Position numbers and translations under genes: made by a program
From: a virus
DNA length: 64,000 bases
Reading direction: 5' to 3' (one strand)
IMG/VR virus record: IMGVR_UViG_3300046092_000062
Coordinates: 61,866 to 125,865 of that record
Notes under the pieces: model-generated
What the model was told of the DNA's origin: nothing
Databases searched by the model: none
Seen by the model: the letters and a program-made list of their open reading frames with translations, nothing else
Shown here: positions 1 through 64,000 of the stretch, piece by piece
Layout: every line of letters begins with the position of its first letter
How positions within the stretch are numbered: the first letter of the stretch is position 1

Positions 1-132
1 TATCCGCACGATGACGAGTCGGGACTAAACCAATTGCACGACGTGGACGATTTGATTGCATTAAAATTAAGCAATAATGATTTAGAGAACATCGCTTACA
101 AAAACGCCGAACGAATTTTTCGGTTAGTATAG
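1..132 (+). CDS. 3' end of an upstream gene (C-terminal fragment; ends ...NAERIFRLV, amidohydrolase-like tail)
   Basis: The frame is open from base 1 to a TAG at 130-132, and the C-terminal motif fits the end of amidohydrolase-type genes. Confidence 0.35.
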   Translation, partial: YPHDDESGLNQLHDVDDLIALKLSNNDLENIAYKNAERIFRLV

Positions 133-138
133 AATTGT

Positions 139-212
139 TGGGGATTAGTTAAACGGTATAACTACGGATTTTGATTCCGTCATTAGTGGTTCGATTCCAC
201 TATCCTCTGCCA
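139..212 (+). tRNA. tRNA-Gln(TTG)
   Basis: Cloverleaf folded by hand. The anticodon arm ACGGA-TTTTGAT-TCCGT matches E. coli tRNA-Gln and the T arm is AGTGG-TTCGATT-CCACT. Positions 1 and 72 form a U-U mismatch and the CCA end is encoded. Confidence 0.65.
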
Positions 213-384
213 AAATTTCATATCCTGTACGAACGGCAGCTCTTGCTTTTCAGGATAATCTCGTGTAAAATGTTTAACACAAGAGAAGCTCTTAGCATCG
301 GAATAAGTTCCGTTGCCGAGTTTAAGTAATTCATCGAATCCAGGATTGGGTTTGCTCATACTGTATTTAACACAAGGAAACAAA

Positions 385-888
385 ATGCCCTGGATCCAAA
401 ACGTAGCACGTAGCGATGTCACTAAAGGGTTTCACATCAACCCCGGTGATAACGCTATGTTGATTCAAATCGTTGACTGCGGCAGCGAATTTCCTACTCC
501 CCTTTACAAGTTTAAAGAAGCTCATCAATTTGAGTTTTTAGATGTAGAGGAAAAGGACTACGTTCTTGAAGAAGAAATGAAGTGCAGTCACGAACAAGCC
601 GCAGAGCTAGTTCGTTTGTTGCAACATGCACTAGAGAATCGCATGAACGTTATTGTTCATTGCCATGCTGGTGTTTGCCGCAGCGGTGCAGTATGTGAAG
701 TTGGAGTCATGCTTGGCTTTGATGACACTGAAGCATTTCGTGCTCCTAACTTGCTAGTCAAGCATCGCATGATGAAGCAGCTGGGTTGGACGTATGATGA
801 GAACGAAGAGCCAACGATCAATGGTCAACCATATCAATACAGCGCAGGCGGGATCATTTTACCCCCAAGTCACGAAGGTGATATTTAA
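385..888 (+). CDS. protein-tyrosine / dual-specificity phosphatase (CX5R P-loop HCHAGVCRSG)
   Basis: The P-loop signature sits in ORF 313..888. The start was moved to the ATG at 385, which has an AAGGA ribosome-binding site, because position 313 is a TTG inside the preceding intergenic region. Confidence 0.65.
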   Translation: MPWIQNVARSDVTKGFHINPGDNAMLIQIVDCGSEFPTPLYKFKEAHQFEFLDVEEKDYVLEEEMKCSHEQAAELVRLLQHALENRMNVIVHCHAGVCRSGAVCEVGVMLGFDDTEAFRAPNLLVKHRMMKQLGWTYDENEEPTINGQPYQYSAGGIILPPSHEGDI

Positions 889-1229
889 TGCACAAAATCT
901 ACGTTGATGTTCCGTACGAGTACAACTATGTGTACCGAGTTGATCATGATGAGTCCACTGGTCCAGAAGTGCTAGCAAGGGACTTTGGGGTAAAGTTTGC
1001 GTTTATTTGCAACGCTGCTCAGAGATTCAGCAACCCCGAAGGACTTGGAGCAGTGGGCAATACAGGTGATGCTCACGTGGTATGGCTTGAGTCGGAGAAA
1101 GACGAATTGTTCTTTCTAATCAAGTCCGGATTTACCAAGTTAAATAAAGATGTAGTTGAACTATTCTTGAAAGCAAGATTGGAAGCTATGCGATTAAAAG
1201 AGAGGAATGATTATGAAACGTGTAATTGA
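888..1229 (+). CDS. hypothetical protein
   Basis: ORF track entry. Its ATG overlaps the upstream stop (TAATG). Confidence 0.5.
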   Translation: MHKIYVDVPYEYNYVYRVDHDESTGPEVLARDFGVKFAFICNAAQRFSNPEGLGAVGNTGDAHVVWLESEKDELFFLIKSGFTKLNKDVVELFLKARLEAMRLKERNDYETCN

Positions 1230-1884
1230 GGTCCGTGCCGCAGAAGGTGGCGAAGACAGTAAACTATTTGTAAAAGACTTGGCACAAGCCTACATTAAAT
1301 TTGCACACAGCAAAGGCTGAACTAGCCGCCTGATAAATGAGTATCTTGGCGAAGTTCATATCTTAGTCGAGGGTGCTGATTTATCTGGCTTATACAACGA
1401 GCCAGGTGGACACCGAATACAGCGTGTACCACCAACAGAGCGAAAAGGACGAGTACATACCAGTACTGTTACTGTCGCTGTTGTTGATCCAAGTGTGCCG
1501 ACCACTACCATAAAAGAATCTGATTTGCGGATTGAATGGTACAGCGGAACAGGCGCAGGAGGACAACACCGTAACAAGCACCAAAACAGTGCCCGCGTTA
1601 CGCACATACCTAGTGGCACAGTAGTAACAGCACAGTGTCGCAGTAGGGAAAATAGTTTGGCAGAAGCTATGCAAACTATTCGAGAAAGAGTTGACAAGAT
1701 AACAAAAGACTGTTATAATAACAACTTAGCAAGCAACAGAAAGCAACAAGTTGGTTCAGGGATGCGAGGAGACAAAATTCGCACATACCGCTTTCAGGAC
1801 GATACAGTTAAAGATCACGTAAGTGACAAGACTGCAAGCGTTAAGAAAGTGTTAGCCGGCAACTTTGACTTACTTTGGAATTAA
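1213..1884 (+). CDS. class-I release-factor-like protein (domains 2-4 only; PxT = PPT and GGQ motifs) with an in-frame TGA at 1318..1320
   Basis: An ATG at 1213 has a GAGGAA ribosome-binding site. The reading frame is continuous through to 1884 except for one TGA. The residues after the TGA (GGHRIQRVPPTERKGRVHTS...SGTGAGGQHRNK) align to RF1 domain 3. The TGA sits where RF1 has a conserved Trp (compare ...AEARRWRVEI). Confidence 0.55.
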
Positions 1885-1984
1885 AAAGGAAAATTGACAT
1901 GAAACGTTCAGGTAAACGATAGTGTCATCCTAGACCCCCGTATGGTCCTGGATGGCACGTAAAAGAAAAATATTTACGATCCAT

Positions 1985-2059
1985 CCACAGCAAACTTTGC
2001 TGGCGAAGTACCCGGCTCTTACCCGGACTAACAGAGTTCGATTCTCTGGCTGTGGACCA
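1985..2059 (+). tRNA. tRNA-Lys(CTT) (tentative anticodon)
   Basis: A 7-bp acceptor stem CCACAGC/GCTGTGG, the T arm CAGAG-TTCGATT-CTCTG, anticodon loop CTCTTAC, and an encoded CCA end. The anticodon stem has one mismatch. Confidence 0.5.
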
Positions 2060-2062
2060 TAT

Positions 2063-2137
2063 GGGGGTATAACTTAGCGGCTAAAGTATCTGGCTTTTAA
2101 CCAGAGAACCAGAGTTCGATTCTCTGTGCCCCTACCA
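2063..2137 (+). tRNA. tRNA-Lys(TTT)
   Basis: Acceptor stem GGGGGTA/TGCCCCT, D stem ACTT/AAGT, anticodon arm TCTGG-CTTTTAA-CCAGA, T arm CAGAG-TTCGATT-CTCTG, and an encoded CCA end. Confidence 0.75.
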
Positions 2138-2143
2138 TATCAA

Positions 2144-2256
2144 AGTACGCTAGTGCATTATAGTGAATCAGGTCGCTCCTGTGGAAGCTAAAACTGCATC
2201 AATTGCCCTGGAGGGAAAGGTCGACGGCTGCGGTTCGATTCCGTAGCGTACTTTGA
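2144..2256 (+). ncRNA. tRNA-like, 113-nt element bracketed by a perfect 18-bp inverted repeat; carries a canonical T arm but is too long for a tRNA
   Basis: CCATATCAAAGTACGCTA at 2138-2155 is the exact reverse complement of TAGCGTACTTTGATATGG at 2245-2262. The interior contains TGCGG-TTCGATT-CCGTA. No standard D arm or anticodon arm could be folded. Confidence 0.3.
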
Positions 2257-2269
2257 TATGGTAAGGCAT

Positions 2270-2347
2270 GGAAGTATAGCTCAGTTGGTTTAGAGCATCG
2301 GACTTTTAATCCGAGGGTCCTGGGTTCGAGCCCCAGTGCTTCTACCA
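2270..2347 (+). tRNA. tRNA-Lys(TTT)
   Basis: Acceptor stem GGAAGTA/TGCTTCT (with G-U pairs), D arm GCTCAGTTGGTTTAGAGC, anticodon arm TCGGA-CTTTTAA-TCCGA, T arm CTGGG-TTCGAGC-CCCAG, and an encoded CCA end. Confidence 0.75.
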
Positions 2348-2416
2348 TATGCAAACACATTTTTCTGAACGCCAGTCATTTGCCGTGCAGAGTAGGTCAA
2401 GTGTGTTTACATATGG
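2346..2416 (+). ncRNA. hairpin-bracketed small RNA element (not tRNA-like inside)
   Basis: ATATGCAAACACAT ... GTGTGTTTACATAT form an imperfect 14-bp inverted repeat around about 40 nt. The same bracket reappears at 13012-13112. Confidence 0.3.
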
Positions 2417-2548
2417 TACTAGAAGGAGTAATTAACCTTCGCCATAATCGGGAGTCATGACCCGATGAACTCGTAGTCTTCTAATTGGTTAGGAAAGGCC
2501 CGTTATGGGGCTTAATGTTGGTTCGAGCCCAACCTACAATGAGTTCGC

Positions 2549-2637
2549 ATATATAAACATACTAGTCGGCGACTAAGCGTATTGCACGGTCTCTACGGAG
2601 TGAAAGGGTCAGTGGTTCGATTCCACATAGTGTGTTT
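2549..2637 (+). ncRNA. possible long-variable-arm tRNA (type II) or degenerate tRNA; isotype unresolved
   Basis: The acceptor stem CATACTA/TAGTGTG pairs fully and the T arm is AGTGG-TTCGATT-CCACA. The D arm and anticodon arm could not be folded convincingly. Confidence 0.3.
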
Positions 2638-2992
2638 TTATATGGTGCAAAAGTAATAAAGGGACTTGGGTGCCCAGAGTTTTGAAAACTCACACACTAT
2701 AGTCGGCATGTGTGTCCACCGTGCATTAACCGACGTTTAAATAAAGCTAGGGCAAGCGCCAGTTAACGGTGGAGCCTATATAGAAGTATTCTTGGCATAA
2801 GTCAAAGCGGGAGAAGAAGCCTAGTATCTGCAGATGCGAAAGTTTCAGAGCTTGACTCCTCCTATGCTTGCATTTGAGAGTGCTTCTATATGGTATAGTG
2901 TAATGCGAATGCACGGGATCGCCACATAAGCCTTTGACGAGCGGTGGAACAAGGTTCAGGTGTGGTAGGAACCCACAATGCCATTTAAATTT

Positions 2993-3068
2993 GCCTTTAT
3001 AGCTCAGTTGGTAGAGCAGAGGATTGAAAATCCTTGTGTCACTGGTTCGAATCCGGTTAGAGGCACCA
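2993..3068 (+). tRNA. tRNA-Phe(GAA)
   Basis: The sequence is close to E. coli tRNA-Phe. It has acceptor stem GCCTTTA/TAGAGGC, D arm GCTCAGTTGGTAGAGC, anticodon arm GAGGA-TTGAAAA-TCCTT, T arm CTGGTTCGAATCCGG, and an encoded CCA end. Confidence 0.85.
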
Positions 3069-3083
3069 AATTATAGGAGTAGT

Positions 3084-4307
3084 ATGGCAAAGTTTTCGGA
3101 GAAGTTCTTCTGTCCTGCACCGTGGACAATGTTATACTATCATGCCAACTCTCCTAGTCCGTGCCACATGATTAAAAATTTAGAGATGGAAGCGACCCCA
3201 TCTGAATATTTTAATAGCGAATGGCTTAAGAATATAAAACAAGAAATGCAGCAAGGGATTGTTCCTGCTGCATGTTCTGGTTGTAAAGAGCGTGAGAGTC
3301 ATGGACTAAAAAGCACACGCGGCGCTATTTGGAATTACTATAATGTAGGACCTGAGCCCGAGTACGAAGATCAATGGTTCGCAAACAAGTTTACCGCAGA
3401 CAGCCCAACCGTTCCAAAAAGAATTGAGCTTAGGTTTAGTAATCTATGTAATATGAAATGCAGGATGTGCGACGAAACATCTAGTTCCAGCTTTGCAGCA
3501 GAAAAAATTGAACATAAGATTAAACCAGACAAAAACGGAAGTCATCTTGAGCATAGCGTGATACCCATCACAAAGATAGAAAACAATTCAATTGATGGCC
3601 TCATGGATACTGCCTTTCTAGCGTCAGTTCGAAAGGTATGTTTAACCGGTGGCGAACCATTTTTAATAAAAGAATATTACAGCTATCTAGATTACTTAAT
3701 AGACAACGGTTTTAACAAAACACTAGACGTAGAATTGTTTACAAATTGCAGTGTATATAATCCATTGTTTATTGATCGACTTAGTAAATTTAAAACAGTT
3801 CAAATGGTGATGAGCATCGATGCTGTGGGCAAAGCGGCTGAATATATTCGTAGTGGAACCGATTGGCCTAAAGTGGAAGCCAATGTGCTTCGACTAAATC
3901 AACTAGCAGCTCCATTTAAAATGGAAGTTACAACTGCCATATCTGCATACAGCCTAATGGACTTTGCAGAGACTGCACGATTTCTAATGAGGTTGTACAC
4001 CGAAAACAACACCATTGGCGTAAAATGTTACAACGTAACTTCGCCTCCGGGTATGCACTTTAATAATCTGCCTAAGCCGTTGAGAATACAAGCAATAGAT
4101 CAAATCGACAAGGCAGTAGAGATTCTAACAGCACCAAACTATTTGGTACTAGTTACAGAGTTGTTAAACGTGAAACACGCATTGACTACTTCGTCCCCGG
4201 ATACACCACTGGCATTCTTTGACTATACTAAGAAGTACGACACCATTAGGGGAGAGTCGTTTGCGGAAGTGTTTTTAACATCTCCTGACAGCACAGATTA
4301 CTTGTAA
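3084..4307 (+). CDS. radical SAM enzyme (CNMKCRMC = CX3CX2C) with an N-terminal Cys-rich domain; paralog of 49128..50156
   Basis: ORF 3024..4307 trimmed to the ATG at 3084, which follows an AGGAG ribosome-binding site and lies after tRNA-Phe. The radical-SAM cysteine triad is present. Confidence 0.7.
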   Translation: MAKFSEKFFCPAPWTMLYYHANSPSPCHMIKNLEMEATPSEYFNSEWLKNIKQEMQQGIVPAACSGCKERESHGLKSTRGAIWNYYNVGPEPEYEDQWFANKFTADSPTVPKRIELRFSNLCNMKCRMCDETSSSSFAAEKIEHKIKPDKNGSHLEHSVIPITKIENNSIDGLMDTAFLASVRKVCLTGGEPFLIKEYYSYLDYLIDNGFNKTLDVELFTNCSVYNPLFIDRLSKFKTVQMVMSIDAVGKAAEYIRSGTDWPKVEANVLRLNQLAAPFKMEVTTAISAYSLMDFAETARFLMRLYTENNTIGVKCYNVTSPPGMHFNNLPKPLRIQAIDQIDKAVEILTAPNYLVLVTELLNVKHALTTSSPDTPLAFFDYTKKYDTIRGESFAEVFLTSPDSTDYL

Positions 4308-5296
4308 AGGTTGGCCACATACACAATATGGTCAATGGGGTGGTCTTTCCAATTATACACTGCTGGTAGATGATGTTTAATCTCCATAATTACAAACGCT
4401 TGCAGCAATGAATGGCTTCGTAGAAAATCTGTTAACTTATAGGTTTTTCTAAATTGTTCAATTTCGCTAAACCATTGTAAGTTTTGCTGGGCATCAATGT
4501 ATGTTTGGTGGAATGACTTTGTGTAACTAGTATCAAATGTGCCAGCCCCGATAGAGTTAACAAAATTGTCGAACCAAGTGGGAAATCGATCGCTAACAAT
4601 ATCAGTTAACGAGATCTGGTACAGGTGATCTATTCGGTCTTTGGGTAGTACATAGGTTTGTTCGTTAACTTCATGCCCGTTGTGTTGATTCCGTACACGA
4701 TACCATTCAGAATACCATTCCAGCCCGCCGGATAACTTATCATAGTCGATGCCTCTAAGGAATGGGAAAATTTCGTAATACGATTCAACAAACAAATTCC
4801 GCGCCTCAATAGAGTCTTGACAATTAAAACTATCAAACCCAAACCGACGTTCGACTATTTGATTCGCCTTAAAGAAAACAGGCCATTTGGTGATAGTATT
4901 TAATGATCCGTATTTGCGATCGTCGAGTACATCGTTATCATTGATAATAACAATAACTGGATCGGGATCACTTAATAGTATCGATCGGATAGCCATGTCC
5001 GGTCTTGACACATCAAAAGATGTTGGTATGTCATGACAGTTGAGTAGAAAAACTTTTTTCTCTTTTGGTTGATTGTATGTCATCCAAATTAGATGTTGAT
5101 GAATACTTTGATGAGTTGGTATTCTTGCGTGTAAGTGCGCAGTACCTATTCCTCCAAACATCTCACTAACTTCTTTGTTTACTGGATCATCAACGGTTTG
5201 ACTAGCTGAGTCAATTTCACTTTTGTTGATGCACCAATGTATATAACTACCCGACGACCCCGGCGGGTATAATAGATAAATGTTCTTTGACAGCAT
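4298..5296 (-). CDS. hypothetical protein with P-loop-like YPPGSSGSY motif (paralog family with 6302..7141 and 36984..37766; possibly sulfotransferase-like)
   Basis: Minus-strand ORF 4298..5440 trimmed to the Met at 5296, because its N-terminal extension is antisense to tRNA-Thr. Confidence 0.5.
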   Translation of the reverse strand: MLSKNIYLLYPPGSSGSYIHWCINKSEIDSASQTVDDPVNKEVSEMFGGIGTAHLHARIPTHQSIHQHLIWMTYNQPKEKKVFLLNCHDIPTSFDVSRPDMAIRSILLSDPDPVIVIINDNDVLDDRKYGSLNTITKWPVFFKANQIVERRFGFDSFNCQDSIEARNLFVESYYEIFPFLRGIDYDKLSGGLEWYSEWYRVRNQHNGHEVNEQTYVLPKDRIDHLYQISLTDIVSDRFPTWFDNFVNSIGAGTFDTSYTKSFHQTYIDAQQNLQWFSEIEQFRKTYKLTDFLRSHSLLQAFVIMEIKHHLPAVYNWKDHPIDHIVYVANLYK

Positions 5297-5317
5297 GGAA
5301 TATTTATTGAAATAAAT

Positions 5318-5391
5318 GCTCTTATAGGTAAATGGTATATCGGCGCTGTGGTATAGCGCAGTCCTAAGTTCGATTCTTAGTAGGAGCACCA
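5318..5391 (+). tRNA. tRNA-Thr(GGT)
   Basis: Acceptor stem GCTCTTA/TAGGAGC, D arm GGTA-AATGGTA-TATC, anticodon arm GCGCT-GTGGTAT-AGCGC, T arm CTAAG-TTCGATT-CTTAG, and an encoded CCA end. Confidence 0.7.
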
Positions 5392-5406
5392 CGTGATAAG
5401 TATCTA

Positions 5407-6318
5407 ATGCAACATAATTTTTTACCATGTAAATATCCAATTATTTGTGCCCCGATGAATAGAGTGTCGGACGTTAAGCTAGCACTTGCAGTTCATAGAG
5501 CTGGGTGCTTGCCGAGCCTTGTGGTCCACAATCATGATGAATCTGAATTAGCTAACGATGTGGCTAAGATTGTGAACGAAATGAAAGAGTTCACAGAGCT
5601 GTCGGGATCAAGCGATTTTATACTTGCACTTAGATCAGATTTTTTATTAAAAGATACCAAGCTGCTCCCTGCGATGTTAAAGTACAGGCCTGCGTATGTT
5701 GAATTCTTTGACAATATTGATTGGTCTGACATAAAGGTGGTCAACCTTATTAAGCTGCTTAGAACATACAGAATTAAAATAATCTATAAAATACTTGCAC
5801 CTAGAATATTGGGCAAGTTAGTGGAATTTGTTGACGCTATTGACGTTAAGGGCCCTGATGCCGCTGCCCGTGTGAATACCACAACTACTACTAGTTTAGT
5901 AGATCGGATTAAGCAACTGAAATCCGCTAATCCACATTTGCACATTATTGCATCTGGTGGTATGTCATCGCAACAGGATGTGCAGGCATGTATTGACGCT
6001 GGCGCAAGTGCAGTGGCATTGGGCACAGTATTTGCCATGTCAGAAGAGTCGTCGATTTCAGTTGAGACAAAAATGAAAATGATTGAATCAACATTCTCAC
6101 AAGTTGTGAACATTGGCGAAGCCCAACAAAATGCGTTAGTGTTTACAAACGAAAAAGATGTTGACGGCAACCACACTGTGGGACTAGAACTTGGTATAAA
6201 AAGCCCAGTCGCTGGTCATGTGTTTGTGGGGAAAGCAATTGATTCAATTGACTCAATTAAAACAGTGGAAACAATCGTGTCGGAGCTAACTGGGGTAACT
6301 GATGCAAAAACCCGATGA
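5407..6318 (+). CDS. nitronate monooxygenase / FabK-like FMN-dependent TIM-barrel oxidoreductase
   Basis: Motifs PIICAPM and SDVKLALAV..AG, plus IIASGG...GASAVALGTVF, are typical of the NMO/2-nitropropane dioxygenase family. Confidence 0.6.
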   Translation: MQHNFLPCKYPIICAPMNRVSDVKLALAVHRAGCLPSLVVHNHDESELANDVAKIVNEMKEFTELSGSSDFILALRSDFLLKDTKLLPAMLKYRPAYVEFFDNIDWSDIKVVNLIKLLRTYRIKIIYKILAPRILGKLVEFVDAIDVKGPDAAARVNTTTTTSLVDRIKQLKSANPHLHIIASGGMSSQQDVQACIDAGASAVALGTVFAMSEESSISVETKMKMIESTFSQVVNIGEAQQNALVFTNEKDVDGNHTVGLELGIKSPVAGHVFVGKAIDSIDSIKTVETIVSELTGVTDAKTR

Positions 6319-7141
6319 TGTAACTATTTGTTACTTCGGGGGCAGCGGCGGCTTCTTTTGCTTGTACCTTCTTTTGCTTAGTAACCAATACCAATGCTGC
6401 TTCGAAAATGGGTCAGCTGACGCACACGTAACAAAAGTTACGCAATGGGATATACAGAATGTTTCCAATTGGAAAGATAATGAGATATGGCCTAACAACA
6501 GCAACACCAAAGCAGAGAGTTTCGATGTTAGCAAAGTCTTTTTTCTTTGTAACCCATTGCAATTAACGCAAAAGCCCGGAGTGCAAGATGACGTGCTATC
6601 TAAATGTCCAGGAAAGAAAATTCTATTGTACACAGATTTAGAAACACAATGGCATCTAACAAAAACTAAACGTGCCTACTGGTTTCAAAAAGGACAGCAG
6701 CTAAACGGACAAGGACCAAGTTGGCAGACAGCCGAATATCGTGAAGAACAAGTGCTAATATGGTATAATAACATCAGACAGGATAGCTGGCCTCAAATCT
6801 CCAAGGCAGATGATTTTTACAATCTTCCGCAGGAAATACAGGATATTTGTATAACTGACTATAGCATGTGGGAAGTCCTTGACATTGGCAAATTTGACAA
6901 TGATGACTACCGACCCCGTGGAGTAGAGTTTAGGGGAGACATAGTGTACAAGAAAGTAGTGGACATTATGCCTAAGATGGACATAGTGGTTAAGCTACAA
7001 GATTTGATTAAAACACAAGGCCGTGTGTTGTTCGACCAGCTTGGTATTGAGACAAACAAAGACACGCAAAAGTTCATAATCCAGTACCTGTCGTTGCACA
7101 CAGTCGAGCAGCGGAAATTCCTATTAGGCAAGCACATATAA
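6302..7141 (+). CDS. hypothetical protein, CYFGGSGGFF motif (paralog family X)
   Basis: ORF track entry. The N-terminal glycine-rich loop resembles the motifs in 4298..5296 and 36984..37766. Confidence 0.5.
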   Translation: MQKPDDVTICYFGGSGGFFCLYLLLLSNQYQCCFENGSADAHVTKVTQWDIQNVSNWKDNEIWPNNSNTKAESFDVSKVFFLCNPLQLTQKPGVQDDVLSKCPGKKILLYTDLETQWHLTKTKRAYWFQKGQQLNGQGPSWQTAEYREEQVLIWYNNIRQDSWPQISKADDFYNLPQEIQDICITDYSMWEVLDIGKFDNDDYRPRGVEFRGDIVYKKVVDIMPKMDIVVKLQDLIKTQGRVLFDQLGIETNKDTQKFIIQYLSLHTVEQRKFLLGKHI

Positions 7142-7166
7142 TCAATTTGGCAACCAACTCATAATT

Positions 7167-8375
7167 ATGATTAATTTAAAACTAGGATATTACTCATGCA
7201 ACGGAGTCACGTTCGATTCTAAGATTGCTGCATGTGTGTATTCTGTGCAGCACAATAACGCATTAGTTACGTGGACATTCAACGACCGAGAGTTTAATCA
7301 GCACAACTGGACACAAGAACCTGACCTAACACTGGATCAATTGTATGATATTAGATCAAAGCAGCTAAGAGATCAGTACGACTATGTTATATTGAGCTAC
7401 AGCGGCGGCGCCGACAGTCACAATATCCTAATGAGCTTTATTCGTCAAGGCCTCCATATAGACGAGATTGTGGTAAACACAACTGAGAAAGCTAGTGCAA
7501 GATTCACAGAGTTAGATAAAAACAATCTTGACCCCCGCAATGCAGGAGCAGAGCATGTGTTTCAGACGTTGCCTAGACTACGTGAAATTCAGGGATTGAT
7601 CCCTAAAACAAAGATTAGTGTGTTGGATTTGTCGGATCATCTATTTGAGAGTTTTTCAAAAGCCGATGATGCTAGCTGGGTATTAGAAAAGCGCGAAAGC
7701 CTAAACCCAGCTGGAGTAACACGGTTTAATTATCTGCACTTTGATCAATTGCGCAAACAGTTTGATAAAGATAAAAAAATTGCATTAGTGCTAGGAATCG
7801 AAAAGCCCAGGGTGTTTATTAGACACGGACAGTTGGTACTACGGTTTACAGACCGTGCGGCCAACATTGTTACTGTAGCAGAACACGTTAAAGAATACAC
7901 AAATAGCACAGTAGAATTCTTCTACTGGAGTCCAGATGCAGTGCCAGTGGTTATCAAACAAGCGCACACTATCAAGCGATGGCTTGAGGCTAATCCAGAC
8001 AAACAGCATCTCTGGGACGTTGACACACTAACACCGGAGATGGTGAGACTAGTGCATGAGCGAGTGTACAGACCACTGCTATACACTACGTGGGACAACA
8101 GTTGGTGGCAATCAAACAAAGCAGTTAACGATTGGACAAGCGAGTTTGACCAGTGGTTTAAGGATGGGTACAGTGATACTCGTGCTTACCAAGTGTGGGC
8201 AGAGGGTATTGAGTATGTTCGTGAAATTTTGCATCCTTACATAAACACTACTCATCTTGTTAATGGTCAAGCAGACGGCCTTGACATATTTGTTAAAGAG
8301 TACTTAATTGGACCAGTGAAAAATCTTTGTCCAGAATTAAAGAATAAACTGTATAGGCATTTGCAAAATAAATAA
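7167..8375 (+). CDS. PP-loop superfamily ATP pyrophosphatase (SYSGGADS; PAPS-reductase/CysD-like fold)
   Basis: An SGGxDS PP-loop motif lies near the N-terminus. Confidence 0.6.
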   Translation: MINLKLGYYSCNGVTFDSKIAACVYSVQHNNALVTWTFNDREFNQHNWTQEPDLTLDQLYDIRSKQLRDQYDYVILSYSGGADSHNILMSFIRQGLHIDEIVVNTTEKASARFTELDKNNLDPRNAGAEHVFQTLPRLREIQGLIPKTKISVLDLSDHLFESFSKADDASWVLEKRESLNPAGVTRFNYLHFDQLRKQFDKDKKIALVLGIEKPRVFIRHGQLVLRFTDRAANIVTVAEHVKEYTNSTVEFFYWSPDAVPVVIKQAHTIKRWLEANPDKQHLWDVDTLTPEMVRLVHERVYRPLLYTTWDNSWWQSNKAVNDWTSEFDQWFKDGYSDTRAYQVWAEGIEYVREILHPYINTTHLVNGQADGLDIFVKEYLIGPVKNLCPELKNKLYRHLQNK

Positions 8376-8382
8376 CTAGCGT
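8354..8382 (+). promoter_or_regulatory. sigma70-type promoter TTGCAA-17 bp-TATAAT
   Basis: The -35 and -10 hexamers match consensus with a 17-bp spacer. A small ORF and a tRNA cluster lie downstream. Coordinates are approximate to within about 2 bp. Confidence 0.45.
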
Positions 8383-8408
8383 GTATAATACACAGAAGGG
8401 ACGATGCA

Positions 8409-8543
8409 ATGAAGTCAAGAGAGACAATCGAAAAGGCATACGGCAACGTCCCAAAAGAAATTGGGGTCACAGTTGATGTATTTAACTGGGTCCCGGAGTT
8501 TAGAGGTGTTAAGTATTACTGGATTCGTGCAGTAAGATTTTTC
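8409..8543 (+). CDS. small hypothetical protein (44 aa)
   Basis: An ATG with an AAGGGA ribosome-binding site lies between the promoter and tRNA-Ser. The ORF is below the track's size cutoff. Confidence 0.3.
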
Positions 8544-8548
8544 ACCAG

Positions 8549-8639
8549 GTAAGAATACGGAGTGTGGGCAGGCCGGTAATGCAGCACCCTGCTAAGGTGT
8601 AGACTTGTGATGAGCAGGTCATAGGGTTCGATTCCCTAA
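8549..8639 (+). tRNA. tRNA-Ser(GCT)
   Basis: 91 nt long. Acceptor stem GGAGTGT/ACACTCC, anticodon arm GCACC-CTGCTAA-GGTGT, a long variable arm, T arm TAGGG-TTCGATT-CCCTA, and an encoded CCA end. Confidence 0.7.
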
Positions 8640-8657
8640 CACTCCGCCAGTGATAAG

Positions 8658-8733
8658 TAAGTATAATGCGGATGTAGCTCAGCTGGTAGAGCACAACGTT
8701 GCCAACGTCGAGGTCGTCGGTTCGAACCCGATC
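8658..8733 (+). tRNA. tRNA-Gly(GCC)
   Basis: Close to E. coli tRNA-Gly(GCC). Acceptor stem GCGGATG/CATCCGC, anticodon loop TTGCCAA, T arm GTCGG-TTCGAAC-CCGAT, discriminator U followed by CCA. Confidence 0.8.
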
Positions 8734-8738
8734 ATCCG

Positions 8739-8815
8739 CTCCATAAATGGCTCTCTAGTTCCAATTGGCAGAACATCGGATTCCAAATCCGAGTGTTGGG
8801 GGTTCGAATCCCTCG
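8739..8815 (+). tRNA. tRNA-Trp(CCA), D stem GTTC/GAAC, i.e. a U11-A24 pair
   Basis: Acceptor stem GGCTCTC/GGGGGTC, anticodon arm TCGGA-TTCCAAA-TCCGA, T arm GGGGG-TTCGAAT-CCCTC, discriminator G followed by CCA. Confidence 0.8.
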
Positions 8816-8820
8816 GGGGT

Positions 8821-9280
8821 CGCCAATATAATGAAATCAAAATTCTCCGATTCCCAATTACGCACAATCACGAAAGTGGTTACATACCGCGTGATTATCA
8901 CATGTAGTCACATCATCAATGGGTTTATTGTTAGTGGTAGTCTTGCTCTTGGATTGCAAATTGCAGGCCTAGCAGCAGTAATTAACAGTTTGTTATTTTG
9001 GCTACACGAGCGCATGTGGAATAGGCTACAATGGAAACGTCTCCATTTAAACAGTTCTACGTTCGTAGAAACCAATCCTAGAAGCATCAGTAAGATATTA
9101 ACTTGGCGCATTTTCTCAATGTCTAGTAATTTTCTCATCCCTTACTTGATAACTGGATCATGGGGATCAGCAGCGGCATTCCTTGGGATAGCAGTAATAG
9201 TTAACATGGCTCTATACTATCTACATGAACGAGTGTGGAACATAGTTAAGTGGGGTAAACAGGTCAACGGCCTTTGGTGA
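8821..9280 (+). CDS. small membrane protein with an internal tandem duplication (two LxxLHER(M/V)WN repeats)
   Basis: ORF 8765..9280 trimmed to the ATG at 8821, after tRNA-Trp. The protein has two hydrophobic repeats. Confidence 0.5.
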
Positions 9281-9342
9281 AATGGATATCATATCTGTCT
9301 TCGAAACAGATGGTGGGAGTTCGATCCTCTCAAGGCCGACCA
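9268..9342 (+). tRNA. tRNA-Arg(TCG)
   Basis: Acceptor stem CGGCCTT/AAGGCCG, D stem GTGA/TCAT, anticodon arm TCTGT-CTTCGAA-ACAGA, T arm GGGAG-TTCGATC-CTCTC, and an encoded CCA end. The 5' end overlaps the preceding CDS by 13 nt. Confidence 0.6.
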
Positions 9343-9348
9343 AAATAG

Positions 9349-9377
9349 TTGACTTAGTCAACGGCAGTGTGTATAAT
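9349..9377 (+). promoter_or_regulatory. sigma70-type promoter TTGACT-17 bp-TATAAT, with the palindrome GTTGAC-TTA-GTCAAC overlapping the -35 hexamer
   Basis: Consensus -35 and -10 hexamers, with a 7-bp-arm inverted repeat lying across the -35. Confidence 0.45.
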
Positions 9378-9604
9378 ACAAACTGTTCATAAAAGAGTTA
9401 GCCATGAGCAAGGCAGCTTTCTGTTACCAGTGGTAGGCGTAGTATCAATAATCTTGCAATTAGTGGCCTGTGTTTAAGTATCGGGAACCCCCGAGGCAAC
9501 AAAACGATTTTAAAATTGAGAACCGTTTCGAGCCCACAACGTGTGGTCTAGGTAGGCATTCGCAAGATGCTGCTTGATCTAGATCATGGTTGCCCATCTG
9601 ATCA

Positions 9605-10240
9605 ATGGGGACCAAGTGGTCCGCGGTTGAAAAACAGAATTACATGGCTAACCCTTTTATGAATACATTAACGTTTCAGACCCCGGTACGTATAGTTAAT
9701 AACTGGGATAAAACCACACAAGTAGCAAAGCACTGCATCGATCTAGTAAAGAGTCAATCGGCCAGTATCACTAGGGAATACAAGTACAGCGATTACGGAT
9801 ATCACTATGAACTAGGATCAACTGGCACAGTTAGTCACATCACTAACGGTAGTGCAGAATGGTATTCAGTGACTGGTAAGCTAATAGAATCTACCATGCG
9901 CTTTTTGCCGCTAATGCTAGATGACCTAGCAGACCTTGACCCTACGTTTGCTAGCATTAACTACATGGTGGGCAATGGCGCAGAGCATAGGGATCACGAA
10001 AGTCAGCAAACTGGGTTCAATTATTTTTTTGCTGATTGTGACAGCACTACCTACGCAAGAAACGCAGACATCTGCGAATCCTATCCTAGCGTAAAAGACA
10101 CAGGGTGGATCCTTGATATCCAACAACTACACAGCATCTCAAATACAAACGAACGCATTTGGTTTAACCTTAGATTTGGTAAACCCTTTGCATATTGCAG
10201 AGATTGGTTTGCAGATCATTTGGTATTAACTTATGAATAA
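9605..10240 (+). CDS. hypothetical protein
   Basis: ORF track entry. Confidence 0.5.
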   Translation: MGTKWSAVEKQNYMANPFMNTLTFQTPVRIVNNWDKTTQVAKHCIDLVKSQSASITREYKYSDYGYHYELGSTGTVSHITNGSAEWYSVTGKLIESTMRFLPLMLDDLADLDPTFASINYMVGNGAEHRDHESQQTGFNYFFADCDSTTYARNADICESYPSVKDTGWILDIQQLHSISNTNERIWFNLRFGKPFAYCRDWFADHLVLTYE

Positions 10241-11408
10241 AATTATCTCAATTGAGCCTGCAATCGATCCAGTCAATCGTCCTACATTTTTGTTGGACTG
10301 GGAACTAACAATGAAGTGCAATTTGGATTGCGACTACTGCTCGACTGGCATTGAGTACGGTGGTCACGACAACAGCACAGCACATCCTCCTAAAGACGAA
10401 TGCTTAAAAACCATTGACTTCATGTTTGCTTATGCAGACAAGTACATGCAGCTAAAGCCCAAATGGCAGCGCATGGTGGTTCTCAATGTATACGGCGGCG
10501 AAAGTATATTTCATCCAGACATTGTTGAGATCCTAGAGCAGGTGCGAGCAAGACACACATACGATTGGCCATTGACTGTTACCTGCACAAGTAACGCAGT
10601 GGCTGGTAAGAATCTTTGGGAAAAGGTTGCAAACTTAATTGATGAGTTTACCGTTAGTTTTCACAGCAGTGCATTGCCTAAACAGAGACAGCAAGTACTA
10701 GACAACATACTTTATAATAAGGCTATCGGCAGGCGCCAAAAGGTGGTGTTTGTGATGCACAACGATCCTGTTTTGTGGGATATTAGCCAACAAGCTATTG
10801 AGTTTTGTAAAACACACGATGTTAGGTATGTAGTTAAAGCAAACGACACCCCTACACCTCAGTGGCAGTATAACAAAGAACAGTTTATTTACTTTCAAGA
10901 TTACTACAAGTCACGCACACCAGCTAAGAGTAGGGATGCTCTAACAAAGGCGCTGGATGCAGTGGAAACTGACACAGTTGGCATGGGTAAGGTCGGTCGA
11001 GGTTGTTGTGGTGGCCGAAAGCTATGCACTAACCAAGACCTACAACACCCAACAGCCTTTGTACCACATGCAGATTTCATGGGTTGGAGTTGCAGTGTTA
11101 ACTGGTACTTCTTGTACATTAAACAGATCAATGGCGATGTGTACACAAACAAGGATTGCCGTATGCGCTTTGATGGTACAGTTGGTCCAATTGGTAATTT
11201 GTCAAATGGTAATCTTATACTAGAACAAGTGCAGAAAAACATTGACAACAAAGCCATGCCTGTTATACAATGTGCTAGAACAAGATGTATATGCGGTTAC
11301 TGTGCTCCAAAAGCGCAAGACCCAAAAGATTTTGAAGCTATTATGGATAAACACATAGTTGACAAGCAAGTCAAATTTGTTTATAATAACAGCTTAGATG
11401 ATAAGTAA
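10233..11408 (+). CDS. radical SAM enzyme (CNLDCDYC) with a C-terminal Cys-rich SPASM/twitch-like region
   Basis: The CX3CX2C triad sits near the N-terminus, and several CxxC/CxC clusters lie in the last 150 residues. Confidence 0.7.
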   Translation: MNKIISIEPAIDPVNRPTFLLDWELTMKCNLDCDYCSTGIEYGGHDNSTAHPPKDECLKTIDFMFAYADKYMQLKPKWQRMVVLNVYGGESIFHPDIVEILEQVRARHTYDWPLTVTCTSNAVAGKNLWEKVANLIDEFTVSFHSSALPKQRQQVLDNILYNKAIGRRQKVVFVMHNDPVLWDISQQAIEFCKTHDVRYVVKANDTPTPQWQYNKEQFIYFQDYYKSRTPAKSRDALTKALDAVETDTVGMGKVGRGCCGGRKLCTNQDLQHPTAFVPHADFMGWSCSVNWYFLYIKQINGDVYTNKDCRMRFDGTVGPIGNLSNGNLILEQVQKNIDNKAMPVIQCARTRCICGYCAPKAQDPKDFEAIMDKHIVDKQVKFVYNNSLDDK

Positions 11409-11419
11409 TTTATCACAAT

Positions 11420-11503
11420 GCGTAAGTGGTGGAATGGTATACACTCTGGTCTTAGAAGCCAGCGCCGCGAGGATTGAGAGTTCGAGTCTCTCCTTACGCA
11501 CCA
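11420..11503 (+). tRNA. tRNA-Leu(TAG)
   Basis: 84 nt long. Acceptor stem GCGTAAG/CTTACGC, D stem GTG/CAC, anticodon arm CTGGT-CTTAGAA-GCCAG, a long variable arm, T arm GAGAG-TTCGAGT-CTCTC, and an encoded CCA end. Confidence 0.8.
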
Positions 11504-11533
11504 TTTATTATTTTAAGTTTTTCTAAAAAGTGC

Positions 11534-11562
11534 TTGACACTTAATGAAACTCTTGTTATAAT
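11534..11562 (+). promoter_or_regulatory. sigma70 consensus promoter TTGACA-17 bp-TATAAT (P1 of a tandem pair)
   Basis: Exact consensus hexamers. The spacer contains the AATGAAA motif shared with the other early promoters. Confidence 0.55.
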
Positions 11563-11585
11563 AGATACATGTTAAGAAATTAACA

Positions 11586-11603
11586 AACGTTCTTTAAAAA
11601 TTT
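11586..11603 (+). promoter_or_regulatory. boxA-like antitermination element CGTTCTTTAAAAATTT
   Basis: It resembles the rrn/lambda-nut boxA (GCTCTTTAACAA) and lies about 25 nt downstream of the P1 -10 hexamer. Confidence 0.4.
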
Positions 11604-11899
11604 GTTTTGATGTAAAGTAAGCAGGCGTACCACGCTAATAGGTTGCGTGACTCTTGTCGAAAATTTGGTCCAGATAGAAAGCTGGGAACTCTTGAGTAGT
11701 CTGTAAGCGGCTACTGTGGCGTCTAACACCTATGAGTTAGAAACGATCTGTTCCACGTAGCAATACGCAGGAAGAATGATTGCAATAGAGTAGAGTAACG
11801 CTCTACCGGTTGCATGAGGGTCAACTGAAAGACGCAAGTCTTACCCGTTACCTTGTAACCAGGTAAAAAGAGGCATCAAAATAAATTTCTAAATAACTG

Positions 11900-11928
11900 T
11901 TGACAGCAAATGAAAAGTTTGCTACAAT
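11900..11928 (+). promoter_or_regulatory. sigma70 consensus-like promoter TTGACA-17 bp-TACAAT (P2)
   Basis: The second promoter lies about 370 bp downstream of P1 in the same orientation. Confidence 0.5.
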
Positions 11929-11961
11929 AGCAGCTTAGTTAGACATTGTGCTAACTAACAA

Positions 11962-11976
11962 AGTTCTTTAAAATAG
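11962..11976 (+). promoter_or_regulatory. second boxA-like element AGTTCTTTAAAATAG, followed by the hairpin GTATAAG-AAGTT-CTTATAC
   Basis: The arrangement is the same as after P1, and a boxB-like hairpin sits directly downstream. Confidence 0.4.
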
Positions 11977-12602
11977 ATACGTATAAGAAGTTCTTATACA
12001 CATGCACATAAATGCGTAGGCCACGCAGATATGGTTGGATTCATAGCTTGGGCTATTGCCCAGGTTGGCAGGTTCGAAACCTGTGAGTGTGCAGTTGTAT
12101 AAGAATTTAGGGCAGTTTAATGTCCTGCAAAGAGTATGGTTCGCCCAGCTTGATGCGAAGAATAACTGTGGTGACACAGCCAAAGGAGGTATGCCTACAT
12201 AACTCCGCTAGCAATAGTTCATTTAGACAAGCCTGCTCACTCCTGTGAGGGAGCGTTCACTCAGCGACGGGTGGATGTAACAGTGACGCAAAGTGCATAG
12301 GGAAGAACGTTTGCTTACAAGCCTGAGATTGCATCAAGGGGAACTTGAGTAGATGGAAAGTAACAGGTGGTGCTGACTTCTATGCGAAACCAACTTTGTT
12401 AATTGGTATGAGAAAGGGTAGTGTATTGGTTCGAAGGGTTGCACCTAAGAGCTCGTATGCAGTTTTAGTGGTTGGTGGACGTAGTAATACGAACATTGGT
12501 CGCAAAAGACGACTGAGTAGCTCGCAAGGCAAAAGGTACGTGGTGTGTTGTATTGTGTATTCCAAAAGATTATGCAGCAACTGAGTCAGCACATCGCAGT
12601 AG

Positions 12603-12674
12603 GTTGATATAGTTCATTGGTAGAACATCTGTCTCTTAAACAGAATGCGGTGGGTTCAATTCCCACTATCATTA
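12603..12674 (+). tRNA. tRNA-Lys(CTT) (CCA end not encoded)
   Basis: D arm GTTC-ATTGGTA-GAAC, anticodon arm TCTGT-CTCTTAA-ACAGA, T arm GTGGG-TTCAATT-CCCAC. The acceptor stem GTTGATA/TATCATT has one U-U mismatch. Confidence 0.55.
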
Positions 12675-13359
12675 CAAAACGCAAAGACTGACTCGGTCGT
12701 ATGTGAAAAGCATCTAATACTTGAGCCGCAAGGTAATCAAGTCAGACGTAACTCGCAAGGTGAAATCTGTTTATGCAGGAAGTTTCGTAGCTACTTAGCG
12801 GTGGTGAATGGCTCTAAAGGTCAACGGGATAGAAAGCGTAGAATAGCATACGGCGACAAGACTACTGCCTGTCTTTAAAAACGGCGATGCTGACAGCAGA
12901 CTAGACTACTATGCAAATAGGGTTTAGTGGAAGTCGGAAGAAAGTAGACTCGCAAGGTTTACAATAATGTCCGAGGTGTTGTTAGGTTAGGATGTATTCT
13001 CAGTCCGCCAACTTATATGCAAACACATTAGTAAAAGTCTGTAAAAGGACGAAGCAACTGACTCTGTAATAGGAGCTGTTTGCTCAGTGTGTTTACATAT
13101 AAGTATGCTTTGATGGTTAAAGTTGGATAGGTAGTGGGTAGCTTGTGAAATCATAGTAGCAAGTCCACAGCAACCCAAACGGTAGAAGCAGCTTATTTGA
13201 AAGCACATTTGTTCCTGAAAGATTTTACGGTTTGGATGGTTCAGCAAATGTGTTTCCAAATAAGAATTTGGTGATTGTGTGGAGCTAAGGCGATTCGCTG
13301 GACTATGAAGCACGACGAGAGCGTTGAACTTGAAATAGGTTCAACCACCAGACTAATAT

Positions 13360-13435
13360 GGACGGTTGGCAGAGCGTTTATGCGCCGGATTGCAAACTCG
13401 GTATAAGGTAGGTTAGACTCCTACACCGTCCTCCA
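13360..13435 (+). ncRNA. tRNA-sized element with a perfect acceptor stem GGACGGT/ACCGTCC, discriminator U and CCA, but a non-canonical T loop (TTAGACT) and an unresolved anticodon arm (possibly a 9-nt loop ATTGCAAAC)
   Basis: It is 76 nt long, is preceded by ATATGG as the other tRNAs are, and has T stem GTAGG/CCTAC. Confidence 0.35.
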
Positions 13436-13730
13436 TTTTTGCTAGTTTTTTAAAACTAGTTGTGACGTATGGAGATGAGAGATTGCACCTCTAGTTAGCA
13501 CTTGACACGCTTACTGGAATATTAATCGTGATCCAGTGACCCGAGTCCCCTGGCTTAATTGCCTTGTTTGTTGACTCTCGGAAATATTGGTATCCTCTGC
13601 TTGTTGTATTTTGCTTTAGAAAACAGTTGCCTTGAAAATCAATTATATCTAATGTACATTGCACATTGTCCCGCAATTGACTTGCCATACGTTGCACCCC
13701 TATTAAAATCAAACAGAAAGGAACTCGATT

Positions 13731-14297
13731 ATGAAATTTACACTTCGCAAAGCAAACGCCCTACAAAACACAATCCAGGAACACATCAAGACGATCGACA
13801 TCGCATTGACGGTTTCCCTTAACGAGTTCCAAAGTTCAACTTCGGTGCTTGGTACCGCACGTGAGACATTGGTCCGCAACGATGCCAAGCGCACACAGTT
13901 GACCAAGGCCTTGTACGCAGTCCGTGCAAAGGTTGGTCGCGCCAACACAGAAGCCGGTGTTGCAGATCTGTTGACAGACGCTGCATTCATTGACAAGCGT
14001 TTGGGCTTCTTAAAAGGCCTAACTGAAAGCAAGGTTGTCGAAGAAATCGCAGTCATTGAAGGCAAGCTAGAAAAGCTTCGCGCACAAGACAACAAGAACC
14101 GTGTTTACGGTTACAACGACACAGTTGACACTGGTGTGCTTGAAGCGGACCAGATTGAAGGTTACAAGGCAGAAATGCGTGACCTGAAGAAACAAAAGCA
14201 AAGCATTAATGACAAGGTCCTGGAACTTAACGTTCGCACCGAGATTGAGTTGGATGCAGATACCGTTTCTTTGCTACAGGCAGAGCAACTGGTATAA
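13731..14297 (+). CDS. hypothetical protein (coiled-coil rich)
   Basis: Clean ORF with an AAAGGAA ribosome-binding site. Confidence 0.55.
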   Translation: MKFTLRKANALQNTIQEHIKTIDIALTVSLNEFQSSTSVLGTARETLVRNDAKRTQLTKALYAVRAKVGRANTEAGVADLLTDAAFIDKRLGFLKGLTESKVVEEIAVIEGKLEKLRAQDNKNRVYGYNDTVDTGVLEADQIEGYKAEMRDLKKQKQSINDKVLELNVRTEIELDADTVSLLQAEQLV

Positions 14298-14304
14298 ATA
14301 TTGA

Positions 14305-14379
14305 AGCAGAGTAGAGAAATGGTATCTCACCAGGCTCATAACCTGGAGACAGTTGGTTCGATTCCAGCCTTTGCATCCA
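14305..14379 (+). tRNA. tRNA-Met(CAT) (elongator, initiator or Ile2 type not resolved; positions 1 and 72 form an A-A mismatch)
   Basis: D arm GAGA-AATGGTA-TCTC, anticodon arm CCAGG-CTCATAA-CCTGG, T arm GTTGG-TTCGATT-CCAGC, and an encoded CCA end. Confidence 0.7.
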
Positions 14380-14385
14380 ATACAT

Positions 14386-14460
14386 GCCTTGATAGCTCAG
14401 GGGTAGAGCGTCTCCTTTACACGGAGAGGGTCCGCGGTTCGAAACCGTGTCAAGGTACCA
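14386..14460 (+). tRNA. tRNA-Val(TAC)
   Basis: Acceptor stem GCCTTGA/TCAAGGT, D arm GCTCAGGGGTAGAGC, anticodon arm TCTCC-TTTACAC-GGAGA, T arm CGCGG-TTCGAAA-CCGTG, and an encoded CCA end. Confidence 0.75.
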
Positions 14461-14468
14461 AAGGAAAT

Positions 14469-14542
14469 GCGGGATTAGTTTAATGGTAAAACGAGATCCT
14501 TCCAAGTTCAAGTCAGCGGTTCGATTCCGCTATCCCGCTCCA
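14469..14542 (+). tRNA. tRNA-Gly(TCC)
   Basis: Acceptor stem GCGGGAT/ATCCCGC, D arm GTTT-AATGGTA-AAAC, anticodon loop CTTCCAA, T arm AGCGG-TTCGATT-CCGCT, discriminator U followed by CCA. The anticodon stem is imperfect. Confidence 0.6.
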
Positions 14543-14550
14543 TAACATTA

Positions 14551-14577
14551 CCCCGCCTGGTGCGGGGTTTGCCATTT
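14551..14577 (+). terminator. rho-independent terminator-like hairpin CCCCGC-CTGGT-GCGGGG followed by a T-rich tail
   Basis: A GC-rich stem lies directly after tRNA-Gly. The U tract is short (TTTGCCATTT). Confidence 0.4.
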
Positions 14578-15033
14578 ATGAAAACAAAATATCAACAACT
14601 ATACATGGACTGGGCGCATCGTGCAGCAGAACTAAGTCATGCACGTAGGCTCAAGGTAGGAGCAGTTATTGTCAAGGACGATGTGGTCATTTACGGCTAC
14701 AATGGCATGCCAGCAGGGTGGGATAACAACTGCGAAGAACACCCTAAGATTGTTAACAAACAAACCTATGCCATTGAAGAAGATACAACTAGATTAGTAA
14801 CACGACCTGAGGTATTACATGCTGAATCAAATGCTATTGCAAAACTGGCGAAGTCTCCTAACGTTGGTAACGGGGCTGACTTATTTGTTACTCACAGTCC
14901 TTGTATCCACTGTGCCAAGCTCATTTTTCAGTCAGGTATTCGTCGTGTATTTTATGGTGCAAACTATCGCGATGATGCAGGAGTCCAATTCCTCAGGAGT
15001 TCGGGCATAACAGTTACACAAATTGAAGAATAA
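14578..15033 (+). CDS. dCMP (deoxycytidylate) deaminase
   Basis: The zinc-binding motifs HAESNAI and PCIHCAKLI are present. The GTG start of the track ORF lies inside the terminator hairpin, so the ATG at 14578 was used. Confidence 0.8.
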   Translation: MKTKYQQLYMDWAHRAAELSHARRLKVGAVIVKDDVVIYGYNGMPAGWDNNCEEHPKIVNKQTYAIEEDTTRLVTRPEVLHAESNAIAKLAKSPNVGNGADLFVTHSPCIHCAKLIFQSGIRRVFYGANYRDDAGVQFLRSSGITVTQIEE

Positions 15034-15034
15034 C

Positions 15035-15057
15035 TAGCCCACTTCGGTGGGCTTTTT
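15035..15057 (+). terminator. rho-independent terminator AGCCCAC-TTCG-GTGGGCT followed by T5
   Basis: A GC-rich stem, a tetraloop and a U tract lie immediately after the dCMP deaminase stop. Confidence 0.6.
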
Positions 15058-15058
15058 C

Positions 15059-15087
15059 TTGACTATACTTTCATGCTCTGCTATAAT
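15059..15087 (+). promoter_or_regulatory. sigma70-type promoter TTGACT-17 bp-TATAAT
   Basis: Consensus hexamers sit directly after the terminator. Confidence 0.5.
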
Positions 15088-15118
15088 AGTAGTTCAACTA
15101 ACCCAATGGAATACTTTA

Positions 15119-15280
15119 ATGTTTGAATCAATTGAAATCCGCAAAGCAGCAAACGGCTTTATCCTTATCGTGCATACCGAAGACGAAACAAAAGAATTTG
15201 TGTACGATACTGAACGCAAGCTGATGCGATCACTTAAATCGCAGCTGGGTCAAAAGATCACAGCTGACGACCAAGATTAA
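15119..15280 (+). CDS. small hypothetical protein (53 aa)
   Basis: The first ATG downstream of the promoter, inside track ORF 15047..15280. Confidence 0.35.
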
Positions 15281-16032
15281 TCTCTACGCTCGATATCTTC
15301 TTCAGTGCAGTGTTTGCCGTATTGTATCTCTACAATGCGACAAGGTGCAGTAAACGGATTGTGTAATCGATGCCATCCGTCTTTGGGTATATGGATACTC
15401 ATGTGTTCGCTTAATTGTTGAGCTGGCATATGGTATCCATTTTCCATTTGTTGCTCAGCAACACATTGTCCTTCGCTAACGTGCCAGTATTCTGCACGGT
15501 GCTGATGCCTTTGTAGACTGAGACTTTGTCCTGGATTGATAGTCAACTCCTTGACCTTAGTACCTGGCACATCGTGTAGGACACGATAGTAACCCCATGG
15601 GCGTTCTGTCTTAGGTGCTTTCCATTCTTGTAGAATCCAGCTTGAACTGTTGGCCTTGTTTTCACCACCAACACCAAACACAAACTCTACTCCAGTAACT
15701 GACATTTCGGGGATGTTGTCTCGTGTTCTATCGCCACCATTGGCAAAGATGATTTCATCGTTGGGATATTGTGCTTTAAGCTCTTCCAGTAACTTAATGG
15801 CACTACCATCGCTGTCGTCCCAGTAAGTGGTTTGGGTAACATACTTGATCTTGCTTACAACAGCATATCGTTCGTCCCATGGCATAAATGCTGCACCCTT
15901 TTTGCGTTGTAGCCAAGCGTCACTGTTTAGGCCGACGACCAAGATATCGCCAAGTTGGCTTGCTGCTTTGAGATAGGCAATGTGCCCACTATGGATAGGA
16001 TCAAACCCACCGGTTACGATTACAATTTTCAT
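15277..16032 (-). CDS. bifunctional cytidylyltransferase-like nucleotidyltransferase ([10 protein letters not shown], HxGH) fused to a cupin domain
   Basis: The N-terminal HxGH motif fits the Rossmann-like nucleotidyltransferase family (RfaE-II/TagD-like). The C-terminal third looks like a cupin beta-barrel. Confidence 0.6.
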
Positions 16033-16129
16033 ACAAATATTTATTCGGTGGTCTTGCTCTTGCTTTTAAAACTTGATCCTTGTAAAATAGCTAAAATAAA
16101 TACCTTATCAACTATTATTGGAGAATTAC

Positions 16130-17161
16130 TTGTCAAAGACTGTACTTATTACCGGCGGAGCCGGTTTCATTGCTCACCACGTTATTGAGCGCATCCTAAA
16201 AACTACAGATTGGAATATTGTTAGCTTAGATCGCTTAGACTATTCGGGCAATCTAAACCGTCTACATGACATGATGGAAGAGATTGCGCCAGAACAGCGC
16301 AAACGCCTACGCATTGTATGGCACGATCTCAAAGCAGAGATCAATCCACTGACTACCAGCATGATTGGTGATGTGAACATTGTGCTGCACTTGGCTGCTG
16401 GTTCGCACGTGGATCGTTCTATCGAATTCCCAATGGAGTTTGTAATGGATAACGTTGTAGGCACAACCAATCTCTTGCAGTATGCTCGTACTCTTCCGAA
16501 CCTTGACCGCTTTGTTTACTTCTCGACAGACGAAGTGTTTGGTCCAGCACCCAATGGTGTTAGCTACAAAGAATACGATCGCTACAATAGCACGAACCCT
16601 TATTCAGCAAGTAAGGCAGCAGCAGAAGAAATTTGCGTTGCATTTGAAAACACTTACAAACTTCCTATCGTAGTTACACACACTATGAACGTGTTTGGTG
16701 AACGTCAGCACCCTGAGAAGTTTATCCCAATGGTAATCCAGAAAGCCCGTGATGGCGAAGTGGTAACAGTTCATAGCGATCCAAGCAAGACCATTGCAGG
16801 TTCACGTCACTATATCCATGCTAAGGATGTAGCAGATGGATTGATGTTTATCCTTGAAAATCTCAAAGACTATAAGCACACAGGTGATTACGGTGGTGCC
16901 AAGTGCCCTAAGTTTAACCTTGTTGGTCCAGAAGAAATTGACAACCTTACACTTGCTAAAATGATTGCAGCAGCAGTTGGCAAAGAGTTGGTATACGAAA
17001 TGACAGACTTCCACAGCAGCCGTCCTGGTCACGATCTACGTTATGCGCTCGATGGTGGCTTGCTAGCTGAACTAGGATGGACTCCTAAAATCAAACTTAG
17101 CGAACGTGTTAAGGAAGTGGTTGAATGGACACTAGCTAATAACCGTTGGTTGCGTAAATGA
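16130..17161 (+). CDS. NAD-dependent nucleotide-sugar 4,6-dehydratase/epimerase (SDR family; GGAGFIA and YSASK)
   Basis: A Rossmann GxxGxxG motif and a YxxxK catalytic motif are present. There is no ATG, so the TTG at 16130 after a GGAG ribosome-binding site was chosen; the TTG at 16118 is an alternative. Confidence 0.7.
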   Translation: MSKTVLITGGAGFIAHHVIERILKTTDWNIVSLDRLDYSGNLNRLHDMMEEIAPEQRKRLRIVWHDLKAEINPLTTSMIGDVNIVLHLAAGSHVDRSIEFPMEFVMDNVVGTTNLLQYARTLPNLDRFVYFSTDEVFGPAPNGVSYKEYDRYNSTNPYSASKAAAEEICVAFENTYKLPIVVTHTMNVFGERQHPEKFIPMVIQKARDGEVVTVHSDPSKTIAGSRHYIHAKDVADGLMFILENLKDYKHTGDYGGAKCPKFNLVGPEEIDNLTLAKMIAAAVGKELVYEMTDFHSSRPGHDLRYALDGGLLAELGWTPKIKLSERVKEVVEWTLANNRWLRK

Positions 17162-17868
17162 AACATTGCTTTATTGTAACTAGTGCAGTTAATAGCCGCT
17201 TTGGGGTATATTCCCCAATTGAGCGGCTAGAGCAAACAGTGACTACCGTTGCTAGTATTCGCAAGCATGTGCCGGATGCTAAGATTGTTATTATGGAAGT
17301 GACAGGGGTTCCTGTCACAGCAGAACAGACTGCAATCTTGTCTAGTGTATGCGATGTGTTCTTGGACTTTACAGACGAAGCAGAAGTGCAAAAACTTTAT
17401 CACAGTACAGACAACTGGGATGTGGTAAAGAATGGCACTGAGATCATGTGCTTTGGCCAAGCACTGAAATTGCTTAAAGAAGACGGCGAGTTTGTGGGCA
17501 TCGATCGTATTCACAAGATGTCAGGTCGTTACGTAATTAATGACTTGTTTGATCCTGAGCTATACGAAACTGAAGCAGACAAAATCATTATCGGGCGTAA
17601 GCATAAGAGTCAATTCCCTGTTGAGGTAACGCAGCAGTCTTGGCAATACATGGCACGACTATGGTCATGGCCTATTGCACTACTAGACGAAGTCATTGAG
17701 GTATACGACAACAGTTTCGCACACTTCAACGAACGAGTTACAAATGGAGGCTACACGGACATTGAGCATGTGCTTGCTAAATTCCTTAACCCTGCTCATG
17801 TAGTTGAAGTAGATCAAGTTGGCGTAGAAGGGGCCATTGCACCTAACGGTTCATATATTAAAAACTAA
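17158..17868 (+). CDS. hypothetical protein
   Basis: ORF track entry, in a run of genes with overlapping start and stop codons. Confidence 0.5.
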   Translation: MKHCFIVTSAVNSRFGVYSPIERLEQTVTTVASIRKHVPDAKIVIMEVTGVPVTAEQTAILSSVCDVFLDFTDEAEVQKLYHSTDNWDVVKNGTEIMCFGQALKLLKEDGEFVGIDRIHKMSGRYVINDLFDPELYETEADKIIIGRKHKSQFPVEVTQQSWQYMARLWSWPIALLDEVIEVYDNSFAHFNERVTNGGYTDIEHVLAKFLNPAHVVEVDQVGVEGAIAPNGSYIKN

Positions 17869-18647
17869 TGATAAACAACCACAACTGGAATCAAATCCAG
17901 CAAGACTTTTTACAAGCCAAGCCATTTAATTATGTAGTAATTGACAATTTCTTCACAGACGCGGTCGCTGCACAGCTAGTTGCAGATTTCCCGTCGTACG
18001 ACAACACAGTTTGGAATGCACACTATCACAATGCACTAGAAGATAAGAAAGCATGTAATCGCTGGGATAACTTTCCTGCAACCACATACAAGGCATTTTC
18101 TTATTTGACAGGAGCAACATTTACATCACACATGCAACACCTATTAGGTGATGCCGATCTTGCAGCCGATGTTGGACTGCATGGTGGTGGATGGCACGCT
18201 CACACTAAAGGCGGGAAGAACAACATCCACTTGGATTACAGTATTCATCCCAAATTGGAATTGCAACGCAAGCTCAACATTATCATTTACATCAGTCCTG
18301 AATGGGATACTGCATGGGGCGGCGGCCTAGAGATTTGGGATCACAACGAAGAAACAGGCGGCCCCGGGCAATGTGTGACTACTGTTGAAAATCGTTTTAA
18401 CAGAGCAGTAATTTTTGATACTACACAAAATTCATGGCACGGCCTGCCTAAGGAACTCAACTGCCCAGACGGCAGTGTTCGTCGTAGCCTAGCAGTGTAT
18501 TATGTCACTGATCCAGCAACAAACGCAGATCCACGCGGTAAAGCATTATTTGCACCATACGGCGACCAAGCAAACGATCCAGACGTGATCGAACTAATTA
18601 AAAAACGTAGCAACGTTACAAACGCACCCGGAGTTTACAAAGCATGA
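17868..18647 (+). CDS. 2-oxoglutarate/Fe(II)-dependent oxygenase (HxD...H; PhyH/prolyl-hydroxylase-like)
   Basis: An IHLD motif and a distal NSWHG His are present, with RAVIFD as the putative 2-oxoglutarate-binding arginine. Confidence 0.55.
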   Translation: MINNHNWNQIQQDFLQAKPFNYVVIDNFFTDAVAAQLVADFPSYDNTVWNAHYHNALEDKKACNRWDNFPATTYKAFSYLTGATFTSHMQHLLGDADLAADVGLHGGGWHAHTKGGKNNIHLDYSIHPKLELQRKLNIIIYISPEWDTAWGGGLEIWDHNEETGGPGQCVTTVENRFNRAVIFDTTQNSWHGLPKELNCPDGSVRRSLAVYYVTDPATNADPRGKALFAPYGDQANDPDVIELIKKRSNVTNAPGVYKA

Positions 18648-19366
18648 TTAAATTTTATTTACACGTACCAGAGTTAACTGGTTGGCAATCAGTTCTAGTT
18701 GAGATGCTAGAGAAAATGGACAACAGCGGCCTAATCAATCGCGCAGACGAAATCATCTTCTGCTTAAATGGTGTTAAGAGCAATATGGAAATGTTCCTGT
18801 TGCCCATCCTTAAATCTAATCCTAAATTTACAGCAGTGCAAGTCCATGGCGATGCTACTAAGTGGGAATGGCCTACTATTAACAAAATCAAGCAGGATGC
18901 TGATTCTAGCGAAGATGAGTACACAATTGGTTACGCACACCTTAAAGGGCTCAGCAGAGAAAATGTTGCAGACCAAAAGGCCGCAGATTGGCGCAACTAT
19001 CTAACATACTGGACAATCGAGCAATGGGAAAAATCTCTCGAAGAATTGTCTAAAGGGGTTGAAGTAGTTGGAGTCAACTGGTTGGATCATCCGTTCCCTC
19101 ATTTCTCAGGAAACTTTTGGTGGACAAATAATAACTACATCCGACGCTTGCGTAAACTGTCAGACCCTGCTACAATTGAGTGGGGCAAGGAAAGTTTATA
19201 CTTGCCGGGAGTTAAACTAGATCCGGGTAACTTTAGATTTGAGCATGAGGCATGGATCGGCAGCGGAAAACCTCTGCAAACAAACATGCACTCAAGTCAT
19301 GTTAAAGGAGACCCTAGCTTCCACTACAACAACGAATATCCTTCTTCTAACTACAGAACTGAATAA
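18644..19366 (+). CDS. hypothetical protein
   Basis: ORF track entry. Confidence 0.5.
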   Translation: MIKFYLHVPELTGWQSVLVEMLEKMDNSGLINRADEIIFCLNGVKSNMEMFLLPILKSNPKFTAVQVHGDATKWEWPTINKIKQDADSSEDEYTIGYAHLKGLSRENVADQKAADWRNYLTYWTIEQWEKSLEELSKGVEVVGVNWLDHPFPHFSGNFWWTNNNYIRRLRKLSDPATIEWGKESLYLPGVKLDPGNFRFEHEAWIGSGKPLQTNMHSSHVKGDPSFHYNNEYPSSNYRTE

Positions 19367-20592
19367 TGACATCTTGCAAATCAATTGACGCCTGCCTTGC
19401 TTGTGGTAGCAGCCACTTAACTCTTGAACTAGACTTAGGCAACCAAGCCCTTGCCAATGCTTGTATTTCGGACTTACAAGGTGACGAACTAAAGTTCCCG
19501 TTGGCCGTTAACAGATGCGAGCACTGCAATCATTTGCAATTGACTCACGCAGTTGACCCTGCACTGATTTACACTCACTACCTCTACGTAAGTGGTACAA
19601 GTAAAACAGGGCGTGATCACTTTGAGTGGTTCTCTAAGTTTGCAGTTGAGTACATGGGCAACTATCCAATGACAGTATTGGACATTGGTTGCAACGACGG
19701 TACACAATTAGATTACTTCAAACAGTTGGGATTGAGAACCACTGGTGTTGACCCTGCTGAAAACCTGTACCCGGTTAGCAGCAAGAATCACAATATCTAC
19801 TGTGACTTCTTTAGCTCAACGTTAACTGAACAACTAGCCAAGGACGAAATATTCTTTGACATCATTACAGCGCAGAACAGCTTTGCTCACAATCCGGATC
19901 CACTGACTTACATGAAGAACATCAAGAGATTGATGCGTAATGGTAGCAAGTTCTTTATTCAAACAAGCCAAGCTGACATGGTCGTAAACAACGAGTTTGA
20001 TACTATCTATCACGAGCATGTAAACTTCTACAACATCAACAGCATGAATGAGTTGTGCAAACGTGCTGGATTGTATCTAGAGGATGTGGTCAAGTGCCCT
20101 ATCCATGGCACAAGCTATATCTTTATTGTTAGCAAAGACAAACAACGTCCCGAACACATCAAGAACTTGATTGCAAGCGAAGCTAGTAAAGGACTGCTAA
20201 CAGCAGACACTTACGACCGTTGGGCATTTAATGCCAAAGAGTTAGTAGAGGAATTGGTTGGTAGTGTTGAAGTATACGTAGAAAAGTACGGCTATAGAGC
20301 CATTGGTTATGGCGCGGCAGCTAAAGGCAATACTCTGCTACAGTTTAGTGGACTCAAGCTGGAAGCCATTATTGATGACAATCCTCTGAAGCAAGGTCTG
20401 TACAGCCCTGGTGCAAATATTCCTATTGTGCCAATTGACTATTTGGATCAGTTCGGCGAGGATGATACAATTATCTTCATTCCACTGGCATGGAATTTCT
20501 ACGAAGAGATTCGTACCCGTATTCAACAGAAGCGTAACTATCGCGGTGATCGTTATGTTAAGTATTTCCCTAAAGTAGAGATAGAACAATGA
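19366..20592 (+). CDS. SAM-dependent C-methyltransferase (N-terminal CxxC..CxxC zinc finger followed by methyltransferase motif I LDIGCNDGTQL; NDP-hexose C-methyltransferase-like)
   Basis: The zinc-ribbon-plus-methyltransferase architecture is typical of the TylCIII-type sugar C-methyltransferases. Confidence 0.6.
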   Translation: MTSCKSIDACLACGSSHLTLELDLGNQALANACISDLQGDELKFPLAVNRCEHCNHLQLTHAVDPALIYTHYLYVSGTSKTGRDHFEWFSKFAVEYMGNYPMTVLDIGCNDGTQLDYFKQLGLRTTGVDPAENLYPVSSKNHNIYCDFFSSTLTEQLAKDEIFFDIITAQNSFAHNPDPLTYMKNIKRLMRNGSKFFIQTSQADMVVNNEFDTIYHEHVNFYNINSMNELCKRAGLYLEDVVKCPIHGTSYIFIVSKDKQRPEHIKNLIASEASKGLLTADTYDRWAFNAKELVEELVGSVEVYVEKYGYRAIGYGAAAKGNTLLQFSGLKLEAIIDDNPLKQGLYSPGANIPIVPIDYLDQFGEDDTIIFIPLAWNFYEEIRTRIQQKRNYRGDRYVKYFPKVEIEQ

Positions 20593-21476
20593 AACTAGAA
20601 GTACCAATTGGAATCCTACTTCGACGCCGTGCTGCACTTGGTGATGTGATTATTACCACAGGCGTTGTGCGTGAACTAAAAAACATGTACGGTGACAACT
20701 GTGTAATCGATGTGCATACTGAGTATCCGCAAGTGTTTAAACATAATCCTCATGTGCGTAATGTGATTCACACAGACACCGAAGTTGATGCAGCGGCATA
20801 CGATGTGTTCTATAACTTAGATGACACATACGAGTATAACCCAGATGGGCACTTTGTTGACAATTACTTCTATCGGGTTTTTGGTAACACAAATATGGAC
20901 AAGAGCATGGAATTGTTTATTGGTAATGCGCAAGTCGCAGAAGTTGATAAACTAGTTGCATCAATCAACAGTCCGTTTGTGGTAATTCATATGCGCCGCT
21001 GGCACTGGGAATTGAAAAATATTGCAGTAGAAGTTTGGATAGACGTTATTAACAAAATCCTTGCAGCAGATCCTTCTGTTAAGATTGTGTGTACAGGCGG
21101 CCCAACGGATTATGCACCCGAAGGTAATCCTAGAGTAATTGACGCTAGAGGCCTTGACGCAGGATCAACTTGCTACTTAATGGATAGTGCTAAGTGCTTT
21201 GTGGGCATTGACTCGGCGCCATTTCACATTGCTGGAGCAAGTGAAACTCACATTGTGGCATTACTGAGCCACATGTATCCAGACCGTGTGTTGCCATTCC
21301 GTAATGGAGTGATGGGCGATAACTGCACAGTCATTCAAGCCAGTGTGCCCTGCGTTGGATGCCATGCTAGACAGCAACGCCCAGTTCGACAAATTGTATG
21401 CGAACGCAGCGACTACGCTTGTAATAAGTCATGGGATATTGCTGCAATTGTAGACGCAGTAGTTAAACAATTATGA
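20589..21476 (+). CDS. glycosyltransferase family 9 (heptosyltransferase-like)
   Basis: RRRAALGDVIITTGV matches the GT9 N-terminal motif, and FVGIDSAPFHIAGA matches the GT9 C-terminal motif. Confidence 0.65.
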   Translation: MKLEVPIGILLRRRAALGDVIITTGVVRELKNMYGDNCVIDVHTEYPQVFKHNPHVRNVIHTDTEVDAAAYDVFYNLDDTYEYNPDGHFVDNYFYRVFGNTNMDKSMELFIGNAQVAEVDKLVASINSPFVVIHMRRWHWELKNIAVEVWIDVINKILAADPSVKIVCTGGPTDYAPEGNPRVIDARGLDAGSTCYLMDSAKCFVGIDSAPFHIAGASETHIVALLSHMYPDRVLPFRNGVMGDNCTVIQASVPCVGCHARQQRPVRQIVCERSDYACNKSWDIAAIVDAVVKQL

Positions 21477-21847
21477 TCGTGTCTATTCCAGTAAGCATTG
21501 GGGAATTGTTTGATAAGATAACAATTCTCCAGATCAAAAGTGAGCGTATCAAGGATGCAACTAAGTTGGAAAATGTTAAGACCGAACTGTATCATCTCTA
21601 TGTATCGCTAAATGAATTATCACTGCCCGACGTAGATAGTTATGTGGCTGAACTAAAAGCCATTAATAGCGAACTGTGGGACATTGAAGACTTTAAACGT
21701 GCATGTGAAAAGAAGCAATCGTTTGACGCCGAGTTTATTGAAGCAGCAAGACAAGTATATCTTAAAAACGATAAACGGGCAGCTATTAAGAAAGCAATCA
21801 ACGACATCTGCGGCAGCACTATTACTGAAGAAAAGAGTTATGAGTAA
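21473..21847 (+). CDS. hypothetical protein
   Basis: ORF track entry. Confidence 0.45.
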   Translation: MIVSIPVSIGELFDKITILQIKSERIKDATKLENVKTELYHLYVSLNELSLPDVDSYVAELKAINSELWDIEDFKRACEKKQSFDAEFIEAARQVYLKNDKRAAIKKAINDICGSTITEEKSYE

Positions 21848-22667
21848 AAGCATTACGTTAGTCACTGTAGAAACCATGTACCACAACTTAGCTCGTCGTG
21901 CATTAGAAGAAACACTCAAACACATTGACGTTAAAGAAGTTGTGGTATTCAGTGACAAAGAGATCCTACCTGGTAGCACAACAGTGCTTACCAAGCCCAT
22001 CAAGAGCTTTAGGGACTACAACGAGATTATGCTTAAAAACATGTGGCCGTTTATTGACACTGACCATATCTTGTTTGCACAGTGGGATGCAATGGCATAC
22101 GATGGTACCAAGTGGACTGATCAGTTTCTCGAGTATGATTACATTGGTGCAGTTTGGCCATGGGCACCCGAAGGCCAAAACATGGGCAACGGTGGGTTCT
22201 CTCTACGTTCACGTAAGCTGTTATTGGCTTGTAAAGATCCTGCAATTCAGTTGCATGAAAAACGTAAGTTCATTGAGGAAGACGCAGTCCAGTGCGTTGA
22301 CCATAGGCAGCTCTTAGAGAGCAAGTACGGTATTAAATTTGCGCCAACTGCCTTAGCACAACAGTTTAGTCACGAGATACAAGAAGGCTCATATGAATAC
22401 AAACCAGGATTTGGATTTCACGGACAATGGAATGTGGTTAAGTTAGCTGACTTGGACGTAGTTGATTACTTTATTCCTAGGATGGACTACAAAGGTTGGA
22501 ACATACATAAATGGCATCATTTCTTGTACGAGCTAGGCGAACGAGCAGAAGCGCACTACCATATGCCGTTTGTGATGCAGCAGATTACACAACACAGTCC
22601 TGAGCTGGTGCTCCCGGTAATGGAATGGCTTGCGAGACACAGCGAATTCTGGGCCGCAGCAACGTAA
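21840..22667 (+). CDS. hypothetical protein (possible nucleotide-diphospho-sugar transferase fold)
   Basis: ORF 21684..22667 trimmed to the ATG at 21840, which follows the upstream stop. Confidence 0.45.
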   Translation: MSKSITLVTVETMYHNLARRALEETLKHIDVKEVVVFSDKEILPGSTTVLTKPIKSFRDYNEIMLKNMWPFIDTDHILFAQWDAMAYDGTKWTDQFLEYDYIGAVWPWAPEGQNMGNGGFSLRSRKLLLACKDPAIQLHEKRKFIEEDAVQCVDHRQLLESKYGIKFAPTALAQQFSHEIQEGSYEYKPGFGFHGQWNVVKLADLDVVDYFIPRMDYKGWNIHKWHHFLYELGERAEAHYHMPFVMQQITQHSPELVLPVMEWLARHSEFWAAAT

Positions 22668-22673
22668 TTTTGG

Positions 22674-22702
22674 TTGCCCAATAAAGGCCCTTTTGCTATA
22701 AT
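22674..22702 (+). promoter_or_regulatory. early promoter cassette TTGCCC-17 bp-TATAAT
   Basis: A member of the conserved promoter-leader family. Confidence 0.5.
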
Positions 22703-22732
22703 ACACGTATTGCAGCAAACAGGGCTTTTTCA

Positions 22733-22882
22733 ATGAAGTACACGCTAATCACTAGCAAGGGCAAAGTTTACACTTTCTTCTTGAAATCTGTTGCAGACAC
22801 GTACCAGCAAGCGTATGGCGGTGTTGTTTTTACACAACAAGTATTAGACTCAATTTGCCCAAAAATGGCAGAAGCAGTATAA
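22733..22882 (+). CDS. small hypothetical protein (49 aa)
   Basis: An ATG lies 30 nt after the -10 hexamer, and the ORF ends inside the next promoter. Confidence 0.35.
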   Translation: MKYTLITSKGKVYTFFLKSVADTYQQAYGGVVFTQQVLDSICPKMAEAV

Positions 22883-22883
22883 T
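22855..22883 (+). promoter_or_regulatory. early promoter cassette TTGCCC-17 bp-TATAAT followed by the leader ACATAGCAAGCAAAAAGG
   Basis: A member of the promoter-leader family. Confidence 0.5.
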
Positions 22884-22913
22884 AGATACATAGCAAGCAA
22901 AAAGGAACATACC

Positions 22914-23195
22914 ATGAAGCAAGATTACACTGTGCGCATCTTTAAACTTGATGGTCGTTGTGCCCGTGGCGAACGCCTTGTGTCAACTACAGTATGGGCA
23001 GACCGTACTGAAACTGGTATTAAGCGCGAGTGCCGAGAGCTCGAAGCTATGTGGCCAAAGAGCAAAGGCTATCGTGTAATTTACTATGCTACCATGAAAA
23101 CCGTGAAAAACCTTATGACTGGTAAGGATATTCAAATTAACGCAGACACCCCATGGTGCTGCAACCCTGCTAGCGAAACTTATTGGAGCATGTAA
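22914..23195 (+). CDS. hypothetical protein
   Basis: ORF track entry. It follows the promoter leader. Confidence 0.45.
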   Translation: MKQDYTVRIFKLDGRCARGERLVSTTVWADRTETGIKRECRELEAMWPKSKGYRVIYYATMKTVKNLMTGKDIQINADTPWCCNPASETYWSM

Positions 23196-23201
23196 TTTCG
23201 G

Positions 23202-23230
23202 TTGACCCGAAATGAAATCCATCGTATAAT
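23202..23230 (+). promoter_or_regulatory. early promoter cassette TTGACC-CGAAATGA..-TATAAT
   Basis: A member of the family. Confidence 0.5.
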
Positions 23231-23259
23231 ACATACTTAAACAGCAAAAAGGAAAAAGC

Positions 23260-24288
23260 ATGTCAAACAGTTTTGTTCGTATCCGCAGCGGCGCCTATCG
23301 TACTACTGATGTCTCGGGTCAAACATTCGAGCTTGTAGAACAGTTTAAGACCAGCGCCAAAGGTGGTTATGTGACTGTTAAAAATGGTGGTGCTTTTCCT
23401 GGCTTTCCGGAAGATATCCGTGTTAAGGTTACTGGCCCGTTTGATTACGAGTTTGTGACTGAAGGTGATGCAGGCGTTGCCGCAGTGCAAGCCCATGCAG
23501 AGGTCGTTGTAGAGTCTGATGAGGAAGCAATTGCACGTATCCGTGAGCGCTTTGAAATCTTGCATGAGATGACTAAGGCTGCAACCAACGGCGACATTCG
23601 TGCTATGATTGTTAGCGGCCCTCCTGGTGTGGGTAAGAGCTACGGTGTTGAGCAAGAAATTGAAAAGGCAACACTGCTGGATCAAATTGCAGGCAATCGT
23701 CTCCGTGCAGAAGTTGTTAAGGGTAGTGCTACCCCAATTGGCTTGTACCAAACCCTGTACAAGTACAGTGACGCAAATTGTGTGCTGGTGTTTGATGACT
23801 GTGACGGCATCTTGCTTGATGACGTGTCGCTTAACTTGCTGAAGGGTGCGTTGGACTCAGGCAAGAAGCGTAAGATTTCTTGGTTGAGCGAGTCAAGTGC
23901 TCTGCGCCGCGAAGGCATCCCAGACAGCTTTAACTTTAACGGTAGTGTGATCTTTATCACTAACTTGAAGTTTGACACTATGAAGAGCCAGAAGCTCCGT
24001 GATCACCTTGATGCACTGCAATCACGCTGTCACTACCTGGACTTGACCTTGGACACTATGCGTGACAAGATGCTCCGTATCCGTCAAATCGCAGCAGACG
24101 GCGAGTTGTTTGCAGACTACGAGTTTGATCAGATTGCCCAAGATGAGATCATTGATTTCATGGACGCTAACAAGAACAAGTTGCGTGAAATGAGTTTGCG
24201 TATGGCTCTTAAGATTGCAGACTTGCGCAAGAGCTTTCCAAATAACTGGACTGCAATGGCTCGTACTACTTGCATGAAGCCTAACTAA
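23260..24288 (+). CDS. AAA+ ATPase (Walker A GPPGVGKS)
   Basis: A P-loop motif is present, and a hhhhD Walker B candidate (VLVFDDCD) follows. Confidence 0.6.
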   Translation: MSNSFVRIRSGAYRTTDVSGQTFELVEQFKTSAKGGYVTVKNGGAFPGFPEDIRVKVTGPFDYEFVTEGDAGVAAVQAHAEVVVESDEEAIARIRERFEILHEMTKAATNGDIRAMIVSGPPGVGKSYGVEQEIEKATLLDQIAGNRLRAEVVKGSATPIGLYQTLYKYSDANCVLVFDDCDGILLDDVSLNLLKGALDSGKKRKISWLSESSALRREGIPDSFNFNGSVIFITNLKFDTMKSQKLRDHLDALQSRCHYLDLTLDTMRDKMLRIRQIAADGELFADYEFDQIAQDEIIDFMDANKNKLREMSLRMALKIADLRKSFPNNWTAMARTTCMKPN

Positions 24289-24297
24289 GGAGTTATA

Positions 24298-24396
24298 ATG
24301 AGTAAAGACCTCGGGTGGATTGCAGTCATAGTGTTAGCTATTTGCGGACACCCGGGCTTTGCAGTGTTTTTGGCTTTTCTTTTATTGTTGTCTTAA
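24298..24396 (+). CDS. small membrane peptide (32 aa)
   Basis: An AAGGAG ribosome-binding site precedes the ATG, and the product is hydrophobic. Confidence 0.3.
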   Translation: MSKDLGWIAVIVLAICGHPGFAVFLAFLLLLS

Positions 24397-24404
24397 GGAT
24401 TTTT

Positions 24405-24521
24405 ATGTATCAAATTTGGGATGGTGATTTGTTTTTGTTTAACGTGGAAACAGCAGACGAGGCTCTTGAGCAAAGCGAAGCTGGCTTCACAGTCGAACTA
24501 GAGGCATACTACGGTGCGTAA
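24405..24521 (+). CDS. small hypothetical protein (38 aa)
   Basis: Lies within track ORF 24315..24521. Confidence 0.3.
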   Translation: MYQIWDGDLFLFNVETADEALEQSEAGFTVELEAYYGA

Positions 24522-24673
24522 TCTTGTTATTGCACGTTTACACGAGTGTGCCCACAAAGGCATTATTTTTAACAGTGACGGTGAAGAGTTTCCTGTTGCA
24601 AAATTAGAGCAAATGTCTAATGCAGACTTGCTGGCATTGTTTGAAGACCTAATCGGATTTAACGGATAACAAC

Positions 24674-24829
24674 ATGGATAAATTTGAACAAATTGGAAAG
24701 CTGGCTGAAGCGGCAATTCTTATTCAGGAAGTGATTGCCCATGCACATCCTGATTTCCGTGCAGAACTGCAAACCATAGCCGACGATGTTGCTAACATTG
24801 CCGACGATATTGAATTGGAAGAAGAGTAA
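24674..24829 (+). CDS. small acidic hypothetical protein (51 aa)
   Basis: A below-cutoff ORF in an early small-gene region. Confidence 0.25.
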   Translation: MDKFEQIGKLAEAAILIQEVIAHAHPDFRAELQTIADDVANIADDIELEEE

Positions 24830-24884
24830 CCCCGCAGTGTGCGTAGGGGCAATGTCAATAAGACCCCTCCGATAAGGAATTAAA

Positions 24885-25109
24885 ATGATTTTGTGGGACG
24901 CAGAAACAAGGTTGTATCTCTTTACAGAAAAAGAGTTTGAACAACTGCCCGACGGCATTGAGTTAGAGACAATCGGCGGTAAATTTAAAGTCAAAGGACA
25001 AGACACAATCGATCTCGACACACGTATGGGCTATTTGGCTTTTGGTGTGCGAAATCCATTTGAACACGAACACAAGGACCTGTTCCTCTTGTTCACATTA
25101 GCGGAGTAA
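24885..25109 (+). CDS. hypothetical protein
   Basis: ORF track entry. Confidence 0.4.
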   Translation: MILWDAETRLYLFTEKEFEQLPDGIELETIGGKFKVKGQDTIDLDTRMGYLAFGVRNPFEHEHKDLFLLFTLAE

Positions 25110-25112
25110 ACG

Positions 25113-25559
25113 ATGAAATCATGGGACGTTGATAAAGATGATGCTGAGTGGGGAGGGTTTGAACGTACCCCGCGTCAAACAAAGTTTGAAAAGTTTGCTG
25201 TTGAGGCAATGGAAGAACTTGAAGCAAATGGCATGGCCGATCTCTTGTTGCTCAAGAACGATAAATTGCGTGAGTGGTGGAAGGTGCACAAAGAAGAGGA
25301 AGCCAGGAAACTTGCAGCTCGTCTGGAAAAAGAACGTGTTGCCCGAGTAAGGGAAGAAGCACTGGCCAAACTGTCCACAGAAGAGCGCAAGGTCTTGGGC
25401 ATCTCCACTGGCACTCGCAGAACGCGGAACACAAAGTCGCCCTCTGAGATGTGGCAAGGAGTAATGCACAGCGATGGCAGATTAACTGTAGTCTCTGTAG
25501 ACGATCTTGAGCAACGTTGGAGTGACTATTCTGAAAACGAGGATGATGAATTATCATGA
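25113..25559 (+). CDS. hypothetical protein (charged, coiled-coil)
   Basis: ORF track entry. Confidence 0.5.
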   Translation: MKSWDVDKDDAEWGGFERTPRQTKFEKFAVEAMEELEANGMADLLLLKNDKLREWWKVHKEEEARKLAARLEKERVARVREEALAKLSTEERKVLGISTGTRRTRNTKSPSEMWQGVMHSDGRLTVVSVDDLEQRWSDYSENEDDELS

Positions 25560-25792
25560 GTGAACGAGCAAGAGAATACTTCAAGACATACCCATGTCCA
25601 AATGAGCCTAAATACTTTACAGTATTTGGTTACTTGGTGTCTGTGAATTGGGCCAATGATTGCTGGACGCATATCACAGATCGTGAAAATGAAAAGACTG
25701 ACTACTTGCACTTTGGTAAAGTGCGTAACATGAAGGGCCAGACCATGTATGAAATCGTCATCTGGCGCTTCTTAATGCTGTGGGGCAAATAA
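25556..25792 (+). CDS. hypothetical protein
   Basis: ORF track entry with an overlapping start and stop. Confidence 0.45.
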   Translation: MSERAREYFKTYPCPNEPKYFTVFGYLVSVNWANDCWTHITDRENEKTDYLHFGKVRNMKGQTMYEIVIWRFLMLWGK

Positions 25793-25801
25793 GGAAACAC
25801 T

Positions 25802-26326
25802 ATGAAAACAACTAAACAATGGCTCGAACAAATCAAAGCAGATCCAGTAAAACTCAAGCAGTGGCTTGAACGTCAATACATCGGCGAGTACTTAGCAGCA
25901 GAGCGCATTGCTGATCTTGCGCATGAACAACGTGCTACACGATTTGGTCGAGTGCTGGAAAACATTGCAATTGATGAACTTACACATTCCAAGTGGGTTG
26001 GCAAGTTGCTTACTGATCGCGGCATGACTTTGCCCGAGCCTACAATAAAGGACACACGTTATTGGGAACCAATCCTGAATAACTTGCACACCTTTGAAGA
26101 AATTGCGGGTGCAGGACACCACGCCGAAACCATGCGATTGCGTCGCATCCGTGCATTGGCAGCAGATGAAGAAATTGCACAAGACATTCGCGATGTGTTT
26201 GCAAAGATTCTGCCCGATGAAGAATTCCATGCCAAAGCGTTTGCAGCAATGAGCACAACAGATGCAATTGAAAGCACCCGTGAGCTGCACAACATGGGCC
26301 TGGAAATGCTGGGACTGGAAGTTTAA
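25802..26326 (+). CDS. ferritin-like di-iron carboxylate protein (two ExxH motifs: DELTHSKW and DEEFHAKAF)
   Basis: The spacing of the two ExxH motifs fits a di-iron four-helix bundle. Confidence 0.45.
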   Translation: MKTTKQWLEQIKADPVKLKQWLERQYIGEYLAAERIADLAHEQRATRFGRVLENIAIDELTHSKWVGKLLTDRGMTLPEPTIKDTRYWEPILNNLHTFEEIAGAGHHAETMRLRRIRALAADEEIAQDIRDVFAKILPDEEFHAKAFAAMSTTDAIESTRELHNMGLEMLGLEV

Positions 26327-26356
26327 AAAGTAGTACTAGAGTATTACATATTTTGG

Positions 26357-26385
26357 TTGCTCAGAAATGGTCCTTTTGCTATAAT
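26357..26385 (+). promoter_or_regulatory. early promoter cassette TTGCTC-17 bp-TATAAT followed by the leader ACATAGCAAG
   Basis: A member of the family. Confidence 0.5.
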
Positions 26386-26410
26386 ATACACATAGCAAGA
26401 AGGGCCAGCA

Positions 26411-26698
26411 ATGCGTGTAGAAACCAAAGTTAAAATCATTATTTGGACTGTAACATTAGTTACTACTTTTGTTGTAGGCTTCTTAATGCTGCTAATGATT
26501 AACGAAGCATTTGGCACAGAAACCCCAGTGGGCGAGCCCTATGTAGCTAGTTATAGTTACTGCGCCGTTACTACACACGGTGTTAAGGGTCAAAGCTGGT
26601 GTAGCCAGTACAAAACAGGTCACGAAATGCGCCAAAAAACCCACATAAAAGGCCTGTTTTTTGACGGTACAGGCGATCATTTGGTTGTCCAGAAATGA
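26411..26698 (+). CDS. small membrane/secreted protein
   Basis: ORF track entry with an N-terminal transmembrane segment. Confidence 0.45.
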   Translation: MRVETKVKIIIWTVTLVTTFVVGFLMLLMINEAFGTETPVGEPYVASYSYCAVTTHGVKGQSWCSQYKTGHEMRQKTHIKGLFFDGTGDHLVVQK

Positions 26699-26713
26699 TT
26701 TTGGTTGTATAAT
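26685..26713 (+). promoter_or_regulatory. early promoter cassette TTGTCC-AGAAATGA..-TATAAT followed by the leader ACATAGCAAGCAAA
   Basis: A member of the family. Confidence 0.5.
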
Positions 26714-26746
26714 AACTACATAGCAAGCAAACAACAGGAGCAGAAA

Positions 26747-27172
26747 ATGACAGCAACTACACAACGTGATCCAAAGTGGGACGAGCGCATGGAAGTTCAA
26801 GCACAGCACATTCGCTGGCGCGAACAGTTTTACGGTGTGAAGTTTAACCTGCTCCAAAAGGCTTACGCTCACTTCCGTATGTTCTTTGTCAATAAACACA
26901 CAATCATTGGTGCTAACTGCACATTGGCTGACTACTGCGACAAGTACAAGACAGTTGATGGTCTGCGTGAAGCCATTGGTGACACTCCTAACACTGACAA
27001 GCGCAAAGCATACTTCCATGTTTTGACAGACGCTGGCAAGTTTGCTGCTTGGGCTATCCGTGTACCGTTTTTGTTGGTTGCACTGGCATTTGTCATTGTG
27101 CGCGAAGTGGCTGACTTGTGCGTAACAGGCGTACAAAAAGTGACCCAAATGTTGCCTGGTTCAATCGACTAA
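26747..27172 (+). CDS. hypothetical protein
   Basis: ORF 26705..27172 trimmed to the ATG at 26747, which has an ACAGGAG ribosome-binding site. Position 26705 lies inside the promoter. Confidence 0.5.
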   Translation: MTATTQRDPKWDERMEVQAQHIRWREQFYGVKFNLLQKAYAHFRMFFVNKHTIIGANCTLADYCDKYKTVDGLREAIGDTPNTDKRKAYFHVLTDAGKFAAWAIRVPFLLVALAFVIVREVADLCVTGVQKVTQMLPGSID

Positions 27173-27366
27173 TACAGTAAGTAAAGGAACACTATGCAAG
27201 CCTGTGTAAACGCCCTGATTATATTGAGCCCAATCCTGTTGATGGGATTGGCAATCATTGCTTATAACATCTTTGTTCCAGGTCAAAGCCGTGAAGATCG
27301 AATTGAAGAACAGTGTTCGAGAATTGAAGCCAAGTGGGCTCGTATGGCCAAGGAAGGTAAACTGTA

Positions 27367-27495
27367 ATGTATATCGAAATGACAGCCTTTGCTATTCCAA
27401 CTTTCATTATCACAATTTTCAAAGTGTGTGCAATGATTGTGGGTGTTTGGTTAGCCCTTGCACTGATTGTTGGCATGTTCTATCCTAGCAACTAA
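27367..27495 (+). CDS. small transmembrane peptide (42 aa)
   Basis: A hydrophobic ORF in the intergenic gap, coupled by TAATG to a preceding 41-codon ORF (27242..27367). Confidence 0.3.
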   Translation: MYIEMTAFAIPTFIITIFKVCAMIVGVWLALALIVGMFYPSN

Positions 27496-27504
27496 GGAGT
27501 TGAC

Positions 27505-27774
27505 GTGTTCAAACTTAAAGTTGGTGATGTTTGTAAATTGAATGAAACCATCCCTGGCATTCACAAATGTGATGATTGGAAGACAGGCTTGTATCGTGTG
27601 ACAAACATTTGGGCACTAGGCTGTGTTGGCAAAGATCGAGAAGACCCACGCCGCCAAAGTTATAAGTTTGAGAAAATCAAAAAAGACGGCACAGTTTACA
27701 AAAGTTTCAACAACGGATATCGTTGCCAAGCGTGGGATAAAATGATCGACGAAGGTCGAGTGGAGATTGTATGA
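27505..27774 (+). CDS. hypothetical protein
   Basis: A GTG start with an AAGGAG ribosome-binding site. Confidence 0.45.
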   Translation: MFKLKVGDVCKLNETIPGIHKCDDWKTGLYRVTNIWALGCVGKDREDPRRQSYKFEKIKKDGTVYKSFNNGYRCQAWDKMIDEGRVEIV

Positions 27775-28100
27775 TTACTGCAAAAGAAGCCAAAGAACTG
27801 TATGACCAAAGTGGGCAAGAGGTTGAAGACTTCTTGAAACACAACGTTGAGCAAGCAGTGGTCAAAGCCGCAGAAGGTGGCAAGCGTCAAGTGTTTATCC
27901 ATATGGGTAGTGTGAAACAGTTTGAGTACCTGGATCGTACTATTACACCTTTACAACAGGCAGTAGCAGACAAACTCAAAACATTGGGTTATCGTGCTGA
28001 TATTAAGTTAGACGGTGACAAGTATGTTCCACGAGGTCTAGCAGACGACAACGGCAATGGTCCTACAATTCAAAACTACGGTATTCAGATTAGCTGGTAA
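27771..28100 (+). CDS. hypothetical protein
   Basis: ORF track entry. Confidence 0.45.
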   Translation: MITAKEAKELYDQSGQEVEDFLKHNVEQAVVKAAEGGKRQVFIHMGSVKQFEYLDRTITPLQQAVADKLKTLGYRADIKLDGDKYVPRGLADDNGNGPTIQNYGIQISW

Positions 28101-28109
28101 GGACGCAAA

Positions 28110-28397
28110 ATGGCATTGGACAAAAACATTGCACCGGGCACAGTAATTAAGGTCAAGAGCCTTAAAGGTAAAACTGCGGGCATTTGGGTGGGCGGTTCAA
28201 ATATGAATTCGATCACTCTTTGGGACCCTAATGCTTTAGGTCAGGCTAAATTGGCAACGTCTCAAGTTGGGGACACATTGATTGTAATTAAAAAACCCCG
28301 TAAAGTGTACGGGATCAATGTGTGTCGGGTTGAAACTGCTAATGGCATTCAGGGCGAAGTGTATTGGACAGAACTCCGTTCCAACTGTGAGGTATGA
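28110..28397 (+). CDS. hypothetical protein
   Basis: ORF track entry. Confidence 0.45.
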   Translation: MALDKNIAPGTVIKVKSLKGKTAGIWVGGSNMNSITLWDPNALGQAKLATSQVGDTLIVIKKPRKVYGINVCRVETANGIQGEVYWTELRSNCEV

Positions 28398-28398
28398 A

Positions 28399-29082
28399 AT
28401 GAACGAACTTACGCAAATCCGCAGCATGGCGGAAATGATTATCGAAAAGGTTGACGCATTGGAAGGTGCAACGCCAAAGTCAAAGTTCCAAGTTGGTGAT
28501 CGTGTACGTTCGATTAGCGGACCGTCCTATGGCGCTATTGGAACAGTGGTCACAGTTAGCGGCAATCTTTATTATTGCAAGTTCGACCACGGTGTGTATC
28601 ATCATGGATACAACCACGAAGACGGCCTTATATTGACCAAGTGTGATGCAGAGCCAAAATTCAAAGTCGGTGATTGCGTCCGCCACACTGGCGTGACGGG
28701 TAACAACACGGGCAAAGTCACTGGAATTCATAAGCTCGACGGACATTATCGCTATCGCTATCTTGTTCTGCTTGACAACGGTGAACACACCCATATCATT
28801 GAGCCTCAGCTTGCATTAGTTGAAGCCGATCGTAAATGGCACAGTGGTCCGCCGCCCCATGTTGGATGGTGGAACGCAAGTTATTATGATGGACACAACC
28901 GAAACATGAGTTGGCGTTGGTGGAATGGTGAATACTGGTCACATCTTGTATTTCCCTTTGATTCAATTGTGATGGTTGGTATCAGTTCAGGCGAGTTTGA
29001 TGATTATCAAGATAAAATTCAATGGACCGACTACTGGCCAGAGAACGCTCGTGTGCCACGCATTAACCCAACAAAAGCATGA
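28399..29082 (+). CDS. hypothetical protein with two tandem KOW/SH3-like KF(Q/K)VGDxVR repeats
   Basis: ORF 28318..29082 trimmed to the ATG at 28399 after a GAGG ribosome-binding site. An internal duplication is visible. Confidence 0.5.
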   Translation: MNELTQIRSMAEMIIEKVDALEGATPKSKFQVGDRVRSISGPSYGAIGTVVTVSGNLYYCKFDHGVYHHGYNHEDGLILTKCDAEPKFKVGDCVRHTGVTGNNTGKVTGIHKLDGHYRYRYLVLLDNGEHTHIIEPQLALVEADRKWHSGPPPHVGWWNASYYDGHNRNMSWRWWNGEYWSHLVFPFDSIVMVGISSGEFDDYQDKIQWTDYWPENARVPRINPTKA

Positions 29083-29261
29083 GAGGCCAAACAGCACAAT
29101 ATCGTTGTCGCTCTTGTGGTGGGCTTTTCGTTGCACGAGTTGCTGATAGAAATCGCGGATGGGCAAAGTTCTGTGGTAAGGCTTGCAAACAAATAATGCA
29201 AGAAGAAGCAAAGAAAATTTGGAAGGTACTGAAAAATGGCGGGTTACGAGTTAATTCTTAA
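29079..29261 (+). CDS. zinc-ribbon protein (CRSCGG...CGKAC)
   Basis: ORF track entry with Cys pairs. Confidence 0.4.
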   Translation: MRGQTAQYRCRSCGGLFVARVADRNRGWAKFCGKACKQIMQEEAKKIWKVLKNGGLRVNS

Positions 29262-29598
29262 AGTTAAACGTCTCGAAGATACTCTGCACAAGATGGGTAT
29301 GCGTTGGGGCTACGACAAACACAATGGCCAGTGGGGCGGCAGCGAGTTTGGCGATCGTGTAGCAGTGTACCCACGTGATGAAGAACTGCCGGTTTATGCC
29401 CGTGATGCTATGTTGTTTAGCGGAACCATTGATCAGCTTCAAGTGTGGATTACTGGCATTGAATGGGCCCGCGGCTACGACATGATCAACAAAGTTAGTG
29501 ACGAAAAGAAACGTGCCCGCAAGGAACAAGATCGTCGCAACGAAAACATGATGCGCCGCCTTAAAAACGAAGAAGTCATTGGGAAAGGTCACGCTTGA
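29236..29598 (+). CDS. hypothetical protein
   Basis: ORF track entry. Confidence 0.45.
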   Translation: MAGYELILKVKRLEDTLHKMGMRWGYDKHNGQWGGSEFGDRVAVYPRDEELPVYARDAMLFSGTIDQLQVWITGIEWARGYDMINKVSDEKKRARKEQDRRNENMMRRLKNEEVIGKGHA

Positions 29599-29623
29599 CC
29601 CGAAATGATTTTGGTGTTATAAT
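29595..29623 (+). promoter_or_regulatory. early promoter cassette TTGACC-CGAAATGA..-TATAAT followed by the leader ACATAGCAGCAAAAAGG
   Basis: A member of the family. Confidence 0.5.
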
Positions 29624-29650
29624 AACTACATAGCAGCAAAAAGGTACCCG

Positions 29651-29917
29651 ATGATTAACGAAGCAATGTTCCGCAATCGCAGTCAGTTTAACGAGTTTAC
29701 TATGAGCCTGCGCCGTATGTGCGAAGTTACTGGTCCAACTCGTGTGCAGTTGCGTAATGGGTGCATTACTACTTTAGTATACAAGCCCTCTGATGAAAAA
29801 CGGGACGAAGAAGCTATGTTTCACACCACAAGTTGGTCGTTGGTTTGGTACCCAGATGGGTCCAGCTGCAAAAACGCAGATCTCGACATTGTGCGCATGG
29901 GCATTGACATTCAATGA
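29651..29917 (+). CDS. hypothetical protein
   Basis: ORF track entry. Confidence 0.45.
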   Translation: MINEAMFRNRSQFNEFTMSLRRMCEVTGPTRVQLRNGCITTLVYKPSDEKRDEEAMFHTTSWSLVWYPDGSSCKNADLDIVRMGIDIQ

Positions 29918-29932
29918 AAACGGTGTTATAAT
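29904..29932 (+). promoter_or_regulatory. early promoter cassette TTGACA-TTCAATGAAAA..-TATAAT followed by the leader ACATAGACAGCAACAAAGG
   Basis: A member of the family. It overlaps the 3' end of the preceding CDS. Confidence 0.5.
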
Positions 29933-29961
29933 ATACACATAGACAGCAACAAAGGACATAT

Positions 29962-31092
29962 ATGAAAAAGTTTCTAGCAGCACTCGCGTTTGGTTTGATG
30001 GCAATTGCCGCTCAAGCTGAGGCAACATTTGATCAGATCCAGGGACTGATCCAACAGCAACAATATGCCGCAGCAGCGCAAGGACTGGAAGTGATTATCC
30101 AAAATCACCCCAAGTCAGCTAAAGCATTTTATGCAATGGCACAAGCACAAGCAGGCTTGGGCAATCAAGAAAAAGCACAAAAGGCGCTTAACATTGCAAC
30201 AGGCTTGAACCCTGCACTGGACTTTGCTCCGGCTAGTAGCGTGGCAAGTTTGAAGGAAGCAATTACTCCGCAAACTAAGAAGATTGAGTCAATCGAGGAA
30301 ACGCATTTTTGGCGTAATACAATCATGGCGCTTATCTTGGCTGGCGCAGGTATTTGGGTGTTCATGATGTATATGCGTAAAGAGCAAGAAGCCGAAGCAA
30401 AGGCAGAAGCAGAACGTCAAGCAGAACTGGACCGTATCCGTGAAGAACGTGATGCAAAGCGTAAGCAAGAACACATGGAAATGCTTGCCAAACAAGATGC
30501 AGAACGCAAAGCTGAACTGGCCGCAGAAGCAGCATTGAAAGCACACAAGAATTATGGTCACGAACGTTTCGACCCAGCTAATCCCGACAAGTTGAAAACA
30601 GTCAAGCAGTTCAAAGAAGAAAAACTTGCAGAAGAAATGGTAGCTAAGGCCCGTGCAGAAGCAGCAGAAGCTCGAGCTCGTGCAGATGCCGCAGAAGCAA
30701 GAGGTCGCGGATACTACACTCCAGCTCAAGCTGTTCAGCCAACTCAGACAGTGGTGCATACTAGCTCGGGTAGCAACGACATGCTGACTGGTGTGTTGAT
30801 TGGTAACATGTTGAGCAACAGTGGTCACCACCATGACACTGAGCGCACTGTGATCCGCGAAACTGTGCGTGAAGTTCCTGCTCCTAGCAAGTCTAGCACA
30901 TGGGATGACACTACTATCCGCGAAGAAAAGTCTAGCACATGGGACACACCTGCACCATCACGCAGCTCTAGCTGGGATGACAGTTCAAGCAAGAGTAGCT
31001 CAAGCTGGTCTAGTTCAAGCAGCGACTCTAGCTCAAGCTGGAGCAGCAGCGATAGTTCTAGCAGCAGCGACAGTTCATCAAGCTGGGATTAA
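29962..31092 (+). CDS. secreted/membrane-anchored protein: signal peptide, TPR-like region, one transmembrane segment, a charged coiled coil, and a C-terminal Ser/Asp-rich tail with SSSW repeats
   Basis: The N-terminus is MKKFLAALAFGLMAIAAQA, the hydrophobic segment is ALILAGAGIWVFMMYM, and the C-terminus is SSSWDDSSSKSSSSWSSSSSDSSSSW.... Confidence 0.5.
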   Translation: MKKFLAALAFGLMAIAAQAEATFDQIQGLIQQQQYAAAAQGLEVIIQNHPKSAKAFYAMAQAQAGLGNQEKAQKALNIATGLNPALDFAPASSVASLKEAITPQTKKIESIEETHFWRNTIMALILAGAGIWVFMMYMRKEQEAEAKAEAERQAELDRIREERDAKRKQEHMEMLAKQDAERKAELAAEAALKAHKNYGHERFDPANPDKLKTVKQFKEEKLAEEMVAKARAEAAEARARADAAEARGRGYYTPAQAVQPTQTVVHTSSGSNDMLTGVLIGNMLSNSGHHHDTERTVIRETVREVPAPSKSSTWDDTTIREEKSSTWDTPAPSRSSSWDDSSSKSSSSWSSSSSDSSSSWSSSDSSSSSDSSSSWD

Positions 31093-31094
31093 TT

Positions 31095-31235
31095 ATGTTT
31101 TTTGCTGACCTTTTTATGATTACAATGACGTTTGTAATGTTGATTGGACTGTTCTTCATGTTTGATGAAGTTATCCTTAAAGGTTATTTTGCAACAAAAC
31201 TTCGTAAACGGTTTAACGTAGAGGACTTGAAATGA
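31095..31235 (+). CDS. small transmembrane peptide (46 aa)
   Basis: A hydrophobic ORF joined to the next gene by an ATGA start-stop overlap. Confidence 0.3.
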   Translation: MFFADLFMITMTFVMLIGLFFMFDEVILKGYFATKLRKRFNVEDLK

Positions 31236-31465
31236 CACAAACAATTTACGGACTAACATGCGACTATGGTGATGGCAGTGCTGGTATGCGTTGGTATCGC
31301 AACAAAGCAACAGTTGACGCCAAACTAGATGAAGACAGTCCGGACTGGGATGAGATGATGTATGGCAACGAAGGTACACCTAGCATGGTGCTAACTTTCC
31401 CGGCAGACTTAGATCTCGAGAAGTGTGGATTTAGGTTTGATGATAACGAGGACGATGATTTATGA
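31232..31465 (+). CDS. small acidic protein
   Basis: ORF track entry. Confidence 0.45.
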   Translation: MTQTIYGLTCDYGDGSAGMRWYRNKATVDAKLDEDSPDWDEMMYGNEGTPSMVLTFPADLDLEKCGFRFDDNEDDDL

Positions 31466-31575
31466 TTTTAATCGTAGAGTTTTTAATGGCATGTGGCTTA
31501 GTAGCGATTGTGGGTAGTTTGATCTACGCTGGCTACAAAGCAGGTAAAGCAAGTTCAACAACGGATAAAAAGGAA
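31462..31575 (+). CDS. small transmembrane peptide (37 aa)
   Basis: A hydrophobic ORF with an overlapping start and stop. Confidence 0.3.
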
Positions 31576-31583
31576 TAATCCAA

Positions 31584-32435
31584 ATGTTTTCAATCGTATT
31601 TTTTGCACTCTTGGCATTGGTTGCTGCTGGTGCTATCAGCGTCTTTCTTAATCAGAAAGCACTTGGCACACTAGTAGGTATTGTCATCTTTATCGGTGGC
31701 ATGGCGTTTAGTTCATTCACTGTTATCAGTGCTGGACACACAGGCGTTATTGTTACCCTAGGTGAAGTTAACCCGGTAACACTTACTGAAGGTTGGCACC
31801 TTGTTAATCCGGTGAGCCAAGTTAAAGACGTTAACGTTCAACTTCAGCGCACTCAGCTAGCAGGTGCTAACGCAAGTACCAAAGACTTGCAGGTTGTACA
31901 CACTGACATCGTTGTTCAGTATCGACTACACGCAGACAAAGTGCCGCACATCTACAAAGAGTACGGCTTGAATGTGGATGACAAGGTTCTTGGTCCAGCT
32001 ATTAACGAAGCGTTCAAATCAATCACTGCCAAATACACAAGTGAGGAATTGGTTACTAAGCGACAGATTGTTAGTGACGAAATCCAAACTATGTTGAAGG
32101 GTAAAGTTGCTCCGTTTGACATCGACGTAAGTGGTATTAGTTTGGTTAACTTTGGATTCTCAGCAGAGTACCAAAAGGCCATTGAGCAGAAGGTTATTGC
32201 TACTCAACAAACAGCCAAAGCTGAACAAGACTTGGCTCGTATTAAAGTTGAAGCCGCAAGCCGTATCGCTCAAGCTGAAGGTGAAGCCAAAGCTATTGCT
32301 ATTCAAGCAAGTGCTATCCAAAGCAATGGTGGACAGAACTATGTGCAGTTGCAATGGATTGAGAAATGGAATGGCAAATTGCCAGACACTGTGCTCAATG
32401 GCAACTCTAGTATGATGTTGAACATGGGCAAATAA
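31584..32435 (+). CDS. SPFH/band-7 (stomatin/prohibitin/HflK-like) membrane protein
   Basis: An N-terminal transmembrane segment and the SPFH core (GVIVTLGEV...VQLQRTQ...) are present. A terminator follows. Confidence 0.7.
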   Translation: MFSIVFFALLALVAAGAISVFLNQKALGTLVGIVIFIGGMAFSSFTVISAGHTGVIVTLGEVNPVTLTEGWHLVNPVSQVKDVNVQLQRTQLAGANASTKDLQVVHTDIVVQYRLHADKVPHIYKEYGLNVDDKVLGPAINEAFKSITAKYTSEELVTKRQIVSDEIQTMLKGKVAPFDIDVSGISLVNFGFSAEYQKAIEQKVIATQQTAKAEQDLARIKVEAASRIAQAEGEAKAIAIQASAIQSNGGQNYVQLQWIEKWNGKLPDTVLNGNSSMMLNMGK

Positions 32436-32436
32436 T

Positions 32437-32457
32437 AAAAGGGCTTCGGCCCTTTTT
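32437..32457 (+). terminator. rho-independent terminator AAGGGC-TTCG-GCCCTT followed by T tract
   Basis: A stem, a tetraloop and a U tract lie immediately after the stop. Confidence 0.6.
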
Positions 32458-32468
32458 AGGAGTTTAAA

Positions 32469-32837
32469 ATGAAACGTGTAATTGGAATTTTAGCAGCAGT
32501 ATTGTTAGTGGGTTGTGGTGGACGTACAGACGAGGAAGCCAAAGTCTTACTGTCTGCTCCTGCCGTTAACTTTGTTGGAGTGTACGAAGGCTGTGAAGTC
32601 AAGTACGTGGATCGTGGATACCAAAATAAGAGCTTCTATATTGCCAAGTGTGGCAGTACCACTACAGCTACTCGCAACTACAGCGAGCAGTCGGGCAAGA
32701 CCACAGTGTTTCGCAGCAGCACAGTAATCACACAAGAGCTTGATAAGCTGCAAGCTGAGAAAGCCGCAGCAGAAACAAAAGAACGAGCTCTTGAAAAGTT
32801 AACACCAACTGAACGTGCAGCGTTGGGGATCAAATGA
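32469..32837 (+). CDS. lipoprotein (lipobox LVGC)
   Basis: The N-terminus is MKRVIGILAAVLLVGCGG. Confidence 0.6.
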   Translation: MKRVIGILAAVLLVGCGGRTDEEAKVLLSAPAVNFVGVYEGCEVKYVDRGYQNKSFYIAKCGSTTTATRNYSEQSGKTTVFRSSTVITQELDKLQAEKAAAETKERALEKLTPTERAALGIK

Positions 32838-33088
32838 ACGAACGAATTCGAGAACTTACTAAACAGGCTGGTATTAGTATTCTGTATGAATATGATGGAT
32901 ATGATGGTCACGCCGCAGTAGCCAACTTGAAGGACATTGAAAAGTTTGCCGAGTTGATTGTTCGGGAATGTTTAGATATTGCTAAAAATTGGGAAGACGA
33001 ACTAGAAAATGCCAACATGCTCAGCGAATCAAATGCAGCTGGCATCGTGGCATATCGAATCGCCCGACAATTTGGAGTTGAAGAATGA
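32834..33088 (+). CDS. hypothetical protein
   Basis: ORF track entry. Confidence 0.4.
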   Translation: MNERIRELTKQAGISILYEYDGYDGHAAVANLKDIEKFAELIVRECLDIAKNWEDELENANMLSESNAAGIVAYRIARQFGVEE

Positions 33089-33393
33089 TCTACAAAGAAT
33101 TTTTTCAAGACGCAAAAGTTGCTGTCAAGAACATCTCAGGTTACGCATGGATCGGCATTAAGAGTATTTCCAAGATCATTGGATATGCAATACTGTTTAC
33201 TGTAGTATGTTTCGTTGTTGGCGCTATTGCATTTCAGTTTCCGTGGGTCACTGCTACTGTAGTTGCTATGCTAGCAGCCTGCGCATTATTCTGGATAGAA
33301 CTAGAAACTGTTAGGTTCGTTCGTGAAAAGGAACAGCTTGAACAAGCCTGGCGAGATGAAAAGAACAAGCCAGCGCACGGAGATGTAAAATGA
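33085..33393 (+). CDS. small membrane protein
   Basis: ORF track entry with two transmembrane segments. Confidence 0.45.
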   Translation: MIYKEFFQDAKVAVKNISGYAWIGIKSISKIIGYAILFTVVCFVVGAIAFQFPWVTATVVAMLAACALFWIELETVRFVREKEQLEQAWRDEKNKPAHGDVK

Positions 33394-33590
33394 AGTGGTT
33401 TGGTCGCACTGGCGGATACTACATTTTCTGGACAGGCTTTGTTTACCTTTGGGTGGGCCTGTTAAACATCTATTACAAGTTCTGTCCGGCAGAACTAATT
33501 CAAGTGCTATGGATTGTATCATTGATACTGCCACTAACAGTTAAACCTGTTGCACGGTATTTTAATATGAAACTATTTTGGGAGGAATGA
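33390..33590 (+). CDS. small membrane protein
   Basis: ORF track entry. Confidence 0.4.
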   Translation: MKWFGRTGGYYIFWTGFVYLWVGLLNIYYKFCPAELIQVLWIVSLILPLTVKPVARYFNMKLFWEE

Positions 33591-33591
33591 T

Positions 33592-33750
33592 ATGGACGAT
33601 GATATGAAGTGGTTTATGATCGCTATGATTTTTGTTATGGGATTGCCAATGGCAGGACTTGCATACTCCGACTATCAAAAGAGTCAGTGTAAGCTAGCCG
33701 GCATTGCTGCACACATGCCAACAGACGATATTGCAAAGGTGTGTAAATGA
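33592..33750 (+). CDS. small membrane peptide (52 aa)
   Basis: A below-cutoff ORF with a GGAGG ribosome-binding site. Confidence 0.3.
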   Translation: MDDDMKWFMIAMIFVMGLPMAGLAYSDYQKSQCKLAGIAAHMPTDDIAKVCK

Positions 33751-33917
33751 ATAAGTTTCAACTTTGGTACACACAGTACAGTAGCGAAATCACATGGTTC
33801 ATCATTGGCGTATGTTTGATGTCGTGCATTGCCAATCTCTCGTTGCGTAACTACGGCAACGCAGCACTGGATGCGTTCTTTGTAGTGGTGAACTACATGT
33901 TCTGGAGTCGCCGCTAA
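33747..33917 (+). CDS. small membrane peptide (56 aa)
   Basis: A below-cutoff ORF with an ATGA overlap. Confidence 0.3.
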   Translation: MNKFQLWYTQYSSEITWFIIGVCLMSCIANLSLRNYGNAALDAFFVVVNYMFWSRR

Positions 33918-33918
33918 T

Positions 33919-34215
33919 ATGAGTAACGAAACAGCAAAGTTCTTAAACTCGCGCCGCCGCCACAAGACGGATGTTACCATTGCTAGGCAGTTGCGTATTG
34001 CCAAGCAGAGTTCTACTTATAATCCAAAGTTGGATAAGCAGCCGCACCGTCTGGCTAAACATCGTGCTATGGATTGTGGTAAGCCTGGGTGCTTGATGTG
34101 TGGCAACCCACGCCGCAACGAGTGGCTCAAGAAAGACCGCAGAACTGCACAAGAACGCAGACTAATGCAAGACCTAGACTCTGGTACGCACAGCAGCGAT
34201 ACTGAGCAAGAGTAA
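33919..34215 (+). CDS. small basic protein
   Basis: ORF track entry. A terminator follows. Confidence 0.45.
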   Translation: MSNETAKFLNSRRRHKTDVTIARQLRIAKQSSTYNPKLDKQPHRLAKHRAMDCGKPGCLMCGNPRRNEWLKKDRRTAQERRLMQDLDSGTHSSDTEQE

Positions 34216-34236
34216 AAGCCCCGCAAGGGGCTTTTT
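34215..34236 (+). terminator. rho-independent terminator AGCCCC-GCAA-GGGGCT followed by T5
   Basis: A stem with a GNRA tetraloop and a U tract. Confidence 0.6.
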
Positions 34237-34286
34237 AATGGTTAAACGTACCTCGTAAAAATTATTTGTTCCTGTTACAATGCACT

Positions 34287-35477
34287 ATGAAAAAATACGA
34301 TACAGTTGAAGATTACATTGAAGTTATTTCTGGCTACCGTGACGTTGTTACCGGTAAGCCCAAGAGTTCGTGGATGTTTAGCTTTGATCCGATTATCAAT
34401 CTAGCTAGATATGATGTTAGTGTGCTGACCAGTATGTGCGAAGCTACATACTCAGCCAAGCCTCTAACTGAACGACAAGGCGAACTGGCTTGCAAGATCC
34501 TTCTTAAGTACCAACGGCAACTTGCAGCAAAGGGCGTTGATGTAAGTCCCATTGAGCAGCCGGTGTGGAGAAATAAATTACGTAAGATGGATTACACCAA
34601 GTCCCTTACTATTAGGGATGACACCATTGTTCTGCAATTTCCTTACTCGACAGACTTGATTGAGCGTTTACGGGCTTTCAGGAAAGATAGTCAGGGACGA
34701 TGCGTATTTGACAAAGAAAAGAAGCAATGGCACATTGCCCTGACAGAATATAATCTAAACTACTGCTATGCGTGGGCTGCATCCAATGGCTTTACTGTTG
34801 GCGAAGAAGTCATTGAGTTGAATAACAAGATTGCTCAGGTTGAACAACAGCCATATGCGATTGAGTTGTTTTGCAACGGTACATCTCTAGACATTAGAAA
34901 CTGCCCAGACAGCCTGCGTGAATACATTGAAACTAAACTAGGTGGATTTGCATTTGATAATCTGCTACGTCTAGTAGATGCCTCTAGTGATTTAGGGTAC
35001 ACTATTGATGAAGATCTAAGCCAAGCTGTGATCCAAGAGTGGGGCACAAGATTCCTACGCATTGCAAGCCATCGCGAAGTTAAGATTAACAGTGATGTTG
35101 GCATCGATGAAGATCATTTGTCTAGCGTGTTGGACTATGCAGTAAAGGTTGGACGTTTGCCCGTGGTAATTTATGAGCCCGACTTGAGTATTCGATTGTT
35201 CCAGCGATTAAAGGAATTGTACCCAGACGAACAAATCATTGACGTTGGCAACAGCAAAAGCGTACAAGAACGTATAACACCAGAGACAAAGTTCATATAT
35301 ACAGTTAAGCCCATTAAAGACCTTGAACACATCCCCATGCTTATTAGCACATCGGGAATGATCTTTGGCGGCGACAAACAAACCATGTTACAAAGATCCA
35401 GTAAGGTAGTATATACCGCAGCAGATGTGTATACTAAAGGCAATACTGGAAAGAAAGTTATTAAAATTGCAGGCTAA
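34287..35477 (+). CDS. hypothetical protein (precedes the helicase)
   Basis: ORF 34266..35477 trimmed to the ATG at 34287. Confidence 0.5.
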   Translation: MKKYDTVEDYIEVISGYRDVVTGKPKSSWMFSFDPIINLARYDVSVLTSMCEATYSAKPLTERQGELACKILLKYQRQLAAKGVDVSPIEQPVWRNKLRKMDYTKSLTIRDDTIVLQFPYSTDLIERLRAFRKDSQGRCVFDKEKKQWHIALTEYNLNYCYAWAASNGFTVGEEVIELNNKIAQVEQQPYAIELFCNGTSLDIRNCPDSLREYIETKLGGFAFDNLLRLVDASSDLGYTIDEDLSQAVIQEWGTRFLRIASHREVKINSDVGIDEDHLSSVLDYAVKVGRLPVVIYEPDLSIRLFQRLKELYPDEQIIDVGNSKSVQERITPETKFIYTVKPIKDLEHIPMLISTSGMIFGGDKQTMLQRSSKVVYTAADVYTKGNTGKKVIKIAG

Positions 35478-36993
35478 ATTAATTATCAAAGACGAAGTTA
35501 ACGTAAAGATTGAAGGCGTTGACGTAGGGGTTAGGAAGAAACTTGTAGACAAGTTCAAATACGAAATCCCCGGAGCACGGTATCAGCCTAGCGTTCGCTT
35601 GGGACGATGGGACGGCAAAGTTAGTTACTTTCAATTAGGTGGCAGCAGCTACATTAACCTGTTGCCTGAAATCTTGCCCGTACTAGATGCAGCAGGTTAC
35701 GACATCGAAATTGACGATCGTCGCACATACTCTAATACCATTGTGTTTGACGAGTTTAAAGAAGACACGTTTGCTCACAAGACATGGCCTGTTGGGCATC
35801 CGGCAGCAGGACAGCCTGTTATGTTCCGCGACTATCAAGTTGGTATTATCAACAACTTCTTACAGAACCCGCAGGCATTGCAAGAGATTGCCACAGGCGC
35901 AGGCAAGACAATTATGACTGCGGCGTTGTCGTTGAGTGCCGAGAAGTACGGTAAGAGTGTGGTTATTGTTCCTAACAAGGACTTGGTGCGTCAAACAGAG
36001 CTAGACTACATTAACTTGGGATTAGACGTTGGTGTGTACTTTGGTGATCGCAAGGAAGTTGGACGCACTCATACTATTTGCACATGGCAGAGCTTGAACA
36101 TTCTAATGAAGAACAGTGAAGGCCGCAATGGTGAAGATGAACCGGCTAGCCATCGTTTGTTAAAGGATCCAACAGACTATATCATTGACGATCTCGTTGA
36201 TGGAGTGGCATTAGTTATGGTAGACGAAGTACACATGGCCAAAGCAGATGCGTTAAAGACTTTGTTGACAAGTGTGTTTGCCCATGTGCCTATCCGTTGG
36301 GGACTAACAGGAACAGTGCCTAAAGAAGAATATGCAGCAGTGTCAATCTTCTGTAGCCTTGGTCCGGTAGTTGGTAAGCTAAGTGCAAGTGAATTGCAAG
36401 AAGCCGGACATTTGGCCATGTGCCACGTTAACGTTGTGCAGCTAATTGATCACGTAGAGTATAAAGACTACCAAAGTGAACTAAAGTACTTGACTACTAC
36501 AGCGGCACGTATTGCATACATTGCCAAGCTAGTGGACAAGATTAAAGAGGGCGGTAATACCCTTGTTCTAGTTGACCGCATTGAAACTGGCAAGATGTTG
36601 CAAGTGGAACTGAGTGGATTGTTTAGTTTACTAAGCGACAAGCCAGACGTGATGTTTGTTAACGGATCTACTAAAGCAAAGGATCGGAAAGATGAATATG
36701 ACGATGTTGCAACAGCAACTAACAAGATTATTGTGGCGACTTATGGTGTGGCCGCTGTGGGTATTAATATTCCTAGGATTTTTAATCTGGTTCTTATGGA
36801 GCCCGGAAAGAGCTTTGTGCGGGTTATACAAAGTATTGGGCGAGGCATTAGAAAAGCGGAAGACAAAGACCATGTAGAGATTTGGGATGTGACCAGTACC
36901 TGCAAGTTTTCTAAACGTCACCTAACAGCACGTAAGAAATTCTACAAAGATGCTAACTACCCATTTACAGTAGAGAAGATTGATTGGCAATGA
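35425..36993 (+). CDS. SF2 DEAD/DEAH-box-type DNA helicase (Walker A TGAGKT; motif II DEVH; motif VI QSIGRGIR)
   Basis: The helicase motifs occur in canonical order. Confidence 0.7.
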   Translation: MCILKAILERKLLKLQAKLIIKDEVNVKIEGVDVGVRKKLVDKFKYEIPGARYQPSVRLGRWDGKVSYFQLGGSSYINLLPEILPVLDAAGYDIEIDDRRTYSNTIVFDEFKEDTFAHKTWPVGHPAAGQPVMFRDYQVGIINNFLQNPQALQEIATGAGKTIMTAALSLSAEKYGKSVVIVPNKDLVRQTELDYINLGLDVGVYFGDRKEVGRTHTICTWQSLNILMKNSEGRNGEDEPASHRLLKDPTDYIIDDLVDGVALVMVDEVHMAKADALKTLLTSVFAHVPIRWGLTGTVPKEEYAAVSIFCSLGPVVGKLSASELQEAGHLAMCHVNVVQLIDHVEYKDYQSELKYLTTTAARIAYIAKLVDKIKEGGNTLVLVDRIETGKMLQVELSGLFSLLSDKPDVMFVNGSTKAKDRKDEYDDVATATNKIIVATYGVAAVGINIPRIFNLVLMEPGKSFVRVIQSIGRGIRKAEDKDHVEIWDVTSTCKFSKRHLTARKKFYKDANYPFTVEKIDWQ

Positions 36994-37766
36994 AGGGAGT
37001 GATCCTTTACTTTCCGTGGGGTGCTGCTGGTAATCTTGTTCGTAACATAATTACCATTGACCCGCGCTTTGACTTCTTTGATGACAAGGAGTTTAGAGAT
37101 TCTTACCCTACAGCTACAGACAGGTACAACTGGTTATTGGAATATTATCAACGACTAATGGCTCCTGCTTTGTGGCTACAGCGTGAGTGGAGTATTCGGC
37201 AAAAGCTGCACACCTGCTATTACACTAACAATCGAATACAGTTCTGGAACCCTGACGCATTAGTTGCATACGACTGTCATGGCCAAGAGCATGAAATCGA
37301 CGAGATCCTGTCTAACCAACAACTGCGGTGTTATGACCGACATCGTATTGCTACCGGCGAACGAGATGAACAACTTAGTACATGGCACTTGCAAGACTGC
37401 AACCATGTTTTTCTCTTGCCCAGCAACACTAAGCTGATAGCTGAAATATATAACAGCAAAAATCCATCGCTAAACCAACTAAACGGTAGCCTGCAGGAGA
37501 AACAAACAGCGGCATTGGTTGCCATAAACGCCATGTCTAATCGTCTCAGTAGTCTAGTAGATCCACTAATCACTAACGGCAGCAAGGTAAACATTTACAC
37601 AGCAGACACGCTATACACTGCAAACGGATACGATATTATCAATGACATAGTGACAAATTTACATTTAGAAGTCACGTTACACCAGATTAAGACATTGCAC
37701 TCAATATGGTTGCAAAGTACTAAAGAAGTGTACTATAATTATTTTAACAGAGAGCTTACCACATGA
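36984..37766 (+). CDS. hypothetical protein, YFPWGAAGN motif (paralog family X)
   Basis: ORF track entry. Confidence 0.5.
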   Translation: MAMKGVILYFPWGAAGNLVRNIITIDPRFDFFDDKEFRDSYPTATDRYNWLLEYYQRLMAPALWLQREWSIRQKLHTCYYTNNRIQFWNPDALVAYDCHGQEHEIDEILSNQQLRCYDRHRIATGERDEQLSTWHLQDCNHVFLLPSNTKLIAEIYNSKNPSLNQLNGSLQEKQTAALVAINAMSNRLSSLVDPLITNGSKVNIYTADTLYTANGYDIINDIVTNLHLEVTLHQIKTLHSIWLQSTKEVYYNYFNRELTT

Positions 37767-38266
37767 GAATATTAACGCTGGATAATACAGCATACGACCT
37801 TAACGAAATTCCCGATGAAGTTGAGGACTTGCGATTCGCAGTACTTGATAACAGCGATAACAAGAACCCCGATTACTTTTACATTCCCTTAATCTTTTTG
37901 GAATCATTTAATAGTCCTGCATTAGTGCTAAAAATTGGAGACAGCGTTATTAAGATGCCAGTTGATTGGCAACTGCTAATCGGAGAACCAGATCTAGGCG
38001 ATCTTGAAGTAGTTCCATTAACAAGCATTAACGACAGAGGCTTCAGTGTATTCTGCTTTAATCCACTAAGCAGCTTCAAGCCAGAATTTAAACCAGTTGA
38101 GATTGTAGACATTTATCAAGATGTTAAATGGTACTTTCCTAAACTCAAACCTGGGCAGATGCTAGCAGTGCCGCTTGAGTCGGGAACAGAGAAACCCCTA
38201 TGCGCCTACTTTGTAAAAGACATTAGTCGTCAAAGTGAGGTCGTTGATTACAGTAAGTGTTGGTAA
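37763..38266 (+). CDS. hypothetical protein
   Basis: ORF track entry. Confidence 0.45.
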   Translation: MRILTLDNTAYDLNEIPDEVEDLRFAVLDNSDNKNPDYFYIPLIFLESFNSPALVLKIGDSVIKMPVDWQLLIGEPDLGDLEVVPLTSINDRGFSVFCFNPLSSFKPEFKPVEIVDIYQDVKWYFPKLKPGQMLAVPLESGTEKPLCAYFVKDISRQSEVVDYSKCW

Positions 38267-38267
38267 T

Positions 38268-38417
38268 ATGGGCAATTACACAGAACCACAAATTTTTGAA
38301 ACCATTAATAGACTCGCTAGAATCTATTTGGAGAGCTACCCAGACGACAAGGAAGGACTGGAACGTTTCTTGCGCTGGGCACATCTACAATACGGATACA
38401 AGTATGGGACAGCTTAA
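38268..38417 (+). CDS. small hypothetical protein
   Basis: The ATG inside track ORF 38235..38417 that follows the upstream stop. Confidence 0.35.
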   Translation: MGNYTEPQIFETINRLARIYLESYPDDKEGLERFLRWAHLQYGYKYGTA

Positions 38418-38679
38418 ACCTGGTGCCACTTACATTTACGAAAGCCCGGATGGTGGCCAAACAACCTATGCTAGAGAAGTTGGTACCAATGAGCGTGTGA
38501 TGATTGGGCAAAGTTACTCAGCCAGTAGCAAATGGGATCAAATCCAAGAGGATAAACTATGGGGTAATATTCGTCGCAAGGCAAAGAGTCATCCCGGTTT
38601 ACAAGAAGAGCTAGATCGTGTTATAATGTTCTATAAACTACTTGAAGACAACGACGAAGTTATGTGGCATCCTGTATGA
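38404..38679 (+). CDS. hypothetical protein
   Basis: The ATG inside track ORF 38257..38679. Confidence 0.4.
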   Translation: MGQLKPGATYIYESPDGGQTTYAREVGTNERVMIGQSYSASSKWDQIQEDKLWGNIRRKAKSHPGLQEELDRVIMFYKLLEDNDEVMWHPV

Positions 38680-38873
38680 TAAAATATCAATACCATTATA
38701 TATCCAGCCTTATTAGAGATTCAGATTCCATTGGTTCATGGATAAACACCACCGCTGAGTTAAATGAGCTTGGTGCAGAGGGGTGGGATGTTGTTACTAT
38801 AACACCTGATTCCTCTAATGTGGTTGGATCGTTTTTAAACATAGTACTCCGGAGACCCTATATAGATGAGTGA
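38664..38873 (+). CDS. hypothetical protein
   Basis: ORF track entry. Confidence 0.35.
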   Translation: MASCMIKYQYHYISSLIRDSDSIGSWINTTAELNELGAEGWDVVTITPDSSNVVGSFLNIVLRRPYIDE

Positions 38874-39333
38874 TAAACTAAACATCGCAAATGAGATGGC
38901 ACAGTTTGATAACAAGAACCGTGACTTCTACGATAGCCTAAGCGAAGAAGAAAAGAAAAAGTTTAGCCCATTCCTAATGATTCGTTGGGGTGCTACAGTA
39001 GAAGGCAGCGCAGACATGCAGGCCTATTACTTAATGAGCCTAAACGAAAAGTTAAATAAACAGTTCTTCGACGTAAGCACAAGTGAGCACAAAAAGCTAC
39101 AGTGGTTGTTGGCCACTACAGTTAGTCCAGGATTGGGCAAACAGTATCACAAGTGGTTGGCAGGTAAGAAGAAAGAAAGTAACAACAAAGCAGTTAAGTT
39201 TCTTAGAGGAATTTACCCGCACTTGAAAGAAGATGAAATTGAGCTACTCGGACGACTTAACAGTAAAGACGATCTTAAACGACTGGCTAAAGAGCACGGA
39301 TGGGATGACAAGCGAATCAAAGCAGACCTATAA
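38866..39333 (+). CDS. hypothetical protein
   Basis: ORF track entry. Confidence 0.45.
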   Translation: MSDKLNIANEMAQFDNKNRDFYDSLSEEEKKKFSPFLMIRWGATVEGSADMQAYYLMSLNEKLNKQFFDVSTSEHKKLQWLLATTVSPGLGKQYHKWLAGKKKESNNKAVKFLRGIYPHLKEDEIELLGRLNSKDDLKRLAKEHGWDDKRIKADL

Positions 39334-40006
39334 GTGTCAGTATTGTAGCAAATCATTTGCTAAGGAATCTACTCTAGCAAGTCATGCCTGCGAACAAAAG
39401 CGCAGAGCACAGCAACAAAACGAAACTGGCGTACAGTTGGGCTTTAAAGCATACCTGCGATTTTATCAAACAACACAAGGTGCAGGCAAGATCAAAACAT
39501 ACGAAGACTTTGCTGGTAGTCCATACTACACAGCATTTGTTAAGTTTGGCAGACACCTTGTGGGCATACGTGCAGTTAACCCACTGGTATTCATCGACTG
39601 GTTACTTAAAAACAATAAGAAGTTAGACTACTGGACCAAGGATGCGTTTTACGCAGAGTGGTTAGCAGAGTACATGAAAAAAGAAAACCCGCAAGACGCA
39701 TTAGAGCGGGCACTAAAGGAAATGACAAGTTATGCAGAGGATCATCCAGAACTTAAAAACGGGTATAGAGACTATTTCAGATACGCTAATGGTAATAGGA
39801 TCTGTCATCATATTAGCACCGGTCGTATTAGTCCTTGGGTTGTCTTTAATTGTGAGAGCGGGGTTGCCTTTCTTGATACGTTATCTAATGAACAAGTGGA
39901 AATAATTTTGCCTGCTATTGATCCTGATTACTGGCAGAAGAAGTTTAGAGATTATCCAGAAGACGTAACGTGGGTTAAATCAATTATGGAAGCAGCGGGA
40001 CTATGA
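39305..40006 (+). CDS. hypothetical protein with a C2H2-like zinc finger (CQYCSKSF...HAC)
   Basis: ORF 39233..40006 trimmed to the ATG at 39305. Confidence 0.45.
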   Translation: MTSESKQTYKCQYCSKSFAKESTLASHACEQKRRAQQQNETGVQLGFKAYLRFYQTTQGAGKIKTYEDFAGSPYYTAFVKFGRHLVGIRAVNPLVFIDWLLKNNKKLDYWTKDAFYAEWLAEYMKKENPQDALERALKEMTSYAEDHPELKNGYRDYFRYANGNRICHHISTGRISPWVVFNCESGVAFLDTLSNEQVEIILPAIDPDYWQKKFRDYPEDVTWVKSIMEAAGL

Positions 40007-40593
40007 TTTTCAAAAGTGACGTAGACATTGACTTTGGCGATCGTAATAGAGCGCTGGCATTGCTAAAGCACACGCCAGCAGCCATTATTCGTGACGGTAA
40101 GTTGATCAAGCACAATACGGGCATCTATGTAACTGATGTACCTGAGGATCCATTCATGTGCGTTGCAGGCATTGATCACAAAGCGGCAGAGGATCGCGGC
40201 TATGCCAAGCTGGACTTTCTGAATGTTTCTTTATATACGCAGATAAAGAATGAGCAGCATTTGCAAGAACTGCTAGCCATTGAGCCAGACTGGGCAGCGT
40301 TATATGATCCAGAGTTTTGTGCTAAGTTGATTCACATTGGCGCACATTACGATACACTGATTAAGATGCCAGAAGCGGTGAATACTATTCCACGTATGGC
40401 TATGTTTCTAGCATTGATTCGCCCTGCTAAAAGGCATTTGATTGGGAAAACTTGGAAGGAAGTTGCTGCTACAGTTTGGGACAAACCTGAAGACGACAGC
40501 TACTTCTTTAAGAAAAGCCACGCAGTTGCTTACGCACATCTTGTGGTTGTAAACATGAACCTTCTATCCCAAGCGTCTAACGAGGGTAATTGA
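40003..40593 (+). CDS. hypothetical protein
   Basis: ORF track entry. Confidence 0.45.
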   Translation: MIFKSDVDIDFGDRNRALALLKHTPAAIIRDGKLIKHNTGIYVTDVPEDPFMCVAGIDHKAAEDRGYAKLDFLNVSLYTQIKNEQHLQELLAIEPDWAALYDPEFCAKLIHIGAHYDTLIKMPEAVNTIPRMAMFLALIRPAKRHLIGKTWKEVAATVWDKPEDDSYFFKKSHAVAYAHLVVVNMNLLSQASNEGN

Positions 40594-40935
40594 TCGGCGC
40601 TTTGAGCGTTTGCTAGCCATCTCTTTAAGGCTAGTTTGTGGACCTACTTTGATTTCCACGTCTTTACTGTTCATAGTCTTAACGCATGGCTTGAACACAA
40701 CCCAATCAGCTTTAAGAAACACGTTGATTGGGATTAATCTATTGCTTTCCCACCACCATTGCTCGCCTAGTTCTAGAAACTTGGCCTTTTGTTCCGGCGT
40801 CTTCAAGCTACCAAAGTCGTAGATCGTAGTGATCTGCTCGTCTGCGTTTTGGACAATCCCGATATAATCATTCCCACCGTACACTAGATACGTTATAAAG
40901 GGATATTGTTCTAATAGCTGTTGTATTTGTTCCAC
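40564..40935 (-). CDS. hypothetical protein (minus-strand insert)
   Basis: ORF track entry on the opposite strand, inside a plus-strand gene array. Confidence 0.4.
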   Translation of the reverse strand: MEQIQQLLEQYPFITYLVYGGNDYIGIVQNADEQITTIYDFGSLKTPEQKAKFLELGEQWWWESNRLIPINVFLKADWVVFKPCVKTMNSKDVEIKVGPQTSLKEMASKRSKRRSITLVRRLG

Positions 40936-40970
40936 CGTGTTTCGCTAAATATGTTAAAGATAATCTGAAA

Positions 40971-41465
40971 ATGCAGACTACCAAAATATATTTATATGAT
41001 AACACGGTGACGGTTCAAATAATGGACCCCACCATCTTCACCACAAGGAACAGACCTGTGTACAGTCGCCCTATTAAAGTCTATCAAGGTATAGACAACC
41101 CAATCCAAGTTTTAGTAAAGAACCAGGACCAGAAAGCTGCAAACATTGCAGGCTATGCAGTCCAAGCTGATATCCAAGACCCAACTAACCAAGTGACGGT
41201 TAGCAGCTATGCTGTCACATTCTCTAATGTGTCGTTGGGACAAGGTACATTTACTATTGACAAAAATACTGTTAGCAGCTTAGAGCAACGTTTCTACAAG
41301 TTAACCTTTAAAACAATTAAAACAAGTGACAATTCAGAGACACCTGCGTATGTAGATGACAACTACGGCGCACCACTAGACCTGCAAGTGCTACCTGCAT
41401 ATTATTCAGTAACTGAGCCTAGCCCAACTGTTGATAATAGTGTAATTGATGGCGGAGATATTTAA
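40971..41465 (+). CDS. hypothetical structural protein
   Basis: ORF track entry immediately upstream of the fiber genes. Confidence 0.45.
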   Translation: MQTTKIYLYDNTVTVQIMDPTIFTTRNRPVYSRPIKVYQGIDNPIQVLVKNQDQKAANIAGYAVQADIQDPTNQVTVSSYAVTFSNVSLGQGTFTIDKNTVSSLEQRFYKLTFKTIKTSDNSETPAYVDDNYGAPLDLQVLPAYYSVTEPSPTVDNSVIDGGDI

Positions 41466-42952
41466 TGACTATAGCAAATGTAAATGTAAGACAAATCTTA
41501 CTTAAAAAGGGCAACACTGCTCGAAGCCAAAACTACACCGGTGCAATTGGTGAAATTACCCTAGATACAGATTTAAACAGTATCAGAGTACACAATGGCG
41601 TTACAGCAGGCGGCGTTAATATACTTGCGACTCAAGCGCAAATCAACGCTCTAACATCTAGTATTAGTACTATCACTGGATTAGATGCCAACTTAGTTGC
41701 GAACATTAGCTCGTTGCTAGCCAATGCAGCAAGTCAACAGACCACGATCAATTCTTTACTTGCCAACGCAGCAAGCCAACAAACACAGATTGCTAATATT
41801 ACCACCGGTACTGCAACCTTTGGAAACTTGTTACCAAGTGCTAACGTAACATACAGTTTAGGTAGCCCGACACAGCAGTGGAAAGACTTGTACGTTAGCA
41901 GCAACACTATCTACATTGCTGGTATCCCGTTGCGAGTAGACACCAATGGAAATTTAACCATTAACGGCAACAGTGTAAGCGGTGGTCCGAGTGGAACGGT
42001 ATTGCCGCCGGACGCAAATGGCGTGCTAACTAACCTCAATGGGGGACTGGCGTGGGGCGATCCTAATAGACTTGGCTATAACGACACCTTAATCTATATG
42101 TCGGGGTATGATTCTAATCTTATTTTCCAGCGTGGACAAACACGCTACGGTGAAATTAAAGCAGGTCCGGAATTCTTTGGACTAGAAAACAGCGGCGAAA
42201 TTACCATTAACACCGGCGCCACATGGTCCTTTGCACAGGATGGTACATTAACATTCCCTGACAATCTCACAGTTGTTGACAGCGTTATTGGTCGTCGACT
42301 AGAAGAAGTTAACGGCGAAGCAGTGGATGCAGTAGGATCAAAGTTGACATTTACTGATACTGATGTACAAATGGAGGCATACGCCGATCCAGACGGACTT
42401 AACAACATAGCTCATGCTCGCTTGTTTGCTAATGCTACCTCAGCAATTATGGAAGCATCGATTGAAGACGTCGCTGGCGTAACTTTTGGACGAATAACAG
42501 TAGCTGGTGGTGGCATAGACATGTCACTAAGTGATGGTGTACTCGACAATTCGTGGGACTTTGCTTTAGATGGGACTACATTATTACCCAATGGTGGTCG
42601 AGTAGTTTTTGGTGCGCAAAACGGCGATTCGTACATCCAAGCAGGGCAAGGCTTCCACATCAGTAGCCGCGAAGGCATTAGTCTTGAAGCAGTGGATGCA
42701 ACAGATCCAGAGAATCCAGTTACACAAGGATGGTACTTTAGTCCAGATAGCAGAATAACATTCCCTGATGGTACAAAGCAAGGTACTGCATACGTCCACA
42801 ATAATGTCAACTTAGATGGCGGAGGAGCTAGCACAGTGTACGAAGTAGAAACAGCATACGCAGATGGCGGCTTTGCTAGCATTAGAAGTTTTAGTGAAAC
42901 GTTTGATGGCAACGAAGGCAACAATTACATATTAGATGGTGGTAGAGCATAA
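41465..42952 (+). CDS. tail-fiber-like structural protein (internal SLLANAASQQT(T/Q)I duplication)
   Basis: A Gly/Ser/Thr/Asn-rich beta-structure-like composition, in a run of ATGA-linked fiber genes. Confidence 0.5.
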   Translation: MTIANVNVRQILLKKGNTARSQNYTGAIGEITLDTDLNSIRVHNGVTAGGVNILATQAQINALTSSISTITGLDANLVANISSLLANAASQQTTINSLLANAASQQTQIANITTGTATFGNLLPSANVTYSLGSPTQQWKDLYVSSNTIYIAGIPLRVDTNGNLTINGNSVSGGPSGTVLPPDANGVLTNLNGGLAWGDPNRLGYNDTLIYMSGYDSNLIFQRGQTRYGEIKAGPEFFGLENSGEITINTGATWSFAQDGTLTFPDNLTVVDSVIGRRLEEVNGEAVDAVGSKLTFTDTDVQMEAYADPDGLNNIAHARLFANATSAIMEASIEDVAGVTFGRITVAGGGIDMSLSDGVLDNSWDFALDGTTLLPNGGRVVFGAQNGDSYIQAGQGFHISSREGISLEAVDATDPENPVTQGWYFSPDSRITFPDGTKQGTAYVHNNVNLDGGGASTVYEVETAYADGGFASIRSFSETFDGNEGNNYILDGGRA

Positions 42953-43950
42953 TGGCAAATAGAATACAACTACGCAGAGATACAGCAGCTAACTGGGCTA
43001 GCGTTAACCCTGTATTAGCAGATGGCGAGCCCGGCTTAGAGTGGGACACAAACAAGATCAAATACGGCGATGGCATTACTAGCTGGGACGGATTGAGCTA
43101 TGCTGGCAACGAGGTCACTTACGGTAACGTGCAAGTTGCAGAATACCTTACTCAATTTGATGGTACCATTAACTTTACATCTAGTCCAGCTGGTATCAGT
43201 GGAGCTGGTATTATCAGCACAGAAAGCCTGATTGCGTCGACTGCAACACTAACTTCGATTGAAAATGAAGTATCACAGGTGGGCACACAAATCACCGGAA
43301 TTGAAGCATGGGCCGGCGCTGGCGCAGATAACGGCTTTGTATGGATTGGATCTAATCCCAATTTTGATTCGTTGTTTAACATCGGCGATAGCATTGTTGG
43401 TTGGAGTTTTTACCCAGAGGGATCTCCGGAGGCAGCAGTAACTATTACAGAATACAACCCACCACTTGGTGCTCCTGCCTTGCGCTTTTCTGGAAGTCCT
43501 GGTTCGGCACCGTATGTAGCACAAAGTCCAGATTATTCGTCTGTACAAAATCCAGTGACAGTAACCGTTGACACTAATAACTGGGTGTTTAATGCAGATG
43601 GATCACTAACATTGCCAGCAACGTCTGCTAACGTGAGCATTGATGCTACTACTAACATTGTGTCCTTGGGCACTAACGATACTATCACATTCAGTGGGTT
43701 TAGTGGAGAAATCCTAGTTAACGACTTGTATGATGGTTACATGTACAAATATCTAGTGGGTAGCGGCAGCGTTTGGTTAATGGGCAGTACAAACACCAAT
43801 TGGACTCCGGCAAATACTGCGCCAGGAAACAGCGTAACAGTTGCTGGTTATACGTCAATTGCATTTACTACCGGCGCATACATATTCACTAACTTGGCAG
43901 AAGAACGATCATACAGCTTTTATGCCGTTAAGACCAGAAACGGTGCTTAA
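42952..43950 (+). CDS. tail fiber / receptor-binding protein with a conserved N-terminal anchor (MANRIQLRRDTAANW..NPVLADGEPGLEWDTNKIKYGDG)
   Basis: The N-terminal 50 residues are shared with 43983..45425 and 62422..63993. Confidence 0.6.
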   Translation: MANRIQLRRDTAANWASVNPVLADGEPGLEWDTNKIKYGDGITSWDGLSYAGNEVTYGNVQVAEYLTQFDGTINFTSSPAGISGAGIISTESLIASTATLTSIENEVSQVGTQITGIEAWAGAGADNGFVWIGSNPNFDSLFNIGDSIVGWSFYPEGSPEAAVTITEYNPPLGAPALRFSGSPGSAPYVAQSPDYSSVQNPVTVTVDTNNWVFNADGSLTLPATSANVSIDATTNIVSLGTNDTITFSGFSGEILVNDLYDGYMYKYLVGSGSVWLMGSTNTNWTPANTAPGNSVTVAGYTSIAFTTGAYIFTNLAEERSYSFYAVKTRNGA

Positions 43951-43982
43951 CAATAAATATAACATAACAAGGATTTTAGAAA

Positions 43983-45425
43983 ATGGCCTCAAAGATACAA
44001 ATTAGACGAGACACAGCGGATAACTGGACTAACACAAACCCAGTTTTAGCTCAAGGTGAGCCGGGATTAGAAACAGACACACGTAAGATCAAGTACGGCG
44101 ACGGCAACTCCTATTGGGTTGACTTATCGTATTCGGCTGCTGGTGTTGACATCGGCAACGATGGACAAATCACTATCGGCGAAGGTGCAGGTGCCGATGG
44201 TACAGGAACAAATGCAATCGCAATCGGTACAGACGCTGGTGTAAACCAACAGTATGTAGCTATTGCTATCGGTCATGCTGCGGGTAACAATAACCAAGGC
44301 GGCCAAGCTATTGCTATCGGTCGTAGTGCAGGTAACAATAACCAAGACATGAACGCGATTGCTATCGGTCGATATGCTGGTAATCAAGACCAACAAGAAG
44401 AAACTATTGCTATCGGTCGTTATGCTGGTAGAACAAACCAACGTTTCCACGCTATTGCCATTGGCGCACAAGCTGGCGAATCTGACCAGTACTGGGACGC
44501 TATTGCCATTGGTCGCAGTGCAGGTAACAACGGACAAGATCATCAAACTATTGCTATCGGACAACGTGCTGGACAAGACTACCAAGCGAGTCAAGCCATT
44601 GCTATTGGTGCATACGCAGGCAATGACACCCAAGGACAGAACTCTATTGCGATTGGTGCTTATGCAGGGCAGAACAGCCAATACAATAACAGCATTGTGA
44701 TTAACGCCACTGGCAGCTTACTAGACAGCGACGATACTGGTACGTTTATTGTTAAGCCAGTTCGTAGCACGGCCGATATGACTGGCTTTACCCCAATGGG
44801 ATACAATGCAGATACTGGCGAAATTGCTGCCAGTGCCCAGGGTACTATTTTAGCGACTAACACAGTTAGTGGCGGCGAAGGTACTATAATTGGCCGCGCA
44901 ACTGCAATTAGCTGGAACCCAACTAGCGGGTCCAACCTAACTCCTGGTACGTATGATTTTACATTGGAATTCAATGGCGGCCTGTTTTTACGTGCAGACA
45001 TATCGGAGTCTGGAGACATTGCGCTTAGTATTCTTGACGGCGGATACGGGCATACTGTTACAAATAACACTGTAATTAATGGTACAACAATCGGTGGATC
45101 TAGTCCAGCAAATGATGTAACCGTTACTATCGACGCAGTAACTGATATTTCAGATTACACTGCATTAGATTTAACCAAATCTATTAACAAGTTGAACGAC
45201 GGCTACTATACACTAGCAGACGGCACAGAAGGTCAAATTATGTATTTGGCATCACTTAGCAGCATTACTAACCCATCTAGTGTACGAGTAACGGTGGCCA
45301 ATGGTCGCGGTAACGGCAGTTCATGGCAAGACGGTTGGCTATTTCCGTTTAACGGCAGCGGAGTATGCACACTGCTATTTACAGATGGTTCATGGCAGAT
45401 CGTTAGCGGCGGAATCTGGGATTAA
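43983..45425 (+). CDS. tail fiber / receptor-binding protein with the same N-terminal anchor and about 11 tandem 15-aa (AIAIGxxAGxxxQ) repeats
   Basis: The N-terminus is MASKIQIRRDTADNW...GEPGLETDTRKIKYGDG, and the repeats are obvious in the translation. Confidence 0.6.
   Translation: MASKIQIRRDTADNWTNTNPVLAQGEPGLETDTRKIKYGDGNSYWVDLSYSAAGVDIGNDGQITIGEGAGADGTGTNAIAIGTDAGVNQQYVAIAIGHAAGNNNQGGQAIAIGRSAGNNNQDMNAIAIGRYAGNQDQQEETIAIGRYAGRTNQRFHAIAIGAQAGESDQYWDAIAIGRSAGNNGQDHQTIAIGQRAGQDYQASQAIAIGAYAGNDTQGQNSIAIGAYAGQNSQYNNSIVINATGSLLDSDDTGTFIVKPVRSTADMTGFTPMGYNADTGEIAASAQGTILATNTVSGGEGTIIGRATAISWNPTSGSNLTPGTYDFTLEFNGGLFLRADISESGDIALSILDGGYGHTVTNNTVINGTTIGGSSPANDVTVTIDAVTDISDYTALDLTKSINKLNDGYYTLADGTEGQIMYLASLSSITNPSSVRVTVANGRGNGSSWQDGWLFPFNGSGVCTLLFTDGSWQIVSGGIWD
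44211..44700 (+). repeat. about 11 tandem 45-bp coding repeats (ATTGCTATCGGTCG...GCTGGTAA...)
   Basis: Direct repeats are visible in the DNA and as the AIAIG(R/A)xAG motif in the protein. Confidence 0.7.
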
Positions 45426-45437
45426 AGGATAAACAAA

Positions 45438-45635
45438 ATGACACAATACAACATCACAGCAACTTCTGCTAAAAAAGAAATCACAGTTAGTAACACTGAC
45501 TCTAAGTTTGCAAGTCCAGCAGAATTTGAAACACAAGAGCTTGCACAAGCTCAAGCAGACAAATACGCAAACCACCTAAACCATGACGACTATGAGGGTG
45601 CATGGGATTGGACCGGACAAGCCACAGCGGTTTAA
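45438..45635 (+). CDS. small hypothetical protein
   Basis: ORF track entry. Confidence 0.4.
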   Translation: MTQYNITATSAKKEITVSNTDSKFASPAEFETQELAQAQADKYANHLNHDDYEGAWDWTGQATAV

Positions 45636-45681
45636 CTACCAAATAATTTGAGTTTGCTTTGCATATAGTATAAAATACTAT

Positions 45682-46644
45682 ATGATTAAAGTTTTTGACT
45701 CAGCGATCGACGATACAACAGCCATTGAATTATGGAACAAGTATCGTCGATTTCGTTTTAGCTACTACTGGGCAGGTAATGTCAAGTCTTCCTTGAACCA
45801 CTGGCATCACGGCATTGCCGACGGTGGCCTCAATGGAGTGGATGATGTTTCACATAAGTTTTATAATAAGCCAGGGTATGAATTGGAGTCCCGTGTATGG
45901 GACGTTATCAAGCGTGACATTATTACTGAGCCCTGCAAGCTACTACGTTGTTATGTAAATGCCTACACCTTTGGTACAGAGGGTGCAATGCACACTGACA
46001 GCAATAGAGAAGGTGAATTCACTGTCATGCTCTATCTCAACCGAGAATGGCAAATGAACTGGGCAGGAGAAACAGTTATCCTTGACGCAGAAGGTAAAGA
46101 TATCCAGCAGTCAGTGATACCGAGATTTAGGCGCATTGTGAAATTTCCCTGCAACCAATTACATGCAGCCAGACCCGTTAGTAAGACTTGCAATGAGCTG
46201 AGGGAAGTGTTAGTATACAAGATACGTTTAGATTCTGCACCAGATATCATTGAAGCAAAATACACAGCCTTGCTTAATCAAATTGGTGCAGACAAAACGC
46301 AGCACTCTAAAGGCACACTAAAAAGCCATTTAATGGGCACGTATCAAATACTGCAAAACAAAAAGCAAAACATTGATGTATGCCTAGCAGGATTGTTCCA
46401 CAGTGTATATGGCACCAGTATCTTTACATACTCGAGTACATCCGATAGAGATGCAGTAAGAGCAGTGATTGGGGAAACTGCTGAACGTCTTGTGTGGTTG
46501 TTTTGTAACCTAGATCGGCCTACATGCTGGTCAGTGCAGGGTAATGTCTTGCCCACAAAAGACGGCAGCACTATTACGGTTAGTGATGTAGAGCGAGAGC
46601 AGTTGGCGCAAATTGAAGCAGCTAACTTAGAAGATCAACGATAA
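45682..46644 (+). CDS. 2-oxoglutarate/Fe(II) oxygenase superfamily (HTDSN...LHAARPV) with a C-terminal extension
   Basis: The HxD...H arrangement is PhyH-like. Confidence 0.5.
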   Translation: MIKVFDSAIDDTTAIELWNKYRRFRFSYYWAGNVKSSLNHWHHGIADGGLNGVDDVSHKFYNKPGYELESRVWDVIKRDIITEPCKLLRCYVNAYTFGTEGAMHTDSNREGEFTVMLYLNREWQMNWAGETVILDAEGKDIQQSVIPRFRRIVKFPCNQLHAARPVSKTCNELREVLVYKIRLDSAPDIIEAKYTALLNQIGADKTQHSKGTLKSHLMGTYQILQNKKQNIDVCLAGLFHSVYGTSIFTYSSTSDRDAVRAVIGETAERLVWLFCNLDRPTCWSVQGNVLPTKDGSTITVSDVEREQLAQIEAANLEDQR

Positions 46645-47702
46645 TGTTTAATACAATCCAAGACGCAGTGCGTCAAATACTTCCTGCTAAAAAGAAAACC
46701 AGTTCTAACGGGTGGATCAGTTTCAATGGCGTGTGTTGTACGCATAATGGCGAAAGCGCAGACACACGGGGCAGGGGCGGTCTTGTGATGAACGCAGATG
46801 GTGGTACAAGCTATCACTGCTTTAACTGTGGATTCAAAGCCAACTACACACCGGGTCGTCACTTAAACTATAAATTCCGTAAGCTATTAAGCTGGCTTGG
46901 TGCAAGCGAGAACGAAGTAAAGCGTTTGGTCATTGACGCACTTCGAGTTAAAGATCTAGTCGCACCCGAGACTATTAAAGAAGAGCGAGAAGAAGTTTCG
47001 TTTAAGGCGCGAGCACTACCAGAGGATGCAGTGAGTTTTAAGGAGTGGGAGACATTCCTGCGCTTACAAGACGACGACGAGCCCGTGCATCCACAATTTG
47101 CCAGCGCATTTAACTACATTTACAATCGTAAGATTGATTACAGTAGGTACGATTTTTACACCACAGAGAACGAAGCATACAATTTGCACAAACGTGTGAT
47201 TGTTCCCTTTAAGTGGAAAGGACAGATAATTGGATACACAGCAAGAACATGGGACAACAACGTCAAGCCCAAATACCACAACCACCATGAGCCTAATTTC
47301 GTCTTTAATATGGATGAGCAGCTGGATACTAGCAAGTTTGTTCTTGTCATGGAAGGTCCGTTTGATGCGATGTCTGTTGACGGTGTTGCTATTCTGGGCT
47401 CCGAATGTAATGAGACTCAAGCAGACATTATCGAATCTCTTGGTCGTGAAGTTATTGTAGTTCCAGACTTTGACATTAAAGAAGTTAAGGGCAAGATGGT
47501 ATGGGCTGGAGAAAAGTTAGTAGACCAGGCAATTGAATATGGCTGGTCTGTTAGTTTCCCAGTCTGGCGAGAACTGGTTAAAGACACTGCAAATGCAGTT
47601 GAATCATACGGTAAGCTATTTACTATGAAGAGTATCTTAGAGGGCAAGCAAACGAGCAGATTAAAGATTGAGCTTATGAAGCGCCGCATATATAATAGCT
47701 AA
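46644..47702 (+). CDS. DNA primase (T7 gp4-type zinc ribbon CTHNG...CFNC plus a TOPRIM domain)
   Basis: A zinc-binding domain sits at the N-terminus, followed by an EGxxD TOPRIM motif (MEGPFDAMS). Confidence 0.7.
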   Translation: MFNTIQDAVRQILPAKKKTSSNGWISFNGVCCTHNGESADTRGRGGLVMNADGGTSYHCFNCGFKANYTPGRHLNYKFRKLLSWLGASENEVKRLVIDALRVKDLVAPETIKEEREEVSFKARALPEDAVSFKEWETFLRLQDDDEPVHPQFASAFNYIYNRKIDYSRYDFYTTENEAYNLHKRVIVPFKWKGQIIGYTARTWDNNVKPKYHNHHEPNFVFNMDEQLDTSKFVLVMEGPFDAMSVDGVAILGSECNETQADIIESLGREVIVVPDFDIKEVKGKMVWAGEKLVDQAIEYGWSVSFPVWRELVKDTANAVESYGKLFTMKSILEGKQTSRLKIELMKRRIYNS

Positions 47703-47714
47703 CAGGAAAATTAC

Positions 47715-49154
47715 ATGGCAACAAAAGAATACAGTACCGACTTACAAAAGCTATTTTTAGAGATGATGTTACAGGATGCACAAAGTTATGTGCGTGTGGC
47801 TAACATTTACAATCCCGAAAACTTTGATCGCAGCATTAGATCCGCAGCGGAATTTATTAAGACACACAGTAATGACTTTAAAACATTACCAGGCTACGAT
47901 CAAATCAAAGCAGTTACAGGCGTAGAGCTAAAAGCAATTCCCGATGTAGGTGAAGGGCATACTGAATGGTTCTTAACTGAGTTTGAAAACTTTACCAAGC
48001 GACAAGAGCTAGAACGTGCGATCCTTAAGGCAGCGGACATGTTAGAAGCTGGCGACTTTGATCCGGTAGAGAAGCTGATCAAGGATGCAGTGCAGATCAG
48101 TTTGCAAAAAGACATGGGTACAGATTACTTTGCTGACCCAGCAGGTCGTATTAACAAATATTACAACAGCGGCGGACAAGTAAGTACTGGATGGCCGCAA
48201 CTGGATCGACTGCTATACGGCGGGTTCTCGCGTGGTGAACTAAACATCTTTGCAGGTGGATCTGGTTCTGGTAAGTCATTGGTTATGATGAACATTGCAC
48301 TCAGCTGGTTGCAAGCAGGACTAAGTGGTGTGTATGTTACGCTGGAATTGAGCGAAGAACTTACATCATTGCGTACTGATGCTATGCTAACTGGCATGGG
48401 CACAAAAGACATCCGCAAGGACATTGATACCACAACGCTTAAAGTTAAGCTGGTTAGCAAAAAGTCTGGGCAGTATCGCATCAAGGCATTGCCAGCGCAG
48501 AGCAACGTTAACGACATTCGTGCTTACCTAAAGGAAGTGCAATTACAAACAGGCATCAAAGTTGACTTTGTGATGGTTGACTACCTTGACTTGGTTATGC
48601 CTGTGTCAGTTAAAGTTAACCCTAACGACCAGTTTATTAAAGACAAGTATGTAGCAGAAGAGTTGCGTAACTTGGCAAAGGAACTAGGTATCTTGTTAGT
48701 TACAGCAAGTCAGTTGAACCGCAGTGCCGTTGAAGAAGTTGAATTTGATCACAGTCACATTGCTGGCGGTATCTCTAAGATTAACACTGCTGACAACGTG
48801 TTTGGTATTTTTACTAGTCGTGCTATGAAGGAACGCGGCAAGTATCAAATCCAGTGTATGAAGTCGCGTAGTTCTACTGGTGTGGGACAAAAGATTGATC
48901 TCGAATACAACATCGAAACCATGCGTATTACAGATCCGGGCATCGATGAAAGCAGTGGCAATGGTGGTCCACCTAGACTTGCTGGCATTATGAATCAGAT
49001 CAAGAACAAGCCAGCGGCGTCCGATGATGAAGGGCCGTCGTCATTTGAACGTGCAACTGGAACGCCTGCGTGGGAACAAGGTCCTAAAGTCACAGGCGAA
49101 GTGCAAAGCAATAAGCTAAAGCAGATGCTAGCCGGGCTTAAGAAGGGTGAATAA
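47715..49154 (+). CDS. DnaB-family replicative DNA helicase (Walker A GGSGSGKS)
   Basis: A RecA-like core with Walker A and Walker B motifs. The layout is similar to the T7 gp4 helicase domain. Confidence 0.75.
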   Translation: MATKEYSTDLQKLFLEMMLQDAQSYVRVANIYNPENFDRSIRSAAEFIKTHSNDFKTLPGYDQIKAVTGVELKAIPDVGEGHTEWFLTEFENFTKRQELERAILKAADMLEAGDFDPVEKLIKDAVQISLQKDMGTDYFADPAGRINKYYNSGGQVSTGWPQLDRLLYGGFSRGELNIFAGGSGSGKSLVMMNIALSWLQAGLSGVYVTLELSEELTSLRTDAMLTGMGTKDIRKDIDTTTLKVKLVSKKSGQYRIKALPAQSNVNDIRAYLKEVQLQTGIKVDFVMVDYLDLVMPVSVKVNPNDQFIKDKYVAEELRNLAKELGILLVTASQLNRSAVEEVEFDHSHIAGGISKINTADNVFGIFTSRAMKERGKYQIQCMKSRSSTGVGQKIDLEYNIETMRITDPGIDESSGNGGPPRLAGIMNQIKNKPAASDDEGPSSFERATGTPAWEQGPKVTGEVQSNKLKQMLAGLKKGE

Positions 49155-50156
49155 GTCGGGCAAGTAATCTGCAATGGAGATATTCTTTAGCAGATCTTGT
49201 GTTAAAATTTCGTCAGAAAATCGCCGGAAATCGAGATCGTCTTGATCTCGATGTTCTCTAAATAATTTATTGGGATTAGATTTTTTAACATGCTCTGGTA
49301 AACAATTTAAATTAAAATATGTAGGAGATGAAACAAGATTGTGATTGTAGGACAAACCGGCATCGCGAAACCAGCCAACTGTAGCTGAGTGTTGTAGTAT
49401 GTTAAGATTGCTTATAGTGTAGCTAACAGTTAATTGGATTCCGAGGTCGCGGTATTGTTGTAAATTTAACAGTAACCGATCCCACGTTAATGGATACCGT
49501 ATGTACTCAAATGTCGGTCCAATTCCATCTATGCTCACACAAAAATTCAGTCTACTAAACTTGGATAATATTGCAAGTTGTTCTCTATTCAAATGAATTG
49601 ACCCATTGGTTACTAGCGATACAAAGCATGAGGTATTACCGGAATCGATTAATCTTTGTAACACATCAAAATTCTTTTTCTCATATAGAGGCTCGCCTCC
49701 TACAAAAGACAACATTTTTAGATTTTTAAAATCAATGTTATTAATTTGACTATCATTGATTTTAATCATTTTTTCTCCGGTATTTTTGAGACTTGCCCAC
49801 TTTGAACTTGAATGTTCGTTACAGGTAACGCAGGTTGAGTTGCAGAGATTAGATGTGTATAATTTAACTATCTGTTCAGAGAACACACCATTGGCACAAT
49901 CATCTTTAACAAACCTTATATCTTTATTGGCATAAAAATCATATGATGTGTTTTTTATCTGCCTGTCGCTTTGGATTTGTTGATCTTCTAACACCCAACA
50001 TTTACTACATTCAACAGGTCGTTGGTTCTTTAACATTTCCTGTTGTATGGTCTTTATACTTCTATTAGACCTTGCCATTAAACAACATGGGGTATCAAAT
50101 TTGTTTTTACTGTATTCTGCACCGTAAAACGGCATTACGCAAAAGGTATCATTCAT
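49128..50156 (-). CDS. radical SAM enzyme (CNSTCVTC) with an N-terminal Cys-rich domain; paralog of 3084..4307
   Basis: A CX3CX2C triad is present, and the N-terminal architecture (FCVMPFY...PCC...CSKC) matches the other paralog. Confidence 0.65.
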   Translation of the reverse strand: MNDTFCVMPFYGAEYSKNKFDTPCCLMARSNRSIKTIQQEMLKNQRPVECSKCWVLEDQQIQSDRQIKNTSYDFYANKDIRFVKDDCANGVFSEQIVKLYTSNLCNSTCVTCNEHSSSKWASLKNTGEKMIKINDSQINNIDFKNLKMLSFVGGEPLYEKKNFDVLQRLIDSGNTSCFVSLVTNGSIHLNREQLAILSKFSRLNFCVSIDGIGPTFEYIRYPLTWDRLLLNLQQYRDLGIQLTVSYTISNLNILQHSATVGWFRDAGLSYNHNLVSSPTYFNLNCLPEHVKKSNPNKLFREHRDQDDLDFRRFSDEILTQDLLKNISIADYLPDLFTLLKPG

Positions 50157-50214
50157 ACAATATTTAACGGGAAGTAACCTAATCTAAAAATATGTTAACA
50201 CTAAATATACTAAA

Positions 50215-50478
50215 TTGGAGCAAATCTTGCAAAAACGTACTCGTAGTATCCTAGACGAACTTGCTAGTATCGGCGCACAAAAGGACAAGGAAAGCCTTAT
50301 TGAAAGCCGTGCTAATAATGTGATCGCTAGTGCTATCAATTTAGTAAACTATATCAAGGAAAATTATGATGCCGAGACATCTGCTGAACTTGAGCGTAGG
50401 CTTCTAAACAGTATCCGTTCGCAGGATCCACAAAAATTCACACGTGGTGTACGGAGACTAAGAAACAATGAGAATTAA
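50215..50478 (+). CDS. hypothetical protein
   Basis: ORF track entry. Confidence 0.4.
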   Translation: MEQILQKRTRSILDELASIGAQKDKESLIESRANNVIASAINLVNYIKENYDAETSAELERRLLNSIRSQDPQKFTRGVRRLRNNEN

Positions 50479-52870
50479 CAGCATCCTATCGGAAAATGTA
50501 AAAGCGAAGCAAAGATTAATTGAAGATCCAGACTACAAGAAATTGTATAATCTTGGTCGTTTGCTTAAAGAAGCAGACCTAACACAAGATCAAGTTAAAC
50601 AAGCATTTCAGCGTGTAGCTGATGGCGCAGCAGCAGGTGCAAACACAGAATTCTCTACAGACGACCAAGCAAGCAACCGTACCCTATTAGGTAAAGGCGT
50701 TGACGTTGCTGGTAAAGTATCTTCTGCATTTAAAGACGTTGGTAACTGGATTGGTAATTCTGGACCAGTTGCCGGCCTAGATGCAATGATTGACCAAGCG
50801 CAAAAAGAAATTATGTCAGCAGCAGGCGGTGATGCAGGCAAAGTACAACAGGCGCTTGATTGGTATCGTGAATTAAGTAAAGTACCGGGCATGGCTCTTG
50901 CCATTAAAGCAATCATTGTTGGTCTTGCAGGTCTAGCAGGATCGGGTCTTGGTCCAGTTGGTATTGCAGCAGGCTTGACATTTGCTAACAAAATGTTGCA
51001 AGGTAACAAATTCTCTAGCGCAGTTGGCAGCGCATTAGCAACGGGCGGGACTGTTGCAGCTATGCACGTGGCAAAAGACTTATTAGCTGATGCACCAGAT
51101 GCAGCAACTACAGAGCCGGATGCAGCAGCCGAGCCAGAAGCAAGCCAAGATTTACAATTACCTGACGCTGATGCAGAAATGAACGCACAAGCAGACGTAG
51201 ATGCAGCACAGCAATGGCTTGATGCAGATGAAGCAGGTAAAACCGCAATCGAGCAAGCTACCGGAATGCCAGCAGCACAGTTACAAGATATTGCAGTTGG
51301 CAATAGCCTACAACCAACTGGTGCCGGCAGTGTAGACATGGGCGGAGTTGATGCAGGCGAAGTAATTCAACACACTGTAACAAAAGGTGAGACACTGAGT
51401 CAGATTGCCAAAGCCAATGGTGTATCAGTAGAAGAATTACAAGCTGCTAACCCAGAGATCACCGATGTACACAAGATTGCAGTGGGACAAAATATCAATA
51501 TCCCAGCAGAGACTGGTAGTAATGTTTATGCCAACGGGGTTGGCGCAGGTGGACCAACTGCATCTAGCACAATGCCGCAAGCACAAGCAGACGAATTAAG
51601 TGGACGAGCATCCAACATAAGCGCAGCACAGCAAGCCGCAGAGCCAGCAGCCGCGCCAGTTGCAGAACCGTCTACAGATTTTGCACAGCAAGCCCGCAAC
51701 CAAGTTGAATTAAACAAAATGGTGCAGGACAAAGTAGATACAGATTACGCAAATCAACAAGGTGCTCAAGGAAACTACGTACCAACTGGTAATGCCTATA
51801 TTGACCGTTTAAACAGAGCCGCAGCAAACGGTATCCGTTTGCGTGAAAGCTATATTGATCGTGACATGACTATCCGTATGTGGGTCTTGCGCGAAGGTAT
51901 GGGCAAACCACGCGGCGGAGTACAGATTACAGAATCTGGTCGTAAAGCTATTTTCCGTGCAATCGCTAAAGCAAGTTTAAACGAAGGTGCATTGGATAAG
52001 CTAAAGTCGTTTAACCAACAAGCTGGTGCAGCAATTGGTAAAGCAACAGCACCACTAAAGCGTATTGCCGCAGCAGGTGCAGACGCAGCAACTAACAATA
52101 TCACTTACGATAAGCTAGACATGAACTGGCGCCGTGGTGCAAAGCTAGCAGGTGCCCCAACAGTAAACAGTGAAGACCTAGTTAAGTTCCTAAGAGACCA
52201 AGGGGTCAAGGATAACTTAATTAACAGCGTATTTGCTGACATGAATATCCCGCTTGACAAATCGTCACAGGCTGCAAACGCCACAAAGGGCGGATTCTTA
52301 TCTAGTTTGCTAAAAGGTGCAGGCGCACAGCAAGCAGGTCAAGCAGTTGACTCTTACAATGCAGCAAGCACTGGCGGAGCAAAAGCACCACCTGCAGATG
52401 CATCTAAGACAGCAGGCGCAGCGATGAACAATCTACGTTCGCAATATGCCGCAGCACAACAGCCAGCAGCCACACCTGCTCCGGCAGCAACAGCGCAAGC
52501 TACACCTGCTCCTACTGCAACGGCATCAAAGCCAACACCAGTTACTGGATCAACTGGATTTGATTATGCGTCAGCAGCTAAGATGGCCGGAATTAAGCCA
52601 GCAGCTCCTAAAGCAGCACCAAACTTTGGTCAGCAAATGGGCGGATATGGTAAGACTACAACTACTGTAAACACAACTCCTACAGTAGCTAAGCCAGTAG
52701 CAGCAGCACAGCCAAAGCAACCTAAGGTTGTATCAGGTGGTGCAACTCCTGCCGAAGTAGACGCTTACAACAAGAAAGTGCAAGCCGCAGCAGCAGCACA
52801 ACCAGCAATGGCTGAAAGCAAAATTGACATCGCCGAAACACTATGGCGTAAAATGAAGAGAATCAAATGA
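50468..52870 (+). CDS. large Ala/Gln-rich virion-associated protein with a LysM peptidoglycan-binding domain
   Basis: The LysM motif is TVTKGETLSQIAKANGVSVEELQAANPEI...NINIP. The 800-aa protein has long low-complexity stretches. Confidence 0.55.
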   Translation: MRINSILSENVKAKQRLIEDPDYKKLYNLGRLLKEADLTQDQVKQAFQRVADGAAAGANTEFSTDDQASNRTLLGKGVDVAGKVSSAFKDVGNWIGNSGPVAGLDAMIDQAQKEIMSAAGGDAGKVQQALDWYRELSKVPGMALAIKAIIVGLAGLAGSGLGPVGIAAGLTFANKMLQGNKFSSAVGSALATGGTVAAMHVAKDLLADAPDAATTEPDAAAEPEASQDLQLPDADAEMNAQADVDAAQQWLDADEAGKTAIEQATGMPAAQLQDIAVGNSLQPTGAGSVDMGGVDAGEVIQHTVTKGETLSQIAKANGVSVEELQAANPEITDVHKIAVGQNINIPAETGSNVYANGVGAGGPTASSTMPQAQADELSGRASNISAAQQAAEPAAAPVAEPSTDFAQQARNQVELNKMVQDKVDTDYANQQGAQGNYVPTGNAYIDRLNRAAANGIRLRESYIDRDMTIRMWVLREGMGKPRGGVQITESGRKAIFRAIAKASLNEGALDKLKSFNQQAGAAIGKATAPLKRIAAAGADAATNNITYDKLDMNWRRGAKLAGAPTVNSEDLVKFLRDQGVKDNLINSVFADMNIPLDKSSQAANATKGGFLSSLLKGAGAQQAGQAVDSYNAASTGGAKAPPADASKTAGAAMNNLRSQYAAAQQPAATPAPAATAQATPAPTATASKPTPVTGSTGFDYASAAKMAGIKPAAPKAAPNFGQQMGGYGKTTTTVNTTPTVAKPVAAAQPKQPKVVSGGATPAEVDAYNKKVQAAAAAQPAMAESKIDIAETLWRKMKRIK

Positions 52871-53625
52871 TGTATTTGTACGAAGGTGGAAACATTTTTG
52901 GGGATGGCGACATTCCTAAGGAAGCAGTGCAGGGCATTATTGCCCACGTACAAGCAGACTTACCAACTGGGCTAAAGGCCATTGCCGACATTGGATCGGC
53001 AGGTTTTAAAGTATCAGCAGGTGACATGGACTTGTTTTTAGATGCAGAGACTGTAATGAAGAAGTTTGGTGCAGCGGATGAGAAGGCAGCTAAAGTAGCT
53101 CTAGCAGAGTTTATGATGGCCAAAGGTTACAAGGCCAAAATCTCAGGTCGCAACGTGCATATTGAAGTTCCTTACAAAACTGAAGCCGGCAACCGTGCAG
53201 CACAAGTTGACTTAATGGTTATACCAGATGCTACCCGTGTAGCAGATTGGCACCAGCATGGCCCACGCGGCAGTTACGAAGACCCTAAGTTCAAAGCAGC
53301 ACAAATCTTTATTTTGTTGAACAGCATTGGTAAGCATCTTGGGTTTAAAGTAGATGCGTTTGCTGGCAACGTATTGCGCAGAGACAATAACGAAGTGGTA
53401 GCAAACAATAGAGATGCTGCCGCAAAAGTTTTGCTTAACCCTAAGGCAAAAGCAGCAGATTTAAACAGTGTGGGCACTATTATGGCTGCACTAAAGAACG
53501 ACCCAGACCGCGAAGGTAAACTAGCACAAGCTAGACAGGACCAAGCCAAGGGATTATTAACATTACCCGAAGACGTTGCTCCTGGTACAGCAACGTGGTT
53601 TAGAAACATATCAAGCCAATTATGA
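52867..53625 (+). CDS. Pol-beta-superfamily nucleotidyltransferase (GSAGFKVSAGDMDLFL, compare Pol beta GSFRRGAESSGDMDVLL)
   Basis: A minimal nucleotidyltransferase hG[GS]x9-13DhD signature is present. Confidence 0.55.
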   Translation: MMYLYEGGNIFGDGDIPKEAVQGIIAHVQADLPTGLKAIADIGSAGFKVSAGDMDLFLDAETVMKKFGAADEKAAKVALAEFMMAKGYKAKISGRNVHIEVPYKTEAGNRAAQVDLMVIPDATRVADWHQHGPRGSYEDPKFKAAQIFILLNSIGKHLGFKVDAFAGNVLRRDNNEVVANNRDAAAKVLLNPKAKAADLNSVGTIMAALKNDPDREGKLAQARQDQAKGLLTLPEDVAPGTATWFRNISSQL

Positions 53626-54638
53626 AAATTTTTGAAATTCTAAGAGAAGGTGGTTGGGACACTACCTTAACACAAAACACAGTTCTACATCCTAGAATCG
53701 TCGCTCCTGCATTGGCAGTAGTTGACAAGTTTGTTATGGACTTTAACCGCTGGCTAGAGCCTAAGGGATTGGGTCCTGTACGCAGAGGCCGCCCTACAGG
53801 TAGTAGCGCACATCACGAAGCAGACGCAGCAGAACAACCAGACAAAGTCTACGGAGACATTGACTTGCAAATGATTGGCCCTGAGTTTGAAGGTGCAACA
53901 TTTGCACAGTTTACAGGCAACTGGAACAAGCTAGCAGATCAGTTTGTTAAAGAAGGTCATGCTCCTTATGTGGACACAAGCGAAAGCAAACCTGGTCACC
54001 CTATTTTCCAAATTGGCGCAAACGATTACGTACAGATTGACTTTATGTGGCATCCTGAGCGTTTAGAGCAATGGGGTGCAGCCCGTGTTACTCCTGAGCG
54101 CGGCGTTAAGGGTTTGCTAACTGGCAACATGTTTAGTGTGCTAGGCGAGCTATTGGACATCAGTATCCAACATGCAGGTGTGCAGCTAAAGGTTATTGAC
54201 AATCAGCACGTTCCGTTTAGTAAACAAAAAGGCACACAAGTTGTTACTATTACAACTAACCCCAGCACCTACATCCTGGATCTCTTTAACTACGAAGCCC
54301 AGCAACAAGGCGTGCAACCACGCATTGACCCTTTGCTAAAACAATTTCCAGGCAACGACTTAAACGATGTTAAAATCTCTAAACTAGTTAACGGCGTTAA
54401 AGGCTTTGCCCGTAGCGCAGAAGCCAGTGGCATGATGGGGCAAGGCGATTTTGCTAACTTTTCTAGCGCACAGGATTTTATACAGCAGTTCTGGCAACGT
54501 TACGAAGAAAAGGCCATGATCGATATCGCAGGCAAAAAGCGTGACAAGGCACAAACACCTGATGCTATTGCTAGGGCAGAACAAGACAGACAAAAGATCC
54601 AACAGGGTCTTGACATGGTTAGAGGACTATTCGCATAA
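53622..54638 (+). CDS. nucleotidyltransferase-fold paralog (TGSSAHHEADAAEQPDKVYGDIDL)
   Basis: A GS...DxD signature is present with a longer spacer. The N-terminus resembles those of its neighbours. Confidence 0.4.
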   Translation: MKIFEILREGGWDTTLTQNTVLHPRIVAPALAVVDKFVMDFNRWLEPKGLGPVRRGRPTGSSAHHEADAAEQPDKVYGDIDLQMIGPEFEGATFAQFTGNWNKLADQFVKEGHAPYVDTSESKPGHPIFQIGANDYVQIDFMWHPERLEQWGAARVTPERGVKGLLTGNMFSVLGELLDISIQHAGVQLKVIDNQHVPFSKQKGTQVVTITTNPSTYILDLFNYEAQQQGVQPRIDPLLKQFPGNDLNDVKISKLVNGVKGFARSAEASGMMGQGDFANFSSAQDFIQQFWQRYEEKAMIDIAGKKRDKAQTPDAIARAEQDRQKIQQGLDMVRGLFA

Positions 54639-55756
54639 TGAAATTCAGCTTTATTAACATGCTGACTGAAGCAGCAGATCCACGTATTCCCCACCCAGAG
54701 GATGCTATCTTTGGACCCAATGGTAGTGCAGATGCTGCACAAGCTCTTGCGGGACTTAGAGGTGCTATTGCCCAAGCTGGTAATATGAGTATTAAATGGG
54801 ACGGTGGTATTGCATTGTGGTTTGGCCGTAACGAACAAGGACAGTTGGTAGTGACTGACAAGTACATGCCAGACAAAGGTGTGCTAGCAACTAGCCCCGA
54901 GCAATGGCGTGAATACGATTTACAAAAGAAGTCGGGAACAACTCGTGATGACTTGTATGCAAAGCTAGCACAAATGTGGCCTGCATTAGATAAAGCAGTT
55001 GTTGGTCCAGGATGGTTCTTCGGCGACCTAATGTACAGCGAACCATTGACTCCTATCCATGGACGCTTTGTGTTTAAGGGCCCAACAGTTGAGTACCGTG
55101 TTCCTATTGAAAGCGAACTAGGACATTTAATTAACAGATCTATTGCGGGCATTGTTGTACACGTACAGTCGGATTCCCCCGGCGGTACAAAAACACCTTG
55201 GAACGGCAACGGTTTGCGTAATATTCCAGGCGGTGTGGCTATTATTAACCCTACTTTAGGCATTAAATTTAGCCTCAAGGAGCCTGTGCAGCTTTCTAAA
55301 GCAGCAGATGCGGCAATTAAAAAGTGGGGCCCAACTGTAGACCAATTCCTTGCTACACAGTCTGGAACAGCAAAAGCTCTGCTACAGCAATTCTTTAACA
55401 AGCGTATTACTAACCAGCCCGAAGGCAGGGATCTTGTTGAGTTCTTGAAAGCAAAAGCTAGCGGAAAGCAGTTTCAAATCCTAGTAGGCGATCAGGAAAC
55501 TCCTGGTGCGTTGTATGCACAAAATGCAGAAGGTGGCCTAGATGAAAGTCCGGGATACACAGGGCTTAAAGCAATATGGAACGCAATCTATGCGTTTAAA
55601 GTTAACCTAAGTCAACAGCTTGAAACTCAAGTTAAGGGACTAGAACAGTTTAGTGGTGGCCAACCCGGCGGCGAAGGATTTGTATTTCCGAGCCCAAATG
55701 GCCTGGTTAAAATTGTAAATCGTGGGCAGTTCGGCGCAGCGCATTTTAACAAGTAA
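54638..55756 (+). CDS. paralog of the two preceding proteins (degenerate nucleotidyltransferase motif; KWDGG)
   Basis: The N-terminal similarity to 52867..53625 is clear (AIFGPNGSADAAQALAGLRGAIAQA against NIFGDGDIPKEAVQGIIAHVQA). Confidence 0.4.
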   Translation: MKFSFINMLTEAADPRIPHPEDAIFGPNGSADAAQALAGLRGAIAQAGNMSIKWDGGIALWFGRNEQGQLVVTDKYMPDKGVLATSPEQWREYDLQKKSGTTRDDLYAKLAQMWPALDKAVVGPGWFFGDLMYSEPLTPIHGRFVFKGPTVEYRVPIESELGHLINRSIAGIVVHVQSDSPGGTKTPWNGNGLRNIPGGVAIINPTLGIKFSLKEPVQLSKAADAAIKKWGPTVDQFLATQSGTAKALLQQFFNKRITNQPEGRDLVEFLKAKASGKQFQILVGDQETPGALYAQNAEGGLDESPGYTGLKAIWNAIYAFKVNLSQQLETQVKGLEQFSGGQPGGEGFVFPSPNGLVKIVNRGQFGAAHFNK

Positions 55757-55780
55757 ATAGCCAGTCTTTTTCTCAAAGAG

Positions 55781-55796
55781 ATAAATATTTACATGA
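55781..55796 (+). promoter_or_regulatory. late-promoter-like motif ATAAATATTTACATGA
   Basis: A near-identical 16-mer recurs at 56805..56820. It resembles the T4 late consensus TATAAATA. Its embedded ATG opens a 15-codon upstream ORF that ends on the start of the next gene. Confidence 0.35.
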
Positions 55797-55830
55797 GGCG
55801 TATAGCCCATTCATTAAAAGGAAATTTAAA

Positions 55831-56229
55831 ATGGCATTAGGACAAGTAAAAGTAAACGGCAAAGCAGCCGCAGGTGCATTCCAAGGTTACCAACCATTGG
55901 TTATTAAAATCGCTGACAGCCAATCTGGCTTCACAGCTACAACAGGTGGTACAAGTCAATCTGCACCATTGGTTGAAGGTGGTTACGACCAAGGTATCCG
56001 TGCAGTAGAAACATTGGGTTCTATCGTATGGGCTGGCGCTCAAACTAACGCATCTTTGTGCGTTATCGTTGACGGTGCTACATTCAACGCAGGCGCAGGT
56101 GCAACAACATCTGGTGCTTACGGTGCTTTGAAGGATGCAGTTGCATCTGCAACAGGCATGGGTGCTGGTAACTTGACAGTTACTACATCTAGCGTGTTGA
56201 ACGGCGCTGGTACATTCACATTCGCTTAA
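55831..56229 (+). CDS. small Gly/Ala/Thr-rich abundant structural-type protein (paralog of 56310..56753)
   Basis: It has its own terminator and the late motif upstream. The N-termini of the two paralogs are MALGQVKVNGK and MASGALKVNGD. Confidence 0.5.
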   Translation: MALGQVKVNGKAAAGAFQGYQPLVIKIADSQSGFTATTGGTSQSAPLVEGGYDQGIRAVETLGSIVWAGAQTNASLCVIVDGATFNAGAGATTSGAYGALKDAVASATGMGAGNLTVTTSSVLNGAGTFTFA

Positions 56230-56248
56230 TATTTTAAGCAGTGAAAAC

Positions 56249-56273
56249 AAAAAGGCTCTTAGGAGCCTTTTTT
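56249..56273 (+). terminator. rho-independent terminator AGGCTC-TTA-GGAGCCT followed by T6
   Basis: A perfect stem followed by a U tract. Confidence 0.65.
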
Positions 56274-56309
56274 AATGGCTAACTAAATATAGTATATTGG
56301 AGATATAAC

Positions 56310-56753
56310 ATGGCCTCAGGCGCATTAAAAGTAAACGGCGATGCAACCGCAGTAGTTGCAACAGATATTGATGGTAACACAGACGGCTCGGCCCGCACTG
56401 CCACTGGCATCATTGCACCAGGTATGAGTGGCCGCATCACTGCATATAAGATCACAGGTGTTGGCGGATATGCTGCAAGCAACTTAACTCTTGAAAGCGG
56501 CATTAACCGCACAACAGGTAACGTTGGGTTAGTATCACAGATGCTTGGGGTTATTCAGCAACGTAACACAGTTGTAGCATACCAAGTCGAAAGCGGCAGT
56601 AATCAACTAAGTGCATTAGTAGAACACAGTGCATGGACTGACGCAGAATTGCAAGCATACATTCGTGCAAACATTACACAACTTGGTGTATACGGTAACA
56701 GCACAGTGTCTAGCGTATCAGTTGCTAGCACAGGCGGCTTGAAGTTAGCATAA
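56310..56753 (+). CDS. small Gly/Ala/Thr-rich structural-type protein (paralog)
   Basis: ORF track entry. A terminator follows. Confidence 0.5.
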   Translation: MASGALKVNGDATAVVATDIDGNTDGSARTATGIIAPGMSGRITAYKITGVGGYAASNLTLESGINRTTGNVGLVSQMLGVIQQRNTVVAYQVESGSNQLSALVEHSAWTDAELQAYIRANITQLGVYGNSTVSSVSVASTGGLKLA

Positions 56754-56773
56754 GAGTTAACACTTAACAACAG

Positions 56774-56797
56774 AGGCAGTTTTATACTGCCTTTTTT
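56774..56797 (+). terminator. rho-independent terminator GGCAG-TTTTATA-CTGCC followed by T6
   Basis: A stem followed by a U tract. Confidence 0.55.
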
Positions 56798-56804
56798 GTT
56801 GGAC

Positions 56805-56820
56805 ATAAATATCTACATGA
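56805..56820 (+). promoter_or_regulatory. late-promoter-like motif ATAAATATCTACATGA
   Basis: The second copy of the 16-mer. Its ATG is the start of the next CDS. Confidence 0.35.
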
Positions 56821-57263
56821 ACCGAGAACTACAGTTTTATACAGGATACACACTAGTGGACATTACTGCCACTGGTGTAACCCGATATAGACCTGAGCAA
56901 GAGTTTGAAAGAAATCAGCAACGTAACTGGGAAACGGTATTGCAGACAATGGGTCTTAGAACCCAGCCTCTCATGATCAACGGACCGATATGCACAGAAA
57001 GTAACCTAGCAGATGGATGGAACTTTGGAGAATATTACCGAGGACGCCATAAGATCTGGGTTTGGACCTTTGCAATCGAGCACCAAGACGTTTTCCTAGT
57101 GGGAGATAATCCACAAGGTGGCTTAGAAACTGACTTTGAACAAATTCCTGTCGTAACCGGATTGGCAGAAACAGCTCGTTTTATGTTGCCTATCTTTTAT
57201 CCGCATGGCGCGATAAAAAATGTGTACTTTAAAAACCTGGCAATAGACTTAAATAATATTTAA
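56817..57263 (+). CDS. hypothetical protein
   Basis: ORF 56796..57263 (TTG start) trimmed to the ATG at 56817. Confidence 0.45.
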   Translation: MNRELQFYTGYTLVDITATGVTRYRPEQEFERNQQRNWETVLQTMGLRTQPLMINGPICTESNLADGWNFGEYYRGRHKIWVWTFAIEHQDVFLVGDNPQGGLETDFEQIPVVTGLAETARFMLPIFYPHGAIKNVYFKNLAIDLNNI

Positions 57264-57353
57264 TGCTACGGCACACACAGGCACTCTTTTATGGCACACA
57301 TTTTGGCACACTCAACAGCATTGTTATCTGAATAACAAATAAGGAATATCGCA

Positions 57354-57611
57354 ATGGCGACGGAAATTGAAAAAGAGAATCTTGAAGCGCACGTAGAATT
57401 ATGTGCTGAAAGGTATAAGAATTTGGACACTAAGCTAAACAGTCTTGATGAAAGAATGAGTCGCGTTGAGGATTTAATCGTGAGTATTAAAGAATCGCTT
57501 GCCGCTGCTCCCGATGCATCAAACAAAACAATTATCACTATTGGTACAGCAATCATCGGCGTGTTGATCTCCGGTTTTGTTGTTGTGCTAGTTAACTTTG
57601 TCAACAAATGA
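57354..57611 (+). CDS. small coiled-coil protein with a C-terminal transmembrane segment
   Basis: ORF track entry. The last 25 residues are hydrophobic. Confidence 0.45.
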   Translation: MATEIEKENLEAHVELCAERYKNLDTKLNSLDERMSRVEDLIVSIKESLAAAPDASNKTIITIGTAIIGVLISGFVVVLVNFVNK

Positions 57612-57820
57612 AAATTGTTGAACTATTAAACCACATTAGATTGTCCATCACAAACGAAGAAGCGGATGTGTTGGGCAAATTTAATGAACACGAAATAATT
57701 AAACGGGCCGACCTGAACGAGCGCGAAATTCACATTGCAAATCAATTAGTCAACAAAGATGTATTGTTGAGAAAGAATCAAGATGGCCAAATCACGTACA
57801 AGAAAAAATCCCATAACTAA
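57608..57820 (+). CDS. hypothetical protein
   Basis: ORF track entry. Confidence 0.4.
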   Translation: MKIVELLNHIRLSITNEEADVLGKFNEHEIIKRADLNEREIHIANQLVNKDVLLRKNQDGQITYKKKSHN

Positions 57821-58310
57821 TGGGCAAGTAGTCGAGGCAATGGTAGCAGTAGATTTAGCTGCACAATATGTCAAAACCTGGACTAAAAATGAAACTCAAA
57901 AACTAATAAAAAGCGAACCCTTGATCATCCCCACTAAGGATGGATGGCAAGTTGGTAAGCACTCTATAAAACAGTCAGCAGGTGTTTGGCAACTATTCAA
58001 CGACTTCACTGAGTTGATGGCCACATTCACTTGCAAACAATCTGCTGTGACGTACTCGTTGCTATATCAAACTGGCCGCTTGAAGCAAGCACAGAATTTA
58101 TACCGAAACGATACGACACTAAGTAAGTTAACACAGGATAAAATCTATTACGTACACAACAGAAATCGAGCAATTAAGCGCGATGATATGTTTACAGTTG
58201 ACGTATTAGATGCTAGAATAACAGATAATAGTATCATGTTAGATCTAGCTAAAATAGATCTTGAAAAAACTTTAAATCAGGCTAAATATCTAAAAGGTAT
58301 CTGGGAATAA
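57783..58310 (+). CDS. hypothetical protein
   Basis: ORF track entry. Confidence 0.4.
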   Translation: MAKSRTRKNPITNGQVVEAMVAVDLAAQYVKTWTKNETQKLIKSEPLIIPTKDGWQVGKHSIKQSAGVWQLFNDFTELMATFTCKQSAVTYSLLYQTGRLKQAQNLYRNDTTLSKLTQDKIYYVHNRNRAIKRDDMFTVDVLDARITDNSIMLDLAKIDLEKTLNQAKYLKGIWE

Positions 58311-58315
58311 CCACT

Positions 58316-58999
58316 ATGAGATTAAACGAAATGGGCGCTAAGCCAACCGCAAAACAAATGAACAAAGTCATGGAAAGCCGCTTTGGTTTCCAAGTTGACT
58401 ATGCAAACTTAACCTTCAAGAAGGCTTACACGATGGCAACTGCTATCAGCGAAAGCCTAAACAAGATTAAGAGTACACACGGCGTTCACACTGCTGAAAA
58501 GAATCCATCTTACATGGAAATGCTTATGGTACGTGAAAGCCTACACAGCTGGATGCGTGACAACAAACAACAGTTGATCAACGAAAGCGAAATGGCCAAG
58601 TCTGAAGCTATCTTAGCTGCAAAAGACATGGTTGATAGCATCCAAGACATGTTGGAAAAAATCAGCAAAATGCAGAACGAACAGTTACCTGCATTGTTAG
58701 ACACAATCCGTGACCAAATTGGCATTGAAAAAGCCGACGGCTTTAAGAGCGCAGTTAGCCCATTGCTAGGCAATTTGGCACAAACACTACAACAAGGTCG
58801 CGAAACTGCTGATTCAGCAGCACGTGGCTTAGCCGGCGAAGACATGGGCCAAGATATGGGCATGGGCGGAGCAGACTTAGGTCCAAGCATGGGCGGTGGT
58901 CTTGACGGCGAAATGAGTGATATGGACCAAGGCGCTGACTTTGGTGCCAGCGATGCAGCAACAGGCGGTACAGCCGACTTAGGCAGAGAAGTACGCTAA
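58316..58999 (+). CDS. hypothetical protein with a Gly/Asp/Met-rich C-terminus
   Basis: ORF track entry. Confidence 0.45.
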   Translation: MRLNEMGAKPTAKQMNKVMESRFGFQVDYANLTFKKAYTMATAISESLNKIKSTHGVHTAEKNPSYMEMLMVRESLHSWMRDNKQQLINESEMAKSEAILAAKDMVDSIQDMLEKISKMQNEQLPALLDTIRDQIGIEKADGFKSAVSPLLGNLAQTLQQGRETADSAARGLAGEDMGQDMGMGGADLGPSMGGGLDGEMSDMDQGADFGASDAATGGTADLGREVR

Positions 59000-59421
59000 T
59001 GCGATTCGCAGAAATTATTGTTGAAGACAGCGGCATAGGCGCAATGATCGAAGACGAGGCAGAAACTCGTGGAGATAGCGTCTTAGCCACAGCTCTTGAA
59101 GAATTACGCAATCGTGCTCATGGGCATTCAGTCCCTAAGGTACGTGTTGACAGCTTAGTTAATCTAGTTAAGCGTTTACCAGGCGGTGAATCGTTTAACG
59201 CAGATGCACTAGAATCTGCACGTAAGAGCAACGACACAATCAAAAACTTAATCACAGATATTAAAGACGACGAAAACGGCGTTAAGTACGTTTACTTGGC
59301 TACATTTAGTGATGACGGTTTCGGTGATGAATCGACTCCTGGTGCAGAAGACGGAGCACAAACTGCTCCTGAGAAAACTGTTAGCAGTATGGCTAACAGG
59401 GCACTAGGAAACCGTGGCTAA
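58999..59421 (+). CDS. hypothetical acidic protein
   Basis: ORF track entry. Confidence 0.4.
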   Translation: MRFAEIIVEDSGIGAMIEDEAETRGDSVLATALEELRNRAHGHSVPKVRVDSLVNLVKRLPGGESFNADALESARKSNDTIKNLITDIKDDENGVKYVYLATFSDDGFGDESTPGAEDGAQTAPEKTVSSMANRALGNRG

Positions 59422-59451
59422 ATCTGTTATAGTTGTCCATAAAGGACTTAT

Positions 59452-59844
59452 ATGGCATATTCAGACAAGGTAATTGATCACTATGAGAACCCACGTAATG
59501 TGGGTTCTTTTGCGAGTGAGGACAGCGATGTTGGCACTGGTATGGTTGGCGCACCCGCTTGTGGTGACGTAATGAAATTACAAATAAAGGTAGACTCGAA
59601 TGGAATTATCACCGATGCACGTTTTAAGACTTATGGTTGCGGGAGTGCTATTGCAAGCAGCTCATTGGTTACTGAGTGGGTTAAAGGAAAAAGTCTGTCC
59701 GAAGCAGCAAGCATCACAAACAGTGAGATCGCAGGCGAGCTAGCTCTACCACCAGTTAAAATCCATTGTAGCATCTTAGCTGAGGATGCAATCAAAGCAG
59801 CAATTGAAAATTATCGAGCAAAGAATGATTCTAGTTTACAGTGA
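59452..59844 (+). CDS. iscU: IscU/NifU-type Fe-S cluster assembly scaffold
   Basis: The sequence is almost colinear with E. coli IscU as recalled (MAYS(D/E)KVIDHYENPRNVGSF...GAPACGDVMKLQIKV...FKTYGCGSAIASSSLVTEWVKGKSL...LPPVKIHCSILAEDAIKAAI), including the three cluster-ligand Cys residues. Confidence 0.85.
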   Translation: MAYSDKVIDHYENPRNVGSFASEDSDVGTGMVGAPACGDVMKLQIKVDSNGIITDARFKTYGCGSAIASSSLVTEWVKGKSLSEAASITNSEIAGELALPPVKIHCSILAEDAIKAAIENYRAKNDSSLQ

Positions 59845-60910
59845 TAGTCAGATTATTGACTTAGAGTGGCTTCCAAAAATACAGTTCAACCGCCCATACA
59901 CAATTTGTCACAGCATCGACGAATACGAAGCAGCACAAGTTGACACCAAGATAGCATTTACTACACACCGACTACACTGTGACTTTGATACAGCCTACGT
60001 TGGATTTGAAGATAAGATAAACCGTTTAAGTTACATTAGTGATTTAGTTTTCACCTTTGAAAGCGAATTGCACAACTTCCATTGGCAAATTTGGGACCAA
60101 TGCCATCACGACAATGTCTACTGGATGTTGCCAGGCGCAGTAAACGACAGAGATGACATTAACAGTCACATTCTATGCTGGGGCGACTGGTTTAAAACAA
60201 CAGCAAATATCTATAAAGCATTGCCAGACAAAGTAATGCACATCAACTACTCTGCTACCAAGCCCAAGTACTTTGATGCCTTACTAGGCAGTCCTAAGCC
60301 ACACAGAGACTTTGTGTTTAAAGCAGTTAACGATAACAAGTTAAATGACAAAGTTGTAATGACGTATGGCGGTGACTGGAAAGAAGGCGAGTTCTATGCT
60401 AAGGATTACTTTATTTGGGAAGAAGGAACTACACCAATTGGTCAAACCATTGGCACTGCTGACTGGGCAGACTATTGCGGGCAACGTGTACACCTAAGTC
60501 AGATCATTCCTATCAAGACATTCAACGAAACAGCATACAGTATCATTGCAGAAACTGACTTTGATAATACACTAAGCTGCTTCACTGAGAAAACGGCCAA
60601 GCCAATGATTGGTCGTAGACTGTTTATTGCGTTCACCGGTTACAAGTTTATGCACAATCTACGTGCATTGGGCTTCAAAACATTTGATGGAGTAATTGAC
60701 GAGTCTTATGACTTGATTAAAGACGATAACGAGCGTTATACTGCCGCATTTGAGCAGGTTAAGTGGCTTTGTGAGCAGGATCAAGATGTTATCTATGCCA
60801 AGATCAAGCCTATTGTTGAACATAACTTTCAACTGCTAATGACACGGGATTGGACAGCATGGCCAGCATCCCGTATCACTGAGGTAATTAACTCAACAAT
60901 CGTTGGTTAA
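59825..60910 (+). CDS. hypothetical protein
   Basis: ORF 59786..60910 trimmed to the ATG at 59825. Confidence 0.45.
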   Translation: MILVYSDSQIIDLEWLPKIQFNRPYTICHSIDEYEAAQVDTKIAFTTHRLHCDFDTAYVGFEDKINRLSYISDLVFTFESELHNFHWQIWDQCHHDNVYWMLPGAVNDRDDINSHILCWGDWFKTTANIYKALPDKVMHINYSATKPKYFDALLGSPKPHRDFVFKAVNDNKLNDKVVMTYGGDWKEGEFYAKDYFIWEEGTTPIGQTIGTADWADYCGQRVHLSQIIPIKTFNETAYSIIAETDFDNTLSCFTEKTAKPMIGRRLFIAFTGYKFMHNLRALGFKTFDGVIDESYDLIKDDNERYTAAFEQVKWLCEQDQDVIYAKIKPIVEHNFQLLMTRDWTAWPASRITEVINSTIVG

Positions 60911-61640
60911 CAATTCCGGCCCAGGCAGCATGTGCAGCAGGGCCTGGATGAAACTTGTCATCCATAAAACTTCCCATACTCTTAGCTAATTCGTAGACCC
61001 CGTCTTTGGCGTCGTTTGTAAAGATCCAGTTATCAAACTTGATTTCACGCAACAGGTGCTGAACTTCAGGGAACCCTGTAACACCAAAGTCACCATTGGG
61101 GCTGATATTCTTACCATCAGTCCAGTAGTTTACGTAACTCATAAACTTGTATTTGATGCCCTTGCTCTCTAAGAAGCTTTGTAGCTTGACCATCTCCATC
61201 AAGTTGATCATTGCTAAACTCAATTCACTGGATACCTTGTACTGCTCATAGAACATCTTGTGCGCAACAGGATTCTTGTACCATGTGCCCATCTGCCCAC
61301 CGCTAAAGATGTACCCTAGCTTCTGGTTATCCATCCTGCGATAAAACCCATAGCTGTCGTATAAGGCATTCCAGTCTGGATCAGTAACGTCGGTTAGGAA
61401 ATCTAGTCTGCTTACACCACTCCACATAACCAAGACTTGGTCATACGCACCGGGATTCTCTAAGACCTTGTGTATAACGCTGTCTGCGATGTATTGGTTA
61501 CCAGCCGCTGCTTCTGCAATGGTAGTAATCTCTAGTTCTGGATTGATTTCGTTTAGGTAACGGGGCCAACACGTATTGAGTCCGCCCGGTGTCTCGGGCC
61601 ATTGGGTAAAGCTACACCCACTTATAAGTAATTTCATCAA
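60888..61640 (-). CDS. hypothetical protein (minus strand; LISGCSFT N-terminal motif, possibly SGNH-like)
   Basis: ORF track entry. Confidence 0.4.
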   Translation of the reverse strand: MMKLLISGCSFTQWPETPGGLNTCWPRYLNEINPELEITTIAEAAAGNQYIADSVIHKVLENPGAYDQVLVMWSGVSRLDFLTDVTDPDWNALYDSYGFYRRMDNQKLGYIFSGGQMGTWYKNPVAHKMFYEQYKVSSELSLAMINLMEMVKLQSFLESKGIKYKFMSYVNYWTDGKNISPNGDFGVTGFPEVQHLLREIKFDNWIFTNDAKDGVYELAKSMGSFMDDKFHPGPAAHAAWAGIVNQRLLS

Positions 61641-61648
61641 AATATTTA

Positions 61649-61677
61649 TTGACTATGAGGGCACCAGTTGCTATAAT
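61649..61677 (+). promoter_or_regulatory. sigma70-type promoter TTGACT-17 bp-TATAAT, 7 nt upstream of the ATG at 61684 (near-leaderless)
   Basis: Consensus hexamers lie in the divergent intergenic region. Confidence 0.45.
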
Positions 61678-61683
61678 TACAAT

Positions 61684-62394
61684 ATGTTAACATCACCATA
61701 TGAATATTCACCATTAAGCAGAGAAACACTAGAAGGCAAACGTCACTATTGTTTACCCGACGGCAGCAAAGTACCCTCTGTTACCACTATCCTAGACCGT
61801 ACCAAGAGCGAGGAAAAGAAAGCAGTCCTTGCTAACTGGAAAAAGCGGGTAGGCGAGCAGCAAGCACAAAAGATTGTGACAGAAGCTGCTAACCGCGGCA
61901 CACGTATGCACAGTTACCTAGAGCAGTACATCTTAACAGGTGACATGAAGGAACTGCCCTCTAATCCCTTTGCACAACCCAGCTGGTTTATGGCAGCAGA
62001 AGTTATCCTACAAGGACTACAACACGTAGACGAGTTTTGGGGCACAGAAGTTCCACTTTATTATAGTGGGTTATATGCAGGTACCACTGACTGCATTGGC
62101 GTATGGAAGGGCAAGCCTGCTATCCTTGACTTTAAGCAAACTAACAAGCCCAAGAAACGTGAGTGGATTGATGATTACTTTATTCAGCTAGCAGCATACG
62201 CCGCAGCACACAATCACACTCACGGCACAGAAATCAACACTGGCGTTATTTTAATGGCTCAACAGCCAACTACATTGCCCAATGGCGAACTAGACAAGCC
62301 GGTTTATACCGAATATGTAATCGAAGGCGATGAGTTTGCACATTGGGACAAAGAGTGGATGAAACGTGTAGAGATGTATTACCTGTCTAGCTAA
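61684..62394 (+). CDS. PD-(D/E)XK-superfamily nuclease (lambda-exonuclease/YqaJ-like; ILDFKQT motif)
   Basis: ORF 61576..62394 trimmed to the ATG at 61684. A D...(D/E)xK arrangement is present. Confidence 0.5.
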   Translation: MLTSPYEYSPLSRETLEGKRHYCLPDGSKVPSVTTILDRTKSEEKKAVLANWKKRVGEQQAQKIVTEAANRGTRMHSYLEQYILTGDMKELPSNPFAQPSWFMAAEVILQGLQHVDEFWGTEVPLYYSGLYAGTTDCIGVWKGKPAILDFKQTNKPKKREWIDDYFIQLAAYAAAHNHTHGTEINTGVILMAQQPTTLPNGELDKPVYTEYVIEGDEFAHWDKEWMKRVEMYYLSS

Positions 62395-62421
62395 ATACAC
62401 AATAGTTAGAGGATTAGCACA

Positions 62422-63993
62422 ATGGCTGTCGTACAGATTTCACGCATTCAGGCACGTAGAGGCCTACAACAAGATTTACCAGCACTAGCAAGCGCAGAGT
62501 TTGCATGGAGTGTTGATACACGTAAGTTATACATCGGTAACGGCACGTTAGCCGAAGGCGCCCCTACTGAAGGGGCAACGGAGATTTTAACTCAGTATAC
62601 CGACTTTGCAGCAGTATTAAAGAATTACACGTTTAAAGGCAATGCTGGCGGATATACTGCACAGACTACTACAAGCCCGCTAAATCCTATCGTACGAACA
62701 ATTCAAGACAAACTTGACGATATTGTTAGTATCAAAGACTTTGGCGCAGTAGGCGATGGCGTAGCAGACGACACCGCAGCAATTAATCGTGCAATCCAAC
62801 AAATTTACTTGACTACACGATTGACAAATTATCCTCAAGTGCGTAGAACAATCTTCTTCCCTGCAGGTACCTACAACGTAACTGGAGAAACTATTTTAAT
62901 TCCGCCATATGCTCGTTTAATCGGGGACGGAATCGAAAGTACAATCATTAAACAAACAGACGGTACACAAACTTCCTTATTCCAGTTTACTGATAGCATG
63001 TACCAGACTGGCGCATCGCTAGGACAAAACAGTGCAACCCTGCCTGGTTACATCACAATCGAAAACATGACATTAGCAACAACTAGTGATCGTGATGTTG
63101 TTGCCATTGACAGCGCAGAACATGTGACATTCTTTGGCGTTGAGTTCTTGGGTAGCCTAAGCAGTCCGACTACTGCTGGTAGTCAAGCATACGCAGGCGT
63201 AAAAATCAATTCCTTTGCAGCGACTACTAAGAATATCAATTTTTGGTCGTGCAAATTTAAGAACACACGTTACGCAGCATTAAGCGATGACGCTAGCAGC
63301 GACGTGAGAATGAACGGGTGTTTATTTGTTGGCTTGTACAAAGGTCTAAAGCTAGGCCAGAACAGTGCAAGCGTTGCAACCACTCCAAGCAACTACAAAA
63401 TTCTAAACAGCATTTTTGCCAGTGTTGCAAACAATGCAATTGACTGCTATGCAAACGTCACTGGCGTACTAAGCAGCGGCAATCACTTCCTTGACGTCGG
63501 TAACAACTTTGCAGGTTCCGGATCTCCTGTGGCATCAATTATTTCGTTTGTGGCAAACGGTAACACCAGTGCCAACGATATGTTTGATCGCCCCGATGCT
63601 GACAACGTAACAGTTCCTCGATTGAGTTTTAACAATGCTAAAAACATTGCAATTCAGGCCAACGTTGGTCTAACAGTTGGTACATATACTATCGGCACTA
63701 GCGGATATGCAGTACTAGCAGACAATACACCAGCCTTTACACAATCAAACATTAACTTAGTCAACGGGTGTACACTAACATACTCAATGACTAGAGGTAC
63801 AGGTAAGCGTTTTGGTACGTTATTCTTTTCAAACGATGGCACCACTGGAGCAAACTTCATTGAGACTGCAACACAAACTGGTTCAAACATTGGAGTTACT
63901 ATCAGTGCAAGTAACGCTAACGTAATCACATATACAACAACTTCTACTGGCTCACCTGCCATCGTTAAATACAACATCAACTACTTCAGTTAA
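62422..63993 (+). CDS. tailspike with the conserved N-terminal anchor and a pectate-lyase-type right-handed beta-helix (DFGAVGDGVADDTAAINRAIQ)
   Basis: The N-terminus MAVVQISRIQARRGLQQDL..W.VDTRKLYIGNG matches the anchor of the other receptor-binding proteins. The pectate-lyase-3 signature is present. Confidence 0.6.
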   Translation: MAVVQISRIQARRGLQQDLPALASAEFAWSVDTRKLYIGNGTLAEGAPTEGATEILTQYTDFAAVLKNYTFKGNAGGYTAQTTTSPLNPIVRTIQDKLDDIVSIKDFGAVGDGVADDTAAINRAIQQIYLTTRLTNYPQVRRTIFFPAGTYNVTGETILIPPYARLIGDGIESTIIKQTDGTQTSLFQFTDSMYQTGASLGQNSATLPGYITIENMTLATTSDRDVVAIDSAEHVTFFGVEFLGSLSSPTTAGSQAYAGVKINSFAATTKNINFWSCKFKNTRYAALSDDASSDVRMNGCLFVGLYKGLKLGQNSASVATTPSNYKILNSIFASVANNAIDCYANVTGVLSSGNHFLDVGNNFAGSGSPVASIISFVANGNTSANDMFDRPDADNVTVPRLSFNNAKNIAIQANVGLTVGTYTIGTSGYAVLADNTPAFTQSNINLVNGCTLTYSMTRGTGKRFGTLFFSNDGTTGANFIETATQTGSNIGVTISASNANVITYTTTSTGSPAIVKYNINYFS

Positions 63994-64000
63994 TTTATGT

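Follow-up and report, generated by a model that had tools for sequence, protein, structure and literature searches.

The gene located at positions 1213 to 1884, plus strand, of the 64-kb stretch of DNA analyzed here (hereafter, the window) encodes what is probably a functional release factor (RF) of a jumbo phage, the expression of which would require programmed, hairpin-stimulated readthrough of an in-frame UGA codon, most plausibly as Trp; we put the probability of this reading at roughly 0.7. Judging from sequence comparisons, the conserved UGA and the hairpin behind it appear to constitute a built-in control device rather than a mutation.

The ATG at 1213 is preceded, at a distance of 7 nt, by a Shine-Dalgarno-like GAGAGG (1200..1205, plus strand), as read from the sequence, in line with the good ribosome-binding site noted in the original prediction. 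The first part of the open reading frame (ORF; 1213..1317, plus strand) comprises 35 codons and covers the start of RF domain 2, including an invariant AEGG(E/D)D motif; the proteins of the relatives likewise start with MKR. Codon 36 is TGA (1318..1320, plus strand), the proposed readthrough (recoding) site, beyond which the second part of the ORF (1321..1884, plus strand) runs for 187 sense codons plus a TAA (1882-1884); the original prediction was accurate as to the 35 residues, the in-frame TGA, and the continuing frame. This second part encodes the remainder of domain 2 (with PPT at codons 73-75), domain 3 (with GGQ), and domain 4, and both motifs expected after the TGA, PPT (in QRVPPTERKGRVHTS) and GGQ, are indeed present in 1213-1884. 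The frame is unchanged across the TGA, with GGC as the P-site codon in the window, and is continuous and collinear with RF1, such that the TGA aligns with the Trp of RF1 from Thermotoga maritima (AERKGW) and Escherichia coli (AEARRW), bearing out its earlier placement on a conserved RF1 Trp position. The first canonical in-frame start codon 3′ of the TGA, GTG 1495, lies downstream of the PPT motif, so that, as previously surmised, there is no sensible downstream start.

The product appears to be a class-I release factor of the RF1 type, 222 aa in length, as first proposed. It matches PF00472 (RF-1 domain, GAGGQH) with 74.4 bits against a cut-off of 35, and the NCBIfam RF1 model (197.7 bits) scores above the RF2 model (121 bits), although the RF1 equivalog cut-off of 400 is not reached; the match covers only positions 107-334 of the 347 in the RF1 model, domain 1 being absent, and the alignment to E. 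coli RF1 covers residues 112-340. Sequence matches in the PDB likewise favor RF1 (149 bits) over RF2 (87 bits). The AF2 model (pLDDT 84.3) has as its best Foldseek match the ribosome-bound T. thermophilus RF1 (TM 0.85, E = 6e-20), with RF2 matches ranking below RF1, and the fold of domains 2 to 4 matches RF1. The RF1-type recognition residues in HRIQRVPPTERKGRVHTS, namely, P73, P74, T75, Q70, H82, and T83, do not vary across the family, with Pro as the middle residue of the tripeptide rather than the usual Ala or Val. The PrfH model (TIGR03072) scores only 42.7 bits, below its cut-off of 166.65, and matches the GGQ domain alone. The lack of domain 1 is the native architecture of the entire family (about 222 aa) and does not set this copy apart, and the earlier description of the gene as truncated is misleading.

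To trace the TGA among relatives, we compared 294 related loci representing 178 distinct sequences from jumbo-phage contigs, metagenomes, and some bacterial assemblies, which span 47-97% amino acid identity and a GC content of 44-70%. Every DNA-level relative carries TGA, not TGG, at this codon, a question that the original prediction had raised: exactly one in-frame stop, TGA at the same Trp codon, is found in 178/178 distinct homologues. This conservation is far beyond chance, the synonymous sites in the rest of the gene being close to saturated (pS ~0.7). The codon before the TGA specifies Gly in 173 of these 178 sequences, and the base after it is A, G, or C, but never T. Purifying selection is evident on either side of the TGA, with a dN/dS of ~0.09 across the family for the 35 codons of the first part, and pN of 0.205 and pS of 0.763 for the second part. 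The same TGA is present in cultured, standard-code Alphaproteobacteria, and cultured carriers of homologues include Gemmobacter caeni DSM 21823, Jiella sp. LLJ827, and Thalassospira xianhensis MCCC 1A02616. Standard gene callers split or mis-code the RF gene, and where database proteins show "W" at the site, the underlying DNA is TGA, the genes having been called with TGA read as Trp. Among deposited phage genomes, a near-identity DNA search returned nothing and all tblastn matches were below 41% identity; thus, no deposited phage genome contains a close homologue of the RF gene. Distant PPT-type homologues, also without domain 1, occur in records of "uncultured phage" 600-735 kb in size (LR745206, LR756504, and LR756501). 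In these, Phe takes the place of the Trp and the in-frame TGAs lie elsewhere in the gene; 40 kb sampled from LR745206 fitted neither code 4 nor code 11 clearly.

Separated from the TGA by a 7-nt spacer (1321..1327, plus strand) is a conserved stem-loop of ~62 nt (1328..1389, plus strand; 5′ arm 1328-1347, 3′ arm 1370-1389), the proposed readthrough stimulator. This hairpin was first seen in folds of individual sequences and then tested as an explicit structure; RNAalifold, run with default settings on three slices of the codon alignment, yielded essentially no structure. In the window, the hairpin has a minimum free energy of -32.6 kcal/mol (z = -4.69). Across the relatives, 89.9% of the cells are paired, compared to 30-50% for slid controls, and 10 of the 18 pairs show compensatory (double) changes, for a total of 52 compensatory cells, a covariation score reached by 0 of 500 shuffles. 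In 79% of 105 genes, no other window folds more stably than the hairpin site, for which the mean ΔG is -24 kcal/mol and the mean z is -3.1 relative to other windows of the same gene; a single long hairpin forms in 91 of these 105 genes. Synonymous diversity reaches its gene-wide minimum in codons 37-45, just 3′ of the TGA (observed/expected 0.37-0.45), and pS falls to 0.44 over the hairpin. The conserved portion is the basal stem, the apical region being variable; divergent members, including the GC-rich bacterial ones, have different hairpins in the same place, and for the most divergent members a shifted register is needed. An Rfam search of window positions 1-16000 at E <= 1 gave no match in the RF gene, with neither SECIS nor a known recoding element detected. 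No terminator-like U-tract was found 3′ of the hairpin, which makes transcription attenuation unlikely. We also noted a small hairpin on the 5′ side, spanning the UGA (1315-1327), but dropped it from consideration because it is specific to the subgroup of the window and not conserved.

A protein search additionally recovered a small bacterial sister clade with TGG at the site. Five codons further on, these genes contain CUU UAG C, a prfB-like site built on a stop codon that RF1 itself reads, at which ribosomes must shift to the +1 frame to make the full-length protein. This arrangement, with continuation in the +1 frame, is found in four independent sequences (L202, L294, L296, and L297), and the PPT motif is invariant in both the UGA-gated and the UAG-frameshift members. 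A metagenome scan seeded with a protein of the frameshift clade recovered only main-clade (TGA) loci, and the tree of the family is a rough neighbor-joining one. The replacement of the UGA gate in the sister clade suggests that it is the stop-codon gate as such that is under selection. The analogy with the autoregulatory UGA of prfB, drawn in the original prediction, is apt and is reinforced by this prfB-like +1 frameshift.

The RF gene is embedded in a module consisting of a tRNA array and a GOLLD RNA. Directly downstream is the first block of the array (1985..3068, plus strand), with three tRNA-Lys and one tRNA-Phe, and tRNA genes lie within 3-4 kb of the RF gene in 135 of 191 related loci. 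Facing the tRNA genes from inside the RF coding sequence is a perfect sigma-70-type promoter sequence (TTGACA-17-TATAAT, with TG; 1691..1719, plus strand). Of 81 relatives, 53 retain this promoter, and synonymous diversity dips a second time at its position. The GOLLD RNA (12540..13006, plus strand; Rfam RF02032, 198.8 bits, E = 3e-55) has a tRNA-Lys embedded at 12603-12675, and the association of RF, tRNA array, and GOLLD recurs in the bacterial locus L296. The window also contains a phage tRNA-Trp with the anticodon CCA (8749..8825, plus strand), a candidate near-cognate decoder of UGA, and another 14 loci have tRNA-Trp(CCA) in the vicinity of the RF gene. The D-stem of the window tRNA-Trp contains U11-A24, as in the Hirsh UGA suppressor, which is a weak hint at best, given that other phage tRNA-Trp genes vary and that U11-A24 is common in tRNAs.

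Elsewhere in the window, TGA functions as an ordinary stop, as the original prediction maintained: among the 81 genes, 25 terminate with TGA, which in 11 cases overlaps the start of the following gene (ATGA), and the TGA-terminated genes include ORF 888-1229 as well as structural-type genes, such as 50468-52870. Coding density is 88% under code 11 and equal under code 4, and bridged ORF pairs in the window are about as numerous for TAA (21) as for TGA (20). The TGA-bridged pairs at 26696, 33079, and 39224 look like separate neighboring genes, and the window contains no second convincing case of a TGA-bridged gene. Neither a tRNA with the anticodon UCA nor tRNA-Sec was detected in the 64-kb window or in 191 flanks, the genome being probably larger than 240 kb. 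The hint at genome-wide stop-codon recoding in the original prediction is therefore unsupported, TGA being a normal stop in the window and no suppressor tRNA having been found.

These observations bear on several alternative explanations. Since a single transition converts TGG to TGA, a lone in-frame stop at a Trp codon is what a recent nonsense mutation that inactivated the gene would leave behind, and a very recent TGG-to-TGA change was one of the two possibilities originally considered. However, the TGA is shared by 178/178 distinct homologues down to 47% identity, strong purifying selection acts on either side of it, the gene contains no other stops or frameshifts, and the covarying 3′ hairpin is conserved; the universal TGA and the hairpin refute such a mutation, leaving a pseudogene with next to no credibility, and support the other possibility, programmed UGA readthrough. 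A wider code switch, with an opal suppressor tRNA or other TGA-to-Trp recoding elsewhere making the RF gene one of several TGA-containing late genes, would be in keeping with the RF1 genes of TGA-recoded phages (bioRxiv 10.1101/2021.08.26.457843), with the distant PPT-type homologues of the 600-735 kb phages that carry in-frame TGAs elsewhere, and with the window amounting to 64 kb of a genome that probably exceeds 240 kb. It is nevertheless unlikely in view of the 25 TGA-terminated genes with their 11 ATGA overlaps, the lack of another convincing TGA-bridged gene, the identical coding density under codes 11 and 4, the absence of tRNA(UCA) from the window and 191 flanks, and the presence of the same TGA in cultured standard-code Alphaproteobacteria; moreover, a gene-specific hairpin would be needless. 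A UGA with a conserved hairpin close behind is also the arrangement of a bacterial SECIS, in which case the UGA would encode selenocysteine. This we regard as highly improbable, the homologous RF1 residue being Trp rather than Cys, the basal stem rather than the apical region being conserved, the region having no Rfam match, tRNA-Sec being absent from the window and flanks, and the sister clade having TGG at the site.

The gene could also function without readthrough, either as a split protein, assembled from the 35-aa peptide and a C-terminal fragment with an initiation site of its own, or with the leader and hairpin acting only as a translational or transcriptional attenuator. Gene callers do place downstream starts in some relatives (for instance, P0077 and P0078), but most members, that of the window among them, lack an ATG, GTG, or TTG close to the TGA, initiation at the first start in the window (1495) would remove the PPT motif, one uninterrupted frame matches RF1 collinearly on both sides of the TGA, and no terminator-like U-tract follows the hairpin, all of which makes this a very unlikely scenario. 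A different question is whether the PPT-type factor itself reads UGA in addition to UAA and UAG, so that the UGA would sense the abundance of the factor directly, as in prfB. The gates of the family are either UGA (readthrough) or UAG (CUU UAG C) while the PPT motif is invariant, the middle Pro is the residue found in the SPF motif of RF2, and a self-contained tRNA-array module would be well served by one factor for all three stops. Direct autoregulation is doubtful all the same, considering that the other recognition residues (Q70, H82, T83, P73, and T75) are RF1-like, that both profile scores and the fold favor RF1, and that, under the tripeptide rule attributed to Ito et al. 2000, P..T reportedly specifies UAA and UAG only. 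A bolder extension, which we entertain as a tentative possibility of low probability, is an omnipotent bacterial-type RF (UAA, UAG, and UGA), with both gates of the family serving as direct sensors of its activity and the tRNA array, GOLLD, and RF forming a mobile, self-regulating back-up translation kit. If so, phages and genomic islands would deploy this kit upon damage to, or depletion of, host tRNAs or termination factors.

Returning to hairpin-stimulated readthrough, the favored reading, we propose that, with the UGA in the ribosomal A site, the hairpin, which starts 7 nt downstream, would sit at the mRNA entrance. Together with the Gly codon in the P site and the non-U base after the stop, it might weaken RF2-mediated termination, and tRNA-Trp (anticodon CCA), of either host or phage origin, would then insert Trp at the UGA, as homology with RF1 implies. 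Termination at the UGA would yield only the 35-aa peptide, and readthrough would give the factor of 222 aa. Since RF2 recognizes UGA and an RF1-type factor does not, the amount of phage factor made would depend on RF2 activity relative to tRNA-Trp and would thus reflect the termination capacity of the cell. By taking over UAA (and UAG) stops, the phage factor might free RF2 and close the gate, a form of indirect negative feedback that we regard as speculative: UGA should lie outside the specificity of an RF1-type factor, and hence the gate would not be a direct autoregulator of the prfB kind. Sequence patterns lead us to infer that the UGA is decoded as Trp, that the hairpin stimulates readthrough, and that the gate has this regulatory role. 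We know of no precedent for hairpin-stimulated readthrough in bacteria or phages except SECIS.

Recoding in RF genes is a textbook case of translational autoregulation that is known only for RF2 (prfB), and our literature search found no published description of a UGA-gated RF1-like gene. Here, a widespread RF1-like family (~180 distinct sequences from jumbo phages, metagenomes, and cultured Alphaproteobacteria) appears to be gated by a stop codon in two ways. If confirmed, the UGA with its covarying 3′ hairpin would be, to our knowledge, the first non-Sec signal for readthrough on bacterial ribosomes that is stimulated by a structure; the other gate is the prfB-like +1 frameshift at UAG. The UGA element is also a compact candidate for a cis-acting tool to tune UGA readthrough in bacteria, the gene ties termination control to the poorly understood tRNA-array/GOLLD modules, and the cultured carriers make the UGA gate directly testable.

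Several known systems share individual features with the phage gene. The mycobacterial tRNA array units carry genes for RF-1, GOLLD RNA, and an HNH endonuclease (PMC5966550, PMC6418233) and, as far as the portions of these reports considered here go, represent the same type of module, with a dense tRNA array, an RF1-like gene, and GOLLD RNA; in those portions, RF-1 is presented as cargo, whereas an in-frame stop, a hairpin, or a frameshift is not mentioned. Phages with alternative genetic codes encode class-I RFs as well, RF1 in the TGA-recoded Jade phages and RF2 in the TAG-recoded Lak and Agate phages, with the RF genes themselves in the standard code within globally recoding genomes that carry suppressor tRNAs (bioRxiv 10.1101/2021.08.26.457843). 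In common with the window gene, these are phage-encoded class-I RFs adjoining tRNA genes, but the window genome uses TGA as a stop, with the in-frame TGA confined to the RF gene. PrfH (RF-H) resembles the phage factor in being an RF paralogue that lacks domain 1 and retains the RF-1/GGQ domain. PrfH is devoid of the RF1 stop-codon recognition motifs, in contrast to the phage protein, which retains them. PrfH is paired with RtcB, and some members of the phage family similarly lie near RNA-repair genes, namely, an Rnl2-type ligase and a kinase (L004), RtcR (L296), and a Thg1-like gene (L199), although no RtcB gene adjoins the RF gene in the window.

A close parallel is prfB, which encodes RF2 through a +1 frameshift at CUU UGA C. 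In both cases, an early in-frame UGA, at codon 26 in prfB and at codon 36 in the phage gene, is bypassed in a class-I RF gene, and the gate responds to termination efficiency, as we propose for the phage gene. The phage gene differs in that it would rely on readthrough, with no frameshift, slippery CUU, or Shine-Dalgarno-like stimulator and with a 3′ hairpin instead, and in that its RF1-type product is not expected to read UGA, so that any feedback would be indirect. A 2025 survey reported no programmed recoding in bacterial prfA (PMC12421855). In mechanistic terms, the phage gene resembles the readthrough signals of eukaryotic viruses, such as the pseudoknot of MuLV gag-pol and the extended stem-loops of alphaviruses and coltiviruses (PMC3159437), with which it shares a conserved in-frame stop, a spacer of ~7-8 nt, a long stem-loop, suppressed synonymous variation, and covariation. 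The setting is different, namely, that of the bacterial ribosome, RF2, and a dsDNA phage. In phage Q-beta, a leaky UGA (coat/A1) is decoded by near-cognate tRNA-Trp, giving rise to a longer protein. Q-beta thus exemplifies a phage gene with UGA readthrough as Trp, the decoding that seems probable for the RF gene. In Q-beta, however, a complete protein is extended into a minor variant, with no known requirement for an RNA structure, whereas in the RF gene the UGA occupies a conserved internal Trp position and the readthrough product would be the sole functional one.

The release factor gene has its ATG at 1213, with GAGAGG upstream of it at 1200-1205, and comprises 35 codons followed by an in-frame TGA at 1318-1320, after which the same frame continues for 187 sense codons to a TAA at 1882-1884, bearing out the layout in the original prediction. 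The earliest canonical in-frame start 3' of the TGA is a GTG at 1495, beyond the PPT motif, and therefore the gene has no sensible downstream initiation site, as had also been anticipated. Pfam recognized the C-terminal half of the PCRF domain and the RF-1 (GGQ) domain in the encoded protein, and NCBIfam ranked prfA (197.7 bits; model positions 107-334 of 347) above prfB (121 bits), with prfH scoring far lower (42.7 bits, GGQ domain only). Alignment to solved structures showed that the protein corresponds to residues 112-340 of Escherichia coli RF1 and that the Trp of AEARRW in E. coli RF1 and of AERKGW in Thermotoga maritima RF1 falls on the exact position of the TGA. An AlphaFold model made from the family alignment (pLDDT 84.3) had ribosome-bound RF1 as its top match (TM 0.85). 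The domain and profile matches, the RF1 alignment and the predicted structure identify the putative product as an RF1-type factor consisting of domains 2-4, in agreement with the initial assignment. The gene had been described as truncated; the absence of domain 1 is instead the native state of the entire ~222-aa family.

Close homologues in the protein database fall into two length classes, of ~222 aa with Trp36 and of 150-187 aa, the latter beginning just after position 36. Inspection of the DNA showed that the short calls are preceded by a 35-codon ORF ending in TGA and that the seemingly uninterrupted calls contain the TGA as well, the latter evidently having been made with TGA read as Trp. 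The two length classes are therefore artefacts of gene calling that stem from a single arrangement. Among 294 loci collected from IMG/VR (three scans), JGI and other metagenomes, and GTDB genomes, all 178 distinct sequences of the gene segment carry a single in-frame stop, always TGA at codon 36. These homologues share 47-97% amino acid identity with the window protein, span a GC content of 44-70%, and reside on contigs that include some of 240-524 kb as well as assemblies of cultured Gemmobacter caeni, Jiella sp. and Thalassospira xianhensis. The codon directly 5' of the TGA encodes Gly in 173 of the 178 sequences, and the base 3' of it is A in 118, G in 39, C in 21 and T in none. The dN/dS ratio is ~0.09 in the N-terminal 35 codons, and in the coding part past the hairpin described below pN is 0.205 versus a pS of 0.763, the latter near saturation, indicating that both halves of the ORF are under selection and most likely translated in this frame. 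The original prediction had left the choice between readthrough and a very recent TGG-to-TGA mutation; the latter is incompatible with the presence of the TGA in every one of the 178 sequences, whereas programmed readthrough of the UGA is strongly supported by the comparative evidence, namely, TGA conservation, selection on both halves and the hairpin.

A change of the genetic code, hinted at in the original prediction, is not supported. Under the standard code, 88% of the window is coding, and reading TGA as sense did not raise this density. TGA terminates 25 of the 81 predicted genes, confirming its use as an ordinary stop, and 11 of these 25, including structural-type genes such as that at 50468-52870, overlap the next start as ATGA. 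TGA-bridged ORF pairs in the window were no more common than TAA-bridged ones, and none was convincing. The 16 tRNAs in the 64-kb window (the genome is probably >240 kb) include tRNA-Trp(CCA) at 8749-8825 and none with anticodon UCA, and neither a UCA anticodon nor tRNA-Sec was found in the flanks of 191 related loci. Given that TGA is a normal stop in the window, with no convincingly bridged genes and no UCA tRNA, the recoding is specific to the release factor gene, with a suppressor tRNA farther away in the genome being improbable.

A sliding-window analysis located the lowest synonymous diversity of the gene (observed/expected 0.37-0.45) at codons 37-45, directly following the TGA, and a further dip at codons 55-59. 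RNAalifold applied to the codon alignment found no structure, whereas individual folding of the sequences yielded, in almost every case, the same long hairpin, which a 7-nt spacer separates from the TGA. Arm sequences vary among divergent members, with GAUAAAU/AUUUAUC in the window, GUGGAU/AUCUAC in L003, GAUAGGU/GACCUAUC in L038 and CAGGACU/GGUCCUG in L082, among other variants. When 71 distinct 96-nt segments were tested against the hairpin as a predefined structure, 89.9% of the cells were paired, versus 30-50% with the 3' partners slid by 1-3 columns; 10 of the 18 pairs showed changes on both sides, and the observed covariation, with 52 compensatory cells, was reached by none of 500 shuffles. 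Stability was assessed in 105 distinct genes for a 66-nt segment starting 6 nt after the TGA: its mean dG of -24 kcal/mol was 3.1 SD below that of other segments of the same gene, it was the most stable of its gene in 79%, and it formed one long hairpin in 91 of the 105. In the window, the hairpin occupies 1328-1389 (MFE -32.6 kcal/mol, z = -4.69). No U-tract lies 3' of it, and no Rfam family matches it. In distant bacterial homologues, a hairpin likewise begins 2-9 nt after the TGA, which counts as weaker evidence in GC-rich DNA.

The TGA is missing only from a small clade of homologues, encoded in bacterial assemblies and on metagenome contigs; a rough neighbor-joining tree placed this clade among TGA-bearing bacterial lineages. 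Its members lie in a Hahella MAG (L202, 3121), in two loci of identical sequence (L294, 687; L295, 1125), on an 809-kb contig (L296, 6027) and in L297 (~6050). TGG occupies the Trp site in all four independent diverged sequences and is followed, five codons on, by NNN CTT TAG CCC, with the remaining protein in the +1 frame. The database proteins P0137, P0148 and P0151 have the same +1-frame N-terminus, seen at the DNA level for P0148 (= L297). Comparison of relatives thus revealed TGA throughout the family proper and TGG solely in this sister clade, where it is accompanied by the frameshift site. The occurrence of two different stop gates at nearly the same place argues that the stop-codon gate itself is the selected feature and that the protein acts in termination; the two gate types also make it conceivable that the factor recognizes UAG as well as UGA.

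The amino acid at codon 36 is almost certainly Trp, because RF1 homologues have Trp and the sister clade TGG at this site, and because the classical near-cognate decoder of bacterial UGA is tRNA-Trp (Q-beta A1, Hirsh suppressor). In E. coli tRNA-Trp, the G24A change of the Hirsh UGA suppressor creates a U11-A24 pair, which is also present in the D-stem of the phage tRNA-Trp(CCA); this pair varies among other phage tRNA-Trp genes near release factor genes and is common among tRNAs, and we give it little weight as a suppressor hint. In the mechanism that we infer, which extends to the identity of the inserted residue, stimulation by the hairpin, readthrough efficiency and regulatory purpose, the hairpin would sit at the ribosomal mRNA entrance when the UGA occupies the A site. 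Structures stimulating readthrough or frameshifting have the same geometry (PMC3159437; PMC7282821). Because the recognition residues are RF1-like (P73, T75, Q70, H82 and T83), the product itself is not expected to recognize UGA. Passage through the gate would then reflect how active RF2 is in relation to tRNA-Trp: a shortage of RF2 would raise the output of phage factor, which would take over UAA and UAG stops, relieving RF2, although we hold this indirect feedback logic with low confidence.

Distant PPT-type homologues lacking domain 1 (35-37% identity) occur in 600-735 kb phages (L192, LR745206.1; L193, LR756504.1; L195, LR756501.1; L196, 20062-20775). Phe occupies the Trp36 site in these proteins, and their genes contain one or two in-frame TGAs located elsewhere. 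Across a 40-kb sample of LR745206, TGA ends only 3 of 59 genes and is rarely internal, so its release factor gene looks enriched in TGA.

The DnaB-like helicase of the window shares 45% identity with its counterparts in jumbo phages PA5oct and Atu_ph07. The release factor gene is flanked by a DSP-type phosphatase-like gene and a 113-aa ORF on one side and by a tRNA array on the other, and tRNAs lie within 3-4 kb of it in 135 of 191 related loci. Inside the phage array is a GOLLD RNA (12540-13006; Rfam RF02032, 198.8 bits, E = 3e-55) with an embedded tRNA-Lys(CTT) at 12603-12675; in L296, the frameshift-type gene likewise lies amid at least 23 tRNA genes, with a GOLLD RNA containing an embedded tRNA (7401-7870, 148.2 bits), an HNH endonuclease, RtcR and an integrase. 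Within the release factor coding sequence, a perfect-consensus sigma-70 promoter (1691-1719; TTGACA, 17 nt, TG-TATAAT; 12/12) is directed toward the tRNA genes that follow; this promoter is retained in 53 of 81 relatives, coincides with a dip in synonymous diversity and fixes an otherwise variable peptide as ..VD......YN... Five tRNA-Lys genes (1985-2347, 12603-12675; anticodons CTT twice, TTT three times) are present in the 64 kb, three of them directly 3' of the release factor gene, a redundancy that recalls the proposal that phage tRNA sets counter anticodon nucleases. RNA-repair and tRNA-processing genes recur near homologues in other loci, including an Rnl2-type RNA ligase with an AAA_33 kinase-like gene (L004, 8545-11009), a Thg1-like tRNA-His guanylyltransferase in G. 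caeni (L199, 4255-5259) and an RNase H-like gene adjoining the homologue in L200 (2364-2837). Two radical-SAM proteins (3024-4307 and 10233-11408) are interspersed with the window tRNA genes, and a radical-SAM gene also lies 3' of the release factor gene in L003.

Arrays of tRNA genes carrying RF-1, or GOLLD with HNH, have been noted before, with no mention of recoding in the array descriptions available from these sources (PMC5966550, PMC6418233). Release factors have been reported in huge phages (PMC7162821), stop-codon-recoded phages carry release factor genes described as standard-code (bioRxiv 10.1101/2021.08.26.457843), and a 2025 survey recorded no programmed recoding in bacterial prfA (PMC12421855). 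Within an incomplete coverage of journals, we found no description of an in-frame UGA with a hairpin in an RF1-like gene, nor of a UAG frameshift in such a gene, although an earlier report of either may exist. A close parallel is with prfB, the RF2 gene with its autoregulatory frameshift: the sister clade shares with it the slippery CUU and the shift to the +1 frame but differs in having UAG, the stop codon of RF1 itself, where the CUU UGA C of prfB has UGA.

Follow-up and report, generated by a model that had tools for sequence, protein, structure and literature searches.

Lysine tRNA genes of an uncultured lake jumbo phage: a conserved tandem pair, an array duplicate and a tRNA-shaped module in a GOLLD RNA

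The tRNA arrays of jumbo and T5-like phages comprise dozens of tRNA genes on one strand, set amid small ORFs and small RNAs and equipped with strong host-type promoters; nearly all amino acids are covered, duplicates included, and the anticodon stems of the Lys, Thr and Asn tRNAs depart by substitutions from those of the E. coli targets (PMC12409363, PMC11555353, PMC10264068). Such arrays are understood both as a means of supplying codons and as counter-defence. It has been proposed in general terms that phage tRNAs act against host nucleases that deplete tRNAs (PMC10264068); the tRNA-Lys of T5 overcomes PARIS (PMC11464382, PMC12409363), and a phage tRNA-Lys overcomes PrrC170 (PMC11555353). 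The T5 gene is free-standing, has a UUU anticodon and differs from the E. coli target at positions 39 and 41, its resistance having been shown by cleavage and plaque assays. Another RNA of such arrays is GOLLD, a phage RNA which assembles into nanocages of 10- to 14-mers, as described for env-38 and S. agalactiae (PMC12286853, PMC12990946). The occurrence of GOLLD in phage tRNA islands and the presence of tRNAs in its linkers are already documented (PMC12286853, PMC12990946, PMC6582537), the mycobacterial GOLLDs carrying a tRNA-Phe or a pseudo-tRNA in linker J13/15 (PMC12990946, PMC6582537), with no separate transcript of the embedded pseudo-tRNA detected (PMC6582537).

The locus under study lies in a window of 64,000 nucleotides (the whole stretch of DNA analysed) from an uncultured jumbo phage of a lake, with a giant genome and related contigs of 240–364 kb. 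Its array is like those of jumbo and T5-like phages in all the respects listed above, and unlike them in having no cultured relative (a megablast of window positions 1–12000 against cultured phages returned short tRNA matches only), in harbouring a non-canonical Lys(CUU) class and in a 3-nt-spaced CUU-UUU tandem which is conserved as a unit. The GOLLD RNA of the window resembles the RF02032 members, as it scores above the gathering threshold over the full model, lies in a tRNA island and places a tRNA between the pre-linker hairpin and the 3′ domain (PMC12286853). It differs from known GOLLDs in that its insert is a Lys(CUU) and in belonging to a lake-phage subfamily whose inserts nearly always have an NUU anticodon, a degenerate outer acceptor end and no CCA.

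The Lys genes within a redundant tRNA array

ARAGORN places four Lys-anticodon tRNA genes in the window, Lys1 at 1985–2059 (CTT), Lys2 at 2063–2137 (TTT), Lys3 at 2270–2347 (TTT) and Lys4 at 12603–12675 (CTT), all on the plus strand and at the sites given by the original prediction. The anticodon loops it had read in the first cluster (CUCUUAC once, CUUUUAA twice) are confirmed, the copy at 12.6 kb having CUCUUAA, and its hand folds as Lys tRNAs are correct, as judged from the ARAGORN calls, from the Rfam tRNA model for three of the four and from covariation for Lys1. Isotypes are assigned here by anticodon alone. In E. coli, lysyl-tRNA synthetase (LysRS) identity is conferred by U35, U36 and the discriminator A73, and these elements (NUU and A73, by E. 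coli rules that may not be those of the host) are present in all four copies. The intron and tmRNA modes of ARAGORN added no calls, and relaxed thresholds resulted in many overlapping false calls, which were taken as hints only. By nature the four genes fall into three groups: the Lys1–Lys2 pair, Lys3 and Lys4.

The original prediction had also considered the Lys redundancy unusual, on the grounds that no other isotype except Gly was duplicated, and here it does not stand, as the apparent lack of other duplicates is an artefact of the window edge. Two related contigs (L001 and L002) show 95% identity to the window across the Lys cluster and retain the order Lys-Lys-Lys-Phe-Thr. On the contig of the relative used for the upstream array, which is 95% identical over window positions 179–2357, a further 31 tRNA genes are seen upstream of the window edge, many of them duplicates. 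Read from this relative, the array would hold about 47 tRNA genes, mostly two-fold redundant, with the window covering its right-hand end. At least 13 anticodons other than Lys are duplicated in the relative's array; taking this array and the window together, the same-anticodon duplicates include Leu(taa), Leu(tag), Pro, Ile(gat), Tyr, Trp, Thr(tgt), Gln, Phe, Glu, Asp, Ser(gct) and Gly(tcc), with Met(cat) present four times. Because same-anticodon duplication is general across the whole array, the premise that Lys is singled out fails, and the Lys redundancy in itself matters little: this is one more large phage tRNA array. In gene number, Leu (5) precedes Lys and Met (4 each) in the inferred array, and the fact that Lys ties for the second-highest count with two codons only leaves room for some Lys-specific pressure on copy number. 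All 15 free-standing tRNA genes of the window encode their CCA, and no RNA-repair genes were found among the 30 ORFs scanned near the array.

The Lys cluster is adjoined by an RF1-like gene, with 316 relatives in IMG/VR on contigs of up to 364 kb. Genome-wide UGA recoding was considered as the reason for the in-frame TGA of this gene and was rejected, as TGA ends 24 of 67 ORFs. Within the 3′ part of the RF1-like ORF, around 265 nt upstream of Lys1, lies a sigma-70-type consensus promoter (1691–1719, plus strand; TTGACA, 17-nt spacer, TG-TATAAT), with a 12/12 match and an extended −10, that likely drives the cluster of Lys-Phe tRNAs and small RNAs; Lys1 and Lys2 would probably be co-transcribed from it. 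The promoter is part of a three-copy repeat family, the other sites being at 11357–11397 and 11898–11938.

The CUU-UUU tandem, the third Lys gene and the spacer RNAs

Lys1 (1985–2059) is a non-canonical tRNA-Lys(CUU), with C1:G72, A8, A9, a C27·A43 non-pair, the loop CUCUUAC (C38), a discriminator A, as in Lys2 and Lys3, and an encoded CCA. The Rfam model RF00005 gives no match at these positions even at E≤10, and Lys1 does not reach the score of a canonical tRNA. The cloverleaf is retained in 24 distinct homologues, with 92.9% of the cells paired and compensatory changes in 16 of the 21 pairs, and the covariation score of the class amounts to 0.658, versus 0.165 for shuffled alignments (0 of 500 reach the observed value) and at most 0.118 for slid registers. 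Double changes occur in all 7 acceptor pairs, A8 and A9 never vary, positions 27 and 43 are unpaired as C·A in 20 of the 24 homologues, and the exact Lys1 anticodon arm is present in 35 viral contigs. Lys1 is real: its cloverleaf is under selection and it belongs to a non-canonical class conserved among phages (A8, A9, mostly C1:G72, C27·A43). Its efficiency as an adaptor would be open to doubt, as it fails the Rfam tRNA model and has A8 in place of the near-universal U8. The class is widespread and invisible to that model, a blind spot through which annotation by covariance models may undercount it.

Lys2 (2063–2137; Rfam 66.2 bits) is a tRNA-Lys(UUU) with G31-C39 and an encoded CCA, and has the same T arm and D stem as Lys1, from which it is separated by 3 nt. 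The two are 77% identical over 56 nt (repeat family D5), and Lys2 is a diverged, ancient tandem duplicate of Lys1. The CUU-then-UUU tandem is found in 40 related phage loci, representing 31 distinct pairs, with a gap of 2–5 nt in 39 of 44 adjacent pairs; among the 21 RF-anchored loci with at least one Lys gene, 15 contain the tandem. In five other phages (L116, L124, L127, L128 and L136) the plan of the window is repeated, the tandem being accompanied by a GOLLD-embedded CUU copy. Lys1 and Lys2 are the standard isoacceptor pair of the phage family for AAG and AAA.

Lys3 (2270–2347; 70.1 bits) is a canonical bacterial-type tRNA-Lys(UUU) with A31-U39, C41 (UAAUCC) and an encoded CCA. Both Lys2 and Lys3 have the traits of canonical tRNAs, scoring above the threshold of 29 bits over model positions 1–71, with the loop CUUUUAA, U8 and the CCA encoded. 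Lys3 is 88–91% identical to tRNA-Lys genes of Aeromonas and Erwinia phages, and among the related loci a third Lys gene at this position is found only in L001, L002 and L039. It is an extra canonical UUU copy, one of the many same-anticodon duplicates in the array.

Lys2 and Lys3 are separated by a structured spacer of 132 nt, E1 (2138–2269, plus strand), with a minimum free energy fold of −42 kcal/mol, for which a 14-bp terminal stem is predicted next to a T-arm-like hairpin (GCGGTTCGATTCCGT); in the modelled fold the terminal stem would pair with the CCA-TAT tail of Lys2. Only L001 and L002 contain relatives of E1, which are 96% identical to it. Spacer E3 recurs in 20 or more related phage contigs and is predicted to adopt a cloverleaf-like fold in which a short loop takes the place of the anticodon loop. 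A search of Rfam with the spacers E1–E6 and Lys1 (1880–3100, E≤10) returned nothing credible, only chance matches of miRNA type. The species 1 and 2 RNAs of T4 are stable small RNAs within a phage tRNA cluster, and E1, E3, E5 and E6 are alike by description only, in being structured, tRNA-like and interleaved with tRNA genes in one transcription unit. The array contains conserved tRNA-like small RNAs without a family assignment.

GOLLD RNA and its tRNA-like module

The region near 12.6 kb, which the original prediction called non-coding, is a GOLLD RNA of about 860 nt (12150–13008, plus strand), identified by a match to RF02032 and by conservation in relatives. The match covers 12540–13006 with 198.8 bits, against a gathering threshold of 150 (E=1.3e-54), and spans the full model (1–416) without truncation; the left boundary was set by conservation across more than 40 homologous loci (span ~12150–13010). 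The RNA is laid out as a 5′ domain (~12150–12540), a hairpin and linker, and a 3′ domain that extends to 13006. Typically for GOLLD, it exceeds 800 nt with a variable 5′ domain and lies within a phage tRNA island, with a tRNA-Leu upstream and a tRNA-Cys downstream. Upstream of it, a promoter-like site (11900–11928, plus strand; TTGACA, 17-nt spacer, TG-TACAAT; 11/12 match; repeat family D2) may act as its promoter. Scanning a genome collection with a GOLLD pattern gave mostly chance matches, with 4 of 37 being true GOLLDs; these are on MAG contigs labelled Acidobacteriota, uncultured bacterium and Saprospiraceae (twice), and no reliable host can be derived from such labels.

Lys4 (12603–12675; Rfam 64.3 bits) maps to the linker of this RNA. 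It has G1·U72, a U2xU71 mismatch, U31-A39 and a discriminator A, and no CCA is encoded (the tail is ACAAAA), so that it lacks both the seven-pair acceptor stem and the CCA of a free-standing tRNA gene. Lys4 is a tRNA-shaped module in the GOLLD linker and not a free-standing gene. Homologous inserts are found at the same place of the linker in nearly all GOLLDs of the lake-phage subfamily; across around 100 linkers the D, anticodon and T arms of the insert are retained. Among 28 distinct inserts, the outer pairs 1:72, 2:71 and 3:70 are paired in 39–43%, versus a chance level of around 38%, and pairs 4–7 are paired in 89–100%. Pairing reaches 100% in the D and anticodon stems, where compensatory changes occur, and 95.6% in the T stem. 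This points to constraint on the inserts rather than decay, with drift confined to the outer acceptor end.

The anticodons of the inserts are nearly always NUU (Asn GUU 36, Lys UUU 16 and Lys CUU 10 of 76 called), with around 10% carrying others (Thr UGU, Arg UCU, Ile, Glu), and a limited search of the literature suggests that this isotype bias is undescribed. In 99 distinct inserts, positions 35–38 each keep the base of UUAA in around 91–96%, and U33 is invariant. The wobble base 34 accounts for 25 parsimony changes (95th percentile), compared to 7 at position 35 and 5 at position 36; these counts, made on a neighbour-joining tree, carry much noise given how short the sequences are, and they place position 34 with the fastest columns without setting it apart from them. 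A test for an anticodon hot spot in 13 near-identical linker pairs (≤4 differences) found 0 differences at positions 34–36. As background, the AriB nuclease of PARIS targets the tRNAs Lys UUU, Thr UGU and Asn GUU, and PrrC targets tRNA-Lys; the anticodons seen in the inserts lie almost entirely in the AAN box and its neighbours (Asn GUU and Lys UUU/CUU, with Thr UGU and Arg UCU being rare), in essence this combined target set. The inserts are also without an acceptor end ready for translation, keep the elbow and the anticodon arm, switch the wobble base rapidly and bear a purine at position 39 in place of the U39 needed by AriB.

What the Lys copies may do

We consider it likely that the Lys genes are, overall, ordinary duplicates in an array of about 47 genes, plus one module embedded in GOLLD. 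Lys1, Lys2 and Lys3 would most likely be expressed, charged with lysine and used as ordinary adaptors, so that the phage could translate without relying on the tRNAs of its host, even once these are depleted, and their divergent anticodon stems may add resistance to nucleases. A matching of four Lys genes to heavy use of AAA and AAG by the phage is quite unlikely. Codon usage, named in the original prediction as a possible refutation, is insufficient for four genes: Lys makes up 6.3% of the 16,990 codons and ranks seventh, Ala (8.6%) has one gene and Asp (6.5%) two in the inferred array, and one of the four Lys genes is the GOLLD-embedded copy without a CCA end. What codon usage could explain is a CUU isoacceptor, if the host has none, as the ORFs of the window contain 548 AAA and 526 AAG codons (~1:1), AAG thus being 49% of Lys codons at 43.5% G+C. 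Even less probable is that Lys1, Lys4 or both are decaying pseudogenes and that the true count is two. The failure of Rfam to report Lys1, the mismatch that closes its anticodon stem in the window, the disturbed acceptor end of Lys4 and the precedent of the mycobacterial GOLLD-embedded pseudo-tRNA (PMC6582537) would all agree with decay; however, compensatory changes abound in the conserved Lys1 class, its C27·A43 non-pair is the norm of the family, and across the 28 distinct GOLLD inserts the D and anticodon stems are fully paired and the T stem nearly so.

Selection of the Lys copies specifically as spares or decoys that resist cleavage by host anticodon nucleases directed at Lys (PrrC, RloC, PARIS AriB) is possible, though we regard it as doubtful. 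This is known biology in other phages, whose tRNA-Lys genes allow infection of E. coli systems to proceed despite PARIS and PrrC (PMC11464382, PMC12409363, PMC11555353), and by analogy the Lys sequences described here would fit such a role. The E. coli AriB site at positions 36–41 is UAAUC/A, and the four copies differ from it and from one another, with UACCCG in Lys1, UAACCA in Lys2, UAAUCC in Lys3 and UAAACA in Lys4. Thus, Lys2 has U39 changed to C, Lys3 has A41 changed to C as in Mut2 of T5, and Lys4 has U39 changed to A as in Mut1, a change which helps to make the T5 tRNA-Lys resistant to AriB (PMC11464382, PMC12409363). In addition, UAAU is kept by 35% of the distinct free-standing phage Lys(UUU) genes versus 75% of the Asn(GUU) genes among the fetched loci, a biased sample, as the loci were partly fetched by Lys anticodon-arm patterns. 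However, the determinants derive from the AriB of E. coli B185 only, which may not be that of the host, the same-anticodon duplication is the rule across the array rather than a Lys peculiarity, and many phages retain the CUU and UUU genes together as one unit. Unlike the free-standing UUU tRNA of T5, two of the four copies in the window are CUU and one is embedded in another RNA. A CUU tRNA reads AAG and not AAA, and therefore the CUU copies are unable to replace a cleaved tRNA-Lys(UUU), half of the Lys codons of the phage being AAA. A decoy role is most plausible for the GOLLD-embedded copy, Lys4. For this module a purely architectural role, as unlikely in our view as the matching of gene number to codon demand, would make the Lys anticodon incidental, the self-complementary U35-U36-A37-A38 forming a homotypic kissing loop between protomers of a dihedral cage. 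The conservation of UUAA and U33, the fast wobble position beside slow positions 35 and 36, the drifting acceptor end and the contacts between identical loops known in GOLLD cages (L21-L21″; PMC12990946) are in line with it. Against this, UUAA is what Lys and Asn tRNAs normally have at 35–38, and the palindrome is broken in the inserts with other anticodons. Also, the linker is disordered in the only full-length GOLLD cage solved, that of an RNA without a linker tRNA (PMC12286853).

The fourth copy shows that the GOLLDs of lake phages almost always include a constrained tRNA-like module, which has NUU as its anticodon, lacks a CCA and drifts at its acceptor end, and this offers a testable handle on the role of the GOLLD nanocage. 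To our knowledge, the function of GOLLD has remained unknown since 2009. The nanocage might be a multivalent carrier of 12–14 tRNA-shaped modules, a sponge that cannot be cleaved or a competitor, which would engage anticodon nucleases directed against Lys and Asn or some other host factor that binds the anticodon arm; we hold this to be unlikely, if somewhat less so than a purely architectural insert. If true, it would give GOLLD a role in counter-defence.

Lysine tRNA genes within the array

In the window ARAGORN identifies 16 tRNA genes, which lie between 139 and 14542 and are all encoded on the + strand. Among them are the four predicted genes with Lys anticodons: Lys1 (1985-2059; CTT, loop CUCUUAC), Lys2 (2063-2137; TTT, loop CUUUUAA), Lys3 (2270-2347; TTT, loop CUUUUAA) and Lys4 (12603-12675; CTT, loop CUCUUAA), with folds and anticodon loops that agree with the hand-drawn cloverleaves of the original prediction. 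The Rfam tRNA model matches Lys2, Lys3 and Lys4 (66.2, 70.1 and 64.3 bits, respectively) and gives no match to Lys1, even at E≤10. Codon usage, considered beforehand as a possible reason for the gene dosage, does not explain four genes, Lys being the seventh residue in rank with 6.3% of 16,990 codons (AAA 548, AAG 526).

The lysine genes are confirmed, but duplicates across the array refute the view that their redundancy is exceptional. The closest related loci, L001 and L002, are 95% identical to the window over 179-2357 and have the same tRNA order (Gln, Lys(ctt), Lys(ttt), Lys(ttt), Phe, Thr), and the L002 contig carries 31 more tRNA genes upstream of Gln, the first tRNA gene of the window; farther upstream the sequence is free of tRNAs. 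Together with the 16 genes of the window these amount to about 47, the upstream part being taken from a 95%-identical relative. In this joined array Leu (5), Met(cat) (4) and Lys (4) have the highest counts; Arg, Thr, Ile and Gly have three genes each, and Gln, Pro, Tyr, Trp, Val, Phe, Glu, Asp and Ser two each. Because at least 13 anticodons other than those of Lys are duplicated with the same anticodon, the earlier impression that duplication was limited to Lys and Gly is an artefact of the window edge.

Lys1 and Lys2, separated by 3 nt, have a common T arm and D stem and 77% identity over 56 nt, and are a diverged tandem duplicate. A CUU-then-UUU tandem is found in 15 of the 21 RF-anchored loci having any Lys gene and overall in 40 loci (31 distinct sequence pairs), the spacer being 2-5 nt in 39 of 44 adjacent pairs; since it recurs in this manner, the tandem is the standard isoacceptor pair of the phage family and not a redundancy. 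Lys1 itself is an odd yet real tRNA gene. Its exact anticodon arm is present in 35 viral contigs, and a covariation sample of 24 distinct homologues evidences double compensatory changes at 7/7 acceptor pairs, and 92.9% of the cells are paired (67.7% for shuffled sequences, no more than 48.6% for slid registers). Among these homologues A8 and A9 never vary, 18 have C1:G72 and 20 have no pair at 27:43, so that the C·A of the window's Lys1 is the norm of its class.

Lys3 is a canonical bacterial-type tRNA-Lys(UUU), and a third Lys gene at its position is found only in L001, L002 and L039. Between Lys2 and Lys3 lies a structured spacer of 132 nt (E1), whose terminal stem pairs with the CCA-TAT tail of Lys2 in the predicted fold. 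A conserved tRNA-like small RNA with no Rfam family (E3; 2416-2560, + strand) is shared by 20 or more related phage contigs, in which it frequently lies directly 3′ of the Lys pair. RNAalifold predicts an upstream hairpin and a cloverleaf-like part; the latter has an acceptor-like stem of 10 bp, an arm resembling the D arm, a stem of 5 bp closed by the short loop GUUAU, and a T arm GTTGGTTCGAGCCCAAC, and 17 of the 30 predicted pairs are compensatory. Two unclassified spacer elements between Lys3 and tRNA-Phe, E5 (2645-2895, +) and E6 (2885-2992, +), are predicted to be highly structured and have 78-93% identity in about 10 related contigs. Two related long hairpins on the + strand, ATATGCAAACACAT...GTGTGTTTACATAT, are located at 2345-2420, 3′ of Lys3 and pairing with its CCA tail, and at 13014-13100, directly 3′ of the GOLLD RNA described below; these hairpins and the ACCATAT...ATATGGT borders of several cluster elements may be processing or termination signals.

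Gene content, promoters and phage lineage

Megablast of window positions 1-12000 retrieved no relative among cultured phages beyond tRNA-sized matches. The ORFs of the window include helicases, among them one of DnaB type, tail proteins and an 800-aa protein containing an endolysin. Interleaved with the tRNA genes are two radical-SAM-domain proteins (3084-4307 and 10233-11408, + strand), a dual-specificity phosphatase (385-888) and an NMO/IMPDH-like protein (5407-6318), which could be tRNA- or nucleotide-modifying enzymes, as well as an RF1-like protein (1213-1884). IMG/VR contains 316 relatives of the latter, on contigs as long as 364 kb, and the window thus belongs to an uncultured jumbo-phage lineage.

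Of the release-factor domains the RF1-like protein has only 2-4; it contains a PPT tripeptide (within IQRVPPTE) as well as a GGQ motif, and scores 196 bits against NCBIfam prfA, below the cut-off. Its in-frame TGA (1318-1320), at a position that we take to be Trp in RF1, is kept in 26/26 relatives checked. Since 24 of the window's 67 ORFs use TGA as their normal stop, gene-specific readthrough or autoregulation is more likely here than recoding of the genome.

Only three perfect (12/12) sigma-70 consensus promoters are predicted in the first 15 kb, at 1691-1719 (with an extended -10), 11359-11387 and 11534-11562, two of which share a longer repeat, AGTTGACA...TATAATAACA.CTTAG. All are on the + strand and in the tRNA/small-RNA region, which suggests that this region would be strongly transcribed early by the host polymerase.

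In related phage tRNA arrays we also noted an RNase P RNA (L120, 251.6 bits) and tmRNAs of the permuted/beta (L127) and standard (L118) types, which illustrate the extent of translation-related RNA in such phages.

The GOLLD RNA and its linker insert

The region at 12.6 kb, originally described as non-coding, is a GOLLD RNA with Lys4 within its linker: the Rfam scan gives a match to RF02032 at 12540-13006 (198.8 bits versus a threshold of 150, E=1e-54), and the span conserved in over 40 homologous loci puts the whole RNA at about 12150-13010. GOLLD is known from phage tRNA islands, forms nanocages of 10- to 14-mers and sometimes has a tRNA in its linker J13/15, and among the roles suggested for it are 'inhibited storage' and an exposure of tRNAs linked to it covalently (PMC12286853, PMC12990946, PMC6582537); in one mycobacterial case the insert is a pseudo-tRNA for which no separate transcript was detected (PMC6582537). 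The window holds known kinds of elements, the tRNA array of a jumbo phage and a GOLLD RNA carrying a tRNA in its linker. Between a promoter-like site (11900-11928, +) and the GOLLD 5′ domain lies a tRNA-like element of 88-90 nt (12003-12092, +), whose variable arm is long and whose acceptor stem is weak; ARAGORN calls it Pro(tgg) in L135 and L139, and in the window detects it at relaxed thresholds only.

CCA is encoded by 15/15 free-standing tRNA genes of the window and is not encoded on the Lys4 insert. Five other phages share the plan of a CUU-UUU tandem pair plus a GOLLD-embedded CUU; in L086, whose GOLLD is 82% identical to that of the window, the insert is a Lys(UUU) with a different body. 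GOLLD RNAs were sampled with two sequence patterns from the 3′ domain, and the sampling is therefore independent of the insert. In a first sample, a tRNA or tRNA-like insert occupied the place of Lys4 in all but one contig with enough upstream sequence. A larger sample yielded 102 distinct linkers, 76 of them called by ARAGORN: Asn GUU (36/76), Lys UUU (16), Lys CUU (10), Thr UGU (3), Arg UCU, Ile GAU and Asn AUU (2 each), and Ile UAU, Glu UUC, UUA, Trp CCA and an 8-nt loop (1 each). The other 26 linkers received no call; most of them resemble Asn or Lys tRNAs and have degenerate T loops.

Pairing among 28 distinct inserts is complete in the D and anticodon stems (100%, with compensatory changes), high in the T stem (95.6%) and at acceptor pairs 4-7 (89-100%), and at chance level (39-43%) in the outer three acceptor pairs. 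U33 is invariant, each base of UUAA at positions 35-38 is retained in about 91-96% of inserts, and position 34 is among the fastest columns (25 parsimony changes, 95th percentile). Identical or near-identical bodies carry different anticodons in L136 (CUU), L147 (UUU) and L154 (UCU), which differ at positions 34-35 and hardly anywhere else. Some inserts have lost the T-loop consensus (e.g. L131, L140 and L150, with CTTCAAAATCAC), and in L200 only an anticodon-arm-like hairpin is left, CTGTCTTTTAAACAG. Lys4 is a constrained tRNA-shaped module of GOLLD, its Lys anticodon being one state of a toggling NUU, and should not be regarded as a fourth Lys gene of the ordinary kind.

GOLLDs of the window's subfamily were also observed on genome contigs of MAGs (L174, L177, L182 and L200), labelled Acidobacteriota, 'uncultured bacterium' and, twice, Saprospiraceae; the contigs may come from phages and be mis-binned, or they may hint weakly at a host among the Bacteroidota.

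Possible nuclease evasion and alternative readings

The original prediction proposed that the Lys copies may be cleavage-resistant decoys or spares against anticodon nucleases; a general evasion hypothesis is already published (PMC10264068). The AriB nuclease of PARIS from E. coli B185 has tRNA-Lys(UUU), Thr(UGU) and Asn(GUU) as its targets, which it cuts between positions 40 and 41 of the site U36AAUC|A41; in T5 tRNA-Lys two substitutions, U39 to A together with A41 to C, confer resistance to cleavage, and overexpressed viral tRNAs might, according to the authors, also be competitors (PMC12409363). With PrrC170, infection is rescued by phage tRNA-Lys (PMC11555353). Positions 36-41 of Lys1 to Lys4 (UACCCG, UAACCA, UAAUCC and UAAACA) and the mostly purine position 39 of GOLLD inserts are compatible with evasion. 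For the free-standing copies an anti-nuclease mechanism may be considered reasonable, but is unproven and non-specific.

The insert isotypes Asn, Lys and Thr overlap strikingly with the AriB targets, although the cleavage determinants are those of a single E. coli enzyme. This overlap could be explained by common descent, because all the anticodons are one mutation from UUU. Alternatively, the UUAA of the insert, being self-complementary, might form a kissing loop between GOLLD protomers. A further reading, in which GOLLD cages would present anticodon arms resembling nuclease targets and so work as a sponge in counter-defence, seems to us rather unlikely. The anti-nuclease reading is more interesting for the GOLLD module than for the free-standing copies.

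What the first reader, a model, noticed from the sequence alone, without database searches (positions are those of the whole stretch)
2144..2256. A 113-nt tRNA-like element enclosed by a perfect 18-bp inverted repeat
CCATATCAAAGTACGCTA at 2138-2155 and TAGCGTACTTTGATATGG at 2245-2262 are exact reverse complements. The interior carries a canonical T arm (TGCGG-TTCGATT-CCGTA), but there is 35 to 40 nt too much sequence for any tRNA and no foldable D arm or anticodon arm. A second element of the same kind lies at about 2781-2891: its acceptor-like ends AGAAGTA...TGCTTCT copy the neighbouring tRNA-Lys, and it is about 108 nt long. These look like tRNA-derived structured small RNAs that are co-processed with the tRNAs, as with the T4 species 1 and 2 stable RNAs. 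Alternatively they may be tRNAs interrupted by a small insertion.
Basis: seen in the sequence. Interest (0 to 1): 0.6.

Follow-up and report, generated by a model that had tools for sequence, protein, structure and literature searches.

The report
Conserved stalk hairpin after phage tRNA
The flagged inverted repeat is real and is one diverged copy of a previously undescribed, phage-only family of roughly 20-base-pair hairpins that start at the CCA end of a tRNA (mostly tRNA-Lys) and carry a variable insert, which in this copy is a tRNA-like body with no anticodon.

Summary
The exact 18-bp inverted repeat exists, at 2135-2152 / 2244-2261. The canonical T arm is at 2229-2245.

The repeat is not a private feature of this element. 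It is a diverged copy of a conserved stalk, (U)A-CCAUAU-NN-AAACACAYU ... AGUGUGUUU-NN-AUAUGG-U. This stalk occurs in more than 240 IMG/VR phage contigs. It is absent from 185,579 reference prokaryote genomes except for 4 contigs from freshwater metagenome bins, and from GenBank phages.

The stalk starts at the CCA of an upstream tRNA in 73% of copies. tRNA-Lys(UUU) accounts for 59% of these, against a 4.4% background. The stalk often ends at G+1 of the next tRNA. Its interior (25-95 nt) is unrelated between copies. The window holds five clear copies and one related hairpin.

In this copy the interior is a four-way junction: a long arm, a short UGG-loop hairpin and a T arm stacked on the stalk. 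It has compensatory changes but no anticodon loop.

Best reading: a co-transcribed RNA spacer or processing stalk, probably cut by a double-strand-specific RNase, which releases a tRNA-like small RNA comparable to T4 species 1. The mechanism is inferred. Rfam has no matching family, and I found no paper describing it.

The parts
1894..1923 (+). Sigma-70-like promoter of the tRNA/ncRNA array (TTGACA, 18-nt spacer, GATAGT)
   Evidence: 10 of 12 matches. The block TGACATGAAACG...TAGTGTCA is conserved upstream of tRNA-Lys(CUU) in 26 distinct phage loci.
1931..1948 (+). Leader strand that pairs with 2054-2071, the junction 'ACCA-UAU-GGGGGUA' between tRNA-Lys(CUU) and tRNA-Lys(UUU)
   Evidence: I3. 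A 13-17 bp duplex is kept in all 26 relatives. Own leader/junction pairs average -26.5 kcal/mol against -23.3 for cross pairs, p = 1e-4. L068 and L151 carry matching insertions on both strands.
1985..2059 (+). tRNA-Lys(CUU), CCA encoded, followed by TAT
2063..2137 (+). tRNA-Lys(UUU); its CCA (2135-2137) forms the first three pairs of the stalk
2135..2152 (+). 5' arm of the stalk of element A (CCATATCAAAGTACGCTA)
   Evidence: It differs from the family consensus CCATAT-NN-AAACACATTA at four pairs. Three changed on both sides and one went from U.G to C-G.
2153..2199 (+). Long arm of the tRNA-like interior (12 bp + 4 bp, internal loop GAAU/UGGAA, loop UCGCU)
   Evidence: RNAalifold on 4 variants, columns 21-67. 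Three pairs changed on both sides.
2203..2217 (+). Short hairpin with a UGGA/UGGUU loop
   Evidence: columns 71-85. One pair changed on both sides (U-A to G-C).
2229..2245 (+). T arm TGCGG-TTCGATT-CCGTA, directly abutting the 3' arm
2244..2261 (+). 3' arm of the stalk of element A (TAGCGTACTTTGATATGG)
2270..2347 (+). Second tRNA-Lys(UUU), followed by hairpin B
2343..2418 (+). Family member B: canonical stalk, 38-nt interior that is not tRNA-like
   Evidence: I2; z = -4.95
2547..2645 (+). Family member D: canonical stalk, with T arm 2612-2628 abutting the 3' arm
2776..2893 (+).
   Evidence: I10; five pairs changed on both sides among 4 variants
13013..13102 (+). Family member H, 7 nt after the 3' end of the GOLLD RNA
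13192..13264 (+). Related 21-bp hairpin with a different outer sequence (CTTATTTGAAAGCACATTTG...), conserved in L001

Best explanation
Element A (2135-2261, + strand) is RNA. It is one copy of a phage-specific family of spacer hairpins transcribed as part of a tRNA/ncRNA operon.

Shown:
- The family has a sequence-conserved stalk of about 20 bp. The stalk begins at the CCA of the upstream tRNA and often ends at G+1 of the next tRNA.
- It has a fixed polarity.
- It encloses a 25-95-nt interior that differs from copy to copy.
- In A the interior is a tRNA-like four-way junction (long arm, UGG-loop hairpin, T arm stacked on the stalk) without an anticodon loop.

Inferred:
- The stalk is a processing stalk, comparable to the stalks that flank 16S and 23S rRNA.
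- A double-strand-specific endoribonuclease (RNase III class, or a phage enzyme that reads the conserved sequence) cuts near the middle of the helix. In canonical copies a conserved A.C mismatch sits there.
- This would leave the upstream tRNA with a short 3' trailer that exonucleases trim back to CCA.
- It would leave the downstream tRNA with a short leader that RNase P removes.
- The interior, with the inner half of the stalk, would be released as a stable small RNA of about 90-110 nt.
- For A, that product would be a tRNA mimic of the T4 species 1 type, able to engage enzymes that bind the T arm and acceptor helix but unable to decode.
For: Repeat and fold.

Family:
- The same stalk occurs in relatives whose radical-SAM ORF is only 51-55% identical.
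- More than 240 IMG/VR stretches match a pattern of 26 specified bases.
- Only 5 stretches (4 contigs) were found in 185,579 reference genomes, all from freshwater metagenome bins. None was found in GenBank phages.

Position:
- 216 of 297 copies start at the CCA of an ARAGORN tRNA.
- Among the 191 unique tRNA-abutting copies, the offset from the tRNA end is identical in all. The upstream tRNA is Lys(UUU) in 112, Gln(UUG) in 23 and Glu(UUC) in 18, against a background of about 4.4% each.
- 76% of tRNA-Lys(UUU) genes in these loci carry the hairpin.
- In 63 cases the next tRNA starts at the last G of the stalk.

Pairing and polarity:
- Position 5 is 98% Watson-Crick with three pair types. Position 16 has four pair types.
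- Position 6 is A.C or C.A in 64% of copies and never G.U. Position 14 is U.G in 71% and never C.A. So all tRNA-oriented copies have the same polarity.

RNA-level signal:
- Interiors fold better on the tRNA strand in 136 copies against 54, p = 5e-13.
- T-loop motifs occur only in sense orientation, 16 against 0.
- In 17 of 32 distinct T-arm elements the T arm abuts the 3' arm.
- A and E each have five pairs changed on both sides.

Operon context:
- A conserved promoter lies upstream.
- An independent, covarying long-range helix is built on the same CCA-UAU-GG junction.

Analogy: T4 rnaC has a T arm next to its 3' end and the same predicted topology.
Against: - There are no transcript or cleavage data. 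Every processing step is inference.
- No RNase III, Ro60 or RtcB gene is seen among the window's ORFs. The window is only about a fifth of a genome of roughly 350 kb.
- The stalk is conserved in sequence far more than known RNase III substrates require. That points to a sequence-reading partner not yet identified.
- Element A lacks the central A.C mismatch of canonical copies.
- Empty alleles exist between the same tRNAs (L071 and L135), so the hairpin is dispensable for tRNA expression.
- Interiors are unrelated between phages whose flanking tRNAs are nearly identical. That fits cargo that matters little.
- Only four A-type variants are known, so the covariation is thin and the sequences are related.
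Confidence: 0.45

Rival explanations
1. The hairpin is a selfish palindromic DNA element (like a MITE, a REP element or an rRNA intervening sequence). It spreads or is shuffled within phage tRNA arrays and is merely tolerated. The conserved arms are terminal repeats read by a recombinase or transposase. The interiors are junk or captured fragments, including tRNA pieces such as the T arm of A.
For: - It is multi-copy within each genome: five clear copies plus a related hairpin in the window, eight in L001.
- Presence and absence vary between the same tRNAs.
- A cassette-like indel separates the window from L003, with boundaries in the 5' arms.
- The same interior follows different tRNAs: L085 after Gln, L245 after Lys.
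- The short spacer CCA-TAT-GG is itself a palindrome and could be a target.
- Interiors are unconserved between phages.
Against: - Polarity is strict: none of the 191 tRNA-oriented copies is inverted, judged by the position 6 and position 14 asymmetry.
- There is no master copy. Interiors differ even within one genome.
- Empty sites are not precise excisions with a target duplication: ACCA-GTTTATG in the empty allele against ACCA-TAT...ATATG in the filled one.
- Interiors fold better on the sense strand, and T loops occur only in sense.
- The interiors of A and E show compensatory changes.
- No transposase or integrase domain appeared in the Pfam hits listed for the window's ORFs.
- Copies inspected that lack an upstream tRNA follow other structured RNAs rather than random sites.
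Confidence: 0.2
2. The stalk is the binding site of a phage protein and the variable interior is an effector module. This is the Y RNA design, in which a conserved stem binds Ro60 and, in bacterial YrlA, the variable domain mimics tRNA. The RNA would act as a scaffold or decoy, for example against defences that target tRNA, rather than as a processing signal.
For: - Size is 61-130 nt, with a conserved terminal stem carrying one fixed non-Watson-Crick pair and a variable interior.
- A subset has tRNA-like interiors.
- Y RNAs are 80-130 nt with a long stem that holds the Ro60 site, and YrlA RNAs carry a tRNA-like domain (PMC4201824).
- The sequence-level conservation of the stalk suggests a reader that is specific for sequence.
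- The association with tRNA-Lys(UUU), Gln(UUG) and Glu(UUC) recalls tRNAs attacked by anticodon nucleases (own knowledge; PARIS paper listed).
Against: - The YrlA Ro60 motif GNCGAAN0-1G is absent from the stalk.
- No TROVE/Ro60 protein is in the window.
- In YrlA the order is T, acceptor-like stem-loop, D, whereas here the T arm abuts the terminal helix as in tRNA.
- No Rfam family matches at E <= 10.
- Most interiors share nothing that could serve as a common effector module.
Confidence: 0.15
3. The helix is a cis-regulatory alternative structure. By pairing the CCA of one tRNA with the first bases of the next RNA, it delays or gates folding and maturation of tRNA-Lys(UUU), acting as a timer or attenuator within the operon.
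For: - CCA is paired with UGG in 94-100% of copies.
- The stalk often includes G+1 of the next tRNA.
- A second conserved helix sequesters the 5' acceptor strand of tRNA-Lys(UUU).
Against: - No ligand or sensor element is evident.
- The interior would be unnecessary for this role.
- Only one or two bases of the downstream tRNA are involved.
Confidence: 0.1
4. It is an unusual or interrupted tRNA gene.
For: It has a canonical T arm, a 7-bp stretch AGTACGC/GCGTACT followed by TA at the positions of tRNA nucleotides 8-9, and it lies in a tRNA array.
Against: - It is not called by ARAGORN or by Rfam RF00005, even at E <= 10.
- It has no 7-nt anticodon loop; the loops are UCGCU and UGGA.
- The terminal helix continues to 18-19 bp, and TTGA rather than NCCA follows the acceptor-like strand.
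- The same anticodon-less architecture is kept in all four variants.
Confidence: 0.03

Closest known systems
Phage T4 species 1 RNA (rnaC), and species 2 RNA (rnaD)
   Same: These are stable small RNAs encoded inside a phage tRNA cluster on the tRNA strand. rnaC (139 nt) has a canonical T arm (CCGGG-UUCGAAU-CCCGG) next to its 3' end. Its predicted fold is a four-way junction of closing stem, long arm, hairpin and T arm, like element A. Their function is unknown (own knowledge).
   Different: T4 rnaC has only a short, imperfect closing stem. It has no conserved 20-bp stalk and no link to the CCA of an upstream tRNA. Sequence similarity was not tested. rnaD has no T arm and its fold is not significant (z = -0.8).
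Bacterial Y RNAs (YrlA / Yrn1)
   Same: They are 80-130 nt, with a long terminal stem that is the conserved protein-binding part and a variable interior. In YrlA the interior mimics tRNA, with T and D arms (PMC4201824).
   Different: The Ro60 motif GNCGAAN0-1G is absent. No Ro60 gene is nearby. The arm order differs. No Rfam hit. The hairpins here are fused to the CCA end of a tRNA.
RNase III processing stalks of rRNA operons, and intervening sequences of 23S rRNA
   Same: A helix of about 20 bp or more, formed by the flanks of an RNA, marks it for excision from a polycistronic precursor. Intervening sequences are sporadic, have conserved stems and variable loops, and are dispensable (own knowledge).
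   Different: Here the stalk sits between tRNAs, starts exactly at the CCA, is strongly conserved in sequence, and is confined to phages. Cleavage has not been shown.
tRNA-linked hairpin transcripts of murine gammaherpesvirus 68 (TMERs)
   Same: A viral tRNA-like gene is followed directly by a hairpin that depends on tRNA 3'-end processing for its release (own knowledge). The weak hits to miRNA precursor models only reflect hairpin shape.
   Different: That is a eukaryotic virus using RNase Z and Dicer, with no conserved stalk sequence. This is an analogy only.
PeSL mobile regulatory cassettes of T4-type phages; integron attC sites; MITEs
   Same: These are repeated short motifs that bound modules and go with insertion, deletion and replacement of cassettes between related phages (PMC2839356). 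attC sites are imperfect palindromes of 57-141 nt with a variable centre (own knowledge).
   Different: PeSLs are a promoter plus a small stem-loop flanking ORFs. The attC cores RYYYAAC/GTTRRRY are not matched. MITEs insert in both orientations with uniform interiors, which is not seen here.

Membership tests
tRNA (Rfam RF00005 / ARAGORN) | Cloverleaf that scores above threshold with tRNA models | tested here: not met
   ARAGORN finds 16 tRNAs but nothing at 2138-2262. Rfam finds no tRNA match there at the gathering score or at E <= 10.
tRNA (Rfam RF00005 / ARAGORN) | T arm: 5-bp stem and a 7-nt loop of the TTCGAnn type | tested here: met
   TGCGG-TTCGATT-CCGTA at 2229-2245.
tRNA (Rfam RF00005 / ARAGORN) | Anticodon arm with a 7-nt loop; 7-bp acceptor stem followed by NCCA or a processable end | tested here: not met
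   The conserved loops are UCGCU and UGGA/UGGUU. The terminal helix is 18-19 bp and is followed by TTGATATGG.
Conserved-stalk hairpin family defined here | Stalk CCATAT-NN-AAACAYA ... TRTGTTT-NN-ATATGG (or a compensated variant) enclosing 25-95 nt | tested here: met
   B, D and H match the pattern exactly or with at most two mismatches per arm. A differs at four stalk pairs, all still paired, three of them changed on both sides. A-type arms recur in L002/L003, L200 and L283.
Conserved-stalk hairpin family defined here | Begins at the CCA of the upstream tRNA or ncRNA, on the same strand | tested here: met
   The CCA of tRNA-Lys(UUU) is 2135-2137, the first three bases of the 5' arm. In the family, 216 of 297 copies do the same.
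T4 species 1 RNA (rnaC) | Small RNA inside a phage tRNA cluster, with a T arm adjacent to the 3' end | tested here: met
   for T4. for A. This is a resemblance in design only.
T4 species 1 RNA (rnaC) | Sequence homology to T4 rnaC; stable transcript of defined size | not tested
   No direct alignment was made. No T4 record is among the 40 rows listed for the region search against GenBank phages. No transcript data are available.
Bacterial Y RNA / YrlA | Ro60-binding motif GNCGAAN0-1G in the 5' strand of the terminal stem | tested here: not met
   Motif taken from PMC4201824. The stalk reads CCAUAUCAAAGUACGCUA in A, and CCAUAUNNAAACACAUU in the consensus.
Bacterial Y RNA / YrlA | Encoded next to a Ro60 (TROVE) gene | tested here: not met
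   No TROVE domain appears in the Pfam hits listed for 60 window ORFs. One search listed 25 of 27 matching families. The rest of the genome was not seen.
RNase III processing stalk | Helix of about 20 bp or more, formed by the sequences flanking the excised RNA | tested here: met
   18 exact pairs, or 23 with one mismatch. The family stalk runs from position -3 to +17.
RNase III processing stalk | Cleavage by RNase III in vivo or in vitro | not testable with these tools
   Needs RNA end mapping or an enzyme assay.
MITE / transposon-derived palindromic element | Terminal inverted repeats with target-site duplication, insertion in both orientations, near-identical interiors among copies | tested here: not met
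   Inverted termini are present. But polarity is fixed, with none of 191 copies inverted. Interiors are unrelated. Empty sites show no clean duplication.
Integron attC site | Core sites R'' RYYYAAC and R' GTTRRRY; an integron integrase | tested here: not met
   The arms read ...ATAAAAAC-ACA and TGT-GTTTCTAT, so the YYY and RRR positions are not matched (read directly from the sequence). No integrase appears in the Pfam hits listed for the window.
tmRNA | tRNA-like domain plus a tag reading frame, detected by ARAGORN or Rfam | tested here: not met
   ARAGORN finds no tmRNA. The only hit is a 15-nt T-loop match to cyano_tmRNA in element D, at 10 bits.

The most novel reading that the evidence does not exclude
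The hairpins are a phage-specific modular RNA system. In this reading, the invariant 20-bp stalk, with its fixed A.C and U.G pairs, is a handle read by a dedicated phage factor. That factor excises, stabilises or presents interchangeable cargo RNAs, including anticodon-less tRNA mimics such as element A. The system is attached preferentially to tRNA-Lys(UUU), Gln(UUG) and Glu(UUC) because it serves the conflict over these tRNAs with host nucleases that target tRNA, acting as decoys, as protected precursor pools, or as regulators of their maturation.
Probability: 0.15. Interest if true: 0.85.

Novelty: new variant of a known kind. Interest (0 to 1): 0.62.

Why it matters
Phage tRNA arrays are usually annotated as tRNAs separated by meaningless spacers. 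Here a large part of the spacer is occupied by a conserved, polar, phage-only RNA module. It is found in hundreds of uncultivated phages, has no Rfam family, and is described in no paper I could find. It is tied to the 3' end of tRNA-Lys(UUU), a tRNA at the centre of phage-host conflicts.

If the stalk is a processing or recognition signal, it defines a new rule for how large phages mature and perhaps time their tRNAs. It would also uncover a population of small RNAs, some of them tRNA mimics, whose T4 counterparts have remained without function for fifty years.

The element also gives a testable handle. A 20-bp sequence can be used to fish for its protein partner. The same sequence can be used to find these arrays in metagenomes.

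Tried and rejected
- Rfam, at the gathering score and at E <= 10 over 1880-3100. Only tRNAs and meaningless hits to miRNA, snoRNA and plastid models.
- GenBank phages. Searching with the region found only tRNA matches. Searching with the stalk consensus found only chance hits.
- Exact search for the T arm plus 3' arm in IMG/VR found nothing. The window's own contig is not in that collection.
- Metagenome scan with AAAGTACGC-N(75-105)-GCGTACTTT. The pattern was too weak for that database. It returned 120 rows that were almost all chance matches, and no new A-type copy was among them.
- Y RNA / Ro60 idea. Rejected on the binding motif, gene context and arm order.
- Self-cleaving ribozyme (HDV-like, hatchet and similar, acting as a tRNA 3'-end processor). 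Rejected because nothing outside the helix is conserved and Rfam ribozyme models do not hit.
- Promoter inside the arms (TATAAAAA resembles a T4 late promoter). Rejected because the NN positions vary and covary, and the sigma-70 scan finds no site in the arms.
- The short ORF MKRSGKR at 1900-1923 as a leader peptide. Rejected in favour of a conserved promoter.
- attC and MITE readings. See the membership tests.
- Strand choice from G.U counts in the stalk is uninformative. Each strand would have one wobble pair and one A.C pair. Polarity was taken from the tRNA instead.
Full report
**Observation**

The window carries 16 tRNA genes and a GOLLD RNA, all on the + strand. It belongs to an uncultivated large phage. 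The nearest relatives are IMG/VR contigs of up to 354 kb, and no GenBank phage is close.

CCATATCAAAGTACGCTA is at 2135-2152 and its exact complement at 2244-2261. This is 3 and 1 nt from the coordinates given. The repeat extends to 23 nt with one mismatch. About 1e-4 such repeats are expected by chance in 64 kb. The T arm TGCGG-TTCGATT-CCGTA is at 2229-2245. The first three bases of the 5' arm are the encoded CCA of tRNA-Lys(UUU) 2063-2137.

**The repeat belongs to a family**

Between 2135 and 2893 the window holds four hairpins with related terminal arms: A (2135-2261), B (2343-2418), D (2547-2645) and E (2776-2893). A fifth (13013-13102) lies just after GOLLD, and a related one is at 13192-13264.

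The homologous arrays of relatives L001-L004 have the same kind of hairpins with other interiors. So do L005-L008, whose radical-SAM ORF is only 51-55% identical to the window's.

A two-arm pattern with 26 specified bases (CATAT-NN-AAACAYA, a gap, TRTGTTT-NN-ATATG) was scanned with two gap ranges. My estimate of the chance expectation is about 0.01. The same pattern found only 5 stretches, on 4 contigs, in 185,579 reference bacterial and archaeal genomes. All come from freshwater metagenome bins. It found nothing real in GenBank phages. The family is therefore abundant, phage-specific and so far confined to uncultivated phages. The loci are extremely rich in tRNA genes: 3,900 in 2.6 Mb.

**Anatomy of the family**

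- Of 297 copies, 216 start at the CCA of an ARAGORN tRNA.
- Among the 191 unique tRNA-abutting copies, the offset from the tRNA end is identical in all.
- In those 191, the upstream tRNA is Lys(UUU) in 112, Gln(UUG) in 23 and Glu(UUC) in 18. Each of these makes up about 4.4% of the tRNAs in the same loci.
- 76% of the tRNA-Lys(UUU) genes carry the hairpin.
- About half of the hairpins are followed within 10 nt by the next tRNA. In 63 cases that tRNA begins at the last G of the stalk. The hairpin then fills the spacer exactly. The CCA of one tRNA pairs with UGG, of which the last G or two belong to the next tRNA.
- Copies inspected that lack an upstream tRNA follow other structured RNAs ending in ACCA or GCA. 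One example is the tRNA-like element C.
- The stalk runs from position -3 to +17, counted from the second C of the CCA. Positions not fixed by my search pattern still pair: position 5 is 98% Watson-Crick with three pair types, position 15 is 98% U-A, and position 16 has four pair types.
- Two positions are special. Position 6 is A.C or C.A in 64% of copies and never G.U. Position 14 is U.G in 71% and never C.A. An inverted copy would show the opposite pattern, so all oriented copies share one polarity.
- Interiors are 25-95 nt long, with about 49% G+C. They are unrelated between phages whose flanking tRNAs are 90-100% identical. The same interior can follow different tRNAs.
- Empty alleles exist: L071 and L135 have ACCA-GTTTATG-tRNA-His. 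A cassette-like indel (B plus C) separates the window from L003.

**Evidence that the element works as RNA rather than DNA**

- Interiors fold more stably on the tRNA strand in 136 copies against 54 (p = 5e-13). They are modestly more stable than shuffled sequence, with mean z = -0.57.
- T-loop motifs occur only in sense orientation, 16 against 0.
- Of 32 distinct elements with a T arm, 17 have it directly abutting the 3' arm, as in the acceptor/T stack of a tRNA.
- A and E each show five pairs changed on both sides among four variants.
- The array has a sigma-70-like promoter at 1894-1923, conserved in 26 phages.
- The transcript's leader (1931-1948) forms a separate 13-17-bp helix with the junction ACCA-UAU-GGGGGU between tRNA-Lys(CUU) and tRNA-Lys(UUU). 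Own leader/junction pairs are more stable than cross pairs (p = 1e-4), and L068 and L151 have matching insertions on both strands. Extended helices built on CCA-UAU-GG junctions are therefore a recurrent, selected feature of these transcripts.

**Element A itself**

Its arms differ from the family consensus at four stalk pairs, and all four remain paired. Three changed on both sides (A-U to G-C, C-G to U-A, A-U to G-C) and one changed from U.G to C-G. The NN pairs are Watson-Crick, so A lacks the central mismatch.

Only four variants are known: the window, L002/L003, L200 and L283. The RNAalifold consensus is a four-way junction made of:
- a stalk of 19 bp;
- a long arm at 2153-2199;
- a short hairpin at 2203-2217 with a UGGA or UGGUU loop;
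- about 12 unpaired nucleotides, containing a self-complementary hexamer that stays self-complementary (GUCGAC in the window, GCCGGC in L200);
- the T arm.

There is no 7-nt anticodon loop, and tRNA models do not score it. This is a tRNA-like body on a family stalk, not a tRNA with an insertion.

**Element E**

E is conserved in L001-L004 at 84-99% identity. It has a structured interior but no T arm. Its arms equal the acceptor stem of the neighbouring tRNA-Lys only in this window's lineage and do not track that tRNA in L001.

**Mechanism**

Shown:
- The element is a polar, sequence-conserved helix of about 20 bp.
- It is fused to the CCA of the upstream RNA and often to the 5' end of the next.
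- It sits inside a transcription unit with a promoter.

Inferred: the stalk is cut by a double-strand-specific endoribonuclease.

A stable helix that begins at the CCA cannot be removed by 3' exonucleases (established knowledge of bacterial tRNA 3' maturation). tRNA-Lys therefore needs an endonucleolytic cut. A cut near the centre of a 21-bp helix, where the conserved A.C sits, would have three results:
- A trailer of 5-8 nt would be left on the upstream tRNA, which RNase T, PH or II can trim.
- A short leader would be left on the next tRNA for RNase P.
- The interior would be released with a 9-11-bp stem.

This is the logic of rRNA stalks and of 23S intervening sequences (own knowledge). The strong sequence conservation argues for an additional or alternative partner that reads sequence. 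I rate the identity claims (RNA element, family member, tRNA-like cargo) at about 0.85 and the RNase III-type mechanism at about 0.35. The overall figure is 0.45.

**Rival explanations**

- A selfish palindromic DNA element explains the cassette dynamics. It does not explain the fixed polarity, the lack of a master copy, the sense-strand signals, or the absence of clean target duplications.
- A Y-RNA-like scaffold fits the architecture but fails the defining motif, the gene context and the arm order.
- A folding gate is possible but leaves the interior unexplained.
- An interrupted tRNA is excluded.

**Comparison with known elements, and novelty**

The closest functional analogue of the interior is T4 species 1 RNA. 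It has a T arm next to its 3' end and the same predicted topology. I found no counterpart for the stalk family in Rfam 15. I found none in five literature searches either. These included a survey of about 10,000 candidate viral structured RNAs, which mentions tRNA-like candidates but no hairpin adjacent to tRNAs.

I therefore class it as a new variant of known kinds (spacer or processing hairpin; phage tRNA-like small RNA) rather than categorically new, because no function has been shown. Interest is moderate to high. The original observation alone is a curiosity, but it opens onto an abundant, unannotated phage RNA module linked to tRNA-Lys(UUU).

Noticed in passing
window 12540-13006 (+), with tRNA-Lys(CUU) at 12603-12675 inside it: A full-length GOLLD RNA (Rfam RF02032, 198.8 bits) with a tRNA embedded near its 5' end. 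This tRNA does not end in CCA in the ARAGORN call (ATCATTAC), whereas the other 15 tRNAs in the window all encode CCA. A family hairpin follows GOLLD 7 nt after its 3' end (13013-13102), and a related 21-bp hairpin is at 13192-13264.
   Followed up: partly
window 1213-1884 (+), in-frame TGA at 1318-1320: A release-factor homologue (PCRF and RF-1 domains, with GGQ). It is split by an in-frame TGA, and both halves match consecutive parts of the PCRF profile in the same frame. This could be programmed read-through, TGA recoding, or autoregulation. It lies directly upstream of the tRNA-Lys array.
   Followed up: partly
window 1894-1948 and 2054-2071 (+): A conserved promoter-like block and a leader whose 5' part pairs with the junction between tRNA-Lys(CUU) and tRNA-Lys(UUU). 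This would sequester the 5' acceptor strand of tRNA-Lys(UUU). It is conserved in 26 distinct phage loci, with compensating substitutions and insertions. A further hairpin at 1949-1987 overlaps the first bases of tRNA-Lys(CUU) (I8).
   Followed up: partly
window 2424-2546 (+): Element C is a separate, conserved tRNA-like RNA. It has a 10-bp acceptor-like stem with an AAU bulge, a D-like arm, a short third arm without a 7-nt loop, and a T arm. Two small hairpins precede it. 14 of 34 predicted pairs changed on both sides among 8 phages. ARAGORN and Rfam do not call it. It ends in GCA-TAT and is followed by hairpin D.
   Followed up: partly
window 2647-2777 and 2894-2992 (+): Two more non-coding blocks, F and G, lie between the hairpins. 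They are conserved at 74-97% in L001-L004, L229, L263 and L106. F ends in a stem CCACCG...CGGTGG followed by AGCC-TATAT. Their single-sequence folds are not significant. They were not analysed for covariation.
   Followed up: no
related loci, e.g. L049, L056, L095, L103 (upstream of their hairpins): Other recurrent non-tRNA elements in these arrays end in a small hairpin plus NCCA (for example GCCAGCAACACTGGC-T-ACCA) just before a family hairpin. This suggests a wider set of minihelix-like RNAs with tRNA-type 3' ends.
   Followed up: no
window 2220-2225 (GTCGAC) in element A: A self-complementary hexamer in the unpaired linker before the T arm stays self-complementary in L200 and L283 (GCCGGC), with coordinated changes. 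It is GTTGAC in L002/L003. It may be a dimerisation or kissing site, or part of a pairing not captured by the consensus fold.
   Followed up: no
L004 2650-3260: Relative L004 has about 600 bp inserted between block G and tRNA-Phe. The window lacks this stretch. I did not check whether it holds an open reading frame or what it encodes.
   Followed up: no
window 1985-2347 and 12603-12675: The window has four tRNA-Lys genes (two CUU, two UUU). The order tRNA-Lys(CUU), TAT, tRNA-Lys(UUU), hairpin recurs in many related phages. All 26 CCATATGG junctions found follow tRNA-Lys(CUU).
   Followed up: partly
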